The translations under genes were made by a program, and so were the position numbers. A stretch of DNA of 64,000 nucleotides from Macrostomum lignano. Lineage: Eukaryota. A model generated the notes under the pieces. It had not been told where the DNA came from. It did no database searches and worked only from the letters and a program-made list of their open reading frames with translations. The DNA is taken from contig NIVC01000195.1 of NCBI GenBank assembly GCA_002269645.1, forward strand, positions 372,001-436,000. Reading direction: 5' to 3'. Shown here one piece after another: positions 1 to 64,000 of this stretch. The stretch's first letter is position 1; each line of letters opens with the position of its first letter.

Positions 1-95
1 GAGAGAATGCCAGTGATTGTCAGCTCTCTCTTGAGTGCAAATCTGCTGGTTTATTATCGACTTCCCAGGTGCTAGTGCAAGTACTTCCCAAGTAT

Positions 96-560
96 GGATG
101 CTACTGGCAGTAGTGATGTCTATGGGCGTGACGGATGCTACCGGTAGTAGTGATGTCTATGGGCGTGACGGATGCTACCGGTAGTAGTGATGTCTATGGG
201 CGTGACGCATGCTACCGGTAGTAGTGATGTCTATGGGCGTGACGCATGCTACCGGTAGTAGTGATGTCTATGGGCGTGACGGATGCTACCGGTAGTAGTG
301 ATGTCTATGGGCGTGACGGATATGCTACCGGCAGTAGTGATGTCTATGGGCGTGACGGATATGCTACCGGTAGTAGTGATGTCTATGGGCGGAGGGATGC
401 TACCGGTAGTAGTGATGTCTATGGGCGGAGGGATGCTACTGGCAGTAGTGATGTCTATGGGCGGAGGGATGCTACTGGCAGTAGTGATGTCTATGGGCGG
501 AGGGATGCTACTGGCAGTAGTGATGTCTATGGGCGGAGGGATGCTACTGGCAGTAGTGAT
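96..560. repeat. Minisatellite, 37/36-bp unit (GGATGCTACCGGTAGTAGTGATGTCTATGGGCGTGAC), ~12-13 copies
   Basis: Unit starts at 96 and 133; later units shorten to 36 bp; repetitive ORFs on both strands are by-products. Confidence 0.95.
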
Positions 561-1016
561 AATCAACAATATTTAACAATATTTAATGCCACAACAGTGA
601 GTGGCCAGACAGATCTGGCAAAATTTTGCACGATAATTCCCCATATATATTTGAATACAAAGCTGCTTCAAGAATTGACACACGTTTGAGATGAAAAAAA
701 GAGAGTTTGCTTTCAATGAGCTTCACTAAACAGGCATGTCTTAAGGCCCAGAAAAGCTGGAATAGAAGTAAGCTGTCATAAAGCAGCCAAAATTCTTCTT
801 TTTAGGTTGATAACAGTTACAATAAAAGGATCAGGTCTAAACTATTTTTCACATTTACGAACGTAGCATCCACTTAAAATATTCCTATGTAAATCACATT
901 AACAAAAAATGATGATTATCGGCAAAGCAAAGTCAGACAGACAAAAGTGTGACTATACAACACGATGACAACAGTGACTTCACTTTCTCAAAAACGAAGG
1001 AATCCTGTTTGACCGC

Positions 1017-1249
1017 TTCTCAAAACCTGCTCAGAAGAGTTCTCAAAACCTGCTCAGAAGAGTTCTCAAAACCTACTCAGAAGAGTTCTCAAAACCTGCT
1101 GCTCAGAAGAGTTCTCAAAACCTGCTGCTCAGAAGAGTTCACAAAACCTGCTCAGAAGAGTTCTCAAAACCTGCTCAGAAGAGTTCACAAAACCTGCTCA
1201 GAAGAGTTCTCAAAACCTACTCAGAAGAGTTCTCAAAACCTGCTGCTCA
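1017..1249. repeat. Minisatellite, 23-bp unit (TTCTCAAAACCTGCTCAGAAGAG), ~10 copies, just 3' of the VWA5A-like gene
   Basis: Direct tandem periodicity with some 26-bp variants. Confidence 0.93.
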
Positions 1250-1287
1250 AAGACGCCTCAAAACAGGCATTTGTTTGTCTGCGACTT

Positions 1288-4223
1288 TCAATTGCCCGAA
1301 GCAGACGTAGCTGAATTTCCATCTATCAGCGAGTTGGCCTTCGTCATCAGCTGTTCGAAATCGGAGCTGCAGCTAGACTTCAGGTACTCCGTAGCCTTGG
1401 CAACCAGGAACTCCCACTCGGTGCGCCGGTTCTGCATCCGCGATTTCAGGTGGGCGCAGACCAGAGCAGTGAACCAGGCGTCCAGAGGCTGGGATAGAGG
1501 AGTGGGCGGTACAGAAAGTGCTTTGAAGCCCCAGATGTGCAAGGGACGCATGCATGCTGGCTCAGGAACTGCAGCTGTTTTAGTGATAATTTCTGAAGGC
1601 AGATAGATGGTAGATAGGTGGCAGATATATGTAGATGGAAGGTAGATGGAAGATAGATGGAAGATAGATGGAAGACAGATGGAAGGAAGATGGAAGGTAG
1701 ATGGAAGGAAGATGGAAGGAAGATGGAAGGAAGATGGAAGGTAGATGGAAGGAAGATGGAAGGAAGATGGAAGATAAATGGCAGATAGATGGCAGATAGA
1801 TGGCAGAAAGATAGCAGATAGCTTCAAACTCACAACTCCATCAGGTTTCGCGGCTTCCACATCGGATTTGGCCAGACTCAGCAGGCCCAGCAGCTCGCTG
1901 CTGAGCTTCCAGCGGCCATCGAACTGCTGGTTGTCGGCGATTCTCAGGACAGCGTCGCCGACACTGCACGACTTCGAGTCGCCTGTCGCTCTCGAGCTGC
2001 TGGCGCTGGCCGAGCTGTCAGTTGTGGTGCTGCGCTTCACTGAAACGGATATTCGGAACGGCTGAGCTTTCCTCTACCCAGGCACTGGAGCAAAAGCGAG
2101 GCGGCACTCACTGTTAGAGCTCTTCTTGCTCTTCCGGCCAAACAGATTAAAGGACGGCAGGCGGAAGTTAAAAAACGACTTTGACCTCGTCGAGGCAGCG
2201 GATTTGAAAGCCCTGGGGCTGCAGCGGCTGGGCATGAAAAAACCGCCGCCGTCCGCCAAGCCCTGCCAAGGCGAGTGCCGAGTTTTTTAAAGAAAAGGTG
2301 AACAAATTCATAAGCACTCAAATGACTTACGCAGCTGGCCAAGCAGTAATTCCTAACTTCTTCCTCTTTTATAGGCACGATGAACACCCCTTCGGGATTC
2401 TCAGACTCCCTGTCGATGCCGACGAAGGCCGTGCAGCTGGAGATGATGTTGGCAGCGAGACTCAGCGCCACGATGTTGCGCGTCTGCTGCCCGACCGAGT
2501 TCTCGTCGGCCCACTCTTTCAGCTGCAGCCGGGCGGCCGCCCTGTGCACCAGCAGGGAGTCCGTGCGAGCCTCGTCGGCTGCACCGGATGCCTTCGGCTT
2601 CGAAGTCTCCTCTGGTGCCGCCGCACTGCTCTTCTCCAGTTGAGTCGGCGGCTCCGCGTCGCACACGATCGTCACGTCGCGACCCCCAACGGTGGCTCGG
2701 ACGGTGATGGCGACCGACTGATCGGCGGCCTCCGGCCGGAGCAGCAGGAAGGCGCTCAACGGGGTCATCGGCGCGGTCTTCAGGTCGCTCGGCACAGTGC
2801 CCAGAAGCGCGGAGGCTCCGTCGGGAGTGCACGCGCTCAGCTGCAGGTCCTCGACGCACGGCAGCTGAGCAGCCTTCAGCAGGCCGATCACCGACCTTCT
2901 CAACTGTCCGGAGTCGCCGCCCCGAACAAAGTCGGCACGACCGCGACCGACGCGAGCGACGCCCTTCACCAGGCTGGTCGAGGCTCCCTGCCCGATGCCG
3001 ATGGCGAAGGCGCGACTGCCGCTGCCGTCACTGCAGCACTTCAGCACGAGGTCCTTCACCTGGTCGACGTTGCTCACCTCGCCGTCCGTGAGCAGAATCA
3101 CTTGGGTGTGGCACTGCTTGGACCGGTTGTCGAACACCCACTGCAGCGGCTTGAGGATCTCCGTGCCTCCCATGTCGGCTCCCATTCGCTCCTGCAGTCT
3201 GAGCGCCTCCTTCAAGTTGGACTCGCTGTACGGCTGGCTCGAGGAGAACAGCTTGTCGAAGCTCGAGCCGAAGCTGACGACGTTGAAGTGGCAGCCGCGC
3301 GGCAGAGACTTGAGGAACAGCAGCAGCGCCTCCTTGGCTGCGGTGATTTTGTCGCCGCCCATGGAGCCGCTGCGGTCCACCACGATGACGAACTCCTTGG
3401 GCTTCTCTGTCGCGCTCTGCAGCTGCGAGTCGTCAAAGAAGGCCGTCAGCGCGACCGCCTCATGACGGAACAGCTCGGCGTCTCCGTCTTCGCCAGCCTC
3501 TCGCAACACTGACGCGCCCGACGGCGGAGCCTCGAACTCGACAGTCAGCTCAATGTCGCAGTCGGGCTTGAGCTTCGTCACCGAGAACTCGGTCTGACCT
3601 GGTTGCCATAGCAACTGACCCTGGCTGCACCGAAGCCGCCGCAGCTGAGCGGAGCCGTCGCCGGAGACGCAGCCGCGCAGCTGCAGCTCCGCGAGCCACG
3701 GCGCCGCCACCCCAGCGGTTGCAGCTGCCTCCGCCTCCACCAGCTTTGACGGCTTGTCCTCCGGCCGATACCGCGGCACCAGCACCCGCGGGATCGTCAG
3801 CGACGCCATCCACCGCTCCGGAGACTCCAGCGCTACCAGCGACCGCATGCGGATGTTCACCTGACCGCCCGGTGACACGTTGCCCAGGTAGAAGTTCATC
3901 AGGTCCGACGTGTCGTCCGACTCGGCCGCGAACGCCGCCGACAGCCCCTGCTCCACGGCGGTCCGGTACGCCGACTCCGCCTCCGACTTCTCCCTGCACT
4001 CGCATTCGATGGTGCGGCCGTTCAGCTCCGCCTGCAGGCGGTACACCGCCGACGAGTCGTCCACTGGGAACACAAAGCGCACGTCGTTCAGAGTCTCCTT
4101 CGTACGGTTCTCGTACGTCAGCGAGTAGGCGGAGTCCGCCAGCCAGCCCGACACGCTGACGAAGACGGACGAGCTGAGAAAGTCCAGGCTCTTCGAAGAC
4201 TCACACTTGATCCACTCTGACAT
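1288..4223 (-). CDS. VWA5A: VIT + vWA domain protein (VWA5A/LOH11CR2A-like), 4 coding exons: 4223-2331, 2262-2112, 2039-1834, 1488-1288; ~816 aa
   Basis: VIT motifs (FVFPVDDSSAVYRLQAELNGRTI, FYLGNVSPGG), MIDAS FVIVVDRSGSMGG, GGTEI, VILLTDGEV, FAIGIGQGAS, C-terminal QQFDGRW and WFTALVCAHL...EWEFLVAKA; GT-AG sites give consistent phases 0,1,0. Confidence 0.9.
1598..1815. repeat. Low-complexity purine-rich (AGATGGA-like) repeat in intron 3 of the VWA5A-like gene
   Basis: Degenerate AGATGGAAGG/AGATAG tandem run between donor 1833 and acceptor 1489. Confidence 0.85.
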
Positions 4224-4828
4224 TGTTACTCGGGCTCTTCGACTGCGCTGGCACCTGGCTTCGGCAAACCGGTTACCTGAGTTTTGCTCTGCTAAACCCG
4301 CCAGACGTGGCGAGAACTGCTCAGGCCCAGCTCGCTGCTGCTGCACTTCTTCCCTTGTTTTTTTTTATTCTCGCCGTTACTAGGGCAGCCGGGTGAAAAT
4401 ATGGCGGAGTACAGCAGGCTTTCACATGCCAGGAACGTTGAGAGAGAGCAGCAGAGGGCAGAGAGGGCATCGGGAGTACTCACTTGGACAGAGTGCAGAG
4501 AGAGTACACCAGCAGCCTGTACTCTGGGCTGTACTCAAGCGTACTCATCTAGCTGGCAGGCATCCTATTGTGTTTCGAAAGCTGCTTGCTGAGACCCCCG
4601 AGCTGCTTTTCTGAGCTTTAGTTGTCCCGGCTGCGGGATTCAAAAAAGCAGCGGGTGAGAACAGAAAGACTTGAAGCAGAATATCCCAGTCAGGGAGGGC
4701 TCTGCAGTAGTTTAATAGTGAGCAGAATCAAACAATAGCAGGGGAAAACGGGCAGCCAGAGTCATGAGCGCAGTTTGCAGAACTTTGGCTAAAAGATGCT
4801 GTGCGAAGACTTTTAACAAATTCCTGGT

Positions 4829-5171
4829 GGATTCGGGGTGCTAGAACGGCGCCAGTGGATTCAGGGATGCTAGAACGGCGCCAGTGGATTCGGGGTGCTA
4901 GAACGGCGCCAGTGGATTCGGGGTGCTAGAACGGCGCCAGTGGATTCAGGGATGCTAGAACGGCGCCAGTGGATTCAGGGATGCTAGTACGGCGTCAGTG
5001 GATTCGGGGGTGCTAGAACGGCGCCAGTGGATTCGGGGGTGCTAGAACGGCGCCAGTGGATTCGGGGGTGCTAAAACTGCGCCAGTGGCAGTGGATTCGG
5101 GGGGCGCTAGAACGGTGCCGCCAGTGGATTCGGGGGGGGAGGGGGCTAGAACGGGCGCCAGTGGATTCGGC
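4829..5171. repeat. Minisatellite, 28-bp unit (GGATTCGGGGTGCTAGAACGGCGCCAGT), ~11 copies
   Basis: Units start at 4829 and 4857; degenerate toward 3' end. Confidence 0.93.
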
Positions 5172-5191
5172 TGTCGGACGGCGATGTCGAA

Positions 5192-5662
5192 GAGAAAGAA
5201 GTCCTGACTCTCACAGCTAATCTGAAGCGAAAGGCAGGAGAAAGAAGTCCTGAGTCTCACAGCTAATTTGAAGCGAAAGGCAGGAGAAAGAAGTCCTGAG
5301 TCTCACAGCTAATCTGAAGCGAAAGGCAGGAGAAAGAAGTCCTGACTCTCACAGCTAATCTCAAGCGAAAGGCAGGAGAAAGAAGTCCTGAGTCTCACAG
5401 CTAATCTGAAGCGAAAGGCAGGAGAAAGAAGTCCTGACTCTCACAGCTAATCTCAAGCGAAAGGCAGGAGAAAGAAGTCCTGAGTCTCACAGCTAATCTG
5501 AAGCGAAAGGCAGGAGAAAGAAGTCCTGACTCTCACAGCTAATCTCAAGCGAAAGGCAGGAGAAAGAAGTCCTGACTCTCACAGCTAATCTCAAGCGAAA
5601 GGCAGGAGAAAGAAGTCCTGACTCTCACAGCTAATCTGAAGCGAAAGGCAGGAGAAAGAAGT
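5192..5662. repeat. Minisatellite, 46-bp unit (GAGAAAGAAGTCCTGACTCTCACAGCTAATCTGAAGCGAAAGGCAG), ~10 copies
   Basis: CAGGAGAAAG recurs at 5235 and 5281. Confidence 0.95.
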
Positions 5663-6005
5663 TCAGCCCTTCGCGAGCTGTTCAACCAAGACACGCAGGC
5701 AGCTCTGCTGGCAGTTGCATTGAACTTGCTGAAGTGAAGACCTCAGTGTAACTCTGTGTGCCGCTCATTCCACAAGCAACTGGCACGGCGTACGCCGTAA
5801 TATGCGACGCTCCAGACCGCTTCTCGACCCGTCGATGATGTAAAGGTGCTTCAGGGACCCGTATTACCTGATGACGGACGCTGTGGCGTTAGCTCGTATG
5901 CCAGCTCACCCTGATATGCTGCATGGCCTGGTTGGCTCAGACTTCATGCTGGCACATGGACGGAACATCGGAACCATGCCTGGAATCTCTACCAGCTGCT
6001 GTCGG

Positions 6006-6315
6006 CAGCACCAGCCAGAGCAGCACCAGCCAGAGCAGCACCAGCCAGAGCAGCACCAACCAGAGCAGCACCAGCCAGAGCAGCACCAGCCAGAGCAGCA
6101 CCAGCCAGAGCAGCACCAGCCAGAGCAGCACCAGCCAGAGCAGCACCAGCCAGAGCAGCACCAGCCAGAGCAGCACCAACCAGAGCAGCACCAGCCAGAG
6201 CAGCACCAGCCAGAGCAGCACCAACCAGAGCAGCACCAGCCAGAGCAGCACCAACCAGAGCAGCACCAGCCAGAGCAGCACCAGCCAGAGCAGCACCAAC
6301 CAGAGCAGCACCAGC
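6006..6315. repeat. Minisatellite, 15-bp unit (CAGCACCAGCCAGAG), ~20 copies
   Basis: Near-perfect tandem array; gives spurious (QHQPE)n ORF. Confidence 0.96.
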
Positions 6316-7003
6316 CGTGGTAGCCAGCCGACTCCTATCTGTGGCGGCATCTTGTTTGCCATTGACTGACTGCTAAATTAACTTTTACCCTTAAGTTGTT
6401 GGCTTCGGGTGCTTTAAGCTTCGTGATTTTTTAAATCGTTTTATACAAATATTAGAATCGAGAGTAATTTCTGACGGTGAGCGCTGCTTTACTTTGGCTT
6501 CAGGGACAGCGCTGATGCCCATGCACTCTTCTTTCGGTGGTACGACTGGCCCGGGATGTTGCAATCTTTGCCTCCGGCTGCTTTTGGTTGCTAAAGGACT
6601 CAGTTTTTAATAACTCTTTGCTCGCAGATTCGCTTTTTCTCTAAATTTTGCCGCACTGAAGATGGGGCACCAGCCATTGGCGTCCTGTCAGGAACTTCAG
6701 AGCCGCTCTACCTGAGCTAGGAGCAGCAAATTAGTGAGAGGCTGCGCCTTCTCAGGCCGGAAGAAGTGAGCAGAAATTTTATTCTCGTTTTTTGCAATTT
6801 ATTAGGAATGAAAAGCGGAGTTGATCGGCATGGCAGAACGCAGGTGATCAGGCGGAACGCGAAGGCTCCGTATGAATATTCAGTGATTGCATTTATTATA
6901 GTAATAATTCTTGCTATATATTTATTATAAGTGCTTGCTATATATTTATTATAAGCAAATCTTCTCCCAGGATAAAAATATCTGTCAACTGAATGGGGCA
7001 CTC

Positions 7004-7377
7004 GACCAATCAGGGAGCGCCAGACTGTTGACCAATCAGGGAGCGCCAGACTGTCGACCAATCAGGGAGCGCCAGACTGTCGACCAATCAGGGAGCGCCA
7101 GACTGTCGACCAATCAGGGAGCGCCAGACTGTCGACCAATCAGGGAGCGCCAGACTGTCGACCAATCAGGGAGCGCCAGACTGTCGATCAATCAGGGAGC
7201 GCCAGACTGTTGACCAATCAGGGAGCGCCAGACTGTTGACCAATCAGGGAGCGCCAGACTGTTGACCAATCAGGGAGCGCCAGACTGTTGACCAATCAGG
7301 GAGCGCCAGACTGTCGACCAATCAGGGAGCGCCAGACTGTCGACCAATCAGGGAGCGCCAGACTGTCGACCAATCAG
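7004..7377. repeat. Minisatellite, 26-bp unit (GACCAATCAGGGAGCGCCAGACTGTC), ~14 copies, each with a CCAAT box
   Basis: GACCAAT at 7004, 7030 etc.; overlaps last codons of truncated VWA5A paralog. Confidence 0.95.
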
Positions 7378-9736
7378 AGCCTCCGCCTCGGCCGTCAGCT
7401 GTGCGGCCGTGCGGCGCCGGCATGCGGCTGCCAGGAAGTCGCGGGCCTTGTCGGCCAGGAGCTCCCACTCGGTGCGTTGGTGCGCCAGCCGCAGTTTCAG
7501 GTGGGCGCAGACCAGAGCGGTGAACCAGGCGGTCAGGCACTGAAATTGGGAAATTATTCCCTCCTGAGTGCTGCGCTGAGGTGTGTCAAACATTGCTCAA
7601 ATCAGTTTTAAACCGGTCTGAATTGAACCAACTGCTCATTGAGTTGAGCAATCTTTGACCCGCAGAGCTACTAGCGGAAATGTGAACCGGCCTCAATTCA
7701 GGGTCCATGAGGGCCAGCCCTCAAGGCACAGATAGTGTACATGCTAGACGATGAGAAAGTCAGGACCGCTGTACACCCTGTGTGAGCGAGGGATCATACA
7801 ATTTGTGAATCAGTTTGGCCCTGCACTTAGAAAGGCCCGAACAGCAGGTAACGAAACGGACAAACCTCGCCATCGGGACTGGTCGCCTCCACCTCGGCCT
7901 TGGCCAGCGACAGCAGGCTCAGCAGATCGTCGCTGACCTCCCAGTGACCGTCGAACTGCTGACTGGCCGCGATCTTCAGCACAGCGTCGCCAGAGCTGCT
8001 TGCCGACGAGCTGCCTCCAACTGCAGCTGCCTCAACGCTACCAACTGGACTGAAGGCTGAGCTGACAGCTGACTGCGTGGAGTTGCCTGCTGCTTCGCTG
8101 CTCTCTGCAATCGGCCAGGTTGCAGGGCGGCATTGGATCAGGGCAGGCCTGGATATTTGGCATTGGATCAGGGACAGGCCTGGATATTTGGCATTGGATC
8201 AGGGCAGGCCTGGATATTTGGCATTGGATCAGGACAGGCCTGGATATTTGGCATTGGATCAGGGCAGGCCTGGATATTGGCATTGGATCAGGGACAGGCC
8301 TGGATATTTGGCATTGGATCAGGGCAGGCCTGGATATTTGGCATTGGATCAGGGACAGGCCTGGATATTTGGCATTGGATCAGGGACAGGCCTGGATATT
8401 TGGCATTGGATCAGGGACAGGCCTGGATATTTGGCATTGGATCAGGGACAGGCCTGGATATTTGGCATTGGATCAGGGCAGGCCTGGATATTTGGCATTG
8501 GATCAGGGCAGGCCTGGATATTTGGCATTGGATCAGGGCAGGCCTGGATATTTGGCATTGGATCAGGGCAGGCCTGGATATTTGGCATTGGATCAGGGCA
8601 GGCCTGGATATTTGGCATTGGATCAGGGACAGCACTACTTGGAACAAACATCCTGTTGATTGCAAGTTCAGCAAACTGAATACCCAGAATTGCAGCACAA
8701 ACTCACTCTTGCCCCAGCTGAATGAAGGCATGCGGAAGCTGAACCAAGACCCGGAGCTCTGGATGGGCTGAGGGGGCGGCGCGCTGAAGGCGGAACCCAT
8801 GCAGGCGGCGGCCCGTGGGCGGCTTGACTGCAGCCTGCAGGCCTGCTGCAGTTGCTGCAATGGCAAAGCAGTGGCTCCAGTTTTCAGTGGAAATGGAGCT
8901 AGGTTCGTAATTCATCTATACTAAACATGAACCGAAACTTATGAATCTTAAAATATTTCATCTGGAGGAACTCACCATTCCAGGTCCGGTTAAGTCACAG
9001 GCCACAGTCCGAAAGCAGCGCATGCGGGCATACCGGTTGTCCACATTCCTACTCGGCGGCTTGTAGAAAGACGACACAGCATTGCCAGACTCCCTGTCGA
9101 TGCCGACGAAGGCCGTGCAGCTGGAGATGATGTTGGCAGCGAGACTCAGCGCCACGATGTTGCGCGTCTGCTGCCCGACCGAGTTCTCGTCGGCCCACTC
9201 TTTCAGCTGCAGCCGGGCGGCCGCCCTGTGCACCAGCAGGGAGTCCGCGCGAGCCTCGTCGGCTGCACCGCTTGCCTCCGTCTTCGAAGTCTCCTCTGGT
9301 GCCGCCGCACTATCACTGCTCTTCTCCAGTTGAGTCGGCGGCTCCGCGTCGCACACGATCGTCACGTCGCGACCCCCGACGGTGGCTCGGACGGTGATGG
9401 CGACCGACTGATCGGCGGCCTCCGGCCGGAGCAGCAGGAAGGTGCTCAACGGGGTCATCGGCGCGGTCTTCAGGTCGCTCGGCACAGTGCCCAGAAGCGC
9501 GGAGGCTCCGTCGGGAGTGCACGCGCTCAGCTGCAGGTCCTCGACGCACGGCAGCTGAGCAGCCTTTAGCAGGCCGATCACCGACCTTCTCAACTGTCCG
9601 GAGTCGCCGCCCCGAACAAAGTCGGCACGACCGAGCTCGACTGTCGCACGATGCTTAATGTTTGCCTCGTCGTTAATGTCGACACACACTGGCAGCAGTG
9701 CGAATCTGCATGGCACAGTTACTTCTTCGGATGGGG
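7348..9736 (-). pseudogene. 5'-truncated VWA5A-like paralog lacking VIT and most of vWA; exons ~9736-8976, 8854-8707, 8104-7866, 7539-7348, frame intact across them (pseudogene or truncated chimeric gene)
   Basis: 9086-9633 is ~98.5% identical to 2402-2943; downstream exons encode QQFDGHW and WFTALVCAHL...EWELLADKA; splice phases 0,1,0 consistent; homology stops abruptly at 9633. Confidence 0.75.
8128..8630. repeat. Intronic minisatellite, 30/31-bp unit (GGCATTGGATCAGGGCAGGCCTGGATATTT), ~16 copies
   Basis: Tandem periodicity between exons 8707 and 8104 of the paralog. Confidence 0.95.
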
Positions 9737-10036
9737 CTTGAAATATGACGTTCGAGCAGCATATGTACTTGTGCATGTACTTTTGTGGGATCTCGTACTG
9801 TATTTGTTAAGTATTTGGAATAATAGTCCAGTATCGACATATATATGTAATTGGTAAAAAATTCTCGTAAAATGAATAATGAAAAATGAACCAGAAGGTT
9901 TAATTTGTGCTTCAGCGTCGATTATCTAACAGTCTTCAGGTCTTTTTGCGCAGATTTTCTACAGATTAAGAGCGGTTACAGGTATAGAGGCAAAGCTAGG
10001 TAAGTGAAGTAACGTAATTGAAAATATTTTTAATCC

Positions 10037-10227
10037 CAGGGGTGAACTCAAGAAAATTTTTTTTTGGGGGGGGACAAGGTATGACAAGCAACTACAACAA
10101 CCCAATATAAGAAAATCTACATGCACACGAGCGTACATGTAGTTACAGGCCAAAAAAGTATTGCCCAATTTTTTTGGCCAACGGCTGAGGGGGCATGCAG
10201 GCTCCCGACCTCGTGAGTCTGCCCCTG
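10037..10227. mobile_element. Degenerate non-autonomous DNA transposon remnant (hAT-like CAGGGG ends)
   Basis: Imperfect inverted ends CAGGGGTGAACTCA / TGAGTCTGCCCCTG with internal T/G runs; a similar end occurs near 47678; no TSD seen. Confidence 0.35.
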
Positions 10228-11810
10228 TGATTTCAATTATTCAAAGCTATTAGTAGCCACCAGACTATCAGTTAAAGGGACCCATCAGAGTAAAATACGA
10301 GCTAGGTTCAGAGAAGATTCTTGAAATTTCTTTGTCTTGAAAACATGTTTATTAAAATTACGAATTTTTACGCACGAATTTAGATTTTCCCCACAAGACC
10401 GACGGGCTTTAAAATCACTACTATCAGTATCAGTCTGAGCACGCTTAGCAAGTTAGCGAGTGCGACCCTAGCTGCTCTGGTAGCTAGCTGACTGGCCGTT
10501 TGTACCTTTTAGTTCCTTGGCATACCACCCTTGAACGGTATGAAGATTCTAATCTTTTAAATGTACCTAAGCTATGGACTGAATGGATTGAATTTGTCTT
10601 ATTGTTTAATTAGAACATTTTGATTTTAGCTCAGTTTGTTGTCATTGTATCTGACTTTTTGTAGACATCCTCATCAAGGTCATTGATATTTTTTGCAATT
10701 TTTGATGCAAAATGTTAGACATTCAGTAAAAGGCCTCGAGTATCATAATATGGATTTTGGAAATTTTAGTTTATATAGCCTAGCTTATATATATTTAGCT
10801 GACTAAATTTAGCTATTTAGTTTATATAGCCATGTTTTGATTGTTTTATTGTACAATAGATTTTTTTTTAGATTTGTCATTCAATAAATAATTTTTCTAA
10901 GTATTCATATCTCATACTAGATATTCTAGGAGTTTATTGTTTAATTTATTTAAAACTTATATTTGTGAATGGAAATATCATGTTTAACTTTATAACTAGT
11001 TATATAACTAGTAATAATTTTTTGTGCTATCTTCAATTACAAATCATGATTTATAGGTCCAATCTGACTAAAATTATACAAAATATCTTAATATATGCAT
11101 CTTAGATTTATTATAATTTGCACATTGTCTTGATTTCTAATGTTTTTGTTTTTTATTGCCTAGATCTATTTTTTATTATTGAGTCTTAGACAAATAGAAT
11201 AATTTTTAACATTTGGATATAAGACTTATATTAATACTAAGAGAGGTTATTAATAATTAATAAAAATAATTTGGCTTGCAACATGCAAGCTTGTATTCTT
11301 AAGAATTAATGGAATTAATATTTAGCTAGCATAAGTCTATTAATTACTAATTATATTCTTTATACTATTTTTTAATTTAGTATCTGTTATATTATGCTAT
11401 AACAATGAGTAAAAATTGAATTTAGTAAATGTTAATTTCTGTTTAATTTTTCTTATTATAGATTAATAATAGACCTATTTGCATTTACATACTTACTATT
11501 AAATAAAATATGCTCTATATTAATTTAATAGGCTTATAATAAATTTAATAATAATTTTGATTTTGCGGTTTTAGAACCTATAAAGTCTTAAAATTTTGAT
11601 TGATTTTTTAAACTGTTTATTAAAATCTATAACCAAAAATCAGAGAAGTATAAAATATTCACATTAAATTCTGTGATAGAGCATAAATTGTAGCATGCAG
11701 ATTAGAAACGGTAGAATCTCTGTGAGAACTGGCGCAGTCAAAGTCAAGGCCAATGTGTTCGTGTAGAAGTTTAGTCAGACAGCTGCCACTCTCAGCCAGC
11801 AGCCCAGCGC

Positions 11811-14800
11811 ATGGCCTCCTTCACCCCACACCGAGGCGGCCGTGGTGGTGGCGGCCGCCGATTCTTTCGCAATTCGTGGCGCGGCGGCTTCCGTGGAGGC
11901 AACCGCGGTGGCACCCGCGGCAGAGGTGGCGCAGGCGGCGGCTTCCACAGCGTGATGGGAGCGGCGGGCATGGACGAGGACGAAGCGCCGCAGCAGCAGT
12001 CTCAGCAGCAGCAGTCCAGCGGCTTGGTGCTGGAGGCGCCCGCAGGCGTGGAGTTCCCGGGCTGGAGCCTGTACTTTCCCAGGCTGCGCTACCAGGCCGG
12101 GCTGGCCCAGGTGCGCCTGACGCGGGCCTTCCTCGCCTTCCTGGGCCGCTACGTTGACGAGTGCGGCGTCTCCCTGGAGGCCGTGCAGGACGCCGGCGGC
12201 TTGTCGGTGCCCAGCCAGCAGCTGCTGGAGGCGCCGGAGCCGCAGGCCGAAGTAGCCAACTTTGCCGAGGACCTGGTGGCGCAGCCGGACACCTACCTGG
12301 CCTGCTTGCACCTGGCGCTGCACTCGCTGGTGTGCCGACACCGGGCTGCTGCTCAGGTGAGCCTGGGGCTCAGCTTGGAGAGCTGAATAACATGAACTGC
12401 AACTCACACTCCAGCCAATCAAAATGATGTTTATGAGCCCCCATAATACGCCCCTGAACTACCCTGAGGATCGCTCTGAACTGCCCTGAAGATCGCTCTG
12501 AACTGCCCTGAGGATCGCTTCTGAACTGCCCTGAGGATCGCTCCTGAACTGCCCTGAGGATCGCTTCTGAACTGCCCTGAGAATCGCTCCTGAACTGCCC
12601 TGAGGATCGCTTCTGAACTGCCCTGAGAATCGCTCCTGAACTGCCCTGAGGATTGCTCCTAAACTGCCCTGAGGATCGCTCTGAACTGCCCTGAAAACCG
12701 CCCCTGAACTACCCATAATTGCTTCTGAACTACCCCGAGGATCGCTTCTTGGAATTGCCCTGAGAATCGCTCCTGAACTACCCTGAAAATCGCTCCTAAA
12801 CTGCCTTTAAAATCGCTTCTGAACTACCCCGAGGATCGCTCCTGAACTACCCTGAAAACAGCTCCTGAACTACTCTGAAAACAGCTCCTGAACTACCCCG
12901 AGGATCGCTCCTGAACTACCCTGAAAACAGCTCCTGAACTACTCTGAAAACAGCTCCTGAACTACCCCGAGGATCGCTCCTGAACTACCCTGAAAACAGC
13001 TCCTGAACTACTCTGAAAACAGCTCCTGAACTACTCTGAAAACAGCTCCTGAACTACCCTGAAAACAGCTCCTGAACTACTCTGAAAACAGCTCCTGAAC
13101 TACCCTGAAAACAGCTCCTGAACTACTCTGAAAACAGCACCTGAACTACTCTGAAAACAGCTCCTGAACTACCCTGAAAACAGCTCCTGAACTACTCTGA
13201 AAACAGCTCCTGAACTACCCTGAAAACAGCTCCTGAACTACCCTGAAAATCGCTCCTAAACTGCCTTTAAAATCGCTTCTGAACTACCCCGAGGATCGCT
13301 CCTGAACTACCCTGAAAACAGCTCCTGAACTACTCTGAAAACAGCTCCTGAACTACCCCGAGGATCGCTCCTGAACTACCCTGAAAACAGCTCCTGAACT
13401 ACTCTGAAAACAGCTCCTGAACTACCCCGAGGATCGCTCCTGAACTACCCTGAAAACAGCTCCTGAACTACTCTGAAAACAGCTCCTGAACTACTCTGAA
13501 AACAGCTCCTGAACTACCCTGAAAACAGCTCCTGAACTACTCTGAAAACAGCTCCTGAACTACCCTGAAAACAGCTCCTGAACTACTCTGAAAACAGCTC
13601 CTGAACTACCCTGAAAACAGCTCCTGAACTACTCTGAAAACAGCTCCTGAACTACCCTGAAAACAGCTCCTGAACTACTCTGAAAACAGCTCCTGAACTA
13701 CCCTGAAAACAGCTCCTGAACTACTCTGAAAACAGCTCCTGAACTACTCTGAAAACAGCTCCTGAACTACTCTGAAAACAGCTCCTGAACTACTCTGAAA
13801 ACAGCTCCTGAACTACTCTGAAAACAGCTCCTGAACTACCCTGAAAACAGCTCCTGAACTACTCTGAAAACAGCTCCTGAACTACTCTGAAAACAGCTCC
13901 TGAACTACTCTGAAAACAGCTCCTGAACTACCCTGAAAACAGCTCCTGAACTACTCTGAAAACAGCTCCTGAACTACCCTGAAAACAGCTCCTGAACTAC
14001 TCTGAAAACAGCTCCTGAACTACCCTGAAAACAGCTCCTGAACTACTCTGAAAACAGCTCCTGAACTACTCTGAAAACAGCTCCTGAACTACTCTGAAAA
14101 CAGCTCCTGAACTACTCTGAAAAACGCTCCTGAGCTACCCAAGAATCGCACCTGAACTGCTTTTTTAAAAGCCCCAGAGAATTCCCCTGAACTGACCAAT
14201 AGAATTGCCCGGACCGCCCAGACCAGCGCCTCCAGACCCTCCTCAATCTGCTTCCTTCGCAGCAGTCGCCACCGAGCGTGCCGCTGCTGCACTGCCGGAT
14301 CGGCAGCCTGCCCGAGCTCACCCAGATGCAGGACCTGAAGGCCCGCATGCTGGGCCGTCTGGTCAGCGTGCGCGGCACCGTCATTCGCGTTGGCGCCGTC
14401 CGTGCCGTCTGTCGCCGGCTGGCCTTCCAGTGCGAAGCCTGCGCCACCGTCTGCGTGCTCGCACTGGACGAGAGCGGCCGCTTCGCCGCGCCAGCCCAGT
14501 GCTCCGGCGGCTGTCGCTCTCGGACCTTCCGCCCCGTGCGCGCCTCGCCGCTCACTCGGACGGCCGACGCGCAGACCCTGAGGCTGCAGGAAACCACCGT
14601 GGATGATCAGGCAAGTGGACGGCCGATCCGGGAGTCATCGGGCTGGTGGCGGATTTCAATGATTTCAATGGCGGACTGGAGGGGCGGGTGAATCGGGGAG
14701 CAGCGGACTGGAGAGGCGGGTGAATCGGGGAGCAGCGGACTGGAGAGGCGGGTGAATCGAGAGCAGCGGACTTGAGAGGCGGGTGAATCGGGGAGCAGCG

Positions 14801-16846
14801 GACTGGAGAGGCGGGTGAATCGGGGAGCAGCGGACTGGAGAGGCGGGTGCATCGGGGAGCAGCGCAGACAGAGGCATCAACCGAAATCACGCCAGACTTT
14901 GGTCCACCCGCCGACAGGGCCGCGTGCCGCGCACCCTGGAGTGCGAGGTGTCGCACGATCTCGTGGACTCGTGCGCCCCCGGCGACACGGTGACGGTCAC
15001 TGGCGTGGTGGCCGCCCGGGCCGCCGCCGAGGACCGCTGCGTGCTGAACGTGATGCTCCGCGTGTGCGCCCTGCACAGCGACCAGCAGCGCCGCTCCGCT
15101 CCCGGCGACGCAATGGTGGACTCGGAGTTCACCGTGAAGGAGCTGTACGCCATCGAGGCGATGCATTCGCTGCCGAATGTATTCAGCACCCTGGTGGCCT
15201 CGCTGTGCCCGGCCATCTTCGGTCACGAGAGCGTCAAGTCCGGCCTTCTGCTGGCCCTGTTCGGCGGCTCGCAGCGCGGCGGCGAGCTGGGCGTCCGCAG
15301 CGAGAGCCACGTGCTGGTGGTGGGCGACCCCGGCCTGGGCAAGAGCCAGATGCTGCAGGCCGTGGCCAGCGTCGCCCCGCGCAGTGTCTACGTATGCGGC
15401 AACACCTCCAGCACGGCGGGTGGGTGCGCCTTCTGTTTGGGGATTTCTGTCAGCTCAATCATGTCCTGTCAGTTTGGGGATTTCTGTCAGCTCAATCATG
15501 TCCTGTCAGTTTGGGGATTTCTGTCAGCTCAATCATGTCCTGTCAGTTTAGGGATTTCTGTCAGCTCAATCATGTCCTGTCAGTTTGGGGATTTCTGTCA
15601 GTTCAATCATGCCCTGTCAGTTTGGGGATTTCTGTGTGACCCTGTGTGACCCTGATTGCACCGCCCTCCCCCAGGCTTGACCATCTCACTGTCGAAGGAC
15701 CGCGGCTCCAACGAGTCGGGCCTGGAGGCCGGAGCCCTGGTGCTGGCGGACCGCGGCGTCTGCTGCATCGACGAGTTCGACAAGATGGCCAAGCAGCACG
15801 CCGCGCTGCTGGAGGCTATGGAGCAGCAGAGCGTCAGCATCGCCAAAGCCGGCGTCGTCTGCAGCCTGCCGGCCCGCTGCTCCGTGGTGGCAGTCGCCAA
15901 CCCAGTCGGCGGCCACTTCGACCGGGCGCGCACCGTCGGCGAGAATTTGCGGATGAGCGCCGCGCTGCTCAGCCGCTTCGACCTGGCCTTCATCCTGGTG
16001 GACCGACCGGACCGCCGGCTGGACGGCCTGCTGTCCGAGCACGTCATGTCGCTGCACTCCCGCGCAGGCAGCTCCGCTGGCAGCAGTGTTGGCGGAGTCT
16101 CTGCTGCCATGGCCGCCGCCGCTGGAGGTGAGGCAGCTGGGAAGATCCCATGAAATGGGGAAAATATTGCGGGTGCTTGCGGGGATATCAATTTTCCAGT
16201 ACTACATGTGTAAATGCAAGGGAACGCATGCTCCAATCCTCAGTGTTTAAACCACGTATGTTGTAAAGCCATGCTCACGGCAGCCTTCGCGCTCCCCACA
16301 GGCAACCCGGTGCCGCACGCGCTCATGCGCAAGTACATCGCGTACGCCCGCAAGTACGTGCAGCCGCGTCTGACCAGGGAGGCTGCTGCCGAGCTGCAGA
16401 AATTCTACCTGGAGCTGCGCGCCGGCCTGCGCTGCCGGGACGCCTGCCCGGTGACCACCCGTCAGCTCGAGTCGCTGGTCCGCCTCACCGAGGCCCGGGC
16501 CCGCGCCGAACTGCGCGAACTGTGCACCGCCGAGGACGCCCGCTGCGCCATCCAGCTGACCCGCGACTGCGTCCGCGACCTTCTCTCCGACGACACCGGC
16601 GCCGTGGACGTCAGCCGCTCCAGCGGCGTCTCTTGCCGCTCGGCGGCCAAGCGGCTCCTCCAACGGCTGCAGCGGGCGGCCGAGCAGCGGCAGAACCGGC
16701 TGTTCAGCTCCGAGGAGCTCATGCAGCACGTGCGCTCCCTCGGCGTCTCCACAGACGCCACCGCCCTGCTGCAGGCGTTGAACAGTCAGGGCTTCCTGCT
16801 GCAGAAGGGGCCTCGCCTCTACCAGCTGCAGAGCTACGATTTCTGA
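11811..16846 (+). CDS. MCM8: DNA helicase MCM8; exons 11811-12356, 14263-14610, 14918-15419, 15675-16127, 16302-16846
   Basis: RGG-rich N-terminus and FPGWSLYF typical of MCM8; zinc finger CEAC...CSGGC; Walker [10 protein letters not shown]; [22 protein letters not shown]; arginine finger LLSRFDL; [16 protein letters not shown]; C-terminal winged helix; phases 0,0,1,1 consistent (intron 2 GC-AG). Confidence 0.96.
12455..14130. repeat. Intronic minisatellite, 23-bp unit (CAGCTCCTGAACTACTCTGAAAA), ~70 copies, MCM8 intron 1
   Basis: Tandem periodicity with 5'-to-3' gradient of variants. Confidence 0.96.
14671..14863. repeat. Intronic minisatellite, 32-bp unit (GCGGACTGGAGAGGCGGGTGAATCGGGGAGCA), ~6 copies, MCM8 intron 2
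   Basis: Units start at 14671 and 14703. Confidence 0.93.
15435..15636. repeat. Intronic minisatellite, 37-bp unit (GTTTGGGGATTTCTGTCAGCTCAATCATGTCCTGTCA), ~5.4 copies, MCM8 intron 3
   Basis: Units start at 15435 and 15472; fills most of the 255-bp intron. Confidence 0.94.
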
Positions 16847-17149
16847 ATTCCGTCATTTTTCTTGTAGCCAATGTTATTCCGGTGACTGCATAACTCTGCA
16901 TTTCAACTGGCTGCGTTTGTTTGCTCTCTTTGTGAAAATCAACAAAAATAAAAACACTTCGTTTGTTTGTTATTGTTTATCCTGAATGTTAATGAGCTGC
17001 TCGTTTGCTTTCAGATGAAAATCTAAACAGTTCACTTTCACATGTATTTACAATGAGCATTATTTACACATATGAAACAAAAATGTAAAAACCGCTTATG
17101 AACAGTCATAATTAGTCATTTGATTAGCAATGACTGCGTGGCCACCCCA

Positions 17150-19802
17150 TCACATGGGCTCGTAGATGCCGCTGCTTCGGAGACTGACGTGGTTCAAGGA
17201 CAGCGTCTGGAACCTGCGGTGCGGCGGGTGACAGCACGGGTGATGGATCCGCCCCATGCCTCTGTTGACTGCCCATACTCCTGCCCACTGTCACATACCC
17301 CTGCCCACTGTCACATACCCCTGCCCACTGTCACATACCCCTGCCCACTGTCACATACCCCTGCTCACTGTCACATACCCCTGCTCACTGTCACATACCC
17401 CTGCCCACTGTCCCATACCCCTGCTCACTACCCCATGCCCCTGCTCACTGCCCACTGCCCCATACCCTAGCTCACTGCCCCATATCTGCTCACTGCCCCA
17501 TACCCCTGCCCACTGCCCCATACCCCTGCCCACTGCCCCATACCCCTGCTCACTGCCCCAAACCCATGCCCTGCCCCATATCCCTGCTCACTGCCCCATA
17601 TCCCTGCTCACTGCCCCATACCCCTGCTCACTGCCCCATACCCCTGCCCTGCCCCATATCCCTGCTCACTGCCCCATACCCCTGCTCACTGCCCCATACC
17701 CCTGCTCACTGCCCCATACCCCTGCCCTGCCCCATATCCCTGCTCACTGCCCTATACCCCTGCTCACTGCCCTATACCCCTGCTCACTGCCCCATACCCC
17801 TGCTCACTGCCCCATACCCCTGCTCACTGCCCCATACCCCTGCTCACTGCCCCATACCCCTGCTCACTGCCCCATACCCCTGCCCTGCCCCATACCCCTG
17901 CTCACTGCCCCATACCCCTGCTCACTGCCCCATACCCCTGCTCACTGCCCCATACCCCTGCTCACTGCCCCATACCCCTGCCCACTGCCCCATACCCCTG
18001 CTCACATCTCGCTGCCGCGGTGATAGTAGTAGCCATCGATGTGGCCGGTGGACTTCTGGAAGCAGATGTAGTAGAAGCCAGCAAAGGAGACATTGCTGGC
18101 GGAGCAGTTGCTGATGGAGAAGCGCTCTTTCCAGCGCATGAAGACAAAGTCAGAGTCCTCGAGGGCCGCGTAGTCCAGCGTGTCGGCCTCGAAGGCAGAC
18201 TGCAGGTGCTCAGCGAAGGCGGGGAACTTGCTCCAGTGCCGCCTGTCCACCTCATCATCAACGTCCCACTTGTGGGTGAGGAACGAGTGCCGCTGGCCCA
18301 CCAGCTCGCCCTCGAAGTAGGTGGTCATCGCCAAGTCCATGCTGGGGCCCTGGAGGGACAGCTGGCCACAGAGGCTGTGCGACTCCAGACTAGCATTCTG
18401 TTGGGTCGAAAGTGCAGTGTAGTCTGGATTAAAATTTATGGCATATACACTAATTATTAAAGTAAAAGAATTACTTTTACAATGATTTCTCAGCAACTTG
18501 ACTAATTAATTTAATTTATTATATAAAACTACCAAGGTTGACCCAAAAGTTCCAGAAATGTTTGCTCTAGCTCAGTACGTTGACCAATTTTTATGTTTTA
18601 TGTGTCAAACTAAAGATAATTTTGCAACAAAAAACTCATTTGAATTTCCTTTTTATCTGGTTTCAGTTAGAGTTATACAAGGGAATATGAGGGAAGGTCA
18701 GTACTAATGTTATACAGCCTCAAATGTCTGTGGTGTCCTTTTTCCATCATTAATTTTTTTTTAAATTAACTGAATTTGTCAGAAAGATATGGAAATGTCT
18801 ATATATGAAACCAGTAAAATTGGTGGTGTAGTGTATTTAATCTAGTAGTGTCAGCACTTCCTTATTTTATATTAAATGCTTGCTTTTGGCTAAAGATTTA
18901 GATATAAATTCTCTCCATAGCCTTGCAATTTTATATTAGTTTATACTAAACTTTCTCCTATCTTTGTATTTAAAAAAACACAGTGTCAATGGTAATAGTA
19001 ATAGTTGCTATACTAGCAATGGTATGCAACGATATCATCTATTACCTTTTTTGTCTACTATAGATGAAATAAATTTTTCAAGCATGTCTAAAGATCAATT
19101 GTTTGGTAAGGGTCCCACTGAGACTGAAACTCTTTATTCAGAGTTCTGAGTTCTACAACTTAATATATAGCTTGTAAGCCTAAAATATTCTATGGACATA
19201 GCAGACAAAATGACCAAATTAATAAACAAAATGACTTTGTGAATATTAGCAGACAAAATCCCATCAACCCTAGCAATTAGCAACATGCCAATATACAATT
19301 TTCAACTTAAATTTATTCAATAATAGTTTTAGTTATAATTTTATCTATAATTCATTGTTTTTTTAGTTGAATATTTCATATCACTGATATTTAGGTTAAT
19401 TTATAGTAATAATATAAAAGTATAAAAAAAATACTACTCTTTATACCTAATTTGCTTATACCAAATCATTGGGCAGCAATGCAAGTGTTTAAGTATAAAT
19501 AGGCTGTACTAATATTTAATATTAGTGCAAGTATAGGCCCTAATTATATTAGCAAATGTACTAATTAATATACTAATAAAGCAAAATGTTAAGTTTGCAT
19601 AGCACAAGCTGCACAGCTAGTATATAATATCAATAAAACTTACTAATATGGTAACTTCAACATCGGAACTGCTCCCTTTGCTTTTCTGAGTCCCCTTAAA
19701 CTTTGATCCATTGTACAGTAGCGTTATTGAAGACGAATGTGCTGCTTTTACTGGCATAGGAAGAGGTAGGCTGCAGTTATATAAGCAACCAAAACCGTTC
19801 AT
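17150..19802 (-). CDS. GID4: GID/CTLH E3 ligase substrate receptor GID4; exons 19802-19644, 18397-18006, 17213-17150
   Basis: LLYNGSKFKGTQKSKGSSSDVEV, TTYFEGELV, FLTHKWD...DRRHWSKF, FVFMRWKERF, SFAGFYYICF, GYYYHRGSE, FQTLSLNHV...IYE match GID4; phases 0,2 consistent; start could be 19757. Confidence 0.94.
17268..18005. repeat. Intronic minisatellite, ~20-bp unit (sense GTGAGCAGGGGTATGGGGCA), ~35 copies, GID4 intron 2
   Basis: Tandem CCCCATACCCCTGCTCACTG on +; first unit is the real donor. Confidence 0.94.
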
Positions 19803-20158
19803 GTTGCTTTGCTTCGTTTAAATTTAGTATATAGGATTTTGTCGGGCACAATTATAAATTCAAAACAAGCAGTCAAACATGCCAAACGTTTACGACGACA
19901 CCTTAACTTAAATGTATCGCCATATCGGATTGTCTGTCATAGAAAGTGATTCTTGTAAAGTTGTCTTTTAGAATCAGGTTGTAAAGTAATGAGGCGTTTA
20001 AACAAACCTAAATGTTGATAAAAACTTGTTAAAACAAAAATATTTCTTTTCTTTTCTTGTCTGATTTTAATTAATTTTTTTAATTTATTTAAATCTAAGG
20101 ACAGAAATATGATTACAAATATTTGCGATTGGCGCCGGAATTTTCTACGTCATATTAA

Positions 20159-20483
20159 GCCTCTTCATATCGCCGGTTCGAAAAACGGAACCGGTTCCGG
20201 AACATGGCTCTGGTTCTAGAATATGGTTCGAGAAATTTTCTCGAACCGTTGCCATGTTTACATTTTAACAGTAAAATATATTTGAAATCGTCATTTTTTA
20301 TTATTGTTATATAATCATTCCGTTTTTTTGTCATATCCAAGAAGAAACAAAGTCAAAGAACGACAAAATTAAATTGTAAAGACTTTCAAACATAAAATGG
20401 GTTCGAAGCTCCTCATTTAACACTGGTTCTGGTTCTAGAACTCGAATTTATTCTGGTTCTAGAACCAATTGCCGTGAAGAGGC
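20159..20483. mobile_element. Harbinger/Tourist-like MITE, degenerate copy
   Basis: TIR GCCTCTTCA / TGAAGAGGC; flanks TAA and TCA; internal GGTTCTAGAACC-type palindromes shared with the 20897-21156 copy. Confidence 0.5.
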
Positions 20484-20620
20484 TCATTTTAGCATAATTA
20501 GTTTTGGAAGTGCTTATCCTCACGGTCCCGTGCCGATAATTCCAATTTTATCCACACGGATACGTGTCAATAACTTCCAGCTTATCCCCACGGCAGTTTA
20601 TTGAAATAGCAGCCACCATT

Positions 20621-21352
20621 CAAGTCTATAGGCCGTGTCAATAATTCCAATTTTATTCACACGGATCCGTATCGATAATTTTCAGCTTATCCCCACGGCA
20701 GATTGGAATAGAGATTCTTAAAATTAATCTGTTAAAAACCGTTTATTTGTTTTCACCGTTTTACAAATCTTCCAATTCAAATAAACTATTGAATACAGAA
20801 TATAGTATCGAGTACTTTGTTAAAACTTTTCGTCGTTAAAAGGGTTAAATATTCGCTTAGCTGCCGGCTTCGCTTAAAACGACCGAATGACTCTAAGGGC
20901 CTTTTCATATTGCTTGCTCTGGTTCCAGAACCAGAACCAATTTGTGAAGTATAACTTTTTGTCTCCATAACTAGAGGGAGATACGTGCTATAAAGTTTTT
21001 ATTATTGAATGACAATCGCCAAGAAGAAAGTGAAAAATTGTGCTAAGTTAGGTTGTTAGGGCAGTCAAATATTAACAGAGTTTAATAGTTATACTGCTGT
21101 TTTTCTTGGAATTCCGAACCGATTCTGGTTCTGGAATTGGTAATATGAAAAGGCCCTAAGATCGAGGCGAATGAGACTTGCAAAATTCAAATTTCAAAAT
21201 AATAATACTAAATAATGATATACCGATTCAACTTCAGCACACAAAACTAAACACAAACAACTGCTCAATCTTAGCCGTGGGGATAAGCTGAAAATTAGTG
21301 ACACGGATCCGTGGGGATAAAATTGGAATTATTGACACGGCCTATAGACTTG
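20621..21352. repeat. Long inverted repeat (~79-bp arms 20621-20699 and 21274-21352), with an extra direct copy of the arm at ~20528-20596
   Basis: Right arm is the reverse complement of the left arm, outer ends CAAGTCTATAGGCC / GGCCTATAGACTTG; CACGGATCCGTG palindrome inside. Confidence 0.8.
20897..21156. mobile_element. PIF/Harbinger (Tourist-like) MITE, 260 bp
   Basis: Perfect 15-bp TIR GGGCCTTTTCATATT / AATATGAAAAGGCCC and TAA target-site duplication on both sides. Confidence 0.78.
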
Positions 21353-24217
21353 TGATGAGGACGCACTTTTTCCAAATCCTGCGCTAGCACATGGGCTCTA
21401 AACTTACCAGCCTACTAACAGTGGGCAATGGGCATTTTTTATCCTTTTTTGCGAATTGTCATAGAATCTATACTAGATATAATGTTTGGTCATATAGTAG
21501 TCATTAATAACATAGGCGCAGCTTTTTGGGTCATAAATCATCGCTTTCAAAGGTGGTCCGACAGCCACCTTCGCCTCACTCAGTGTCGAGGCGGGCGCCA
21601 GATGGTCTGAGGGGATGCGAATGATAGCTTTTTTCTCATCATTTTGACAGGCCATCAAGATTTATGAGGTCAGAGCCTATTGTTCGTGTTCACTCAAGCG
21701 TGTGACAGTTTTGACAGCTATGCTTTTACCCCTAAAAGTACTTTGGGATTAGCGATTAGCGATTTCTCTTCATTATCTTCACTTTCTATTTAATAAGAGC
21801 TTTCTAATGTATATTTTTTCATTAATTTTTGTCAATTCTACGCGAAAAGTCATAAATCATTTTGTTGCGATTTTGATTGATTTATGGCCGCACCTGTCAT
21901 GTTTTTACGACCCCGAGGGAACTGATAGGATCTCCCGGTCACGTGATTCTGGGTAGCAACCAGCAGCTTAGCCAATCAGAAAATTCGACGCTCATTTTAA
22001 CAAAACGGCTCAGCCAATCAGAATCGACGTGTTCTATTATAACAAACTGCGGTCCAGTTGGGCATTTATTTAAACCGGTGTTTTTGGCCCGCTCGGACCA
22101 ACCTCTCCTGGGATCTTGGCCTAACTTAGACCTCCCGGAGCTCGACCGTCGTCTCTTGATCCCCGGATCACGACTCCCCCCATCATCATCAAGGACGAAT
22201 CCCCCCGGTCGTCAGCAGCGAACACCAAGATTAAGAACATCACCTGCTAGCTATCTGCGAAGATTGTGACATCAGCATCATCCCGGGTCTACAGCTGCGA
22301 AGCGCTAAGCCGATTCGGTCACTGTGGATTACCTGGTCTCCGGCTGTTGAGTTTCTGATTGGTTGGGTGAGAGGCTACCCATAGACTTGCTTGATTGGGT
22401 GATTCCCTATCTGTCCCCTGTTTCAGTAGCTGGATTAGGCCCACACTTTTGCTCATTTTGCTCAGTAGTGCTGTTACTGAGGCAGAAACCATTCAATAAT
22501 ACTGCTAGTAGTCTGAAGCTCCAATTCAATCTGAAGTGTGAAGTGATCTGAGGAGAAGGTTAAATCTGACAGTTATTTTTATCGCTTTTATTTCTTTATT
22601 CGCCGATGGCTCAGATGAGTAGCTAAGCTAGTAGGCGCCGGTCACAGTGGACCAATGGCAAGGCAGTTCTCAGTCGATCAATCTATCAAATCAGTTAGCG
22701 AAATTGCCAATAGTGCAGAATCGGCTCCAAAGGTGTACTCTGTGCACTAAGGTTCAGCGGCTCGGGTGATGAATCATGCGGTCTCTGATGTTCGAGCTAG
22801 TTAGTCTATCATCAGCGCTATGAGAGGCTAGTTGGCGCGTTGAAGGCCAAAAGTACATATCTTCGTATTTAGCAATGTAATAGTACATGTAGCTACCCCA
22901 TAGACTCGCCACCGCAAGAATCCCCTGCACAAGTCCCCTCTGTACCTGCATGGCCAATGCGATCTAGTCCCAGCAGTGTCCCTTATCATCGGCTATGACT
23001 TCGAGATAGACAGCAAAAAGACACTAGTTGGCAGGTAAGTGCAAAGCCCCTTCTAGTCGGAAGCCCGATTTCGAGAGTCCCGGTGTGGTGAGCCAGGACG
23101 TACGGGCTGGTGGCAGCGAGTTAGCTAACCTGCGGGTTAACTAGTTTTCTGAAAGTTATTGTTGCTTAAATGAATAAAAACAGTGAATTTCTCGCTCATA
23201 ATCCATGGCAATTTATCGTGACTTAACAGCTTCAATAAAAATGCATTAAAAAACGATAGTCTATGTGATAATGAGCTGTGTAAAATGGGTGCTGTTTGTT
23301 TGATGGCTGCTCTGCAGCCACAGTGAGTTTTCTCAGAGTGAGTGGCAGGGTGCCGCTGGTGCTGGCCATAGACAGCTGTGGCTGCGGGCATTCAGCAGGT
23401 GGCAGAAGGCTGCAGAGCAGCCAGCGGGTTTGAAGGTGTTGAAAATGCTTTCCGCAGATTTTGAGCGTGCCAGATTAATATTGCTATTCATACGCTGGAG
23501 CAAGTATAAGAAAGAGCTAGGCTTCCTCTTTAATTGATTTAATAGGAAGAAGGGAAATCCAGAATCCAGAAAGAAATAATCCAGGTGCATATCTTTTTGA
23601 TGACTTGCAGACGTACGATCGTAGTTTAGAATTTTTTGTTTTTATTTGGCAACTGGAGTAGAACCATCTTTACATATCACTCGCTGCGAGAATGAGCAGG
23701 CTCGCTGATGAAGCAGCATTCAATCATTGTCATCAGAGTCAGAGCTAGCGCCATTTAGCGTTTAATTTATAGTTACGCGAACGTACCGGCTTCCCGATCT
23801 TACCAATGATAAACACGAGACGGGGTCGTGAAGAACACGTAGTTCTCTGAGTTTGGAAAGCTGCATGGTCTGCAAAGACAAAGTCGGCCTGTTCATCCAC
23901 TGCACGAGACGCAATTGGGTAAACCCAACCAGAAGTGCCAGATCAGGATTAATATAATATTTGGATTACTTGGCTAGCTAAGTACTATTACGCATAAATT
24001 GTTTGCCGATCACGCGGTCGCTGCGTGTGCAGCTAATGGGGTGCACCTGGTTTCTGTTTCTGATCTGTCTGATTGGCAACAGCTGGGCGCTGCCGGGACT
24101 GCATGAATGCGCCGTCGCAGGCAGAGGTTTTAAGAAGGCTGTTTTCAGTCTGAGGCCGTGGAGAATGAAATTGCCCTACGGTCTCGCAGCCAACAGTTTG
24201 ATAATAAACAGCAAAAT

Positions 24218-26543
24218 ATGAGACTTTTAGCTCAGCGCCTTCTGCAGCTCGCCTCGCTCATCGCAGCGGCGGCTGCGGCATTGAGTCTCGCCAGCCACTT
24301 GTTCTCCCGCTACGGCCCGGTGCGCCTCCTCTCCGTTGCTCAGCTGATGGATTCAAAAGTCCGAAGTTCAAAGTCGGAGGGCAGCGGCTCAGCTGCGAGC
24401 TGGGCCGATCGCGGCACTGCAGGAGTCCGGCTGATTCACAAAGACGTGCAGCTGCCTACGGTCTGCTCGAACCTCACCTGCAAGGAGGCCTACGTCAGGC
24501 ACCTGCTGGAGGCAGGCAGGCGCGAGCACCCGATCCCGCCGGTGCGCCACCTGCTGTGGAAGAGCGAAAATGTTTCCGCTTATTTTGCTAAGCAGCTGCG
24601 CACCTGGCGCCAGGTGCACCCCGACTGGACCGTGGTGCTCTGGAGAGACCAGGACTTGAAGCCCTTTGTTAGGAAGCACTTCCCCGCTGCGGTTCGTCGT
24701 TTCCTAGAGCTGGATAGTTCTCCCATCATGCAGGTGGACATGATTAGGTACATGCTGCTCTTCAAGGTAAGTCGTGAGTCCGATGCTCCAACCACTAGGC
24801 TAACTGGACCCCCCCTCTGAAGGTGGGGGGTTCGATTCCCGATCCCACTGGAACAATCTGTGTCCTTGAGCAAGATTCTTAACTCTGCATTGCTTCAGTT
24901 TACACTGCTGTAAATTGGGTGCCAGCATTAGCTGGGTGATTGAGGGTGTGTGTGGCGATCCCCCAACCCCCCCCCCCTCAAGCCTTGGTGCACGTATAAT
25001 CAATTAATATTATTATATATTCAATGTAAACAGCCGGTTTGACTGTGATTCTATTAGAAAAATATTATGATCACGTTGAGCAGCTTTGAGTTAGTCGCTT
25101 AATCGGGATTGGAAGATCGCAGATCTGGGGCCAGGGTGGCGATCAATATGCTGATCTTAGTGATCTACAGACAGCCTGCAATGACTCACAGCTTTGAAAA
25201 TTTGTAAGAGAGGGTCGGTGTTGAACAGCTTTGGCATTGAAGCCTCTTCGAAGCAAAAACAACCAAAAGCCCGTCACTAGCTACTGCGTGGCAGCACAAA
25301 GGCAAAACAAAAACCGCGAGCTCTCCTACTTACAGTACGGCGGAGTGTACGCCGACCTCGACTACAGCCTGGTGGCCAGTCTGGACGAGTACCGCCGCTT
25401 CTACGCGGTGATAACACGCGAGCCGGAGGTGCACTCGCTGCAGAACTTCGGCTTCCAGTGGCCGCCGAGGCCCTTCGCCAGCCCAGCCTTCATGATGTCG
25501 GCGCCGGGCCACAGCTTCTTCCGGTACAGTCTGGAGAGTCTGCAGAAGAAGCCGTTTGTGAAGAATCAGCCGCCCACATTCGCTGGACCGTATGCGCTCT
25601 CGTACTTGCTGGAGGACTACTTGCGGGACTTCCCGGTGGCCAACTCGGCAATGGAGACTGTGTACCTGCCGCCCTCCTACAGCTTCCACCCGTACGAGGA
25701 CAACCGGCTGAACACCTCGGGCAGCGCCTACACGCAGCAGCGGGTGGACTCCATGCGGAACGCCTGCCGGGGTGTCAGGCCGAACTGGGCCGAGCAGCTC
25801 AAAAAGTGAGCTGATTTTTCAGCTGTAACTTTCCGCTTTTGCTGGTCTTGTTGCCGAGTGTAGGGTTCGGGGGCAGCGGGTTCGGAGTGTCCCAGTCTGG
25901 GGCAGCGGGTTCGGAGTGTCCCAGTCTGGGGCAGCGGGTTCGGAGTGTCCCAGTCTGTGGCAGCGGGTTCGGAGTGTCCCAGTCTGGGGCAGCGGGTTCG
26001 GAGTGTCCCAGTCTGGGGCAGCGGGTTCGGAGTGTCCCAGTCTGTGGCAGCGGGTTCGGAGTGTCCCAGTCTGGGGCAACGGGTTCGGGTGTCCCAGTCT
26101 GTGGCAGCGGGTTCGGAGTGTCCCAGTCTGGGGCAGCGGGTTCGGAGTGTCCCAGTCTGGGGCAACGGGTTCGAGTGTCCCAGTCTGGGGCAACGGGTTC
26201 GGGTGTCCCAGTCTGGGGCAGCGGGTTTGTGAATAAGCAAGACCAACTCGAATCACTCGTTGAACTTGGATGTAGATCTCCGATGAACTGGTTTACATGC
26301 ATCAGAATCGCCTACATGGCAAGAAGCAACACTGCTCAGCACCCCCTCCTGCGCAGGTACTGCAAGGACCCGAACAACATGGACCCCATCACGGACCGGA
26401 CCCAGCCTGTTGTGGCCGTGCACGACTTGAAGAAATCTGGCGCGGTGTACGACGGCGTCGGCACCAAGTTCTACTTTGAGAATGCGGAGCCCATCAGGAA
26501 GGCGGTGGGAGCCCAGCTGCAGCTGGGCCGGGACTGGCTCTGA
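24218..26543 (+). CDS. Glycosyltransferase family 32 (DXD sugar-binding; SUR1/OCH1/A4GALT-like), type II membrane; exons 24218-24766, 25336-25805, 26276-26543
   Basis: N-terminal hydrophobic anchor; IPPVRHLLWKSE, TWRQVHPDWTVVLWRD, DMIRYMLLFK|YGGVYADLD, FMMSAPGHSFF, TFAGPYAL, VAVHDLKKS; phases 0,2 consistent. Confidence 0.88.
24796..24990 (+). mobile_element. tRNA-derived SINE remnant with CORE(MIR)-like domain in GT32 intron 1
   Basis: Box A-like TAGGCTAACTGG (24796), box B GGTTCGATTCC (~24829), then TGTGTCCTTGAGCAAGATTCTTAACTCT...CTTCAGTTT...CTGTAAATTGGG resembling the MIR core; 3' limit approximate. Confidence 0.62.
25863..26227. repeat. Intronic minisatellite, 29-bp unit (GGGGCAGCGGGTTCGGAGTGTCCCAGTCT), ~12 copies, GT32 intron 2
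   Basis: Tandem periodicity between donor 25806 and acceptor 26275. Confidence 0.95.
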
Positions 26544-26795
26544 CCCGCTGCTCAGCACTGAACTGAGCTCGTTAATTTGATTGACATTCTGACAAAATAA
26601 ATTCATCAGTCCGTCAGAGTCAAACTTTCATTTGTTTGTTATCAACATGATGACAGTTTATCAGCATTTAGTGAAACTTTTATTAGCGATTCGTAGTTTA
26701 ACAGTTTATTATACAGCTGTTAATGATGCTCTGGGCCGATGGGTAATGCCGTGTTGCTAAGTACAGCGGGGTCAACCTGCACTCAGACAGCTCGC

Positions 26796-28604
26796 TCAGC
26801 TGTAGTTGACGCGGAAGCTGACGTGGGAGGCGCACAGGGTGGTCAGCAGCTCCAGCAGCTCGGCCAGCGAGATCACGGAGGACCCCATCCAGAGGCCGAG
26901 GATGCCGCCGAGATGTGACAGCAGGTCCACGGTGGAGTAGCTGCGCTCCTCCGCGATGTACACCACGCTGAGGCTGAATGGGTACACCTGCACCCTTAAG
27001 AAGTGCCTGGAGATGAACTTCTGCACCTGCAGGCAGTGCGACTCGTTCGCGAACCTCCTGCTGCTGTCCATGCGGGTGCAGTCGCCGGGCCGCAGCCGCC
27101 GGGCCCGCACGGCCCTCACCACAGCGGGCAGGCGGGCATCGGGCAGGCTGGAGTTGCCGAACTGCTTCAGGTACGAGTCCAGGATGCCCGAGAAGGTCTG
27201 GAAGATCAGCCTGGCGTCGTAACGGCCGTGCAGGTGGCTGGCGGAGTCGGGCAGCTCGGAAGTGAAGATCTGAAACTGGTAGCTCGATGAGGAGCACTGG
27301 TCCTCTGCGTGCTCAGCCTCCTGCACCAGCTGCTCGGCCAGTCTCAGGTGGCAGCGCAGCGACTCCCAGTTGCTCCACAGGTCCGGCATGTTGAGCCTGA
27401 CAAGCTCCCTGCAGGCTGAGAAGTTCGCTGCCTTGAGCAGCCCACCGCACAGGTCGCTGATTCTCCGCTGGAATCTTCGGAAGCCGCCGCTCTGAGCGTC
27501 GAAGAGGTCGGCGCAGTGCCGTCCCGGCCTCAGGTGCGTCGGCAGGCCGACGGGGCCGGTGGGGAGGCAGCCGCACCTGGCCTGCACCTGCGCCGCCTCC
27601 TGCCACTCCAGCCGGTCCGCCAGGCTGGTCTTGTAGGTCCTCACCGTGGGCACCAGCGGGTCCCGAACGGAGAACTCCGAGGCCTCCTCGCACGGTCTTT
27701 GCGGCGTGTTGAGCAGCTGAGTTCGCACTTCCCGGAGCCCGATCTTCGTCTCGTGGCTGGTGGCAGCCATGATGGAGTCCTCGCTCACCCTCGGCATCGA
27801 GTCGGGCTCGTGCGCCGTCACCAGCACCCCGTTCGTCTCCAGACCCGTATCCGTTGAGCCGTCCAGCATCGCCGGGTCGCTCCAGTTGCGGAAGTGCGGG
27901 TCGGAGGCTGGCGAGTACATGATGAGGCTCAGGCCATCGTGCGGCCTCTCCTGGCTGCCCTCGGGGCGGAAGGTGAAGCAGTTGCCGTACTGCCGGTGGT
28001 AAAAGGCCGAGAACTGCGAGGGCTGGCACAGCGAGTCGCAGAACTTGCACTGGATCAGCAGGTCCTGCACGGACAGCCCCAGGGCGGTGGCGTTTCCAAG
28101 AAAGTGCAGCCCCGGCACCGACTTGGGCAGCTCGAAGACGCCGTGCGAGAGCGTCAGGAAGCTGCTGAGGTCCGGGATTCGCTTCAGCGCGTCGGGGTAG
28201 CCCGCCCTGAAGAAGCGCATCTGCCAGGCCTCGCACACGGTCACGCTGGGGAATCTGAAGTCGTTGAGGATCTCCCGCGTTGAGGACTGCAGTGGGAACT
28301 TGTAGTACTCAGACACCTGCTGGAACACGTGCAGGCCCAGGCAGCTCAGCATCACGGCCAGGACCGCCGCCCACGCGACGCCGCAGGGCGTTGAGCCCAC
28401 GTGCCACAGGCCGTGGATTGCCGCGGTGTCCAGGAACTTCGCCACCGTCCGCCTGCGATGGCGGGACAGCGCCAGCTGGCGGCACTTGGCGCCACCGACG
28501 GAGGCTGGCGCGGCTGGGGCGCGGGACGGCCTCGGGGATGCCTGGGCCGCCGCCGACTCCTCCCGCAGCACCCACACAGGCGGCTCCTCCAGCGGGATCT
28601 GCAT
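26796..28604 (-). CDS. DEG/ENaC (amiloride-sensitive sodium channel) family subunit, intronless, 602 aa
   Basis: Pre-M1 FLDTAAIHG, TM1, FPSVTVC, YGNCFTF, cysteine-rich ectodomain, EERSYSTVDLLSHLGGILGLWMGSSVISLAELLE TM2 signature. Confidence 0.93.
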   Translation of the reverse strand: MQIPLEEPPVWVLREESAAAQASPRPSRAPAAPASVGGAKCRQLALSRHRRRTVAKFLDTAAIHGLWHVGSTPCGVAWAAVLAVMLSCLGLHVFQQVSEYYKFPLQSSTREILNDFRFPSVTVCEAWQMRFFRAGYPDALKRIPDLSSFLTLSHGVFELPKSVPGLHFLGNATALGLSVQDLLIQCKFCDSLCQPSQFSAFYHRQYGNCFTFRPEGSQERPHDGLSLIMYSPASDPHFRNWSDPAMLDGSTDTGLETNGVLVTAHEPDSMPRVSEDSIMAATSHETKIGLREVRTQLLNTPQRPCEEASEFSVRDPLVPTVRTYKTSLADRLEWQEAAQVQARCGCLPTGPVGLPTHLRPGRHCADLFDAQSGGFRRFQRRISDLCGGLLKAANFSACRELVRLNMPDLWSNWESLRCHLRLAEQLVQEAEHAEDQCSSSSYQFQIFTSELPDSASHLHGRYDARLIFQTFSGILDSYLKQFGNSSLPDARLPAVVRAVRARRLRPGDCTRMDSSRRFANESHCLQVQKFISRHFLRVQVYPFSLSVVYIAEERSYSTVDLLSHLGGILGLWMGSSVISLAELLELLTTLCASHVSFRVNYS

Positions 28605-29836
28605 GGCAAGGCTGAGTGCGGGCCGTTGCGGTCTCAGCTAATGCCTGAAATACCCTCAGTTGGCATGTGCCTCCCGCCCGGGGATTTCCTGATTTGCTTG
28701 TTAGTCCTGCACCGGTCTCACTCCCAACCGCCTCCGCCAATCCCAAGGGACGCCAGACCTGTCGATCCAACTGACAGGCAAAGTTTGCCCCGGTGCGGCA
28801 CACAAACCCTGCGACCGTGCCGCCCGCCCCGCCCCAGAATTAATTGACGCCCGCGGGCCTCCCGCGCCAGGCAGTGGAACTCATTCCTTTCCCGCCCGCC
28901 ACAGCAGCAGCTGCGGGAAAGGACCCGGCAGCGGGACAAAGGAGCCGGGAAGCGGGGTGGAGCCGGTGGAAGCCGGCAGAGACCGACTCGGCTTCCGGAC
29001 TGAAGTGGAGGAAGCGCGGGACTCGCAGCAGCTGATCAATGCAGAGAAGCCTCTGCTACAATTGCTGCAGCCTGGCTGAGCCGCAGCAGAATGCAATTAG
29101 GGAAATCGATACACCCCAGATCAAGAGATCCAAAAACACGAGAAACACAAAATTGCGGCTGGAATTTTTCGCTATTTATTTTAGTGCGGTTGGTTGGTCT
29201 GAGTTTTTAAAGTTAAATAGCCGCAGTATTGATAAATATATTTGCGATGATAGAATTCGCATCAAAGTGCAACAGCGGCTACATCGAACAGGAGGAATTT
29301 CCGTATCTGCTGTAAATTTCCAAGGTGGCCTGGCACGCAAAACGGTTCCTGCGGTGCGGTCACGAAATTTTGGATAAATATTTGTACTGTGCAAAAATGT
29401 AAAACAATGCGCGCAGCTAGCTACTTAAAATAAGTAGATATGGAAGAGCATTCGAATAAAATTTCGTTGGTGTTGAATAACTTGAAAATGTTAAAAGTAC
29501 ATTTAGAAGGGAATTAATGAACTATCAATAGCGAATAAAAACTGGTAAACACCTGGAATGTGACAAAAGGATAGAAATTGATGTTGAAAAAATCAGTCAC
29601 TGAAAATATTTCTTACAAGTCTCAAAATGGGATTGGAGATAATGACAAAGCAGAAATTAAGAAAACAAAGCAGTTGGTACAGAACTGCGAGTTCAATCAA
29701 ATAGACGGTCTTGATAAGCCAAAGCTTGCCGTTTACAACAGGATCAAAAACTTTATAGAACAGTAAAATAATGGAAGCAGTGTCGCTTTCAATTGGTCCA
29801 GAAGCAGTTGACGAACTGGCTTTGTGAGAGTTAGGA

Positions 29837-30444
29837 ATGGGGAGTGATTCTCATGGGGTGGAGGGGGAGTGATTCTCAAGTAGTCGTGGGGGAGTGATTC
29901 TCATGGGGTGGTGGGGGAGTGATTCTCATGGGTGGTGGGGAGTGATTCTCATGTAGTGGTGGGGGAGTGATTCTCATGGGGCTGTGGGAAAGTGATTCTC
30001 ATGGGGCTGTGGGGGAGTGATTCTCATGGGGCTGTGGGGGAGTGATTCTCATGGGGCTGTGGGAAAGTGATTCTCATGGGGCTGTGGGGGAGTGATTCTC
30101 ATGGGGTGGAAGGGAGTGGTTCTCATGGGGCTGTGGGGAGTGATTCTCATGGGGCTGTGGGGAGTGATTCTCATGGGGCTGTGGGAAAGTGATTCTCATG
30201 GGGCTGTGGGGGAGTGATTCTCATGGGGCGGTGGGAAAGTGATTCTCATGGGGCTGTGGGGGAGTGATTCTCATGGGGCGGTGGGAAAGTGATTCTCATG
30301 GGGTGGTGGGGTGATTCTCATGGGGTGGAAGGGAGTGATTCTCATGGGGCTGTGGGGGAGTGATTCTCATGGGGCGGTGGGAAAGTGATTCTCATGGGGT
30401 GGTGGGGTGATTCTCATGGGGTGGAAGGGAGTGATTCTCATGAG
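29837..30444. repeat. G-rich minisatellite, ~25-bp unit (AGTGATTCTCATGGGGCTGTGGGGG), ~24 copies
   Basis: Tandem GTGATTCTCATGGGG motif, downstream of the claudin stop. Confidence 0.94.
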
Positions 30445-30583
30445 GCTGTTTACAAAAAGTTCAGTTTTTCAATGATTCCAAAATAGCAAGTAAAGGCCCC
30501 ATTAACGGCAGAACAAAGCACCCGAATCCACAGGCGGTCAGTACCCGGCCAGTGCCTTAACCGGACACTCTCGGCCAGGTTAA

Positions 30584-33368
30584 TCAATAAGCGCCGCTCC
30601 GGTAGCCGCCGCCGCCCACGGCAGCGCCCTGCGAGTAGCCGCTGTGCAGGGACATGGTGTGCTGGCCCTGACCGCGGGCCGTTCCGGCCGCGTACACCGA
30701 GCCTGCGGCCGACATCGCTGGCGGCTGGGCGCCCGGCTGCAGATAGGCGAAGCCGGACTGGCCGTCCTGCCTATGAATTCGATTGACAGGGCGGTTGGGA
30801 GCGATTGCAGCTACTTGCATCAGTAGTATCAGGCTTATTAATGGGTTAAGAATGTAAATCATTGTGTATATCTTTTTGACGGTCCAGCGCGTTTCCTGCG
30901 CATCAGACTGGTTTGGGACCAGCCTACCGAGTATCTGGGATGGAGCAGCCTACCGAGTATCTGGGATGGAGCAGCCTATCGAGTATCTGGGATGGAGCAG
31001 CCTACCGAGTATCTGGGATGGAGCAGACCACTAAAAAGCAATAGGCCTGAGAGTCCCGCTCACCTGTTGTCATCCTCCTTGTCATTCTTGTACACCATGT
31101 AGAGGAACACGCAGGAGATGGCGCTGAAGAAGCAGGACAGCACAGCGAAGGCATAGGACCAGGACAGGTGATTGTGGTCAGGCCGGGGCATCCAATCGCG
31201 GTCCTCCACCTTAACGCCAAACACAATGACGCTGATGCAGAGGAACACACAGGCCGTGCCCTGCGTGCCACAGCAGATGGCAGACTCAGCAGAGCGGGTG
31301 CCAATGATGAGGAAGTGGAACAGGGAGCATAGTAGGCTAACGCAGTGGCAGATGAAAGCCAGGCCACACATGGCCTGCACAGCAATCAACCATGGTGGGT
31401 CAATCCATTCCCAGATGCCCTTGTTCCACAGGTTCCAGTCAAATATCCAATAGCAGCCTGTCCATTCTATGCCAAAGTTGTCCTAAATAGGAACAAGGTA
31501 GGACTGTTTTGAAATTGAGCTTATAACAAATATTATATTTAAAAGCAAAAATGATTTTAGCAAGTCTATATTTAGAGAAAAAAGTTGTCAATTTTGCTCT
31601 GATTAATGAATACATTGGCCATGTCACCATTTGGCTTATTTTTAGACCAAAAATGTGACTTACTTGTAAAAAAACTTTAGAGAAAAAAAATGCAATTTTA
31701 GATAACTAGAAAGTAACTATGTCTTATTAAGGCTAAATGCCTCATTATCTAATTATTACTACATCTATATTTTTCAGGTAGGCATTTTTGTGACTTACCT
31801 TAGCTAGGCCTTTTGCTAGCTAGCTATATTGGCTAGGTGTAGATGTTATACATGTATAAACAGTGTTGGGCACCAGTCCGTTAATAAGCATTAATCCATT
31901 AATAAGCATTAATAAACATTAAGATTTTTCATTGACATTAATGGACTGCCATTAAAAATTTTTTGAACTAACGGATTAACAAATTTGCATTAATAATTTT
32001 ATGAGTTAACAACAAATTCATTGTTAATGTTAATGGCAATATCAATGACCAAAGACACAAAGAAAGAACAAAAATATAAGTCTGAAGACAAGCTACAACT
32101 GGATGTATTTGAATTTACCTAAATGTCCAATAAATCTCTTAATGATGATCGTGCAAAGTAACAATTTCTTACTGATGAACTTTAATAATGAATTACGCTC
32201 GTAAAATTGTGAACTTTTTTGCTTGCATATGAGCATAGATTGCTTTGATTCACTTCTTTCCCAATATTTATTTGTAACTTTCTGTTGCACCTACTAATGC
32301 TACTAAAACAACCTTTGTATTTGTATTTTATTATTAACTAATTAGCTTTCAAGTTTTAAATAAAGAAGTCACTTCTTTTACTGTATGCTTACTTTTAATA
32401 GTATTATACATATAAGTTTTTAAAATATATTATTTATTACTTTTTAGCTTGTAAATCAGTTAGATGACCTTTGTGTTTTGCTAAAAGGCGGAAAAGCAAA
32501 GATAGTGCATTGCAGAATGATTAACACTTATTAATGACTATGAATTAATTTTCAGTTAACTTAATAAAATTAAAAGTTGATAAGTTAAGATTTTCTTGTT
32601 TTAACGCTAATACTTTTGCCATTAACAGAACAGATTGTCATTAATGGTGCCCAACACTGTGTATAAAGATAGCTGAGTGATTCCAAAGATTGCATTTATA
32701 TATGGCCCAATAGTCTAGAAGGTGGCCTTTATACCAGAAAATTCCAGTATTTTTTTTGCCCCTCACTGACAATCTTGGCATTTTGAATTTTCAAATCCAA
32801 CATTAATATATACAGTTGGCATACAAAAATGGCCCAACCAAGTTCAGGTTTAGCGTTTATGATGTAGCTAAATATCAGTCAAAGAAAACTTTTCTTAAAA
32901 TAAAGGAAACAAAAAATAAGAATGCAACTTAGCTTATATTATAAAGAAAACTAAAGTAAAACAAAAATAAGTTTCTAAAGAAAGACACATTAATTGCTTA
33001 AAGTTTAGTAAAACTCTTTTATTACAGTTTTAAAACTCTTAAAACAGGCTTACTGACTTTCAGACCAGCATTAGGTTATAGGCCCTTAATCCAACAAATT
33101 TATAGACAATGTGTACTTTCTTAGCTTAATAGTTATATTTCAAACTTACCTTTGGGTGGACGAATTTATCAAAGCAAACCGACCAGAGTCCAAGTTTTAG
33201 GAAAGGATTTTTTGTATCTGGATAGGATTCAAGCCAGTAGGGGCTGCAAAACGCCAGAAAATGTAGCAGAATGCTAGCCAGGGTTGTTGCAAAGGCGCCA
33301 TAGAAGGGCAAATCATAGATAGGATTTCCTTGTAACTTATCTGGCTTTTTAGGATTTGTTGAAATCAT
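30584..33368 (-). CDS. Invertebrate claudin / PMP22-claudin family (Kune-kune/Sinuous-like); exons 33368-33150, 31482-31064, 30770-30584
   Basis: W-GLW-C-C signature (PYWLES...LGLWSVCF...GCYWIF), PPWLIAVQA, DRDWMPRPDHNHLSWSYAFAV; four hydrophobic segments; phases 0,2 consistent; last acceptor less certain. Confidence 0.87.
30922..31026. repeat. Intronic minisatellite, 26-bp unit x4 (CTACCGAGTATCTGGGATGGAGCAGC), claudin intron 2
   Basis: Four tandem copies. Confidence 0.9.
31861..32659. mobile_element. Non-autonomous hAT element (MITE), 799 bp, claudin intron 1
   Basis: Perfect 15-bp TIR CAGTGTTGGGCACCA / TGGTGCCCAACACTG and perfect 8-bp TSD TGTATAAA (31853-31860, 32660-32667); CATTAA subterminal repeats. 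Confidence 0.88.
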
Positions 33369-34290
33369 CTTTCGATGGTTTCAGCAAAAAAGAACTACTA
33401 GCTAATATTTTTCTTTTAGTACCTCTAAACGAATTTATATTTTAAAACTACAGATACACAACGACCAAAACAATCAGTAAAACCTGAAAAAAATCAATGC
33501 GGAATCACTGGATTTAAATTCCTACCTTGTTCCGGGGTACAAGACGATAAAATCAAAGTTAATGAACTAAAACTTTACTTAGCATAGGTTTACGCGAAAA
33601 ATTGAATGAAGCGTTTATTTAAGGTTCATTATTATTAATTTATTTGTTCTCTATTTTCAAGCAACACACGTTTTAAAAATTTTATTATTTTAAAATTTTC
33701 AGTCAGTTCATTCGAGGCTCTAATAACGGAGTGTAATAATTATGTAGTAGAAGGCCTAGTACACTTATTTTTGTGCACTATTTGTAGAAGTAGTAAAATT
33801 AATATGAAACACTGTTTCATCTACGTTATCTTAACAGTAAAATTTGATAGTCAAAGTGACTTAACAGTCCACTACACTGCAGTTATGACAAAGTTGACTG
33901 ACATGCTAAAGCCAAGCGAAGCCACGTTGCCCATTTGTTGGCCAACTCTGTAAAGTTGTCTAGTTGATATGCATGAAAATGATTGAATTGGACCTCGGGC
34001 ATAAATCGGGACTACGTCTACTCTAAGGCATTGGGGCAGATTTTGAGCCCGAGTTTTGGGAAATTGGGGCAGGAAGTTATATTCCCATCTTCAATAGTTC
34101 AATATATTCCAGAATCCAATGCATGTGCAGCATGTGTGCCATAATCCTAACTGTGTTAGGAATCATAAATTTGTCTCTTTTGGGTAGGGGTTTTAGTTGG
34201 TGCTGTGGCTGTGCTGATTTTAAATCAAAGCTTCATTTTTATAGGCCTATAGCTTCAATCCAACTATATTATAAAGGTCCTAGCTATTTA

Positions 34291-35485
34291 CATAGGCGTA
34301 GGAGTGGGGGGGACAGTGGGGCCATGCCCCCTCACTTTTTAAAATTGGGGGGTCAGTAATAGTATCTGGCCCCTCTATATTTTATATGCAAAATGTAGAC
34401 TTGCTTATTTTTTACTCTTTTTTTTTGTTGCTTTGCATAAATGTTTTTTGCTATAGGGTGACAAAATGTGGCACCTGCAATGCTAAAATGGGTGCCTGTG
34501 GTGCTAAAATAGGTGCTTGCAATGGCTATCCTTCAGTTTCATTTGTTTAATTATTTTCAGAGTCTTATATTATTTTTTACCCCTTTTTCAGCATGGCGGG
34601 TCGCCTATCTACTCCGACGATGATTGTCGCGACAAAATAAGACTATCAAATTATTTGGTGGCCCTGAAAAGGGCCGTTTTATCGTTCAGGTACAATTACT
34701 GTACACTAGCTGCAAAGACTGTTCAGGCAGGGTAGTAGTGGCTCACCCAGTATAGGAAGTCCACCAGTTGGGTTAGCTGCAGGTGGCTACGCTCAAAGAA
34801 TAAGCCCTTCCTGATGGACTCCTGAGCGCGGCAGTCCTTGCAGGCCCAGGCCCAGCCATCAATGTAATGATCACCTTGACAACATTGAAGCCGCATTTGG
34901 GGTGTCGTAGGGCAGTTGTTGTTGTGGCACTGGTGCTCATTGGGCAGTAGCCGGTACTTTGCCAGCCAGTGCATTACAGATTGCGTGTCAGCAATCAGGA
35001 TAGTGAGGTCACGCATCTTCATAAATGGAAGATCGCATAGGTTAGTCGTTGGCCTGACCTCAGCCAGAGGGACAATCATTGTCGGAGCAGATGGGTGACC
35101 CGCCATGTTGAAAAAGGGGTAAAAATAATATTAGACTCTGAAAATAATTAAATGAACGAAACTGAAGGATAGCCCTTGCAATGCTAAAATGTGTGCTTGC
35201 AGTGCTAAAATGAGTGCTTGTGGCACTAAAATGGGTGCTTGAGGTGCTAAACTGAGTGCCTGTAGTGCTAAAATAGGGACTGTGGCACTAAAATGAGGGT
35301 CTGCAGCACTAAAATAAGTGTTGACAACATCAATTCTAAAAATAATTGGTACATAATAATGTATATTTTCCATATAAAAAAATGGAATAATCTAATAATA
35401 AAAGGGGATGTACACCTTGTGTATCCCCCTCTAAATCTGCCACTGAACCTGGCCCCCTAATTTTTGAAACATTCCTATGCCTATG
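34291..35485. mobile_element. Older non-autonomous TIR element hosting the Merlin insertion
   Basis: Near-perfect 13-bp inverted ends CATAGGCGTAGGA / TCCTATGCCTATG with G/C-run subtermini; internal 21-bp repeat GTGCTAAAATGGGTGCTTGCA at ~34470-34523 and 35175-35320; no TSD recognised. Confidence 0.5.
34524..35174 (-). mobile_element. Non-autonomous Merlin (IS1595/ISXO2-like) DNA transposon, 651 bp, with N-terminal transposase fragment (34723-35106)
   Basis: ~104-bp TIRs starting GGCTATCC, perfect 8-bp TSD CTTGCAAT; ORF has LL...C..C...M.L......DG..W.C..C...SIRKG.FFERSHL.L zinc-ribbon pattern of Merlin/IS1595 transposases; DDE domain missing. Confidence 0.85.
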
Positions 35486-36153
35486 CTAGGCGCTAGCTAA
35501 ATTAAAGCTAACCATTATTGAGGCATAGGAAGTATTTTAACTAGAAGTATCTTATATATCTAAAGTTCAAGAAGTCTAGATGGATTAATATAAAAATGTA
35601 ATAAATAAACAAGTTATAAATTTATTCAATGTGTAGCTTTAAATAAAATTTTTATTTATTAAATTTCAATAACATATCGGTCCATCCATGAAAACAGTGG
35701 CTTTATTATTTTAGGTTAACATTACAAATATATAAAGTATACATTAATTTTTACTATCTTCCTATTGGCCTTAGCTTAACCTTCTAACAACTATCCACCT
35801 ATAGATAATGGAGCCCTATATATGAATTTCAGTACATTGTTATAATTGTTTAAAGGCAGAGGATTTATAATAGCAAAGAAAAGATTAAGGCCCTTATTTG
35901 TAATAGCAATGCTATAACAATGTTTTTAATTTCAAGCATTAGTTGTGACTCAAAGGGAAACAAAAAGGCAAAAAAGACAACAAAAGAAAAGGAAAAGAAA
36001 AAATATACAAAAAAGGAAATCCAATGAATTAGGTTGAATTTTTTGTACATATTACTCGTAATAGATCTCTTTCAAAGTTTCTGTCTGATCCCAAACCTCC
36101 TAAGGATTTGCTAATCTATTTAGTAACTTATGGAATCATTAGTTCTCTTAACA

Positions 36154-39100
36154 ATGTTGATGGAGAGCGCTGAGCCGAGCACAGACCAGCTGGAGCCAAA
36201 GCAGCAGCCAGCTGTGTCAACTGCTGGCTATGCAGCAGTAAAGCCTGAGTATCTCCTGCCGCCTGCTCCAGCACCTGCCGCAGAGTCCCTAGCGAATGGC
36301 CAGCAGCAGCAAACGGAGCAGTCAAAATCCCGAAAGCGACGGCCCTACCTGCCTGATCGCCCGGCTGAGTGTCGGTCCTACTTCGCCGATGGCGTCTGCC
36401 ACTTTGGCGTCACCTGCCGGCTGTCGCACGACCTGCCCGCCTACCTGGCCACTCGGCCACCAGATCTGGGCCCCTCCTGCTTTGTCTTCGACACCACCGG
36501 CCGCTGCCCGAGCGGCGCTCTGTGCCGATTCGCTGGCGCTCACGTGGACGCCGACGGGCGCAACCTGGCCGATCCCGACAGGCAGCGCGCCTGGGCTGCG
36601 GCCGGCCAGTCAGAGCTGCATGGCCTGGACCGCGACTTACAGCTGGCCCTGCGCCGGGATGACTTCGACTTTGGCGAGGCGTACGCGGTGAGTTTCAGTG
36701 TTGAGTTGTCCCGTCTGTAGCCTTCAGTTAGCCTCCTCGGCTTGCTACAACGGGCTTTGTCTGTCCCAATGTTTCTGCAGGTGTTGCGACAGCACGGCGT
36801 TCAATGCAAAGGGCGATTCGCTGCCGCTGCTTTCAGGGCCGAGGCTAAGGCTGCTGAGTCATCGGCACCGGCAGCTGAGTCATCGGCACCGGCAGCTAAG
36901 TCCTCGGCACCGGCAGCTGAGTCATCGGCACCGTCAGCTGAGTCATCGGCACCGGCAGCTGAGTCCTCGGCACCGGCAGCTGAGTCCTCGGCACCGGCAG
37001 CTAAGTCCTCGGCACCGACAGCTGAGTCAACGGCGCCACTCCCCAGCGCCGCGAGCAATCCGCTTGGCTCTCTGGCCGAAGGGTCGCGCAAGCGCCGCCT
37101 GGACTTTCGCGGTAAGCTGCTACTGGCGCCCCTGACAACAGTTGGCAACCTGCCGTTCCGTCGAATCTGCGTCGACTTCGGCGCCGACGTGACCTGCGGC
37201 GAGATGGCGATGGCGTCCAACCTGCTGCAGGGCCGCAACGCCGAGTGGGCGCTGCTGCGCAGGCACCCCAGCGAGCGGTGCTTCGGGGCGCAGGTGAGCG
37301 AAGCTTCCAATATGAGACTGAGGAGTCACCTGGCTGTTTCTACTGAGTCTGACTGAGTAATATTTTTGTGACAGTCAGAGTTCCGTTGTTAAAATGGCAT
37401 TTTCCATCCCAGGTGTGCGGCTCCCACCCGGACCAGCTGGCCCGCCTCGCCCAGCTGTTGCGAGACCGGGCGCCCCACCTGGACTTCGTTGACCTGAACT
37501 GCGGCTGCCCCATCGATCTCGTGTACCAGCGCGGCATGGGCGCCGGGATGTTGACCCAGCCGAAGCGACTGGAGACCTCCGTGTCCTGCATGGCCGAGCT
37601 GCTCAACTGCCCGCTGACTGTCAAAGTGCGAACCGGGGTGCGGGAAGGCGTTAATGTGGCGCACGAGCTGCTGCCAAGGCTTCGGGCAGCCGGCGCCGCC
37701 GCTGTCACGATCCACGGCAGGTCGAGGGAGCAGCGCTACAGGAGGCTGGCCGACTGGGACTACATTGGCCGCTGCACGGCCGCTGCCAAGGCCGCCTTGC
37801 AAGGTGGGTTTGTTGGAGACGAGATCCCAGCATGCATTTGCTAAATGCAATGGGAAATCCCATGATACCCTCTCCAGTGTTGGGGAATGCGAAAGTCTGC
37901 CTTGTTGCTGACCTATGGAACCCAAAATACCACCTCTGCTGCTGGCTGCCGGCCAGTCAGTACAGGAGAATTCTAATTGGTAGGGTTTCCCATCTCTTCT
38001 ATCCAGTCAATGCAGGGGAATCTAATATGGTGGGGTTTCCCATCTCTTCTATCCAGTCAATGCAGGGGAATCTAATATGGTGGGGGTTCCCGTCTCTTCT
38101 ATCCAGTCAATGCAGGGGAATCTAATATGGTGGGGGTTCCCATCTCTTCTATCCAGTCAATGCAAGGGAATCTAATATGGTGGGGGTTCCCATCTCTTCT
38201 ATCCAGTCAATGCAGGGGAATCTAATATGGTGGGGGTTCCCATCTCTTCTATCCAGTCAATGCAGGGGAATCTAATATGGTGGGGGTTCCCATCTCTTCT
38301 ATCCAGTCAATGCAGGGGAATCTAATATGGTGGGGGTTCCCGTCTCTTCTATCCAGTCAATGCAAGGGAATCTAATATGGTGGGGGTTCCCGTCTCTTCT
38401 ATCCAGTCAATGCAGGGGAATCTAATATGATGGGGGTTCCAGTCAATGCAGGGGAATCTAATATGGTGGGGTTTCCCGTCTCTTCTATCCAGTCAATGCA
38501 GGGGAATCTAATATGATGGGGGTTCCAGTCAATGCAGGGGAATCTAATATGGTGGGGGTTCCCGTCTCTTCTATCCAGTCAATGCAGGGGAATCTAATAT
38601 GATGGGGGTTCCAGTCAATGCAGGGGAATCCAATATGGTAGGGTTTCCCATCTCTTCTATCCAGTCAGTGCAGGGGAATCCAATATGGTGGGGTTTCCCA
38701 TCTCTTCTATTCAGTCAGTGCAGGGGAATCCAATATGGTGGGGTTTCCCATCTCTTCTACCAATTCAGTGCAGGGGAATCCAATATGGTGGGGTTTCCCA
38801 TCTCTTCTATCCAGTCAGTGCAGGGGAATCCAATATGGTGGGGTTTCCCATCTCTTCTATCCAGTCAGTGCAGGGGAATCCAATATGGTGGGGTTTCCCA
38901 TCTCTTCTATCCAGTCAGTTCAGGGGAATCCAATATGGTGGGGTTTCCCATCTCTTCTACCAATTCAGTGCAGGGGAATCCAATATGGTGGGGTTTCCCA
39001 TCTCTTCTATCCAGTCAGTGCAGGGGAATCCAATATGGTGGGGTTTCCCATCTCTTCTATCCAGTCAGTGCAGGGGAATCCAATATGGTGGGGTTTCCCA

Positions 39101-40242
39101 TCTCTTCTACCAATTCAGTGCAGGGGAATCCAATATGGTGGGGTTTCCCATCTCTTCTATCCAGTCAGTGCAGGGGAATCCAATATGGTGGGGTTTCCCA
39201 TCTCTTCTATCCAGTCAGTGCAGGGGAATCCAATATGGTGGGGTTTCCCATCTCTTCTACCAATTCAGTGCAGGGGAATCCAATATGGTGGGGTTTCCCA
39301 TCTCTTCTATCCAGTCAGTGCAGGGGAATCCAATATGGTGGGGTTTCCCATCTCTTCTATCCAGTCAGTGCAGGGGAATCCAATATGGTGGGGTTTCCCA
39401 TCTCTTCTACCAATTCAGTGCAGGGGAATCCAATATGGTGGGGTTTCCCATCTCTTCTATCCAGTCAGTGCAGGGGAATCCAATATGGTGGGGTTTCCCA
39501 TCTCTTCTATCCAGTCAGTGCAGGGGAATCCAATATGGTGGGGTTCCCCGTGTGATTCTAGATTTGAATTTCGCAGCTAACTTAAGCTGTAAATTTACTT
39601 ATAGTTTAATAAATTACACTGTAGGATTATAGAACTGTGATATTGTAGTATAAAGTTAATTAACATAGACATCTCTGACGTACTGAAAGTAATATTAAAG
39701 AGTTTTGCGCTTAAAGCTTCAAACTCTTCTCGAACCCAGATGGCAGCGCCGTAGCCGACGACGACGACTTCTTTGTGATCGGCAACGGTGACGTGTTCAG
39801 CCCAGCGGACCTGGAGGCCGCCCTGGCCACCGGGGTCGACGCCGTGATGGTCGCCAGAGGCGCCCTAGTCAAGCCCTGGCTGTTCACCGAGCTGCGCGAC
39901 GGCCGGCTATGGGACATCAGCAGCTCGGAGAGGATGGACCTGCTTCGCCGGTACGTCAACTACGGCCTGCTGCACTGGGGCAGCGACGCCAAGGGGGTGG
40001 AGACGGTGCGCCGCTTCTTCCTGGAGTGGCAGTCCTTCCTGTGCCGCTACGTGCCCCTGGGCCTGCTGGAGCGGCCACCGCAGCGCAGCAACGAGCGGCC
40101 GCCGGCCTATTTCGGACGGGACGATCTCGAGACCCTCATGGCCAGCCAGCGCAGCGAGGACTGGGTCCGCCTGTCCGCCATGCTGCTGGGCCCGCCGCCT
40201 CCTGGTTTCACTTTCACGCCAAAGCACAAGGCCAGCGGTTGA
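36154..40242 (+). CDS. DUS3L: tRNA-dihydrouridine(47) synthase DUS3L; exons ~36154-36687, 36781-37293, 37413-37803, 39740-40242
   Basis: Two CCCH fingers; [85 protein letters not shown]; phases 0,0,1 consistent; start may be 36130 or 36160. Confidence 0.95.
36850..37038 (+). repeat. Coding minisatellite, 21 bp x9, encoding (AAESSAP)n in the DUS3L linker
   Basis: In-frame units from 36850 within exon 2. Confidence 0.88.
37975..39548. repeat. Intronic minisatellite, 50/51-bp unit (CCAGTCAGTGCAGGGGAATCCAATATGGTGGGGTTTCCCATCTCTTCTAT), ~31 copies, DUS3L intron 3
   Basis: TCTCTTCTAT recurs at 38801, 38851 etc. Confidence 0.96.
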
Positions 40243-40617
40243 ACTTTTGAGCGCAAAACTGTGCATTTGAATAAATTTTACTGTTTGGAGACCGGAATTA
40301 GCAATTTGATATGATTTCACAAAATTGGAATTGCTCCAGCTGTTTAAATTCGATTTCCGGTTTATTATCATGCAAGGTGTTGGATAATTGAGTTCACCAT
40401 TTCAGCTTTTAAGGCTTCATTAAACTAATCAACGGCTTACTGAATTCTGTCTGCGTATAAACAGAATTTCAATTTTATTGCTGCATTCTGTATTTTATTT
40501 GAATTGAATAAATCACCTTTTGCCTCCGGGAGTTGTGAACTTTTGGTTTTGGCGTTTGTTTCTGATTTTATTGAAACACGAGTTCCTTCACGCGGCTGCT
40601 GTGACTCTACAGTCTTT

Positions 40618-40737
40618 CGGTGAGAGCCGCTGTTCCCTCAGGTCCATTGGTCAGAGTTGCTGTCCCCTCAGGTCCATTGGTCAGAGTTGCTGTCCCCTCA
40701 GGTACATTGGTCAGAGCGCTGTGTCTCCAGGTCCATC
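40618..40737. repeat. Minisatellite, 30 bp x4, between DUS3L and eIF3g
   Basis: GGTCAGAGTTGCTGTCCCCTCAGGTCCATT at 40649 and 40679 plus degenerate flanking units. Confidence 0.85.
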
Positions 40738-40837
40738 CCCTTGAGTCTTTGGAATTCTACAGCAGTTTTGATTAGCCAGCTCTGCTCATCGCAAAGCTTC
40801 CATTTTTCTGGCAGCTGAGACTTGCCGGCAGCTCACA

Positions 40838-41944
40838 ATGTCTGACTGGGCCAAAGAGATGGAGGAGGCTGAGCAGCTTGAATACCAGCTGCCGCCGCCG
40901 GTCATGGAGTACAACAAGGACAAGTCGATCAAGCGAGAGATCAGCGCGATGAGAACGGCAATCTGTTTAAGGTTAGCTTGAGCTTACCGTTTAATTAGGT
41001 TGTTCCTATTCCTAGTCCCTAGTTTGTAAAATGCTCGAATCTCAAAAACAATCCCACCACCCCTCTTAATCGCTAATCTCCAGGTGAGCTCCGAGCTGCA
41101 GGTGGAGGTTCGCAAGCTCAGCAAGAGCATCGCCCGCCGCAAAGAGTGGAAGAAATTTGGCGCCGCCGAGTCGAACGGCCCCGGCCCGAACTCGGCCAAC
41201 ACCTACCCGGCGGAGGAGGTCTTCCTGCAGTTCGTCAGCGGCCGGCCAGGGGACGAGGCCGAGAAGCAGGCGGACGAGCTGGTCAGCAAGATGCCCAAAA
41301 ACATCGCCACCTGTCGCATCTGCAGGGGACCGCACTTCACTACCAGGTGTCCGTTCAAGGACTGCCAGGATTCACTGGATGTGGACGCGCAGGTAATTGA
41401 TTAATGTACAAACCTCTTGGCCTGGTAAAAGTACATTTAAGTCTGACGGGATTGCTAAGTGCTCCCAATGCAAACAGCCAACCCTCCCTGCGCCGCCCAG
41501 GCCATGCCGATTGCGGACACTCCAAACGCTTCTGCCGCTAGTGCGGCAGCTGCCAACGGCGGCGTGGGCAGCTCCAACGCTGGCATCCCGATGGTTAAGG
41601 AGGCCGGTGGGAAGTACGTCCCACCTGGCCTGCGACAGGCAGCGGCCTCTGGCGTCGGCAGCCCAGTCGGCGCGGACAAGCGGCGGGATGATCAGCCAAC
41701 CATCCGGGTGACGAACCTACCAGAAGACACCACCGAGGAGGACCTGGGCCATCTGTTCAACCCGTTTGGCAAAATCCAGCGGATCTTCCTGGCCAAGGAC
41801 AAACAGACCATGGCCAGCAAGGGATTCGCCTTCATCACCTACCAGCGGAAGGAGGACGCCCAGAAGGCTATTGTTGGGGTCTCCGAATTCGGCTATGGCC
41901 ATCTCATCCTCAAGGTGGATTGGGCCAAGCCCTCTAACGATTGA
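40838..41944 (+). CDS. EIF3G: Translation initiation factor 3 subunit G; exons 40838-40971, 41084-41392, 41501-41944; apparent frameshift in exon 1 near 40945
   Basis: MSDWA..., LPPP, SKSIARRKEWKKFG...PGPNSANT, zinc knuckle CRICRGPHFTTRCPF, GKYVPPGLR, RRM (TIRVTNLPEDT...SKGFAFITY...GYGHLILKVDWAKP). Confidence 0.93.
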
Positions 41945-43453
41945 TGCGGACATTTAATTCTGTTCGTTAATCTATTGTCAGCTGAAACCAGAAACACTGC
42001 TACTTGCAGTAGGCAGTATTGCTTGTCAGCGTTCGCTTCTTTTTTGAACATGCTTAAAAGCTTTATTAATTCGTATCATTCGTTCGCAGAGTTGAAATTT
42101 TAAGTAAGAATTTAACTGCTATCGGAAGCCCTCGGCAGCCGCAAAGAAGTGGATTATTATTTAGAACATTGATTGAATTGCCAATCGAAATGCAATTGTA
42201 GAAATATACATTTTCAATCGATGAGTACAATTATTTAATCATGTTGTAGCTGGCAATGCTTGTTGTGGTGACAGTCGACGCAAAAAAACAGCATCTTTAA
42301 ATATTTTTCAGTATTTTTTATAAAAGTTAACGCAGGTTATTTGGAGCAAAATGCTTCATTCTAGCCTCATTAAACCCGCACAGAACGGTGGTTTGTCCTC
42401 AGATATGGCCTTATGCTGTTATCAAATAACTCAACAAGCAAACAATCCAATAACTAACAAACCAATCAGTCAAGGCATTTTTATCTGCAAAATCAGCACG
42501 AAGATGTTCTTGCTTGCGTTTCTCGCAACAGTATGACTTTCAAGTTTATTCGTTTAATTTAAAAAATATTTTTTTCCATGGCAACGAACTGCATTTGAAC
42601 TTGTTGCAAACAACTTTGCTAAAAGAGAAACCGTGAACGGAGCTGACTGAAAGCAATTAAATAAAATGTTGGTTAATATAATCAGTTCGAGCGCACAGTA
42701 CTCGATCAAATTAAAGTTTGGATTGTTATTTATCATCAGTAGTCGTAAGGATTACAGTACAAAATATATTGGATTAGTTGCAGCACAGTTCGGATTAACA
42801 GTCAGATTAAGTGTCATTTTGGACGTCGATTCAATAGGCATTGTGTTGCGCTAACATAACTGTAATTCAATTCACTGGGCCGTCATTAATAATTCACTAT
42901 TAGCGAGTGAGGTGCGTACTGAGTCAAAGCAAGCCACGCGAGCCCCATGCAGCAGCCCATAGCAACGGACTTGATTACCTGGGATTCCAAGGCTTCGGGA
43001 TATTAGTCAAGGTAAAACTGACTACAGATAAAATTCAGCCCTAAATGATGCCTCAAATGCTATTCTATTGTGACAGCCCCATTGGATCAATCGGTGATTG
43101 GCCAGACGAGTTTTAAGCAATACGCGTGAGTATTTCTGTTGCTATAGGTTGCTGCTGCTGGAGAGGCGGGACGAACTATCAATAATTAGACAAAATTTGG
43201 GCTAATAAATAACAAGTTAACAGGCGACTCCAGCTTTTAAGTAATATATTTGATTCAGACACAAAAAGAAGAGACATGTCACATGACATGCAGGAGTATT
43301 ACTTTATACGTCCTATAATTCGTTTTCAAGTATAAAGAAAAATTTAATTAAAAAGAAATTAATCCGCTTGAAAAGCAGTCATTCTTCATTCCATTTTGAT
43401 AACGCATGCAGACGCTTTAACATTAGATTCCTACCTGTGCAGAGGGCTGCGGC

Positions 43454-45071
43454 TCATACTCCATCGCCGGTGGGCCCGAGGTCTGCACCACCGCCGTTCC
43501 CGCTGATGTTGGCGGCCGTCATCGAGCTGTCACTCATCTTGTCGCTGCCAATGAACGACAGCAGCGAATCATCGAAGTGAAACGTGGAGCTAAAGGCCAG
43601 GCTGAGGCCACTGATGTCAGCTTCGATGTCTGAAAGAAGCCATGAAGAATGTTGGAGGTTAATTTCTTAAGATTTTGCTGATAATGTGCATCATGTTTTA
43701 AAAAAATAAACAAGTTTGTATTCCGACTCTAATTATATTTCAATGTACTCAGGGCGCCACCCACTTTCAATTTATGACTCATGCATCATTCGAACTTTAG
43801 AATTCACTCGTACATGTATGTGGATTATTAGACTTTTAGTCATTTACACTCGTATCTCACTGGCGATTGCAGGTAACAATAATAATAATAACAATAATAA
43901 GTGTATGATTATAATATTTAACCTTTAAATATTTCAAATCCAATAAAAATCACAGCTTACTGTTAAAGAGGCTGTTTTTGGTCTGCTTCTGCGGTTCAGA
44001 TTCCTCCAGCTCGGCGAAAGTCCTTGGAGAGCCAACTGACCACACGGAGTGAATGTTCACCCGAGCCAAAAAGCCCATCGGATCTTCAAGGCTTAGCAAC
44101 CATCGTACATCAAAGAGTGCCGCAAAGTTGGCCTCGTGTGTCTCCAGAACGATCCGGCCGCAGTTGGAGCCGGAGCCAATGCGAACTCCGTAGAGTCTTT
44201 GCACTTTGGCTAGAACCTGAGCGTTGGTAATGTTGCAGCTCAGAGTCAGAGAATTCGGTAGAACCAGACTCAATGGAAGTGCTTGAATCAGCCGCTGTTT
44301 GACTTCTAGTACGCGAGTTGCATCCTGTCCTTGAAGGCTAATAATTTCTCCGTTGTGAAACTGCAGCATCACTCCGACCGTGCACAAGAAGCTAGCAAAA
44401 GCAGCCTCGGGAACCGTATCGCTGGGCAAATTGAAATCCTTAATCACTTGAGTACTGGCCACAAGAATGAGGTCCCGCCAGTGCACGTTAGGCAGGCACA
44501 ATGTATTGTAGACTGCGGATGAAAAAACTTTCTGCACTTCAGTGGTAACTTGAATTACTTCAGATGATTGTCTCATGGTTCCGCGCACTGCGATTATTGT
44601 GTAGTCAGAATGCTGCTGACTTGACAACAAGATCTTTTGGCTGAGAGCCTGTTGAGAAAGCATGCACATTTTCTGGACTTTAGAGTAATCCAGACGCCAG
44701 GTTGTACTCGGCACAAAGAGACGGTAGATAAGAAGCTGATTTTGTCGAATGAGCTTGCGGCAAGTAAAAAACTGGTGCACCAGTTGCTCCTCGCTGGCCC
44801 ATGGCTCGGTCTTCATTAAAGCATCAGCGGGGTATAGAAGTACTTCGTCTTCAGTTCGCGAACCCGTTTTGTGCAACTCTGGAGATGCTACTCGCTCAGG
44901 AAAGTGAACGCGAGTATTGGTTCTCGTTTGCAGAAGCTTGTGCGATTGGCCACCCTTCCCAATCAGATGGCTGTGGTCATCGGCTGCTACGCTAATGCGA
45001 AGTGTTGGGCCTCGTTTCATTTTTAGTTCGTTATCGGATTTACGCGATGATATAATGGTATGAATTGGCAT
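43454..45071 (-). CDS. KH-domain RNA-binding protein, Bicaudal-C/GLD-3-like, no SAM domain; exons 45071-43961, 43629-43454
   Basis: LRISVAADDHSHLIGKGG...TNTRVHFPE resembles BicC KH1; later segments look like degenerate KH-like folds; phase-1 intron with GTAAGC donor and TTTCAG acceptor. Confidence 0.65.
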
Positions 45072-48000
45072 AAATTGGATTCTGCTGGTGCCGGCTCCAG
45101 TCTCAGCCTCGCGAAGCGTCTGATTTTAAGTAGTGATATCACGCCCTTTTTCCATTCAAGCCATTGGTCGCCTTTGATTGGCTGGGAAACATTAGAATGA
45201 GGTTGGCAAACTTCAAAAGTTTAGTTGGCTAGAAGATTTCTGATTGGTCGAGATCCGAGGGACCCACTGGGAGAATTTACGAGCTAATTCAGCCTCAATC
45301 CCTGACCCCTGGGTGGCAATACCAACAGCCTGTAAACAAACTCAAGATTTTTCGAGAGTTGTTAAGATTTTTAAGCAATATTACGAGCTATTGCATTACA
45401 TTTTGTTCTTTTAGATTATAATACCATTACATTACATATTAAAACACTGAATTCGAACCGAAAATTGCGAGATGTAGCTTGAATTAAAAAAAAACTATGA
45501 GTTGAATGAGTTTGGTGTTGCTTTACCCATCCCATCGGTGGATCTTTTTCATATTTTAATTTTAAAAAGATACAGTAAAAATATGTTCATTTTACAAGAC
45601 GCTTACAGTTGGGGGGACACACGCTTGGAGCCCCATTCATCCCATTGAACTAATTTTACTTAAATGAGTTAGCTTTCAGACATGCAGCTTTTAAGACAGA
45701 AATTTCTTTCTGTGCTTTAGAGTCAGCAGTTAGTGAATGACCAAAATACCATACAAACCTTTGGCTCTGACTGCTGTTTGCCAACTTTGCCTATATGTCT
45801 TGTTAAATATATGTATCTGTATCAGGTAGGCAACAACAAGTAACAGAGCTCTTCTTTGAATATAGTTTCTGATGAAAACTAGTAGTAAAAGTGAAGTGCT
45901 TCAGCTGATTTTTTCGAATCTATTTAATGGCTTCATATTCGCATACCCTTCGTAATTTTGTTCGACAGCTATTCTAATTTTAACCATGGAAATCTGCAGA
46001 TAAGAACCTGCAGATAAGATAATGTTTGAGATAACTAATTTGATTCATTTACGTTATAATTGGCCTTTAGGTGCAATCAAATCCATTAAAGGCTAAAGAG
46101 CTGAAAATGTGCCTCAATAAGGTCATAGAATTACCATCGCTTTAATTCGGCGCAATAAAGGGATTAGTAAGTTCAACTAAGTTGATTAAAAGTTATCAGG
46201 CTAGTATGGCTTTAATTTCACACCCGGCGGCTCCATTTTAATTACATAAGAGCAATTCTCGCAGTCGCAGACGCCCTAAATTGGGTCATTAAACTTGCAC
46301 GAGCGCTAACGCACTTATTTGGGGTGGGGCCAGGCAATAGCGGGTGTGAGAAAACTCCGCCTTTTCATTGGTCAAGGCTTTAAAACTCGGGTGAATTACT
46401 TGATTTGTTGACCTCCTGGACAAGAACAAGATAAACCAGACTGCAGTCATTAAACCGAACCAAAATGGTTAAAGAGTCCCCCCCCTCTCATCGGGTCTGG
46501 TGAACTTTTAAACGTCTTGTTTTTAACAAGCAAGGCTGCGCGGCTCCCTGGATAAGTCAATTCAACACAGCGAGCCGGCCAATGGGGTGGAGTTTTGAAT
46601 TGGGATAGCTAAATTAATTTAATTGTTATTCAACCAAACAAATTAATTGCAAATGCATTTCTATTGGCCTAATTAGCTTTCTTGTAACAGAGTTAGTGCT
46701 GTTCTGATTAAGTTGTAAAAACACGAGTCCCGGGAAAATCGAGAGTAAATTAGAGGCTAGACGAAGGGGGAAATAAGAATAGCTTAAAAACTTGACGTCT
46801 AAGCCGTTCAGGTCAGTCTCACTCGGTCTCACAGTATCTGGGCTCGGTCTCAAGAAAATAATGAAAAAGGATAAAATTCCAACAGTTCTAATTCTAAGCA
46901 ATCGAATACAGATGGCTTTTAGAGAGTCAAGTCTGTCAAGACATATTTAGTTTAATGCAGTTTTGCTGTAATGGTAACCAGTGGTCTGCGCTGACTAAGC
47001 TTTGTACGAGCTATAACGCTCTATTTTATATACCAATTATATAAAATAGAACAGAGTAACATGCTGTGCGTGCATGCTACATTAATAGAATGGTAATCTT
47101 CACTGCCCCACGTCAAATGCATCCATTGATTTTGTGATTAAAAAAAGATTTTTACTATCCCCATAGTGTATTATTACAGGAAATTGGCCTCCAAAAAAAT
47201 TACACGATCTTTGAGTTTTACGTCCTGTACAATGGTACTTGGGCTGACCAGGGAAAATGCGATATCCGCCACTGATGTTTTGCGTCACTGTTATTTCATT
47301 TTCTGTATCAAAGTGCTGTACTCAGACACTGGGCAGGCAGATTTTTTAAACTTTGGAGCGCATTTCATTAAAAAAACACATTATAGCTAAAATGCTCTCA
47401 ATTTTCAAATCTGTATAACTGTAAGTCTGTAAGTCTGTCAAGCCAAAGCGTTGCTTTTTGTTCAGAACAAACATATGAGCGTATTGAGAATATTGTTAAT
47501 AAAAGAGCGGTTGGTGCTGTGTGGCTCGGTCTCAGACTCTCAGCCTCAGCTACTGGTTTATTTTATTTAGCTCTTGGCACAGTAAAATAACAGTGTTATT
47601 ATATAAGTATCTTTGGCCTCTATTGGATTATTCTAACTGCTTTACGAATTTGGTGTTTCGCTGACCCTAAGTTCCTAGCAGGGGCAGATCCAGAAATTTT
47701 TTGAGGAGGGGGGCAAGCTATCTAAGCACTACCTACAACCCAGTATTGGAACATCGCAATGGAATCGCAAAACACTAAACTATTTTGCCTAATGGCAGCT
47801 TTAAGCTGTGCGTGGGTGGAAATTGGGTAGAGTATATGTACGCTCGTAATACACAGCCAAACGATGGTTGAGCAGAACCATCGTACAATCGTACTTATAC
47901 GTAGTAAGCTGCTTCTGATGGGCTTTCTGTAAAAAAATTCAACGTTGTTTGAATTCTAATAGTTAGACAGCAATGGATATTAAGATCGGAACGGAATGCT

Positions 48001-50241
48001 CACACATGAATCTTGCGAATACTTTATTATTTCTACTGTTAGTAGTATGAATTGGCCATTATTTCCGTAAACTGTCGATAATTTTTGAAAATCTATTTAT
48101 CATGTACATCATTGCTACCCCGCTACCCAGGCAATACGTAGGAAACCAAAGTGGCAAAGTACTTAAGAAAATTTTCAGCATAGCCGCACTAATATTTACG
48201 AGCTACGTGAGTAGTATCGAAGTTGTCAATTGCAGAAGGCATGTAGAGACGCTATTTGGACCAGAGAGTTTCCAATCGACTTAAAAACTTTCTTCCACAC
48301 TGTATGGGCGTCCCACTCTGCGAATAAAAAGCAAAGTCAAAAGAGCTGGCTTGATTTTTAGCAAATGTGCTGTTCGACACACAGGCGCCTCAGCCTCAAA
48401 GCCTAACAGTTTTCATCAGCCACCTGTACACTCCTTCCCGGCACTCAGTGCAGCACCCCAGCGCAGGGGATCCCCTTAACAAACACTCTCGCTTTACTCA
48501 GCGCCCAGCTAGCTGCCCGGACCACAAATCCGGCAGCTGTGTGGCGGCGATGACGGGGAGCAGGCGGGCATGTCGGGCCGCATAGAGAAAAGAGATGCTG
48601 CGCCATGCAGTGAGAAGAGAGGAGGTGGCAGAAATCCGCATCTGAGGCCGCGGCGGTCTCTCCATGCCCTGCCCTCCCAGGATGCGGGCGACTGCGAGGC
48701 CTCATATAGCACTGCAGAATAGCGAGGCTGGCCTAAGGACCGGAGCAGGGCCCGCATCCCCGCCCTGTGTTTGGCTGGCAGGAAACTCGCGTTTCGCACT
48801 CAGTTCTCCTCTCGCAGTCTCCTCTCTTCATCTCTCCTGGCTCATCAGCCTGCAGGGGCCTCCTGCCGCAGCTCCGCTCCTAACCCCTCCCGCTCCCTGT
48901 CTTCCTCCACTCCCATCCTTCTCCCTTTTCCTGGCCCCTTCCTCTTCATTTTCTGATTATTGTGAGGAGGCCCGGCCCTCAGTTTTTTATGCACGAGACC
49001 CGGCGCAGCCGCCCGCATATACGAGTGCCTACCTATACCCCTCTTAGTCGCAGCTCCCCACCCACTCTCCACCGTCAGTTCCTCTCGCCCCCTCCTCTTT
49101 GCCCCCCCCCACACACACACAGGGGCCGAGGCCGAGGGGAGGGGCGAAGCGAGGTGGGATTTCAGGCGACAAGGCGATGGGGCAAGGAGCGGCCGGGCAG
49201 GAAGGCTGAGAGGGCCGGCCAGCCTTGTGGCGATAATTTGGGCGGAGGCGGATGCTGGGAGCCCGGGCCTGATAATCAGCGGGAGCCATCCGGCCACCGC
49301 CCCAAACTCGACTTCTGCATTAGAGAGGGGAGGGGCAGGTGAAGCCCCGGAGTTGGGATCTCGCTTTGTTCCCCCCGCCCCTCCCGCGCCCTGCTGGCCT
49401 GCCGGGCTGCAGGGGACCCCCCGCCTGCCAGCAGAATCGGCCTTAAGCATGGGAGTGGCTAATCGATAGCGGCAGGGAAATGGGAGAGTCTCGCCCTCTC
49501 GCTGCGGGACACGGGCGCCCATAAATTTGGCATGAAGGCGGCGAATGGCTGCGTGGGGACCAAATTCGATTAACCCGCGGGGGTGGCGTCTTCTGGCCAC
49601 CGCTGAACTGGCAGGGATGGATAGCTGCGGAGATGGATGGGCCGGCAGTAGCAGCCCGGAGACATGCGACTCGTTGTGCGACCCCCCTCTGCGCTCCAGA
49701 GACTGTGGAGCCGCTTCTGACAATCCGTTTGAACCCCTCAGCTTGCAGTTGGCTTGGCATTTGAGCTGTCGGGGTCCTTCTGGCCGGCCCATCGGCCAAT
49801 CAGAGCGCAGCAGGCGAGGCGGCATGGCGCATTTTTTCAATGACTTCTTGGTTTGAAAATGAATCTTAAAGAATCTTACAATACAGGAATAGCAAGATGC
49901 AAAACCTGCTCGTACCTGAAGATGCGGAGATTCGGTGTTAGTTCCAAAATATTAGCCAGCCAACCATTCCCAGATGGCGTGCTCACCAGAAGTCATTTCT
50001 ACACAAAACTATATGCAATCTCAGTCAGCTGAGTCAGCTCAGCATCCAAAGAGTTCATCATCAAACTTTGTCTTCCAGCTTAGCTGCTCATGGCTTTTTT
50101 GAAACAGGCGACCCACCGGGAGAGCCATTCAATGGCAATGGCGTGAATTTGGCTGTGGCGCGCAGGAAAGTGCGCCACTGCCACCCCCCCCCCCTGCATG
50201 GCTCCCTCAGCGCTGGCTAAAAGCTTCAAGTTTGCCAAGGG

Positions 50242-50786
50242 GAGATGCCGAGGCCCAGTGTGGGAGGCAGAATCAGGGACACAGCAGCGACGGCTTCCCC
50301 AGCCTGGGAGCTGAACTTCCCACCTAAAGCCCCGCTGCGCAGCCCTGAATCCACTGCCTCCCGTGCCGTGTTTGGGATTCACTCTCAGAATCTCACTCTG
50401 GGATTCACCCTCAGAATCTCACACTGCGATTCACTCTCAGAATCTCTCTCTGCGATTCACTCTCAGAATCTCATTCTGGGATTCACTCTCAGAATCTCAC
50501 TCTGGGATTCACTCTCAGAATCTCACTCTGCGATTCACTCTCAGAATCTCATTCTGGGATTCACTCTCAGAATCTCACTCTGCGATTCACTCTCAGAATC
50601 TCATTCTGGGATTCACTCTCAGAATCTCATTCTGGGATTCACTCTCAGAATCTCACACCGAGATGCCGAGGCCCAGTGTGGGAGGCAGAATCAGGGACAC
50701 AGCAGCGACGGCTTCCCCAGCCTGGGAGCTGAACTTCCCACCTAAAGCCCCGCTGCGCAGCCCTGAATCCACTGCCTCCCGTGCCG
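50242..50786. other. Templated insertion: exact 127-bp direct repeats (50242-50368, 50660-50786) flanking 11 units (50373-50658) of the 26-bp satellite
   Basis: Flanks identical; insert matches 57642-57927 unit by unit including variant order. Confidence 0.9.
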
Positions 50787-51615
50787 GCCGGCTTCTTTGC
50801 ACCGGGAGAGGATGAAGAAGAGAGGCTGCGGCCCGCCCCGCCCACCCGGCAGCTCACATGCAGGGGCGCAGCGTGGGAGGCGGCAACCGAGACGTCACCC
50901 TGCCCCCCTCTGGCTCCCCACTTCCCCTATTTCCCATGCAGCCCTCACTCTCCCTCGGCGGCGGCGGCGGCTCCGCAGTCCCTGCCGCGGGTGCCGCCCC
51001 GCTGCTGGCGGAGATGAAGGGGGTCGGAGGCGCAGGGATTGAATTTGGAGCGGCCTTAAAAAGAATTGTGTGTGTGTGTGTGCGTGTGTGTGGCCGCTGA
51101 TCCCCAGGCCACCTCTGCCATCACACGCATAGACCCAGGCCCTCCCGTCTTCCTCTGCCCCTTCTCTTCCTATGCAAACCAAAGGGAGTGAATCCCCGCT
51201 CAAGTGGGTGGAGGCCCAGCCTCCCGCAAGAGAGGAACTGCAGGGCGTGTGGCTGGGAGCAGCGGGGGGATCTCGGCGATACCCACCGACACACGGCCGG
51301 CTCCCCGGGTCTCCCACGGGCGGGATTTGAGGGGCTGGGCGGGTGTGAGGCAGCCGCATGGGGCGCTTGCAGCGCTGGGGACAGGCAGCGGTGAAGGGGG
51401 GCACTCGAGCGAATCCCCGGCACGCCTAGAGGAAGGCCTCCTGCCCCCCCCCTGTCCCCCTCATCCCACTCACCCACCCCGGTTGCTTCCCTTTAAAACC
51501 CCCGAGCCACCGCTGCAATACCGAAGCCAATGCGCCTGCCCTGTCATTCCGCCTCGCACCGCCTCCCGACCCGACTCTTCTCCATCTGCACTGCAGTGAA
51601 TCATCCGCCTTCCCG

Positions 51616-53628
51616 ATGACCACAGCAGCCGTGACAGGCGGCCTGGACCTCAGCGCCAGCGGCGGCGGCGGCAGGCGGTCTCGCAAGCGGCGCCTCTCTG
51701 ATCGCGGCAGCCCGGCCCCCTCCCCCTGCTCTGCCGACGCCCCCGGGGAAGCAGAGGGCGACTCTCCAGCCTCCCCGGCGCTGCATCTTCATCAATCCTC
51801 GGGTCTCAGCCTTGCCGGCGATTGCGAGGAGGGCGCCCGAGAAGACGAATATGAGGAGGGGGGCTCGGAGGGCGGGCAGAGCGCGACGGGCAACAGCGGT
51901 AGCGGTGGCGGCGGCAGCAAAATGGACGACGAGCGACTGAAGGCATTCAATGTAAGTTGAAGCTTTGAGTTGAGTTGAGCCGCGTCTCCCGGCCTAATCA
52001 GCGAGAAACTCGACACTAACTGAATGCATAGGAGAGGCTGGGAAAATTTCAAATTCTGCACACAAACCTCCCATCCGCGAAGTCTGAGTACTTCAGCCTC
52101 AGGGCATCCGAGACCGTCAGTGTGTGAGCGGGGAGTGCACCTCAGGGCAGGCGAAATAAACATCAGGTGTACGGAAATCGGGATCAGATGTACCGAAATG
52201 AGGTCAGTTGTGAGGATCATGTGTTCCGAAATGAGGTCAGTTGTGAGGATCATGTGTTCCGAAATGAGGTCAGTTGTGAGGATCAGGTGTTCCCAAATGA
52301 GGATCAGGTGTTCCGAAATGAGGATCAGGTGTGCCGAAATGAGGTCAGTTGTGAGGATCATGTGTTCCGAAATGAGGATCAGGTGTGCCGAAATGAGGAT
52401 CAGGTGTGCCGAAATGAGGATCAGGTGTTCCGAAATGAGGATCAGGTGTACGCTAATGAGAGCCGGAAATTAAGCCCTTCATGCGTCGAAGCACACTTTG
52501 CATAAAGCTGCATACCCCCAGTGTGCCGAAATAAATATCAGGTGCTCAGAATGAAATTACGGAAGTCGAAGTGAATCGAAAATATATCAGGGATGTCAGC
52601 AGGGCCTCAGAAATTTTTAATATAAAGCAAATGTGGGATTTCGCCACTCTCGAATCCCGCAGCTGTTCGTGAGGTTTTTCGTTGACGAGAACTTAGACCG
52701 CATGGTGCCGATCTCCAAGCAGCCGAAGGAGAAGCTCAGCGGCATCCTGGAGGCCTGCGACCGTCAGTTTCCCGAGTTCTCGGACAGGGCCAGGAAGCGG
52801 GTCCGCACCTACCTCAAGGCTTGTCGGCGAAACGGTAGAAAGAACGGCGGCTTGCCACAGGAGCTGGTGAGCAGGAGGTTAAAACTATAAAAATGCATGC
52901 CCGCAACAAACTACTCGTTAGTAGAGAGGCAAGCTGTATCACAATGTTTCTCTCAATTTCAGCCAAGGACAACGCCAGCCCACCTGACCTCGGCCACGGC
53001 GGAGGGCATCCTGGAGAAGGCGCTGGCCGGGGAGCGCGAGCTGCAGGCGCAGCTGCACCCAGCCAGGCTCGAGCAGGCCGGGATGCCGCAGGCGCAGCAG
53101 CTCAGCAGGCCGGACAGACCGGCCGAGCAGCAGCGAGTTGCAGAGGCCGCCGCTGCAACCGCCCGCCCGGCAAAACAGGCGAAAGCGACAGCGGCGGCCC
53201 CGGCCATCAGCAAAGACGCCTCCGCCGCGCCTGCGGCTACGAGGGCGCCACCGACGGCGTCTCCGATGGTCCCTCAGGGGCAGGAAGCTTCGGTGGCAGC
53301 GGCATCGCTGCTGATGGGCCTACCGCACGGGGCGCTGCCGCTGACCTCCGTGGCCGCCGCAGCCGCCGCCGGCCTGATGCCACCGTTCGCCGCCTTCGCG
53401 ACACCTTTCCTGCCGCTGCACTTGGCAGCCTCCAGACCGCTGGCAGCGACAGCAGCTGCAGCCACGAACACCGCTGGTCCCTTCGGCGGCTTCATCGGCG
53501 GGTTCGGCGCCCGGCCGTGGGACCCTCGCGAGCGCGACCTGGACTGGCCGGCATTCGAGGCGCTGTTCAGGGCGCAGATGAGCCAGGCGGGCGGTATGGA
53601 CGGCACTGCAGTGACTGCCCCGCGGTGA
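51616..53628 (+). CDS. NOL4: Nucleolar protein 4 / NOL4L-like; exons 51616-51951, 52663-52866, 52963-53628 (further 5' exons possible)
   Basis: ERLKAFN|[24 protein letters not shown]...[22 protein letters not shown] and [17 protein letters not shown] match the NOL4 conserved block; phases 0,0 consistent. Confidence 0.88.
52165..52450. repeat. Intronic composite minisatellite (GTGTTCCGAAATGAGGATCAG, ~21/33-bp units), NOL4 intron 1
   Basis: Tandem CCGAAATGAGG motif. Confidence 0.88.
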
Positions 53629-53827
53629 TCGGGCTGCCTGGCTGTGCGCATCCACTTGCGCTACATGTAAATACACTGCGGCCCTGCTGGCTCCCTCCGC
53701 TTTTACTGTTCCGTGACTGCGGCTGCGCGCTGGCGGGTCCGGGGACGCGCAGCGCCGACCGGCGTGAAGAAATACTTAAACAGAAAATAATCAGTTATAC
53801 TTGTACAATATAAATTTAGATGGTAAT

Positions 53828-54228
53828 GCTACTCAGGGCCTCATCGCTGAGGCGAATGCCACTCAGGGTCTCATTCCTGAGGAGAATGACACTCAGGGTC
53901 TCATTCCTGAGGAGAATGGCACTCAGGGTCTCATTCCTGAGGAGAATGACACTCAGGGTCTCATTCCTGATGAGAATAACACTCAGGGTCTCATTCCTGA
54001 TGAGAATGGCACTCAGGGTCTCATTCCTGAGGAGAATGACACTCAGGGTCTCATTCCTGAGGAGAATGGCACTCAGGGTCTCATTCCTGAGGAGAATGAC
54101 ACTCAGGGTCTCATTCCTGAGGAGAATGCCACTCAGGGTCTCATTCCTGAGGAGAATGACACTCTGGGTCTCATTCCTGAGGAGAATGACACTCAGGGTC
54201 TCATTCCTGAGGAGAATGCCACTCAGTC
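53828..54228. repeat. Minisatellite, 30-bp unit (ACTCAGGGTCTCATTCCTGAGGAGAATGAC), ~13 copies, 3' of NOL4
   Basis: Strict 30-bp periodicity; CATTC/GAATG mini-hairpin in each unit. Confidence 0.95.
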
Positions 54229-54924
54229 TCACAGCTAGAGAATGGCGCTGAGCCTGAGTCCCCGGATCCGCTGCTGCAGCCGCAGCTCCCCAGAGCTCAG
54301 AGCCTCACGTCCCCGTCCGAGCAGGAGCACAGCAAGATGGCCAGAAATTTCCGTGAAGTGGCCAGCTTCCTGGGCCCACACCGCTGACTACATGGAGACG
54401 CAGATGCAGCTGAGCTGCCACACAGCGACAGCAGCAGCTTCAGCAAAAACAAAGACTGAATTTTTGTGGGACCAAGACAGCGCAGAAATATTGTAATAAA
54501 TCAGATTAATCCTGATCATTGTGATGCGATCTGATCAGTTTTCTTAATAAATAATCTCTCCCACCAATATGCTGTGCAATCAGCTAAAGTTCAAATCAGA
54601 TTTCTCAAGTCACGAATTTCAGAAGCATTACATGCATGTATAAACTGCTTGGCCAATCGAGATTGCAGATGCACGCCGCTGCACCCAGCAACCGCAGAAC
54701 CCAAATAAGTAGTAGACGCACACAAACCCTCCTCCTATGATTCCACGTGTTCGCGCTGGCTTGTTTAAATCGTTGCACTGAGCAGCTTTGAAATAAAACT
54801 GACACTGAACTCGCAGTCGCCAACTGCATTTTGTCTGACTTTTTCTTTATCTTTCCAGAACATGCGTTTGACAAGTAGCAGGCCTTTTACTCACCCTTAG
54901 AGATTCACTTTATGCATTTGGTCT

Positions 54925-57900
54925 CAGAATCTCACTTTGCAATTCACTCTCAGAATCTCACTCTGCAATTCACTCTCAGAATCTCACTCTGGAATTCACT
55001 CTCAGAATCTCACTCTAGGACTCACCCTCAGAATCTCACACTGCGATTCACTCTCAGAATCTCACTCTGGAATTCACTCTCAGAATCTCACTCTGGAATT
55101 CACTCTCAGAATCTCACTCTGGAATTCACTCTCAGAATCTCACTCTAGGACTCACCCTCAGAATCTCACACTGCGATTCACTCTCAGAATCTCACACTGC
55201 GATTCACTCTCAGAATCTCACTCTGGAATTCACTCTCAGAATCTCACTCTAGGACTCACCCTCAGAATCTCACACTGCGATTCACTCTCAGAATCTCACT
55301 CTGGAATTCACTCTCAGAATCTCACTCTGGGATTCACCCTCAGAATCTCACTCTGCGATTCACTCTCAGAATCGCACTCTGGAATTCACTCTCAGAATCT
55401 CACACTGGGATTCACCCTCAGAATCTCACACTGCGATTCACTCTCAGAATCTCACTCTGGAATTCACTCTCAGAATCTCACACTGGGATTCACTCTCAGA
55501 ATCTCACTCTGCGATTCACTCTCAGAATCTCACTCTGGGATTCACTCTCAGAATCTCACACTGGGATTCACCCTCAGAATCTCACACTGCGATTCACTCT
55601 CAGAATCTCATTCTGGGATTCACTCTCAGAATCGCACTCTGGAATTCACTCTCAGAATCTCACACTGCGATTCACTCTCAGAATCTCACTCTGGGATTCA
55701 CCCTCAGAATCTCATTCTGGGATTCACCCTCAGAGTCTCACACTGCGATTCACTCTCAGAATCTCACTCTGCGATTCACTCTCAGAATCTCATTCTGGGA
55801 TTCACTCTCAGAATCTCACTCTGGGATTCACTCTCAGAATCTCACACTGCGATTCACTCTCAGAATCTCACACTGCGATTCACTCTCAGAATCTCACACT
55901 GGGATTCACTCTCAGAATCTCACTCTGGGATTCACCCTCAGAATCTCACACTGCGATTTACTCTCAGAATCTCTTTCTGCGATTCACTCTCAGAATCTCA
56001 TTCTGGGATTCACTCTCAGAATCTCACTCTGGGATTCACTCTCAGAATCTCACACTGCGATTCACTCTCAGAATCTCATTCTGGGATTCACCCTCAGAAT
56101 CTCACTCTGGGATTCACCCTCAGAATCTCACACTGCGATTCACTCTCAGAATCCCACTCTGTGATTCACTCTCAGAATCTCACTCTGGGATTCACTCTCA
56201 GAATCTCACACTGCGATTCACTCTCAGAATCTCACTCTGCGATTCACTCTCAGAATCTCATTCTGGGATTCACTCTCAGAATCTCACTCTGGGATTCACC
56301 CTCAGAATCTCATTCTGGGATTCACTCTCAGAATCGCACTCTGGAATTCACTCTCAGAATCTCATTCTGGGATTCACTCTCAGAATCGCACTCTGGAATT
56401 CACTCTCAGAATCTCATTCTGGGATTCACTCTCAGAATCTCACTCTGGGATTCACTCTCAGAATCTTATTCTGGGATTCACTCTCAGAATCTCACACTGC
56501 GATTCACTCTCAGAATCTCATTCTGGGATTCACTCTCAGAATCTCACTCTGCGATTAACTCTCAGAATCTCCCCATGCAATTCACTCTCAGAATCTCACA
56601 CTGCGATTCACTCTCAGAATCTCATTCTGCGATTCACTCTCAGAATCTCATTCTGGGATTCACTCTCAGAATCTCACACTGCGATTCACTCTCAGAATCT
56701 CATTCTGGGATTCAATCTCAGAATCTCACTCTGCGATTAACTCTCAGAATCTCCCCCTGCGATTCACTCTCAGAATCTCATTCTGGGATTCACTCTCAGA
56801 ATCTCACTCTGGGATTCACTTTCAGAATCTCATTCTGGAATTCACTCTCAGAATCTCACACTGCGATTCACTCTCAGAATCTCATTCTGGGATTCAATCT
56901 CAGAATCTCCCCCTGCAATTCACTCTCAGAATCTCACACTGCGATTCACTCTCAGAATCTCATTCTGCGATTCACTCTCAGAATCTCACTCTGCGATTCA
57001 CTCTCAGAATCTCACACTGCGATTCACTCTCAGAATCTCATTCTGGGATTCAATCTCAGAATCTCACTCTGCGATTAACTCTCAGAATCTCCCCCTGCGA
57101 TTCACTCTCAGAATCTCACTCTGCGATTCACTCTCAGAATCTCATTCTGCGATTCACTCTCAGAATCTCACTCTGCGATTCACTCTCAGAATCTCATTCT
57201 GGGATTCACTCTCAGAATCTCACTCTGGGATTCACTCTCAGAATCTCACACTGCGATTCACTCTCAGAATCTCACTCTGCGATTCACTCTCAGAATCTCA
57301 TTCAGGGATTCACTCACAGAATCTCACTCTGCGATTCACTCTCAGAATCTCATTCTGGGATTCACTCTCAGAATCTCACTCTGGGATTCACCCTCAGAAT
57401 CTCACACTGCGATTCACTCTCAGAATCTCTCTCTGCGATTCACTCTCAGAATCTCATTCTGGGATTCACTCTCAGAATCTCATTCTGGGATTCACTCTCA
57501 GAATTTCACTCTGGGATTCACTCTCAGAATCTCACACTGCGATTCACTCTCAGAATCTCACTCTGCGATTCACTCTCAGAATCTCATTCAGGGATTCACT
57601 CTCAGAATCTCACTCTGCGATTCACTCTCAGAATCTCATTCTGGGATTCACTCTCAGAATCTCACTCTGGGATTCACCCTCAGAATCTCACACTGCGATT
57701 CACTCTCAGAATCTCTCTCTGCGATTCACTCTCAGAATCTCATTCTGGGATTCACTCTCAGAATCTCACTCTGGGATTCACTCTCAGAATCTCACTCTGC
57801 GATTCACTCTCAGAATCTCATTCTGGGATTCACTCTCAGAATCTCACTCTGCGATTCACTCTCAGAATCTCATTCTGGGATTCACTCTCAGAATCTCATT

Positions 57901-58021
57901 CTGGGATTCACTCTCAGAATCTCACACTGCGATTCACTCTCAGAATCTCTCTCTGCGATTCACTCTCAGAATCTCATTCAGGGATTCACTCTCAGAAATC
58001 ACTTTGGGATTCACTCTCAGA
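54925..58021. repeat. Satellite array, 26-bp unit (TGGGATTCACTCTCAGAATCTCACTC), ~119 copies, 3.1 kb
   Basis: Continuous periodicity; GATTC/GAATC mini-hairpin per unit; the 713-aa ORF is a by-product. Confidence 0.97.
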
Positions 58022-58195
58022 ACTTCAGTCTAAAATTCTGAAGTTTAAAAAATTAAAATTCTAAAGTCTAAAATTCTGATCTTACTCCAAATTTCCCCAA
58101 GAATATCACTCTGGAATCTGGATTCACCCTCGGAATCTCGGAATTCGATCATATTATAAAAGTGAAAATCAACATAAATTAAATTAACTTCTTTC

Positions 58196-58231
58196 GACGC
58201 GTTTCGGTCCAACAAGGGCCTTCTAAAGCGT
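58196..58231 (-). other. Degenerate minimal hammerhead ribozyme motif of Penelope-like element type
   Basis: Minus strand CTTTAGA-A-GGCCC-TTGTT-GGACC-GAAACGCGTC: stem II, GAAAC and palindromic ACGCGT present, but CTGANGA core reads CTTTAGA. Confidence 0.4.
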
Positions 58232-58725
58232 GCTACCTTACCTCGATCATATTAACTTGAGTCATAGAATACAGACTGCGGTTGTCGCTTTAAACCCATT
58301 GCACTGAAATGTGAATCGCATTTTCTGATGCAGCAAGTATCACAGAACTTCTGTGGCAAGTATAGCTTTTGAAACTTGTGTGTTGCTGAATGGACCCAAA
58401 TAGCCTACTATGAGTAGGCAAATGTAAACATTTAAAAAAAATACGGAAAAGTTTAAAAATGCACCCGGTTAATGCTTGGGACAAAGGGCGTCAGCCAGGA
58501 CACAAAATATTGAGAGTTGTTTTGCGCAATCAACAATTAAATTCTGCTTTATTTGGAACCGAAATCAAGACCGGCCGCTGGATAAGCATTGGGTGGTGGA
58601 TTAGCTGGAGACACGGAGAGCCGTAGCCAATCAGTGGCTGCAAGACAGGAGCTTTAGTCTGGCCGGGCGGCTTTTAAATGAAAAAGACACACAATGACAT
58701 TGCAATGCGGCAGCAGTGCAGCTGC

Positions 58726-59084
58726 GCAGGTGAAGCTACACAGACATGAGTAAGATTGGACCTGAAGCTACACAGACATCCTCTAGACCTGACCTGAAGC
58801 TACACAGACACCCTCTAGACCTGACCTGAAGCTACACAGACATCCTCTAGACCTGACCTGAAGCTACACAGACACCCTCTAGACCTGACCTGAAGCTACA
58901 CAGACACCCTCTAGACCTGACCTGAAGCTACACAGACACCCTCTAGACCTGAAGCTACACAGACACCCTCTAGACCTGACCTGAAGCTACACAGACACCC
59001 TCTAGACCTGACCTGAAGCTACACAGACACCCTCTAGACCTGACCTGAAGCTACACAGACACCCTCTAGACCTGACCTGAAGCT
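58726..59084. repeat. Minisatellite, 32-bp unit (GAAGCTACACAGACACCCTCTAGACCTGACCT), ~11 copies, 3' of anamorsin
   Basis: Direct tandem periodicity. Confidence 0.94.
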
Positions 59085-59205
59085 CGCCAATAAGCCATTA
59101 AATCAAAGCAGGGACAGTTACACAAGGTGCAGCAAGGCAGAGTAAGCAAACTGAATGTGCAGGGCAGCCGCAGTCAGCCTAATACTCGATCGTCAAGCCG
59201 GCAGC

Positions 59206-59620
59206 TCAGAGGTCGGCAGCGAGCCGGCCGGCCGGGATGGTGACGGCCTCGCCGGGCTTGAAGGGCGGCAGGCCCAGGTAGGGGCAGCTTGAGCAGCGGA
59301 AAGCGTCGCCCAGGTAGCAGTTGCCGCAGGACGACTTCGGCGCCGGCGCGGCGGCTCCGGCAGCGGCAGCGGCGGCCTCCTCTTCGGCCAGGCCGCAGGT
59401 GCAGTTCTTGCAGGCGCGCTTCTTGCCGGCAGCGCCGGAGGCCTCCCCGCAGCTGGGGGCCGCCGCCACAACGGGGGGCGCGCGGTCCTCCTCGGTGAGC
59501 AGCTCGTCTGTGTCGATCAGGCCGTCGTCGTCGTCGTTGGCGCTGACCTGCCAGACCTTGGCGGGCCCGGCCGGCAGCGACTTCAGCGGGGCAGACGAGC
59601 CGAGCGCGTACTCGGGTCGC
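59206..59620 (-). CDS. CIAPIN1: Anamorsin (Dre2/CIAPIN1), final coding exon; upstream exons not securely located
   Basis: RPEYALGSS, acidic linker [12 protein letters not shown], Fe-S motifs SCG...[14 protein letters not shown] and [30 protein letters not shown]; acceptor CGCAG at 59621. Confidence 0.92.
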
Positions 59621-59744
59621 CTGCGGGGGAATTGGTTTCAGCACTAAATTGAGGTGCCATTGTCGCTGGGCTCTACTGTAAGTAGCGAGCTCGGGTCGGG
59701 GGCCAATAAATGCAATAAATGCGCTGGTTGAAAGGCTAGGAAGA

Positions 59745-60322
59745 TTTTGAATAGTGACTTGTTGATTTTGCATAGTGATCTGTTGATTTTGAATAGTGAC
59801 TTGTTGATTTTGAATAGTGATTTGTTGATTTTGCATAGTGATTTGTTGATTTTGAACAGTGATTTGCTAATTTAAATAGTGATTTGTTGATTTTGAATAG
59901 TGATTTGTTGATTTTGAATAGTGATTTGTTGATTTTGAATAGTGATTTGTTGATTTTGAATAGTGATTTGTTGATTTTGAATAGTGATTTGTTGATTTTG
60001 AATAGTGATTTGTTGATTTTGCATAGTGATCTGTTGATTTTGAATAGTGACTTGTTGATTTTGAATAGTGATCTGTTGATTTTGAATAGTGACTTGTTGA
60101 TTTTGAATAGTGATTTGTTGATTTTGAATAGTGATTTGTTGATTTTGAATAGTGATCTGTTGATTTTGAATAGTGATTTGTTGATTTTAAATAGTGATCT
60201 GTTGATTTTGAATAGTGACTTGTTGATTTTGAATAGTGATCTGTTGATTTTGAATAGTGATTTGTTGATTTTAAATAGTGATCTGTTGATTTTGAATAGT
60301 GATTTTCTCATTTGAATAGTGA
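59745..60322. repeat. Minisatellite, 21-bp unit (GATTTGTTGATTTTGAATAGT), ~27 copies
   Basis: Strict periodicity; lies in the presumed anamorsin intron. Confidence 0.95.
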
Positions 60323-60519
60323 TCTGCTCGATCAGTTGAGTAGTGTCAATTTCGAGATCTAGGTCAGATGACGAGTTTTAGTTAAAGCAAAATAAATTAG
60401 AAATTTAGACACTATTTTCTTTTGAGGATGTAAATTTTTTGGGGACTCAGCTGATCCCCTTGACAGCGTCTGAGTCCATGTCATTGTAAGAAACATTGTT
60501 TTGTGCGTTCTATTGGCTT

Positions 60520-61212
60520 GAGTGAGAGGTGAGAGTGGGACTGAGTGAGAGGTGAGAGTGGGAGAGGTGAGAGTGGGAGAGGTGAGAGTGGGACTGAGAG
60601 GTGAGAGTGGGACTGAGAGGTGAGATTAGAACTGAGTGAGAGGTGAGAGTGGGACTGAGTGAGGGGTGAGAGTGGGACAGAGTGAGGGGTGAGAGTGGGA
60701 CAGAGTGAGGGGTGAGAGTGGGACTGAGTGAGGGGTGAGAGTGGGACAGAGTGAGGGGTGAGAGTGGGAGAGGTGAGAGTGGGACAGAGTGAGGGGTGAG
60801 AGTGGGAGAGGTGAGAGTGGGACAGAGTGAGGGGTGAGAGTGGGACAGAGTGAGGGGTAAGAGTGGGACAGAGTGAGGGGTGAGAGTGGGACAGAGTGAG
60901 GGGTAAGAGTGGGACAGAGTGAGGGGTGAGAGTGGGACAGAGTGAGGGGTAAGAGTGGGACAGAGTGAGGGGTGAGAGTGGGACAGAGTGAGGGGTGAGA
61001 GTGGGACAGAGTGAGGGGTGAGAGTGGGACAGAGTGAGGGGTGAGAGTGGGACAGAGTGAGGGTGGGACTGAGTAAGAGGTGAGAATGAGGCTGAGTGAA
61101 GGTGAGAGTGGGAGAGGTGAGAGTGGGACTGAGAGGTGAGAGTGGGACTGAGTGAGAGGTGAGGGTGGGACTGAGTGAGAGGCGAGAGTGGTACTGAGTG
61201 AGGTGAGAGTGC
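60520..61212. repeat. Purine-rich minisatellite, ~23-bp unit (GAGTGAGGGGTGAGAGTGGGACA), ~30 copies
   Basis: Tandem GGTGAGAGTGGGA motif with shorter variants. Confidence 0.93.
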
Positions 61213-61923
61213 CAGAGATGACAAAGATAACAGCAGTGAAAGATAACACGCAGGAGCCGAGCTGCTTGCAGCCAGTGATACACAAGCCAGTTGCTATGCG
61301 GGCCGCACTATCTAAAGAAATCGACAACGGTGTTAGCATAAAGCCGCTAGAAAGTCATCAATGAAGATCTAAAGCCGCATTAACATTCCGAGTCCAGAGT
61401 CCATCACAGCGGAATCTCAGTGCTCAATTGGGATTAAACAGACGGTGATACAAGAGAAGGGATGAGAAAACGCTAAGGTGACGCCGGGCCGGTGCGGGTC
61501 ACCGAGCTAAGCAGGATTCATAAAAAAGCAACTTTGCCCGGTTGCCAAGCCCCCCCCCCCAATTGCAGGCTTCGGGGGGATCGGGGAAATTCGGAAATGA
61601 TCGCCTGCTCCAATGCGCTCACTCCTACTAATCCCCTCGGCTGGGATCACAATCCCAGATCGCCGCGGCTGAGGAGAGGCTGGGAGCAGGGGAGGAGGGC
61701 GGCTGGCAGCCAATGCCGGGCGGGGCAAGCAGGCCAGCCAATGGGGCCGGCGGGGCCGCAGCAAACATTTTCCCCTCTTGACGGGGAGGCCCGAGTGGGA
61801 AAAGTGAAAAAGAAAAGCCCTAACGAAGACTGCCAAGTCACCGGAACAGCTCGCCAAGGCCCTGTCACTCCAGCAGAGTTCCCAGCATCGCAAGCCATCA
61901 CCTTCAAGCACCTCAAGCTCGCC

Positions 61924-64000
61924 ATGGACCGCCTACTCAGCAGCGGCATCAAGGCGGCGCTGCCCCAGCCATCGCGGGGCGCCAAGTTCTCCGTGCGCTC
62001 CCTGCTGAACCTGGACGACGATTTGCCGTCGGCGACGGTGGCTGCCACGACAGTGACTGCGGCTGTGGATCAGCAGCAGCAGCAGCAGCTGTTGCGACAA
62101 GGTGAGGCTGAGACACTGATCTTTGCTCTGCTGATTGCTCTGCTTCTAAGCATAGTGGGGATTGCTACGAGGGTGGGGGCAACTCGCGCTAATGCATTTA
62201 CGGTTGAGAGATGAGATTCAATCCAGAGCTGCTGGAAAGATTTTTTCGGGATTCGTATCTGGGGATGGGATCTCAGACAGCAGCAATTAGGCCCCCCCCA
62301 GCTTCAGATCCTCATCTCAGGCAACGAAGCACAGTTGAAGAAGACGATGAGAAAAGGTAAAAGGGGAGCGAGTGAGTAGGGGAGGGGGACTCAGCCAGGC
62401 AAAGTTTCCAGTTGGAGCAACTCATTAAGAGCGATGCGCCGAGCTGGATGGCAAACAAGGGTGAAAAAGCCTTCGCTATGCAGCAAGGCCGATTTGCAAC
62501 AGCAGCAGACAAAAGCGGACGGCACGCCAGGGCACGGCTGGCTGAGCAGGCGCGCAGATTAGCGGGGGAGTCGCTGAGTTGGAAGCCGCATGGCCACACA
62601 GATACGGCAGGCAAGTCATGCAACAGCCCTGCCGCTTAATCAAACTGATTTTTAAAACAAAGAGCTGCTTGGCAGTTGAGTCCGGGGCGGAGGGGAAGGA
62701 CAGCGAGGCTGAGGATTCCAGCGCATCATTTCGATCTCCCGCGGCGTCAGTTTTGGAAGGCCGCTGTAAAGGCGTTTCTAATGGCCGGCCGTGTTTGCCC
62801 GCCGGGCACGCGGAAGAGGCCCGGAGTGACGGCGGTCAGCTGGGCACTGAACTGGCTTTCAGGCATTGATTTGGGGCGAATGCGACAGCCGCAGAGCACT
62901 CTCTCAGTATCAGAGACTCGCACAGGTGCGGGCTCAGCGTGACGCCTCTCTCTCTCTCTCTCTCTCTTTGTTCGCGAGCCGCCATCAATCGGAGAGCACG
63001 GGAGGGGTGGCAAATGGGCGCATAGGTGGCTTTTAAACAGTTTCTGCTTTAGAAGCGCCAGAGGGGGGGGGGGCGGAGTCCGCTTCGATTGCTTTTCGGC
63101 CAGCGCATTCACAATGGGAATAGATCGATAGCAGCGGGACAGAGGGCCGCGTGTGCAGCAATGCCGGGAGAAATGGCGATTCCGCAACTGCCGGCGAAAA
63201 CGACTGGATTGGCAAAGCATGAAGCAGAGGGTGATGGGGATTTCACTGCAGCAATATTCGATCCGAGAGGAGCAGTGAGCAGGCCAGCGCCTGGCAATTA
63301 AGTGTGTTTAGCTCAAATTCGGCCACCGTGTGGCTTCAAGTCAAAGGCTGATTGCGCAATCCCTTATACTCACTCCAGTGCGAGTGGCCCCGGCAACCCC
63401 GGGGAACTTCAATCAAAATTGCCAACTGTCCAAGCGGAAAGGGGGAGGCTCGTAAAACATATAGAATTGAAGGTGACAAGAGAAATTGGCAACAGGTCGG
63501 GAGAGGGGCAGGGGCGAAAAACTTTCCCATAGCAAGCCGCGCGTGAAATGCTGAGATGGGCCGGGGCTGTCATTAAAGCTTCAATTTCGATCCCTGATCC
63601 CCGTTGTCCGGCAGAGCCACCCCAGCCGGGTCTCCAAGGCCCCAGCGATCGATTGTTATCTAGCGCAGGCGCAAAGACAATAAGTCAAAAAAGCAAGGGG
63701 CCCTCGCAACAGGGCATGGAAGGTTCCGAAGGGGATGATTGGGGATAAGCCTTCCAGATGTCAGGGTCTCAGATTACATCTACAAGCTACTAAGCTGAGC
63801 GCCATTGTTGCTCAGCGCAGACTCAAAAATGATTTCGGCCCTCAATTCACTGTGCCCGCAGGCGGCAGTCCCGGCGGCGGCAGCAGCGAGCGCTGGCCCT
63901 GCAGCTCTGAGGCGGACGAAGCGGCCCCGCTGCCGTCCAGCGGCTGCTACGAGCTGGACGAATACACGGACGAATACGAGGGCGACGCCGAAGAGGAGGC
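61924..64000 (+). CDS. Probable NK/ANTP-class homeobox transcription factor, 5' part; exon 61924-62101 and exon from 63862 running off the window
   Basis: N-terminal eh1/TN-like FSVRSLLNL, polyQ, phase-1 donor G|GTGAGG and acceptor CCCGCAG|GC giving open Gly/Ser then acidic frame; homeodomain not visible in window. Confidence 0.55.

What the first reader, a model, noticed from the sequence alone, without database searches (positions are those of the whole stretch)
50242..50786. Exact copy of a distant satellite segment inserted between 127-bp direct repeats
Seen: 50373-50658 (11 x 26 bp) is identical, including the order of variant units (CACCCT, TCTCTC, CATTC), to 57642-57927 near the distal end of the 3.1-kb array on the far side of NOL4. 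It is flanked by two identical 127-bp copies of unique sequence with 4-nt (TGTT) and 1-nt junction additions, and has no TIR, poly(A) or transposase. Established: 127 bp is far longer than transposon TSDs; template-switch repair (FoSTeS/MMBIR, synthesis-dependent or Pol theta end joining) yields duplications with templated inserts and junction nucleotides. Inference: a very recent event showing how a satellite seeds a new locus; the GATTC/GAATC hairpin in each unit may promote switching.
Basis: partly seen in the sequence, partly recalled or inferred. Interest (0 to 1): 0.72.

Follow-up and report, generated by a model that had tools for sequence, protein, structure and literature searches.

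The report
Satellite block copied into duplicated target
A 286-base block of a 26-base tandem repeat has been copied, letter for letter, from a 3.1-kb array into a gene's upstream region 7 kb away, between two identical 127-base copies of the target; it looks like a fresh DNA-repair scar and a clean but not novel example of a satellite seeding a new site.

Summary
50373-50658 (11.0 x 26 bp) is identical to 57642-57927. That is the only exact match. The next best in-register window has 11 mismatches, and no two 11-unit windows inside the parent array are identical. The insert sits between two perfect 127-bp direct repeats (50242-50368, 50660-50786), with fillers TGTT and C and no microhomology. 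It has no transposon features. None of the other 25 tandem arrays in the window has flanking repeats.

Best reading: one recent repair event duplicated 127 bp of target and pasted in a copy of the nearby satellite, leaving the donor intact. The pathway cannot be fixed from sequence. I favour a staggered break with fill-in and end joining of a copied fragment (about 0.4) over replicative template switching (about 0.3). Re-integration of a circle is disfavoured (about 0.08). An assembly artefact (about 0.12) cannot be excluded without reads. 127 is also a classic assembler k-mer size, though exact repeats of several hundred bp (370-bp and 625-bp stretches of repeated 250-mers) resolved elsewhere argue against a pure k=127 assembly.

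The host looks like a flatworm (nearest Macrostomum lignano, 54% protein identity). No second allele or relative could be found. This is a new member of a known kind, of moderate interest.

The parts
50242..50368 (+). Left copy of the 127-bp target duplication
   Evidence: 127/127 identical to 50660-50786. It is the only perfect dispersed direct repeat in the window.
50369..50372 (+). 4-nt filler TGTT at the left junction
   Evidence: Matches neither the donor's upstream bases (..CATTC) nor the target continuation (GCCGGC). No template for junction k-mers lies nearby.
50373..50658 (+). Inserted satellite block, exactly 11 units of 26 bp, in the same orientation as the donor
   Evidence: 286/286 identical to 57642-57927, the unique best source. 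TRF reports 10.9 copies of a 26-bp period.
50659..50659 (+). 1-nt filler C at the right junction
   Evidence: The donor continues with T (TGCG...), and the base before the left repeat copy is G.
50660..50786 (+). Right copy of the 127-bp target duplication
   Evidence: Identical to 50242-50368. It continues into unique sequence GCCGGCTTC, which with the end of the repeat forms the 10-bp palindrome GCCGGCCGGC in the reconstructed empty site.
57642..57927 (+). Donor segment, retained in place (units 105-115 of 118 in the parent array)
   Evidence: Exact match. It is embedded colinearly in the array, whose neighbours show an 11-unit lag duplication.
54922..58022 (+). Parent 26-bp satellite array (3.1 kb, about 91% matches) with degenerate edges
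   Evidence: TRF, sequence read, unit table.
51616..53628 (+). NOL4-like gene exons lying between target and donor (context only). The insertion is about 830 bp upstream of the putative ATG.
   Evidence: ORFs and motifs LKAFN, DENLDRM, HLTSA. Homologues all carry PF23079 at 39-70% identity. tblastn maps the helical domain to 52663-53124.

Best explanation
A single, very recent DNA-break repair event occurred in the GC-rich upstream region of a NOL4-like gene. Shown by the sequence: 127 bp of target is now present twice, and between the copies lies TGTT + 286 bp + C. The 286 bp are a perfect, same-orientation copy of one specific stretch of the satellite array 7.3 kb downstream, and that stretch is still in place, so the event was copy-and-paste. 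Inferred mechanism: the target was broken with staggered cuts about 127 nt apart on opposite strands, or left with long complementary single-stranded tails. Each tail was filled in, so both ends carried the 127 bp. A copy of the nearby satellite, either a displaced or synthesised strand or a short linear fragment, was joined between the two ends by non-homologous end joining. That joining added 4 and 1 untemplated nucleotides and used no microhomology. The result is a new 11-unit satellite seed next to a gene. The general statement (a real, single-step, repair-mediated duplicative insertion) carries about 0.8. The specific fill-in plus end-joining route carries about 0.4.
For: Exact 286-bp identity to a unique donor, and exact 127-bp duplication. 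The donor is retained. There is zero microhomology and there are short fillers at both junctions, with no nearby template for the fillers. The insert has no inverted termini, no poly(A) and no coding capacity, being made only of satellite units. None of 25 other arrays has flanking repeats, so this is an event rather than a property of arrays here. The most recent intra-array duplication already shows 3 differences in 286 bp, whereas this copy shows 0. Literature: tandem duplications arise by fill-in of complementary 3' overhangs followed by NHEJ, and may stem from nearby nicks on opposite strands (PMC8355091). Templated insertions at breaks are mostly about 50-300 bp, copy-paste, and often come from repetitive or fragile regions, with 0-20 nt of microhomology (PMC11724301).
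Against: A donor only 7 kb away in cis is what replicative template switching predicts. Free-fragment capture needs a proximity argument to explain it. The 127-nt overhang is longer than the overhangs tested experimentally (49 nt in PMC8355091). Both insert ends fall at the same phase of the repeat (C|TG), which this model explains only by chance (1/26) or by a preferred break site. No reads or second allele were available, so the structure itself is unverified.
Confidence: 0.4

Rival explanations
1. Replicative template switching (FoSTeS/MMBIR). A stalled or broken fork finished copying the 127-bp segment and jumped 7.3 kb ahead to the satellite. It copied 286 nt, then jumped back to the start of the 127-bp segment and carried on, giving a duplication with a templated insert in one step.
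For: The donor is close, in cis and in direct orientation. Two switches explain both the duplication and the insert without needing a second break end. Such junctions can be blunt or carry small insertions, and the process can run with 0-6 bp of homology. Templated inserts of 376 and 815 bp are documented (PMC5120786). Sproul et al. invoke it for satellite junctions (PMC7403614). The satellite strand forms hairpins (z -6.2 and -5.1) that could stall a polymerase at a fixed phase.
Against: Neither junction has microhomology, the hallmark of the mechanism, and both have fillers with no identifiable template.
Confidence: 0.3
2. Assembly or polishing artefact. The A-insert-A structure, or its perfect identity, was created by the assembler, a gap filler or over-polishing of repeats, and is not in the animal's genome.
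For: The repeat length of 127 equals the classic maximum k-mer of SPAdes and SOAPdenovo, where loop or circular edges carry k-base terminal overlaps (my own knowledge). The perfect identity of both repeat pairs could be inflated by consensus polishing with multi-mapped reads. No independent sequence of this species could be found.
Against: The window has no Ns. It resolves long exact repeats inside other arrays: 370-bp and 625-bp stretches made of repeated 250-mers, which a pure k=127 graph could not do. Two clean junctions 291 bp apart, each with its own filler, would both need read support in any graph assembler. Polishing would blend variants rather than reproduce one specific 11-unit order.
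Confidence: 0.12
3. Re-integration of an extrachromosomal circle. Recombination between repeat units popped out an 11-unit circle, which was later linearised and inserted at a break.
For: The insert is exactly 11.0 units. This is the signature Sproul et al. describe, where the first and last truncated monomers sum to one monomer (PMC7403614). Eleven units is also the lag of the latest duplication in the distal array. Satellites are common on such circles (PMC7719264; PMC11610590).
Against: The insert is colinear with the donor over all 286 bp. From the flanking bases, the circle would have to be opened within about -1 to +2 nt of where it closed (sequences). That is about 4/286 if opening is random. 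There is no short homology between satellite and target of the kind proposed for circle integration. The 11-unit lag duplication (about 57148-57771) does not cover the distal part of the donor, so recombination at that level cannot produce this circle.
Confidence: 0.08
4. Transposable-element or retro-element insertion, with the satellite carried by or mobilised as an element and the 127 bp as its target-site duplication.
For: Flanking direct repeats are formally a target-site duplication. Satellites can travel inside non-autonomous elements (reviewed in PMC11610590).
Against: The insert contains only satellite units and is an internal slice of the array. It has no terminal inverted repeats, LTRs, poly(A) or ORF. 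127 bp is far beyond the 2-20 bp duplications of known elements. There is no other copy in 64 kb.
Confidence: 0.03

Closest known systems
Small tandem duplications from fill-in of complementary 3' overhangs followed by NHEJ (CST/Pol alpha-primase; Schimmel et al. 2021, PMC8355091)
   Same: A perfect direct duplication of the sequence between two staggered break points, with joints lacking microhomology and consistent with NHEJ.
   Different: Here a 286-bp foreign segment lies between the copies, and the duplication (127 bp) is longer than the usual <100 bp and the 49-nt overhangs tested. The enzymes are untestable here.
Copy-paste templated insertions at double-strand breaks (yeast Break-Ins / Dna2, Rad27, RPA studies, PMC11724301; class 2 templated sequence insertion polymorphisms, PMC5110952)
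   Same: Size (about 50-300 bp), donor retained, donor from a repetitive region, and junctions with untemplated additions.
   Different: Those insertions typically lack a target duplication (class 2) and draw donors genome-wide. Here the donor is 7 kb away and the target is duplicated by 127 bp.
FoSTeS/MMBIR duplication-insertion rearrangements (PMC5120786)
   Same: Two template switches would give a duplication plus a templated insert from nearby in cis. Blunt or insertion junctions are tolerated.
   Different: There is no microhomology at either joint, and the scale is hundreds of bp rather than kb to Mb.
Dispersal of satellite repeats into euchromatin (Drosophila Rsp-like/1.688, PMC7403614; human alpha repeats, PMC7719264; Tribolium Cast satellites, PMC11610590)
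   Same: A short block of satellite monomers appears at a new, gene-proximal site, with an integer number of monomers.
   Different: Published cases show 2-10 bp (human) or 32 bp (four Drosophila clusters) duplications, microhomology or pre-existing satellite at the target, and donors that are usually unknown. Here the donor is identified to the base, the target is unique sequence, the duplication is 127 bp, and colinearity argues against a randomly opened circle.

Membership tests
Transposable element insertion | Short target-site duplication of a length characteristic of the family (about 2-20 bp) | tested here: not met
   The duplication is 127 bp.
Transposable element insertion | Defined element termini (TIR, LTR or poly(A)) and/or coding capacity | tested here: not met
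   The insert is 11 satellite units. It starts TGGGATTC and ends CTCACAC, with no inverted ends and no A-run.
Transposable element insertion | Multiple genomic copies with identical ends | not testable with these tools
   Only the 64-kb window is available. Within it there are no other copies.
Templated (copy-paste) insertion at a DNA break | Inserted sequence identical to a donor elsewhere that is not deleted | tested here: met
   286/286 identity, with the donor 57642-57927 intact in the array.
Templated (copy-paste) insertion at a DNA break | End-joining type junctions (0 to few nt of microhomology, untemplated additions) | tested here: met
   0 nt of microhomology, with fillers TGTT and C and no local template.
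Class 2 templated sequence insertion polymorphism (PMC5110952) | No target-site duplication | tested here: not met
   A 127-bp duplication is present.
Fill-in tandem duplication (3' overhang, Pol alpha-primase/CST, NHEJ) | Perfect direct duplication of the inter-nick segment, joined without microhomology | tested here: met
   The 127-bp copies are identical, and no microhomology is used at the joints.
Fill-in tandem duplication (3' overhang, Pol alpha-primase/CST, NHEJ) | Dependence on Ku, 53BP1, Shieldin, CST and Pol alpha | not testable with these tools
   Requires genetics in the organism.
FoSTeS/MMBIR | Microhomology at template-switch junctions | tested here: not met
   None at either junction. 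Not strictly obligatory according to PMC5120786.
FoSTeS/MMBIR | Iterative switches to nearby templates producing copy-number gain | tested here: met
   Two switches would suffice. The donor is 7.3 kb away in cis, and there is a net gain of 418 bp.
eccDNA-mediated satellite re-integration | Integer number of monomers (terminal partial monomers sum to one) | tested here: met
   286 = 11 x 26, with both ends at the same phase C|TG.
eccDNA-mediated satellite re-integration | Circular permutation relative to the donor array unless opened at the closure point | tested here: not met
   The insert is fully colinear. The closure point would have to lie within -1 to +2 nt of the opening point (sequences).
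eccDNA-mediated satellite re-integration | Short homology (2-10 bp) between satellite and target (PMC7719264) | tested here: not met
   No shared bases at the joints. Sharing of k-mers between the 127-bp segment and the satellite is no higher than in the flanks.
De Bruijn-graph overlap artefact | Assembly built from a k=127 graph alone, so that no longer exact repeats are resolved | tested here: not met
   Exact repeats of 250 bp and more are resolved in other arrays, in stretches of 370 bp (12769-13138 and 13229-13598) and 625 bp (38921-39545), with no Ns.
De Bruijn-graph overlap artefact | Absence of raw reads spanning the structure | not testable with these tools
   No reads. No sequence of the same species was found in the collections.

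The most novel reading that the evidence does not exclude
The satellite spreads as integer-unit blocks because each 26-bp unit carries a structure-determined break or polymerase entry and exit point at C|TG, inside the CAGAAT-CTC-ATTCTG hairpin that spans the unit boundary. The same process and block size (11 units, 286 bp) would then produce both the latest in-array duplication and this ectopic seed. That would make it a self-propagating, transposase-free module with a preferred quantum of movement.
Probability: 0.08. Interest if true: 0.65.

Novelty: new member of a known kind. Interest (0 to 1): 0.38.

Why it matters
How satellite repeats reach new, gene-proximal sites is usually inferred from old, eroded junctions with unknown donors, and circles are the favoured vehicle. 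If this locus is real, donor, product, both junctions and the target duplication are all intact to the base. It shows that a linear, copy-paste repair route can seed a satellite in unique sequence, with a long target duplication and no homology. It also argues against a randomly opened circle in this instance. It places 11 repeat units about 830 bp upstream of a gene's start codon, so it may be a polymorphic regulatory variant. It does not reveal a new kind of mechanism.

Tried and rejected
1. Exact-protein look-ups of four window ORFs found nothing. Two were junction-spanning; the other two were the KH and ASC genes.
2. Protein searches found no same-species or close relative. The best hits were NOL4 family members at 39-70% identity and Macrostomum lignano VIT-VWA at 54%. 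The third search, planned for an empty-site ORF, was therefore judged futile and not spent.
3. Metagenome scans for the end of the 127-bp segment and for the satellite dimer gave 0 hits.
4. I looked for templates of the fillers TGTT and C. Only scattered 7-8-mers far away turned up, at about chance level.
5. I tested for short homology between the 127-bp segment and the satellite. The k-mer sharing exceeds shuffles but is no higher than in the neighbouring flanks, so it was rejected.
6. I looked for G-quadruplexes or strong inverted repeats at the target. There is no G4 motif inside the 127 bp. The 9-bp inverted repeat is at chance level. Only a 10-bp palindrome at the right edge is notable.
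7. RAG-like or integrase-like readings of the TG...CAC ends were rejected. The orientation is wrong for signal ends and the duplication is far too long.
8. A recombination circle at the level of the 11-unit lag duplication was rejected. That duplication does not cover the distal part of the donor.
9. The first repeat finder was swamped by the array and gave nothing usable. It was replaced by self-BLAST.

Full report
OBSERVATION.
The region reads exactly as described.
- 50373-50658 is 286 bp, which is 11.0 units of a 26-bp repeat. TRF reports 10.9 copies at 93% matches.
- It is identical over 286/286 bases to 57642-57927, and the match cannot be extended by a single base on either side.
- The large array (54922-58022, 118 units in this register) is heterogeneous. 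The next best in-register placement of the insert has 11 mismatches.
- Among the 4753 non-overlapping in-register pairs of 11-unit windows inside the array, none is identical. The minimum is 3 mismatches, and the median over all 5778 pairs is 26.
- The variant order (BFKABBABASD in my unit alphabet) occurs once.
- The insert is flanked by 50242-50368 and 50660-50786, which are 127/127 identical. This is the only perfect dispersed direct repeat found by a self-BLAST of the window.
- Between repeat and insert lie TGTT on the left and C on the right.

WHICH COPY IS THE DONOR.
The 286 bp are embedded colinearly in a 3.1-kb array. That array has degenerate edges on both sides and its own internal history: units from about 57148 to 57485 are nearly identical to the units 286 bp downstream. 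The small block has no such context and sits in unique GC-rich sequence. The large array is therefore the parent, and it still holds the segment, so the event was copy-and-paste.

AGE.
There are no differences in 286 + 127 = 413 compared positions. By a Poisson bound (my arithmetic), divergence between the copies is below about 0.7% at 95% confidence. The most recent duplication inside the array already shows 3 differences per 286 bp, so the ectopic copy is younger than that. One caveat: consensus polishing of repeats can inflate identity.

JUNCTIONS.
- The donor is preceded by ...CTCATTC and followed by TGCG....
- The target reads ...GTGCCG | GCCGGC... at the right edge of the repeat and ...CCAAGG | GAGATG... 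at the left edge.
- No base is shared at either joint, so there is no microhomology.
- K-mers spanning the fillers have no copies nearby. The few distant 7-8-mers are at chance level.
- Both insert ends fall at the same phase of the unit, between C and TG. This has a 1/26 chance for random ends.

WHAT IT IS NOT.
- The insert consists only of satellite units, with no inverted termini, LTR, poly(A) or ORF.
- The 127-bp duplication is far longer than any transposon target duplication.
- The other 25 tandem arrays in the window (22.6% of the sequence, each with a different unit) have no flanking direct repeats above shuffled controls.
This is therefore an individual event and not the way arrays generally arise here.

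CONTEXT.
- Between target and donor lie exons of a NOL4-like gene on the + strand. There is a putative ATG at 51616, and the conserved helical domain maps to 52663-53124.
- No C-terminal exons were found, so the array may be intronic or downstream of the gene.
- The insertion is about 830 bp upstream of the ATG, in sequence with 0.60-0.67 GC.
- The window carries several long ORFs with recognisable domains: VIT-VWA, a DEG/ENaC channel, a KH protein and a DUS3L-type zinc finger.
- The VIT-VWA protein is by far closest to Macrostomum lignano (54% identity, E 5e-181, against E 3e-127 for the next hit). The organism is therefore probably a flatworm not represented in the collections.
- Consequently no second allele, haplotype or sister species could be retrieved.

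MECHANISM.
Any model must put the 127 bp on both sides and paste a copy of a nearby sequence between them, without homology.

(a) Staggered break with fill-in and end joining.
- Complementary 3' overhangs are filled in by Pol alpha-primase and joined by NHEJ, giving tandem duplications. Such breaks may come from nearby nicks on opposite strands (PMC8355091).
- Breaks also acquire copy-paste templated insertions. These are mostly 50-300 bp, often from repetitive or fragile DNA, with 0-20 nt of microhomology (PMC11724301).
- The blunt joints with 4-nt and 1-nt additions fit this best.

(b) FoSTeS/MMBIR.
- Two switches, forward 7.3 kb and then back 127 bp behind the exit point, give the same product and naturally explain the nearby cis donor.
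- Its hallmark microhomology is absent, although blunt and insertion junctions are tolerated (PMC5120786).

(c) Circle re-integration.
- This explains the integer unit number (PMC7403614).
- However, the insert is colinear with the array. From the bases flanking the donor, the circle would have to be reopened within about -1 to +2 nt of its closure point, roughly 4/286 if opening is random. That compares with 1/26 for a linear piece having in-phase ends. The likelihood therefore mildly favours a linear or templated copy.

Polymerase theta alone is an unlikely author, because its templated inserts are typically up to about 30 nt.

I commit to (a) at about 0.4, with (b) at about 0.3. The sequence cannot separate them.

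HAIRPINS.
The satellite strand folds better than dinucleotide shuffles on both strands (z -6.2 and -5.1). The best stems are CAGAAT-CTC-ATTCTG in units with the CATTC variant, and they span the unit boundary where the copy begins. This is compatible with a structure-determined break or stall point but does not demonstrate one.

ARTEFACT.
- 127 is the classic maximum k of several de Bruijn assemblers, and loop edges carry k-base overlaps, so the number deserves suspicion.
- Against this, the window has no Ns and resolves long exact repeats inside other arrays: stretches of 370 bp (12769-13138 and 13229-13598) and 625 bp (38921-39545) made of repeated 250-mers.
- Both junctions would need read support in any graph assembler.
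- I leave about 0.12 for an artefact. Only reads can settle it.

UNEXPLAINED.
The insert length (11 units) equals the lag of the latest in-array duplication, and both ends share one phase. Together these allow, but do not establish, a preferred block size and break point for this satellite.

COMPARISON AND VERDICT.
The closest known phenomena are:
- templated insertions at breaks;
- fill-in tandem duplications;
- MMBIR duplication-insertions;
- euchromatic dispersal of satellites in Drosophila, humans and Tribolium.

This case differs from published satellite dispersals in several ways. The donor is identified to the base. The target is unique sequence. There is no homology at the joints. The target duplication is much longer (127 bp against 2-10 bp or 32 bp).

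It is a clean new member of a known kind. It is useful as a caught-in-the-act example, not a new mechanism. Interest is 0.38.

Noticed in passing
window 1-64000: 26 separate tandem arrays with unrelated units (periods 11-50 bp, up to 3.1 kb) occupy 22.6% of the window. None but the finding has flanking direct repeats.
   Followed up: yes
window 57148-57771: The distal end of the 26-bp array carries a recent 11-unit (286-bp) lag duplication, with 0-1 mismatch per unit. It includes an exact 166-bp repeat, 57317-57482 = 57603-57768. The lag equals the length of the ectopic insert.
   Followed up: partly
window 2402-2943 and 9086-9633 (also 1394-1480 and 7445-7531): A dispersed direct duplication (548 bp at 97.4%, plus 87 bp at 85%) about 6.1-6.7 kb apart. 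One copy lies inside the VIT-VWA ORF (2037-4346, - strand) and the other inside ORF 8958-9776, so it looks like a partial gene duplication.
   Followed up: no
window 2037-4346 (-), 26796-28604 (-), 43950-45071 (-), 36130-36720 (+): Long uninterrupted ORFs with Pfam domains: VIT+VWA (769 aa), amiloride-sensitive Na channel (602 aa), KH (373 aa) and a DUS3L-type CCCH zinc finger. The genome looks gene-dense and intron-poor. The nearest relative found is Macrostomum lignano at 54% identity.
   Followed up: partly
window 34634-34680 (-), with inverted repeat 34517-34628 / 35071-35181: A histone 3' UTR stem-loop (Rfam RF00032, 38.5 bits) lies next to a 112-bp inverted repeat at 90% identity. This suggests a divergent histone gene pair.
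   Followed up: no
window 53831-54226: The 30-bp minisatellite 700 bp upstream of the large array is weakly similar to the 26-bp unit (local score 16 against a shuffled maximum of 15; shared TCTCATTC..TG.GGA). The 23-bp array at 60520-61211 also scores above its null, but both units are CT-rich. They may be related, or the similarity may be compositional.
   Followed up: partly
window 50365-50368 + 50787-50792 (reconstructed empty site): The right edge of the duplicated 127 bp falls 1 nt from the centre of a perfect 10-bp palindrome, GCCGGCCGGC. A run of 12 C lies about 37 bp upstream of the left edge (about 50194-50205).
   Followed up: partly
window 12769-13138 and 13229-13598; 38921-39545: Very long exact repeats inside two other arrays: 370-bp stretches of repeated 250-mers in the 23-bp array, and a 625-bp stretch of repeated 250-mers in the 50-bp array. 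These point to recent large in-array duplications and to a long-read assembly.
   Followed up: no
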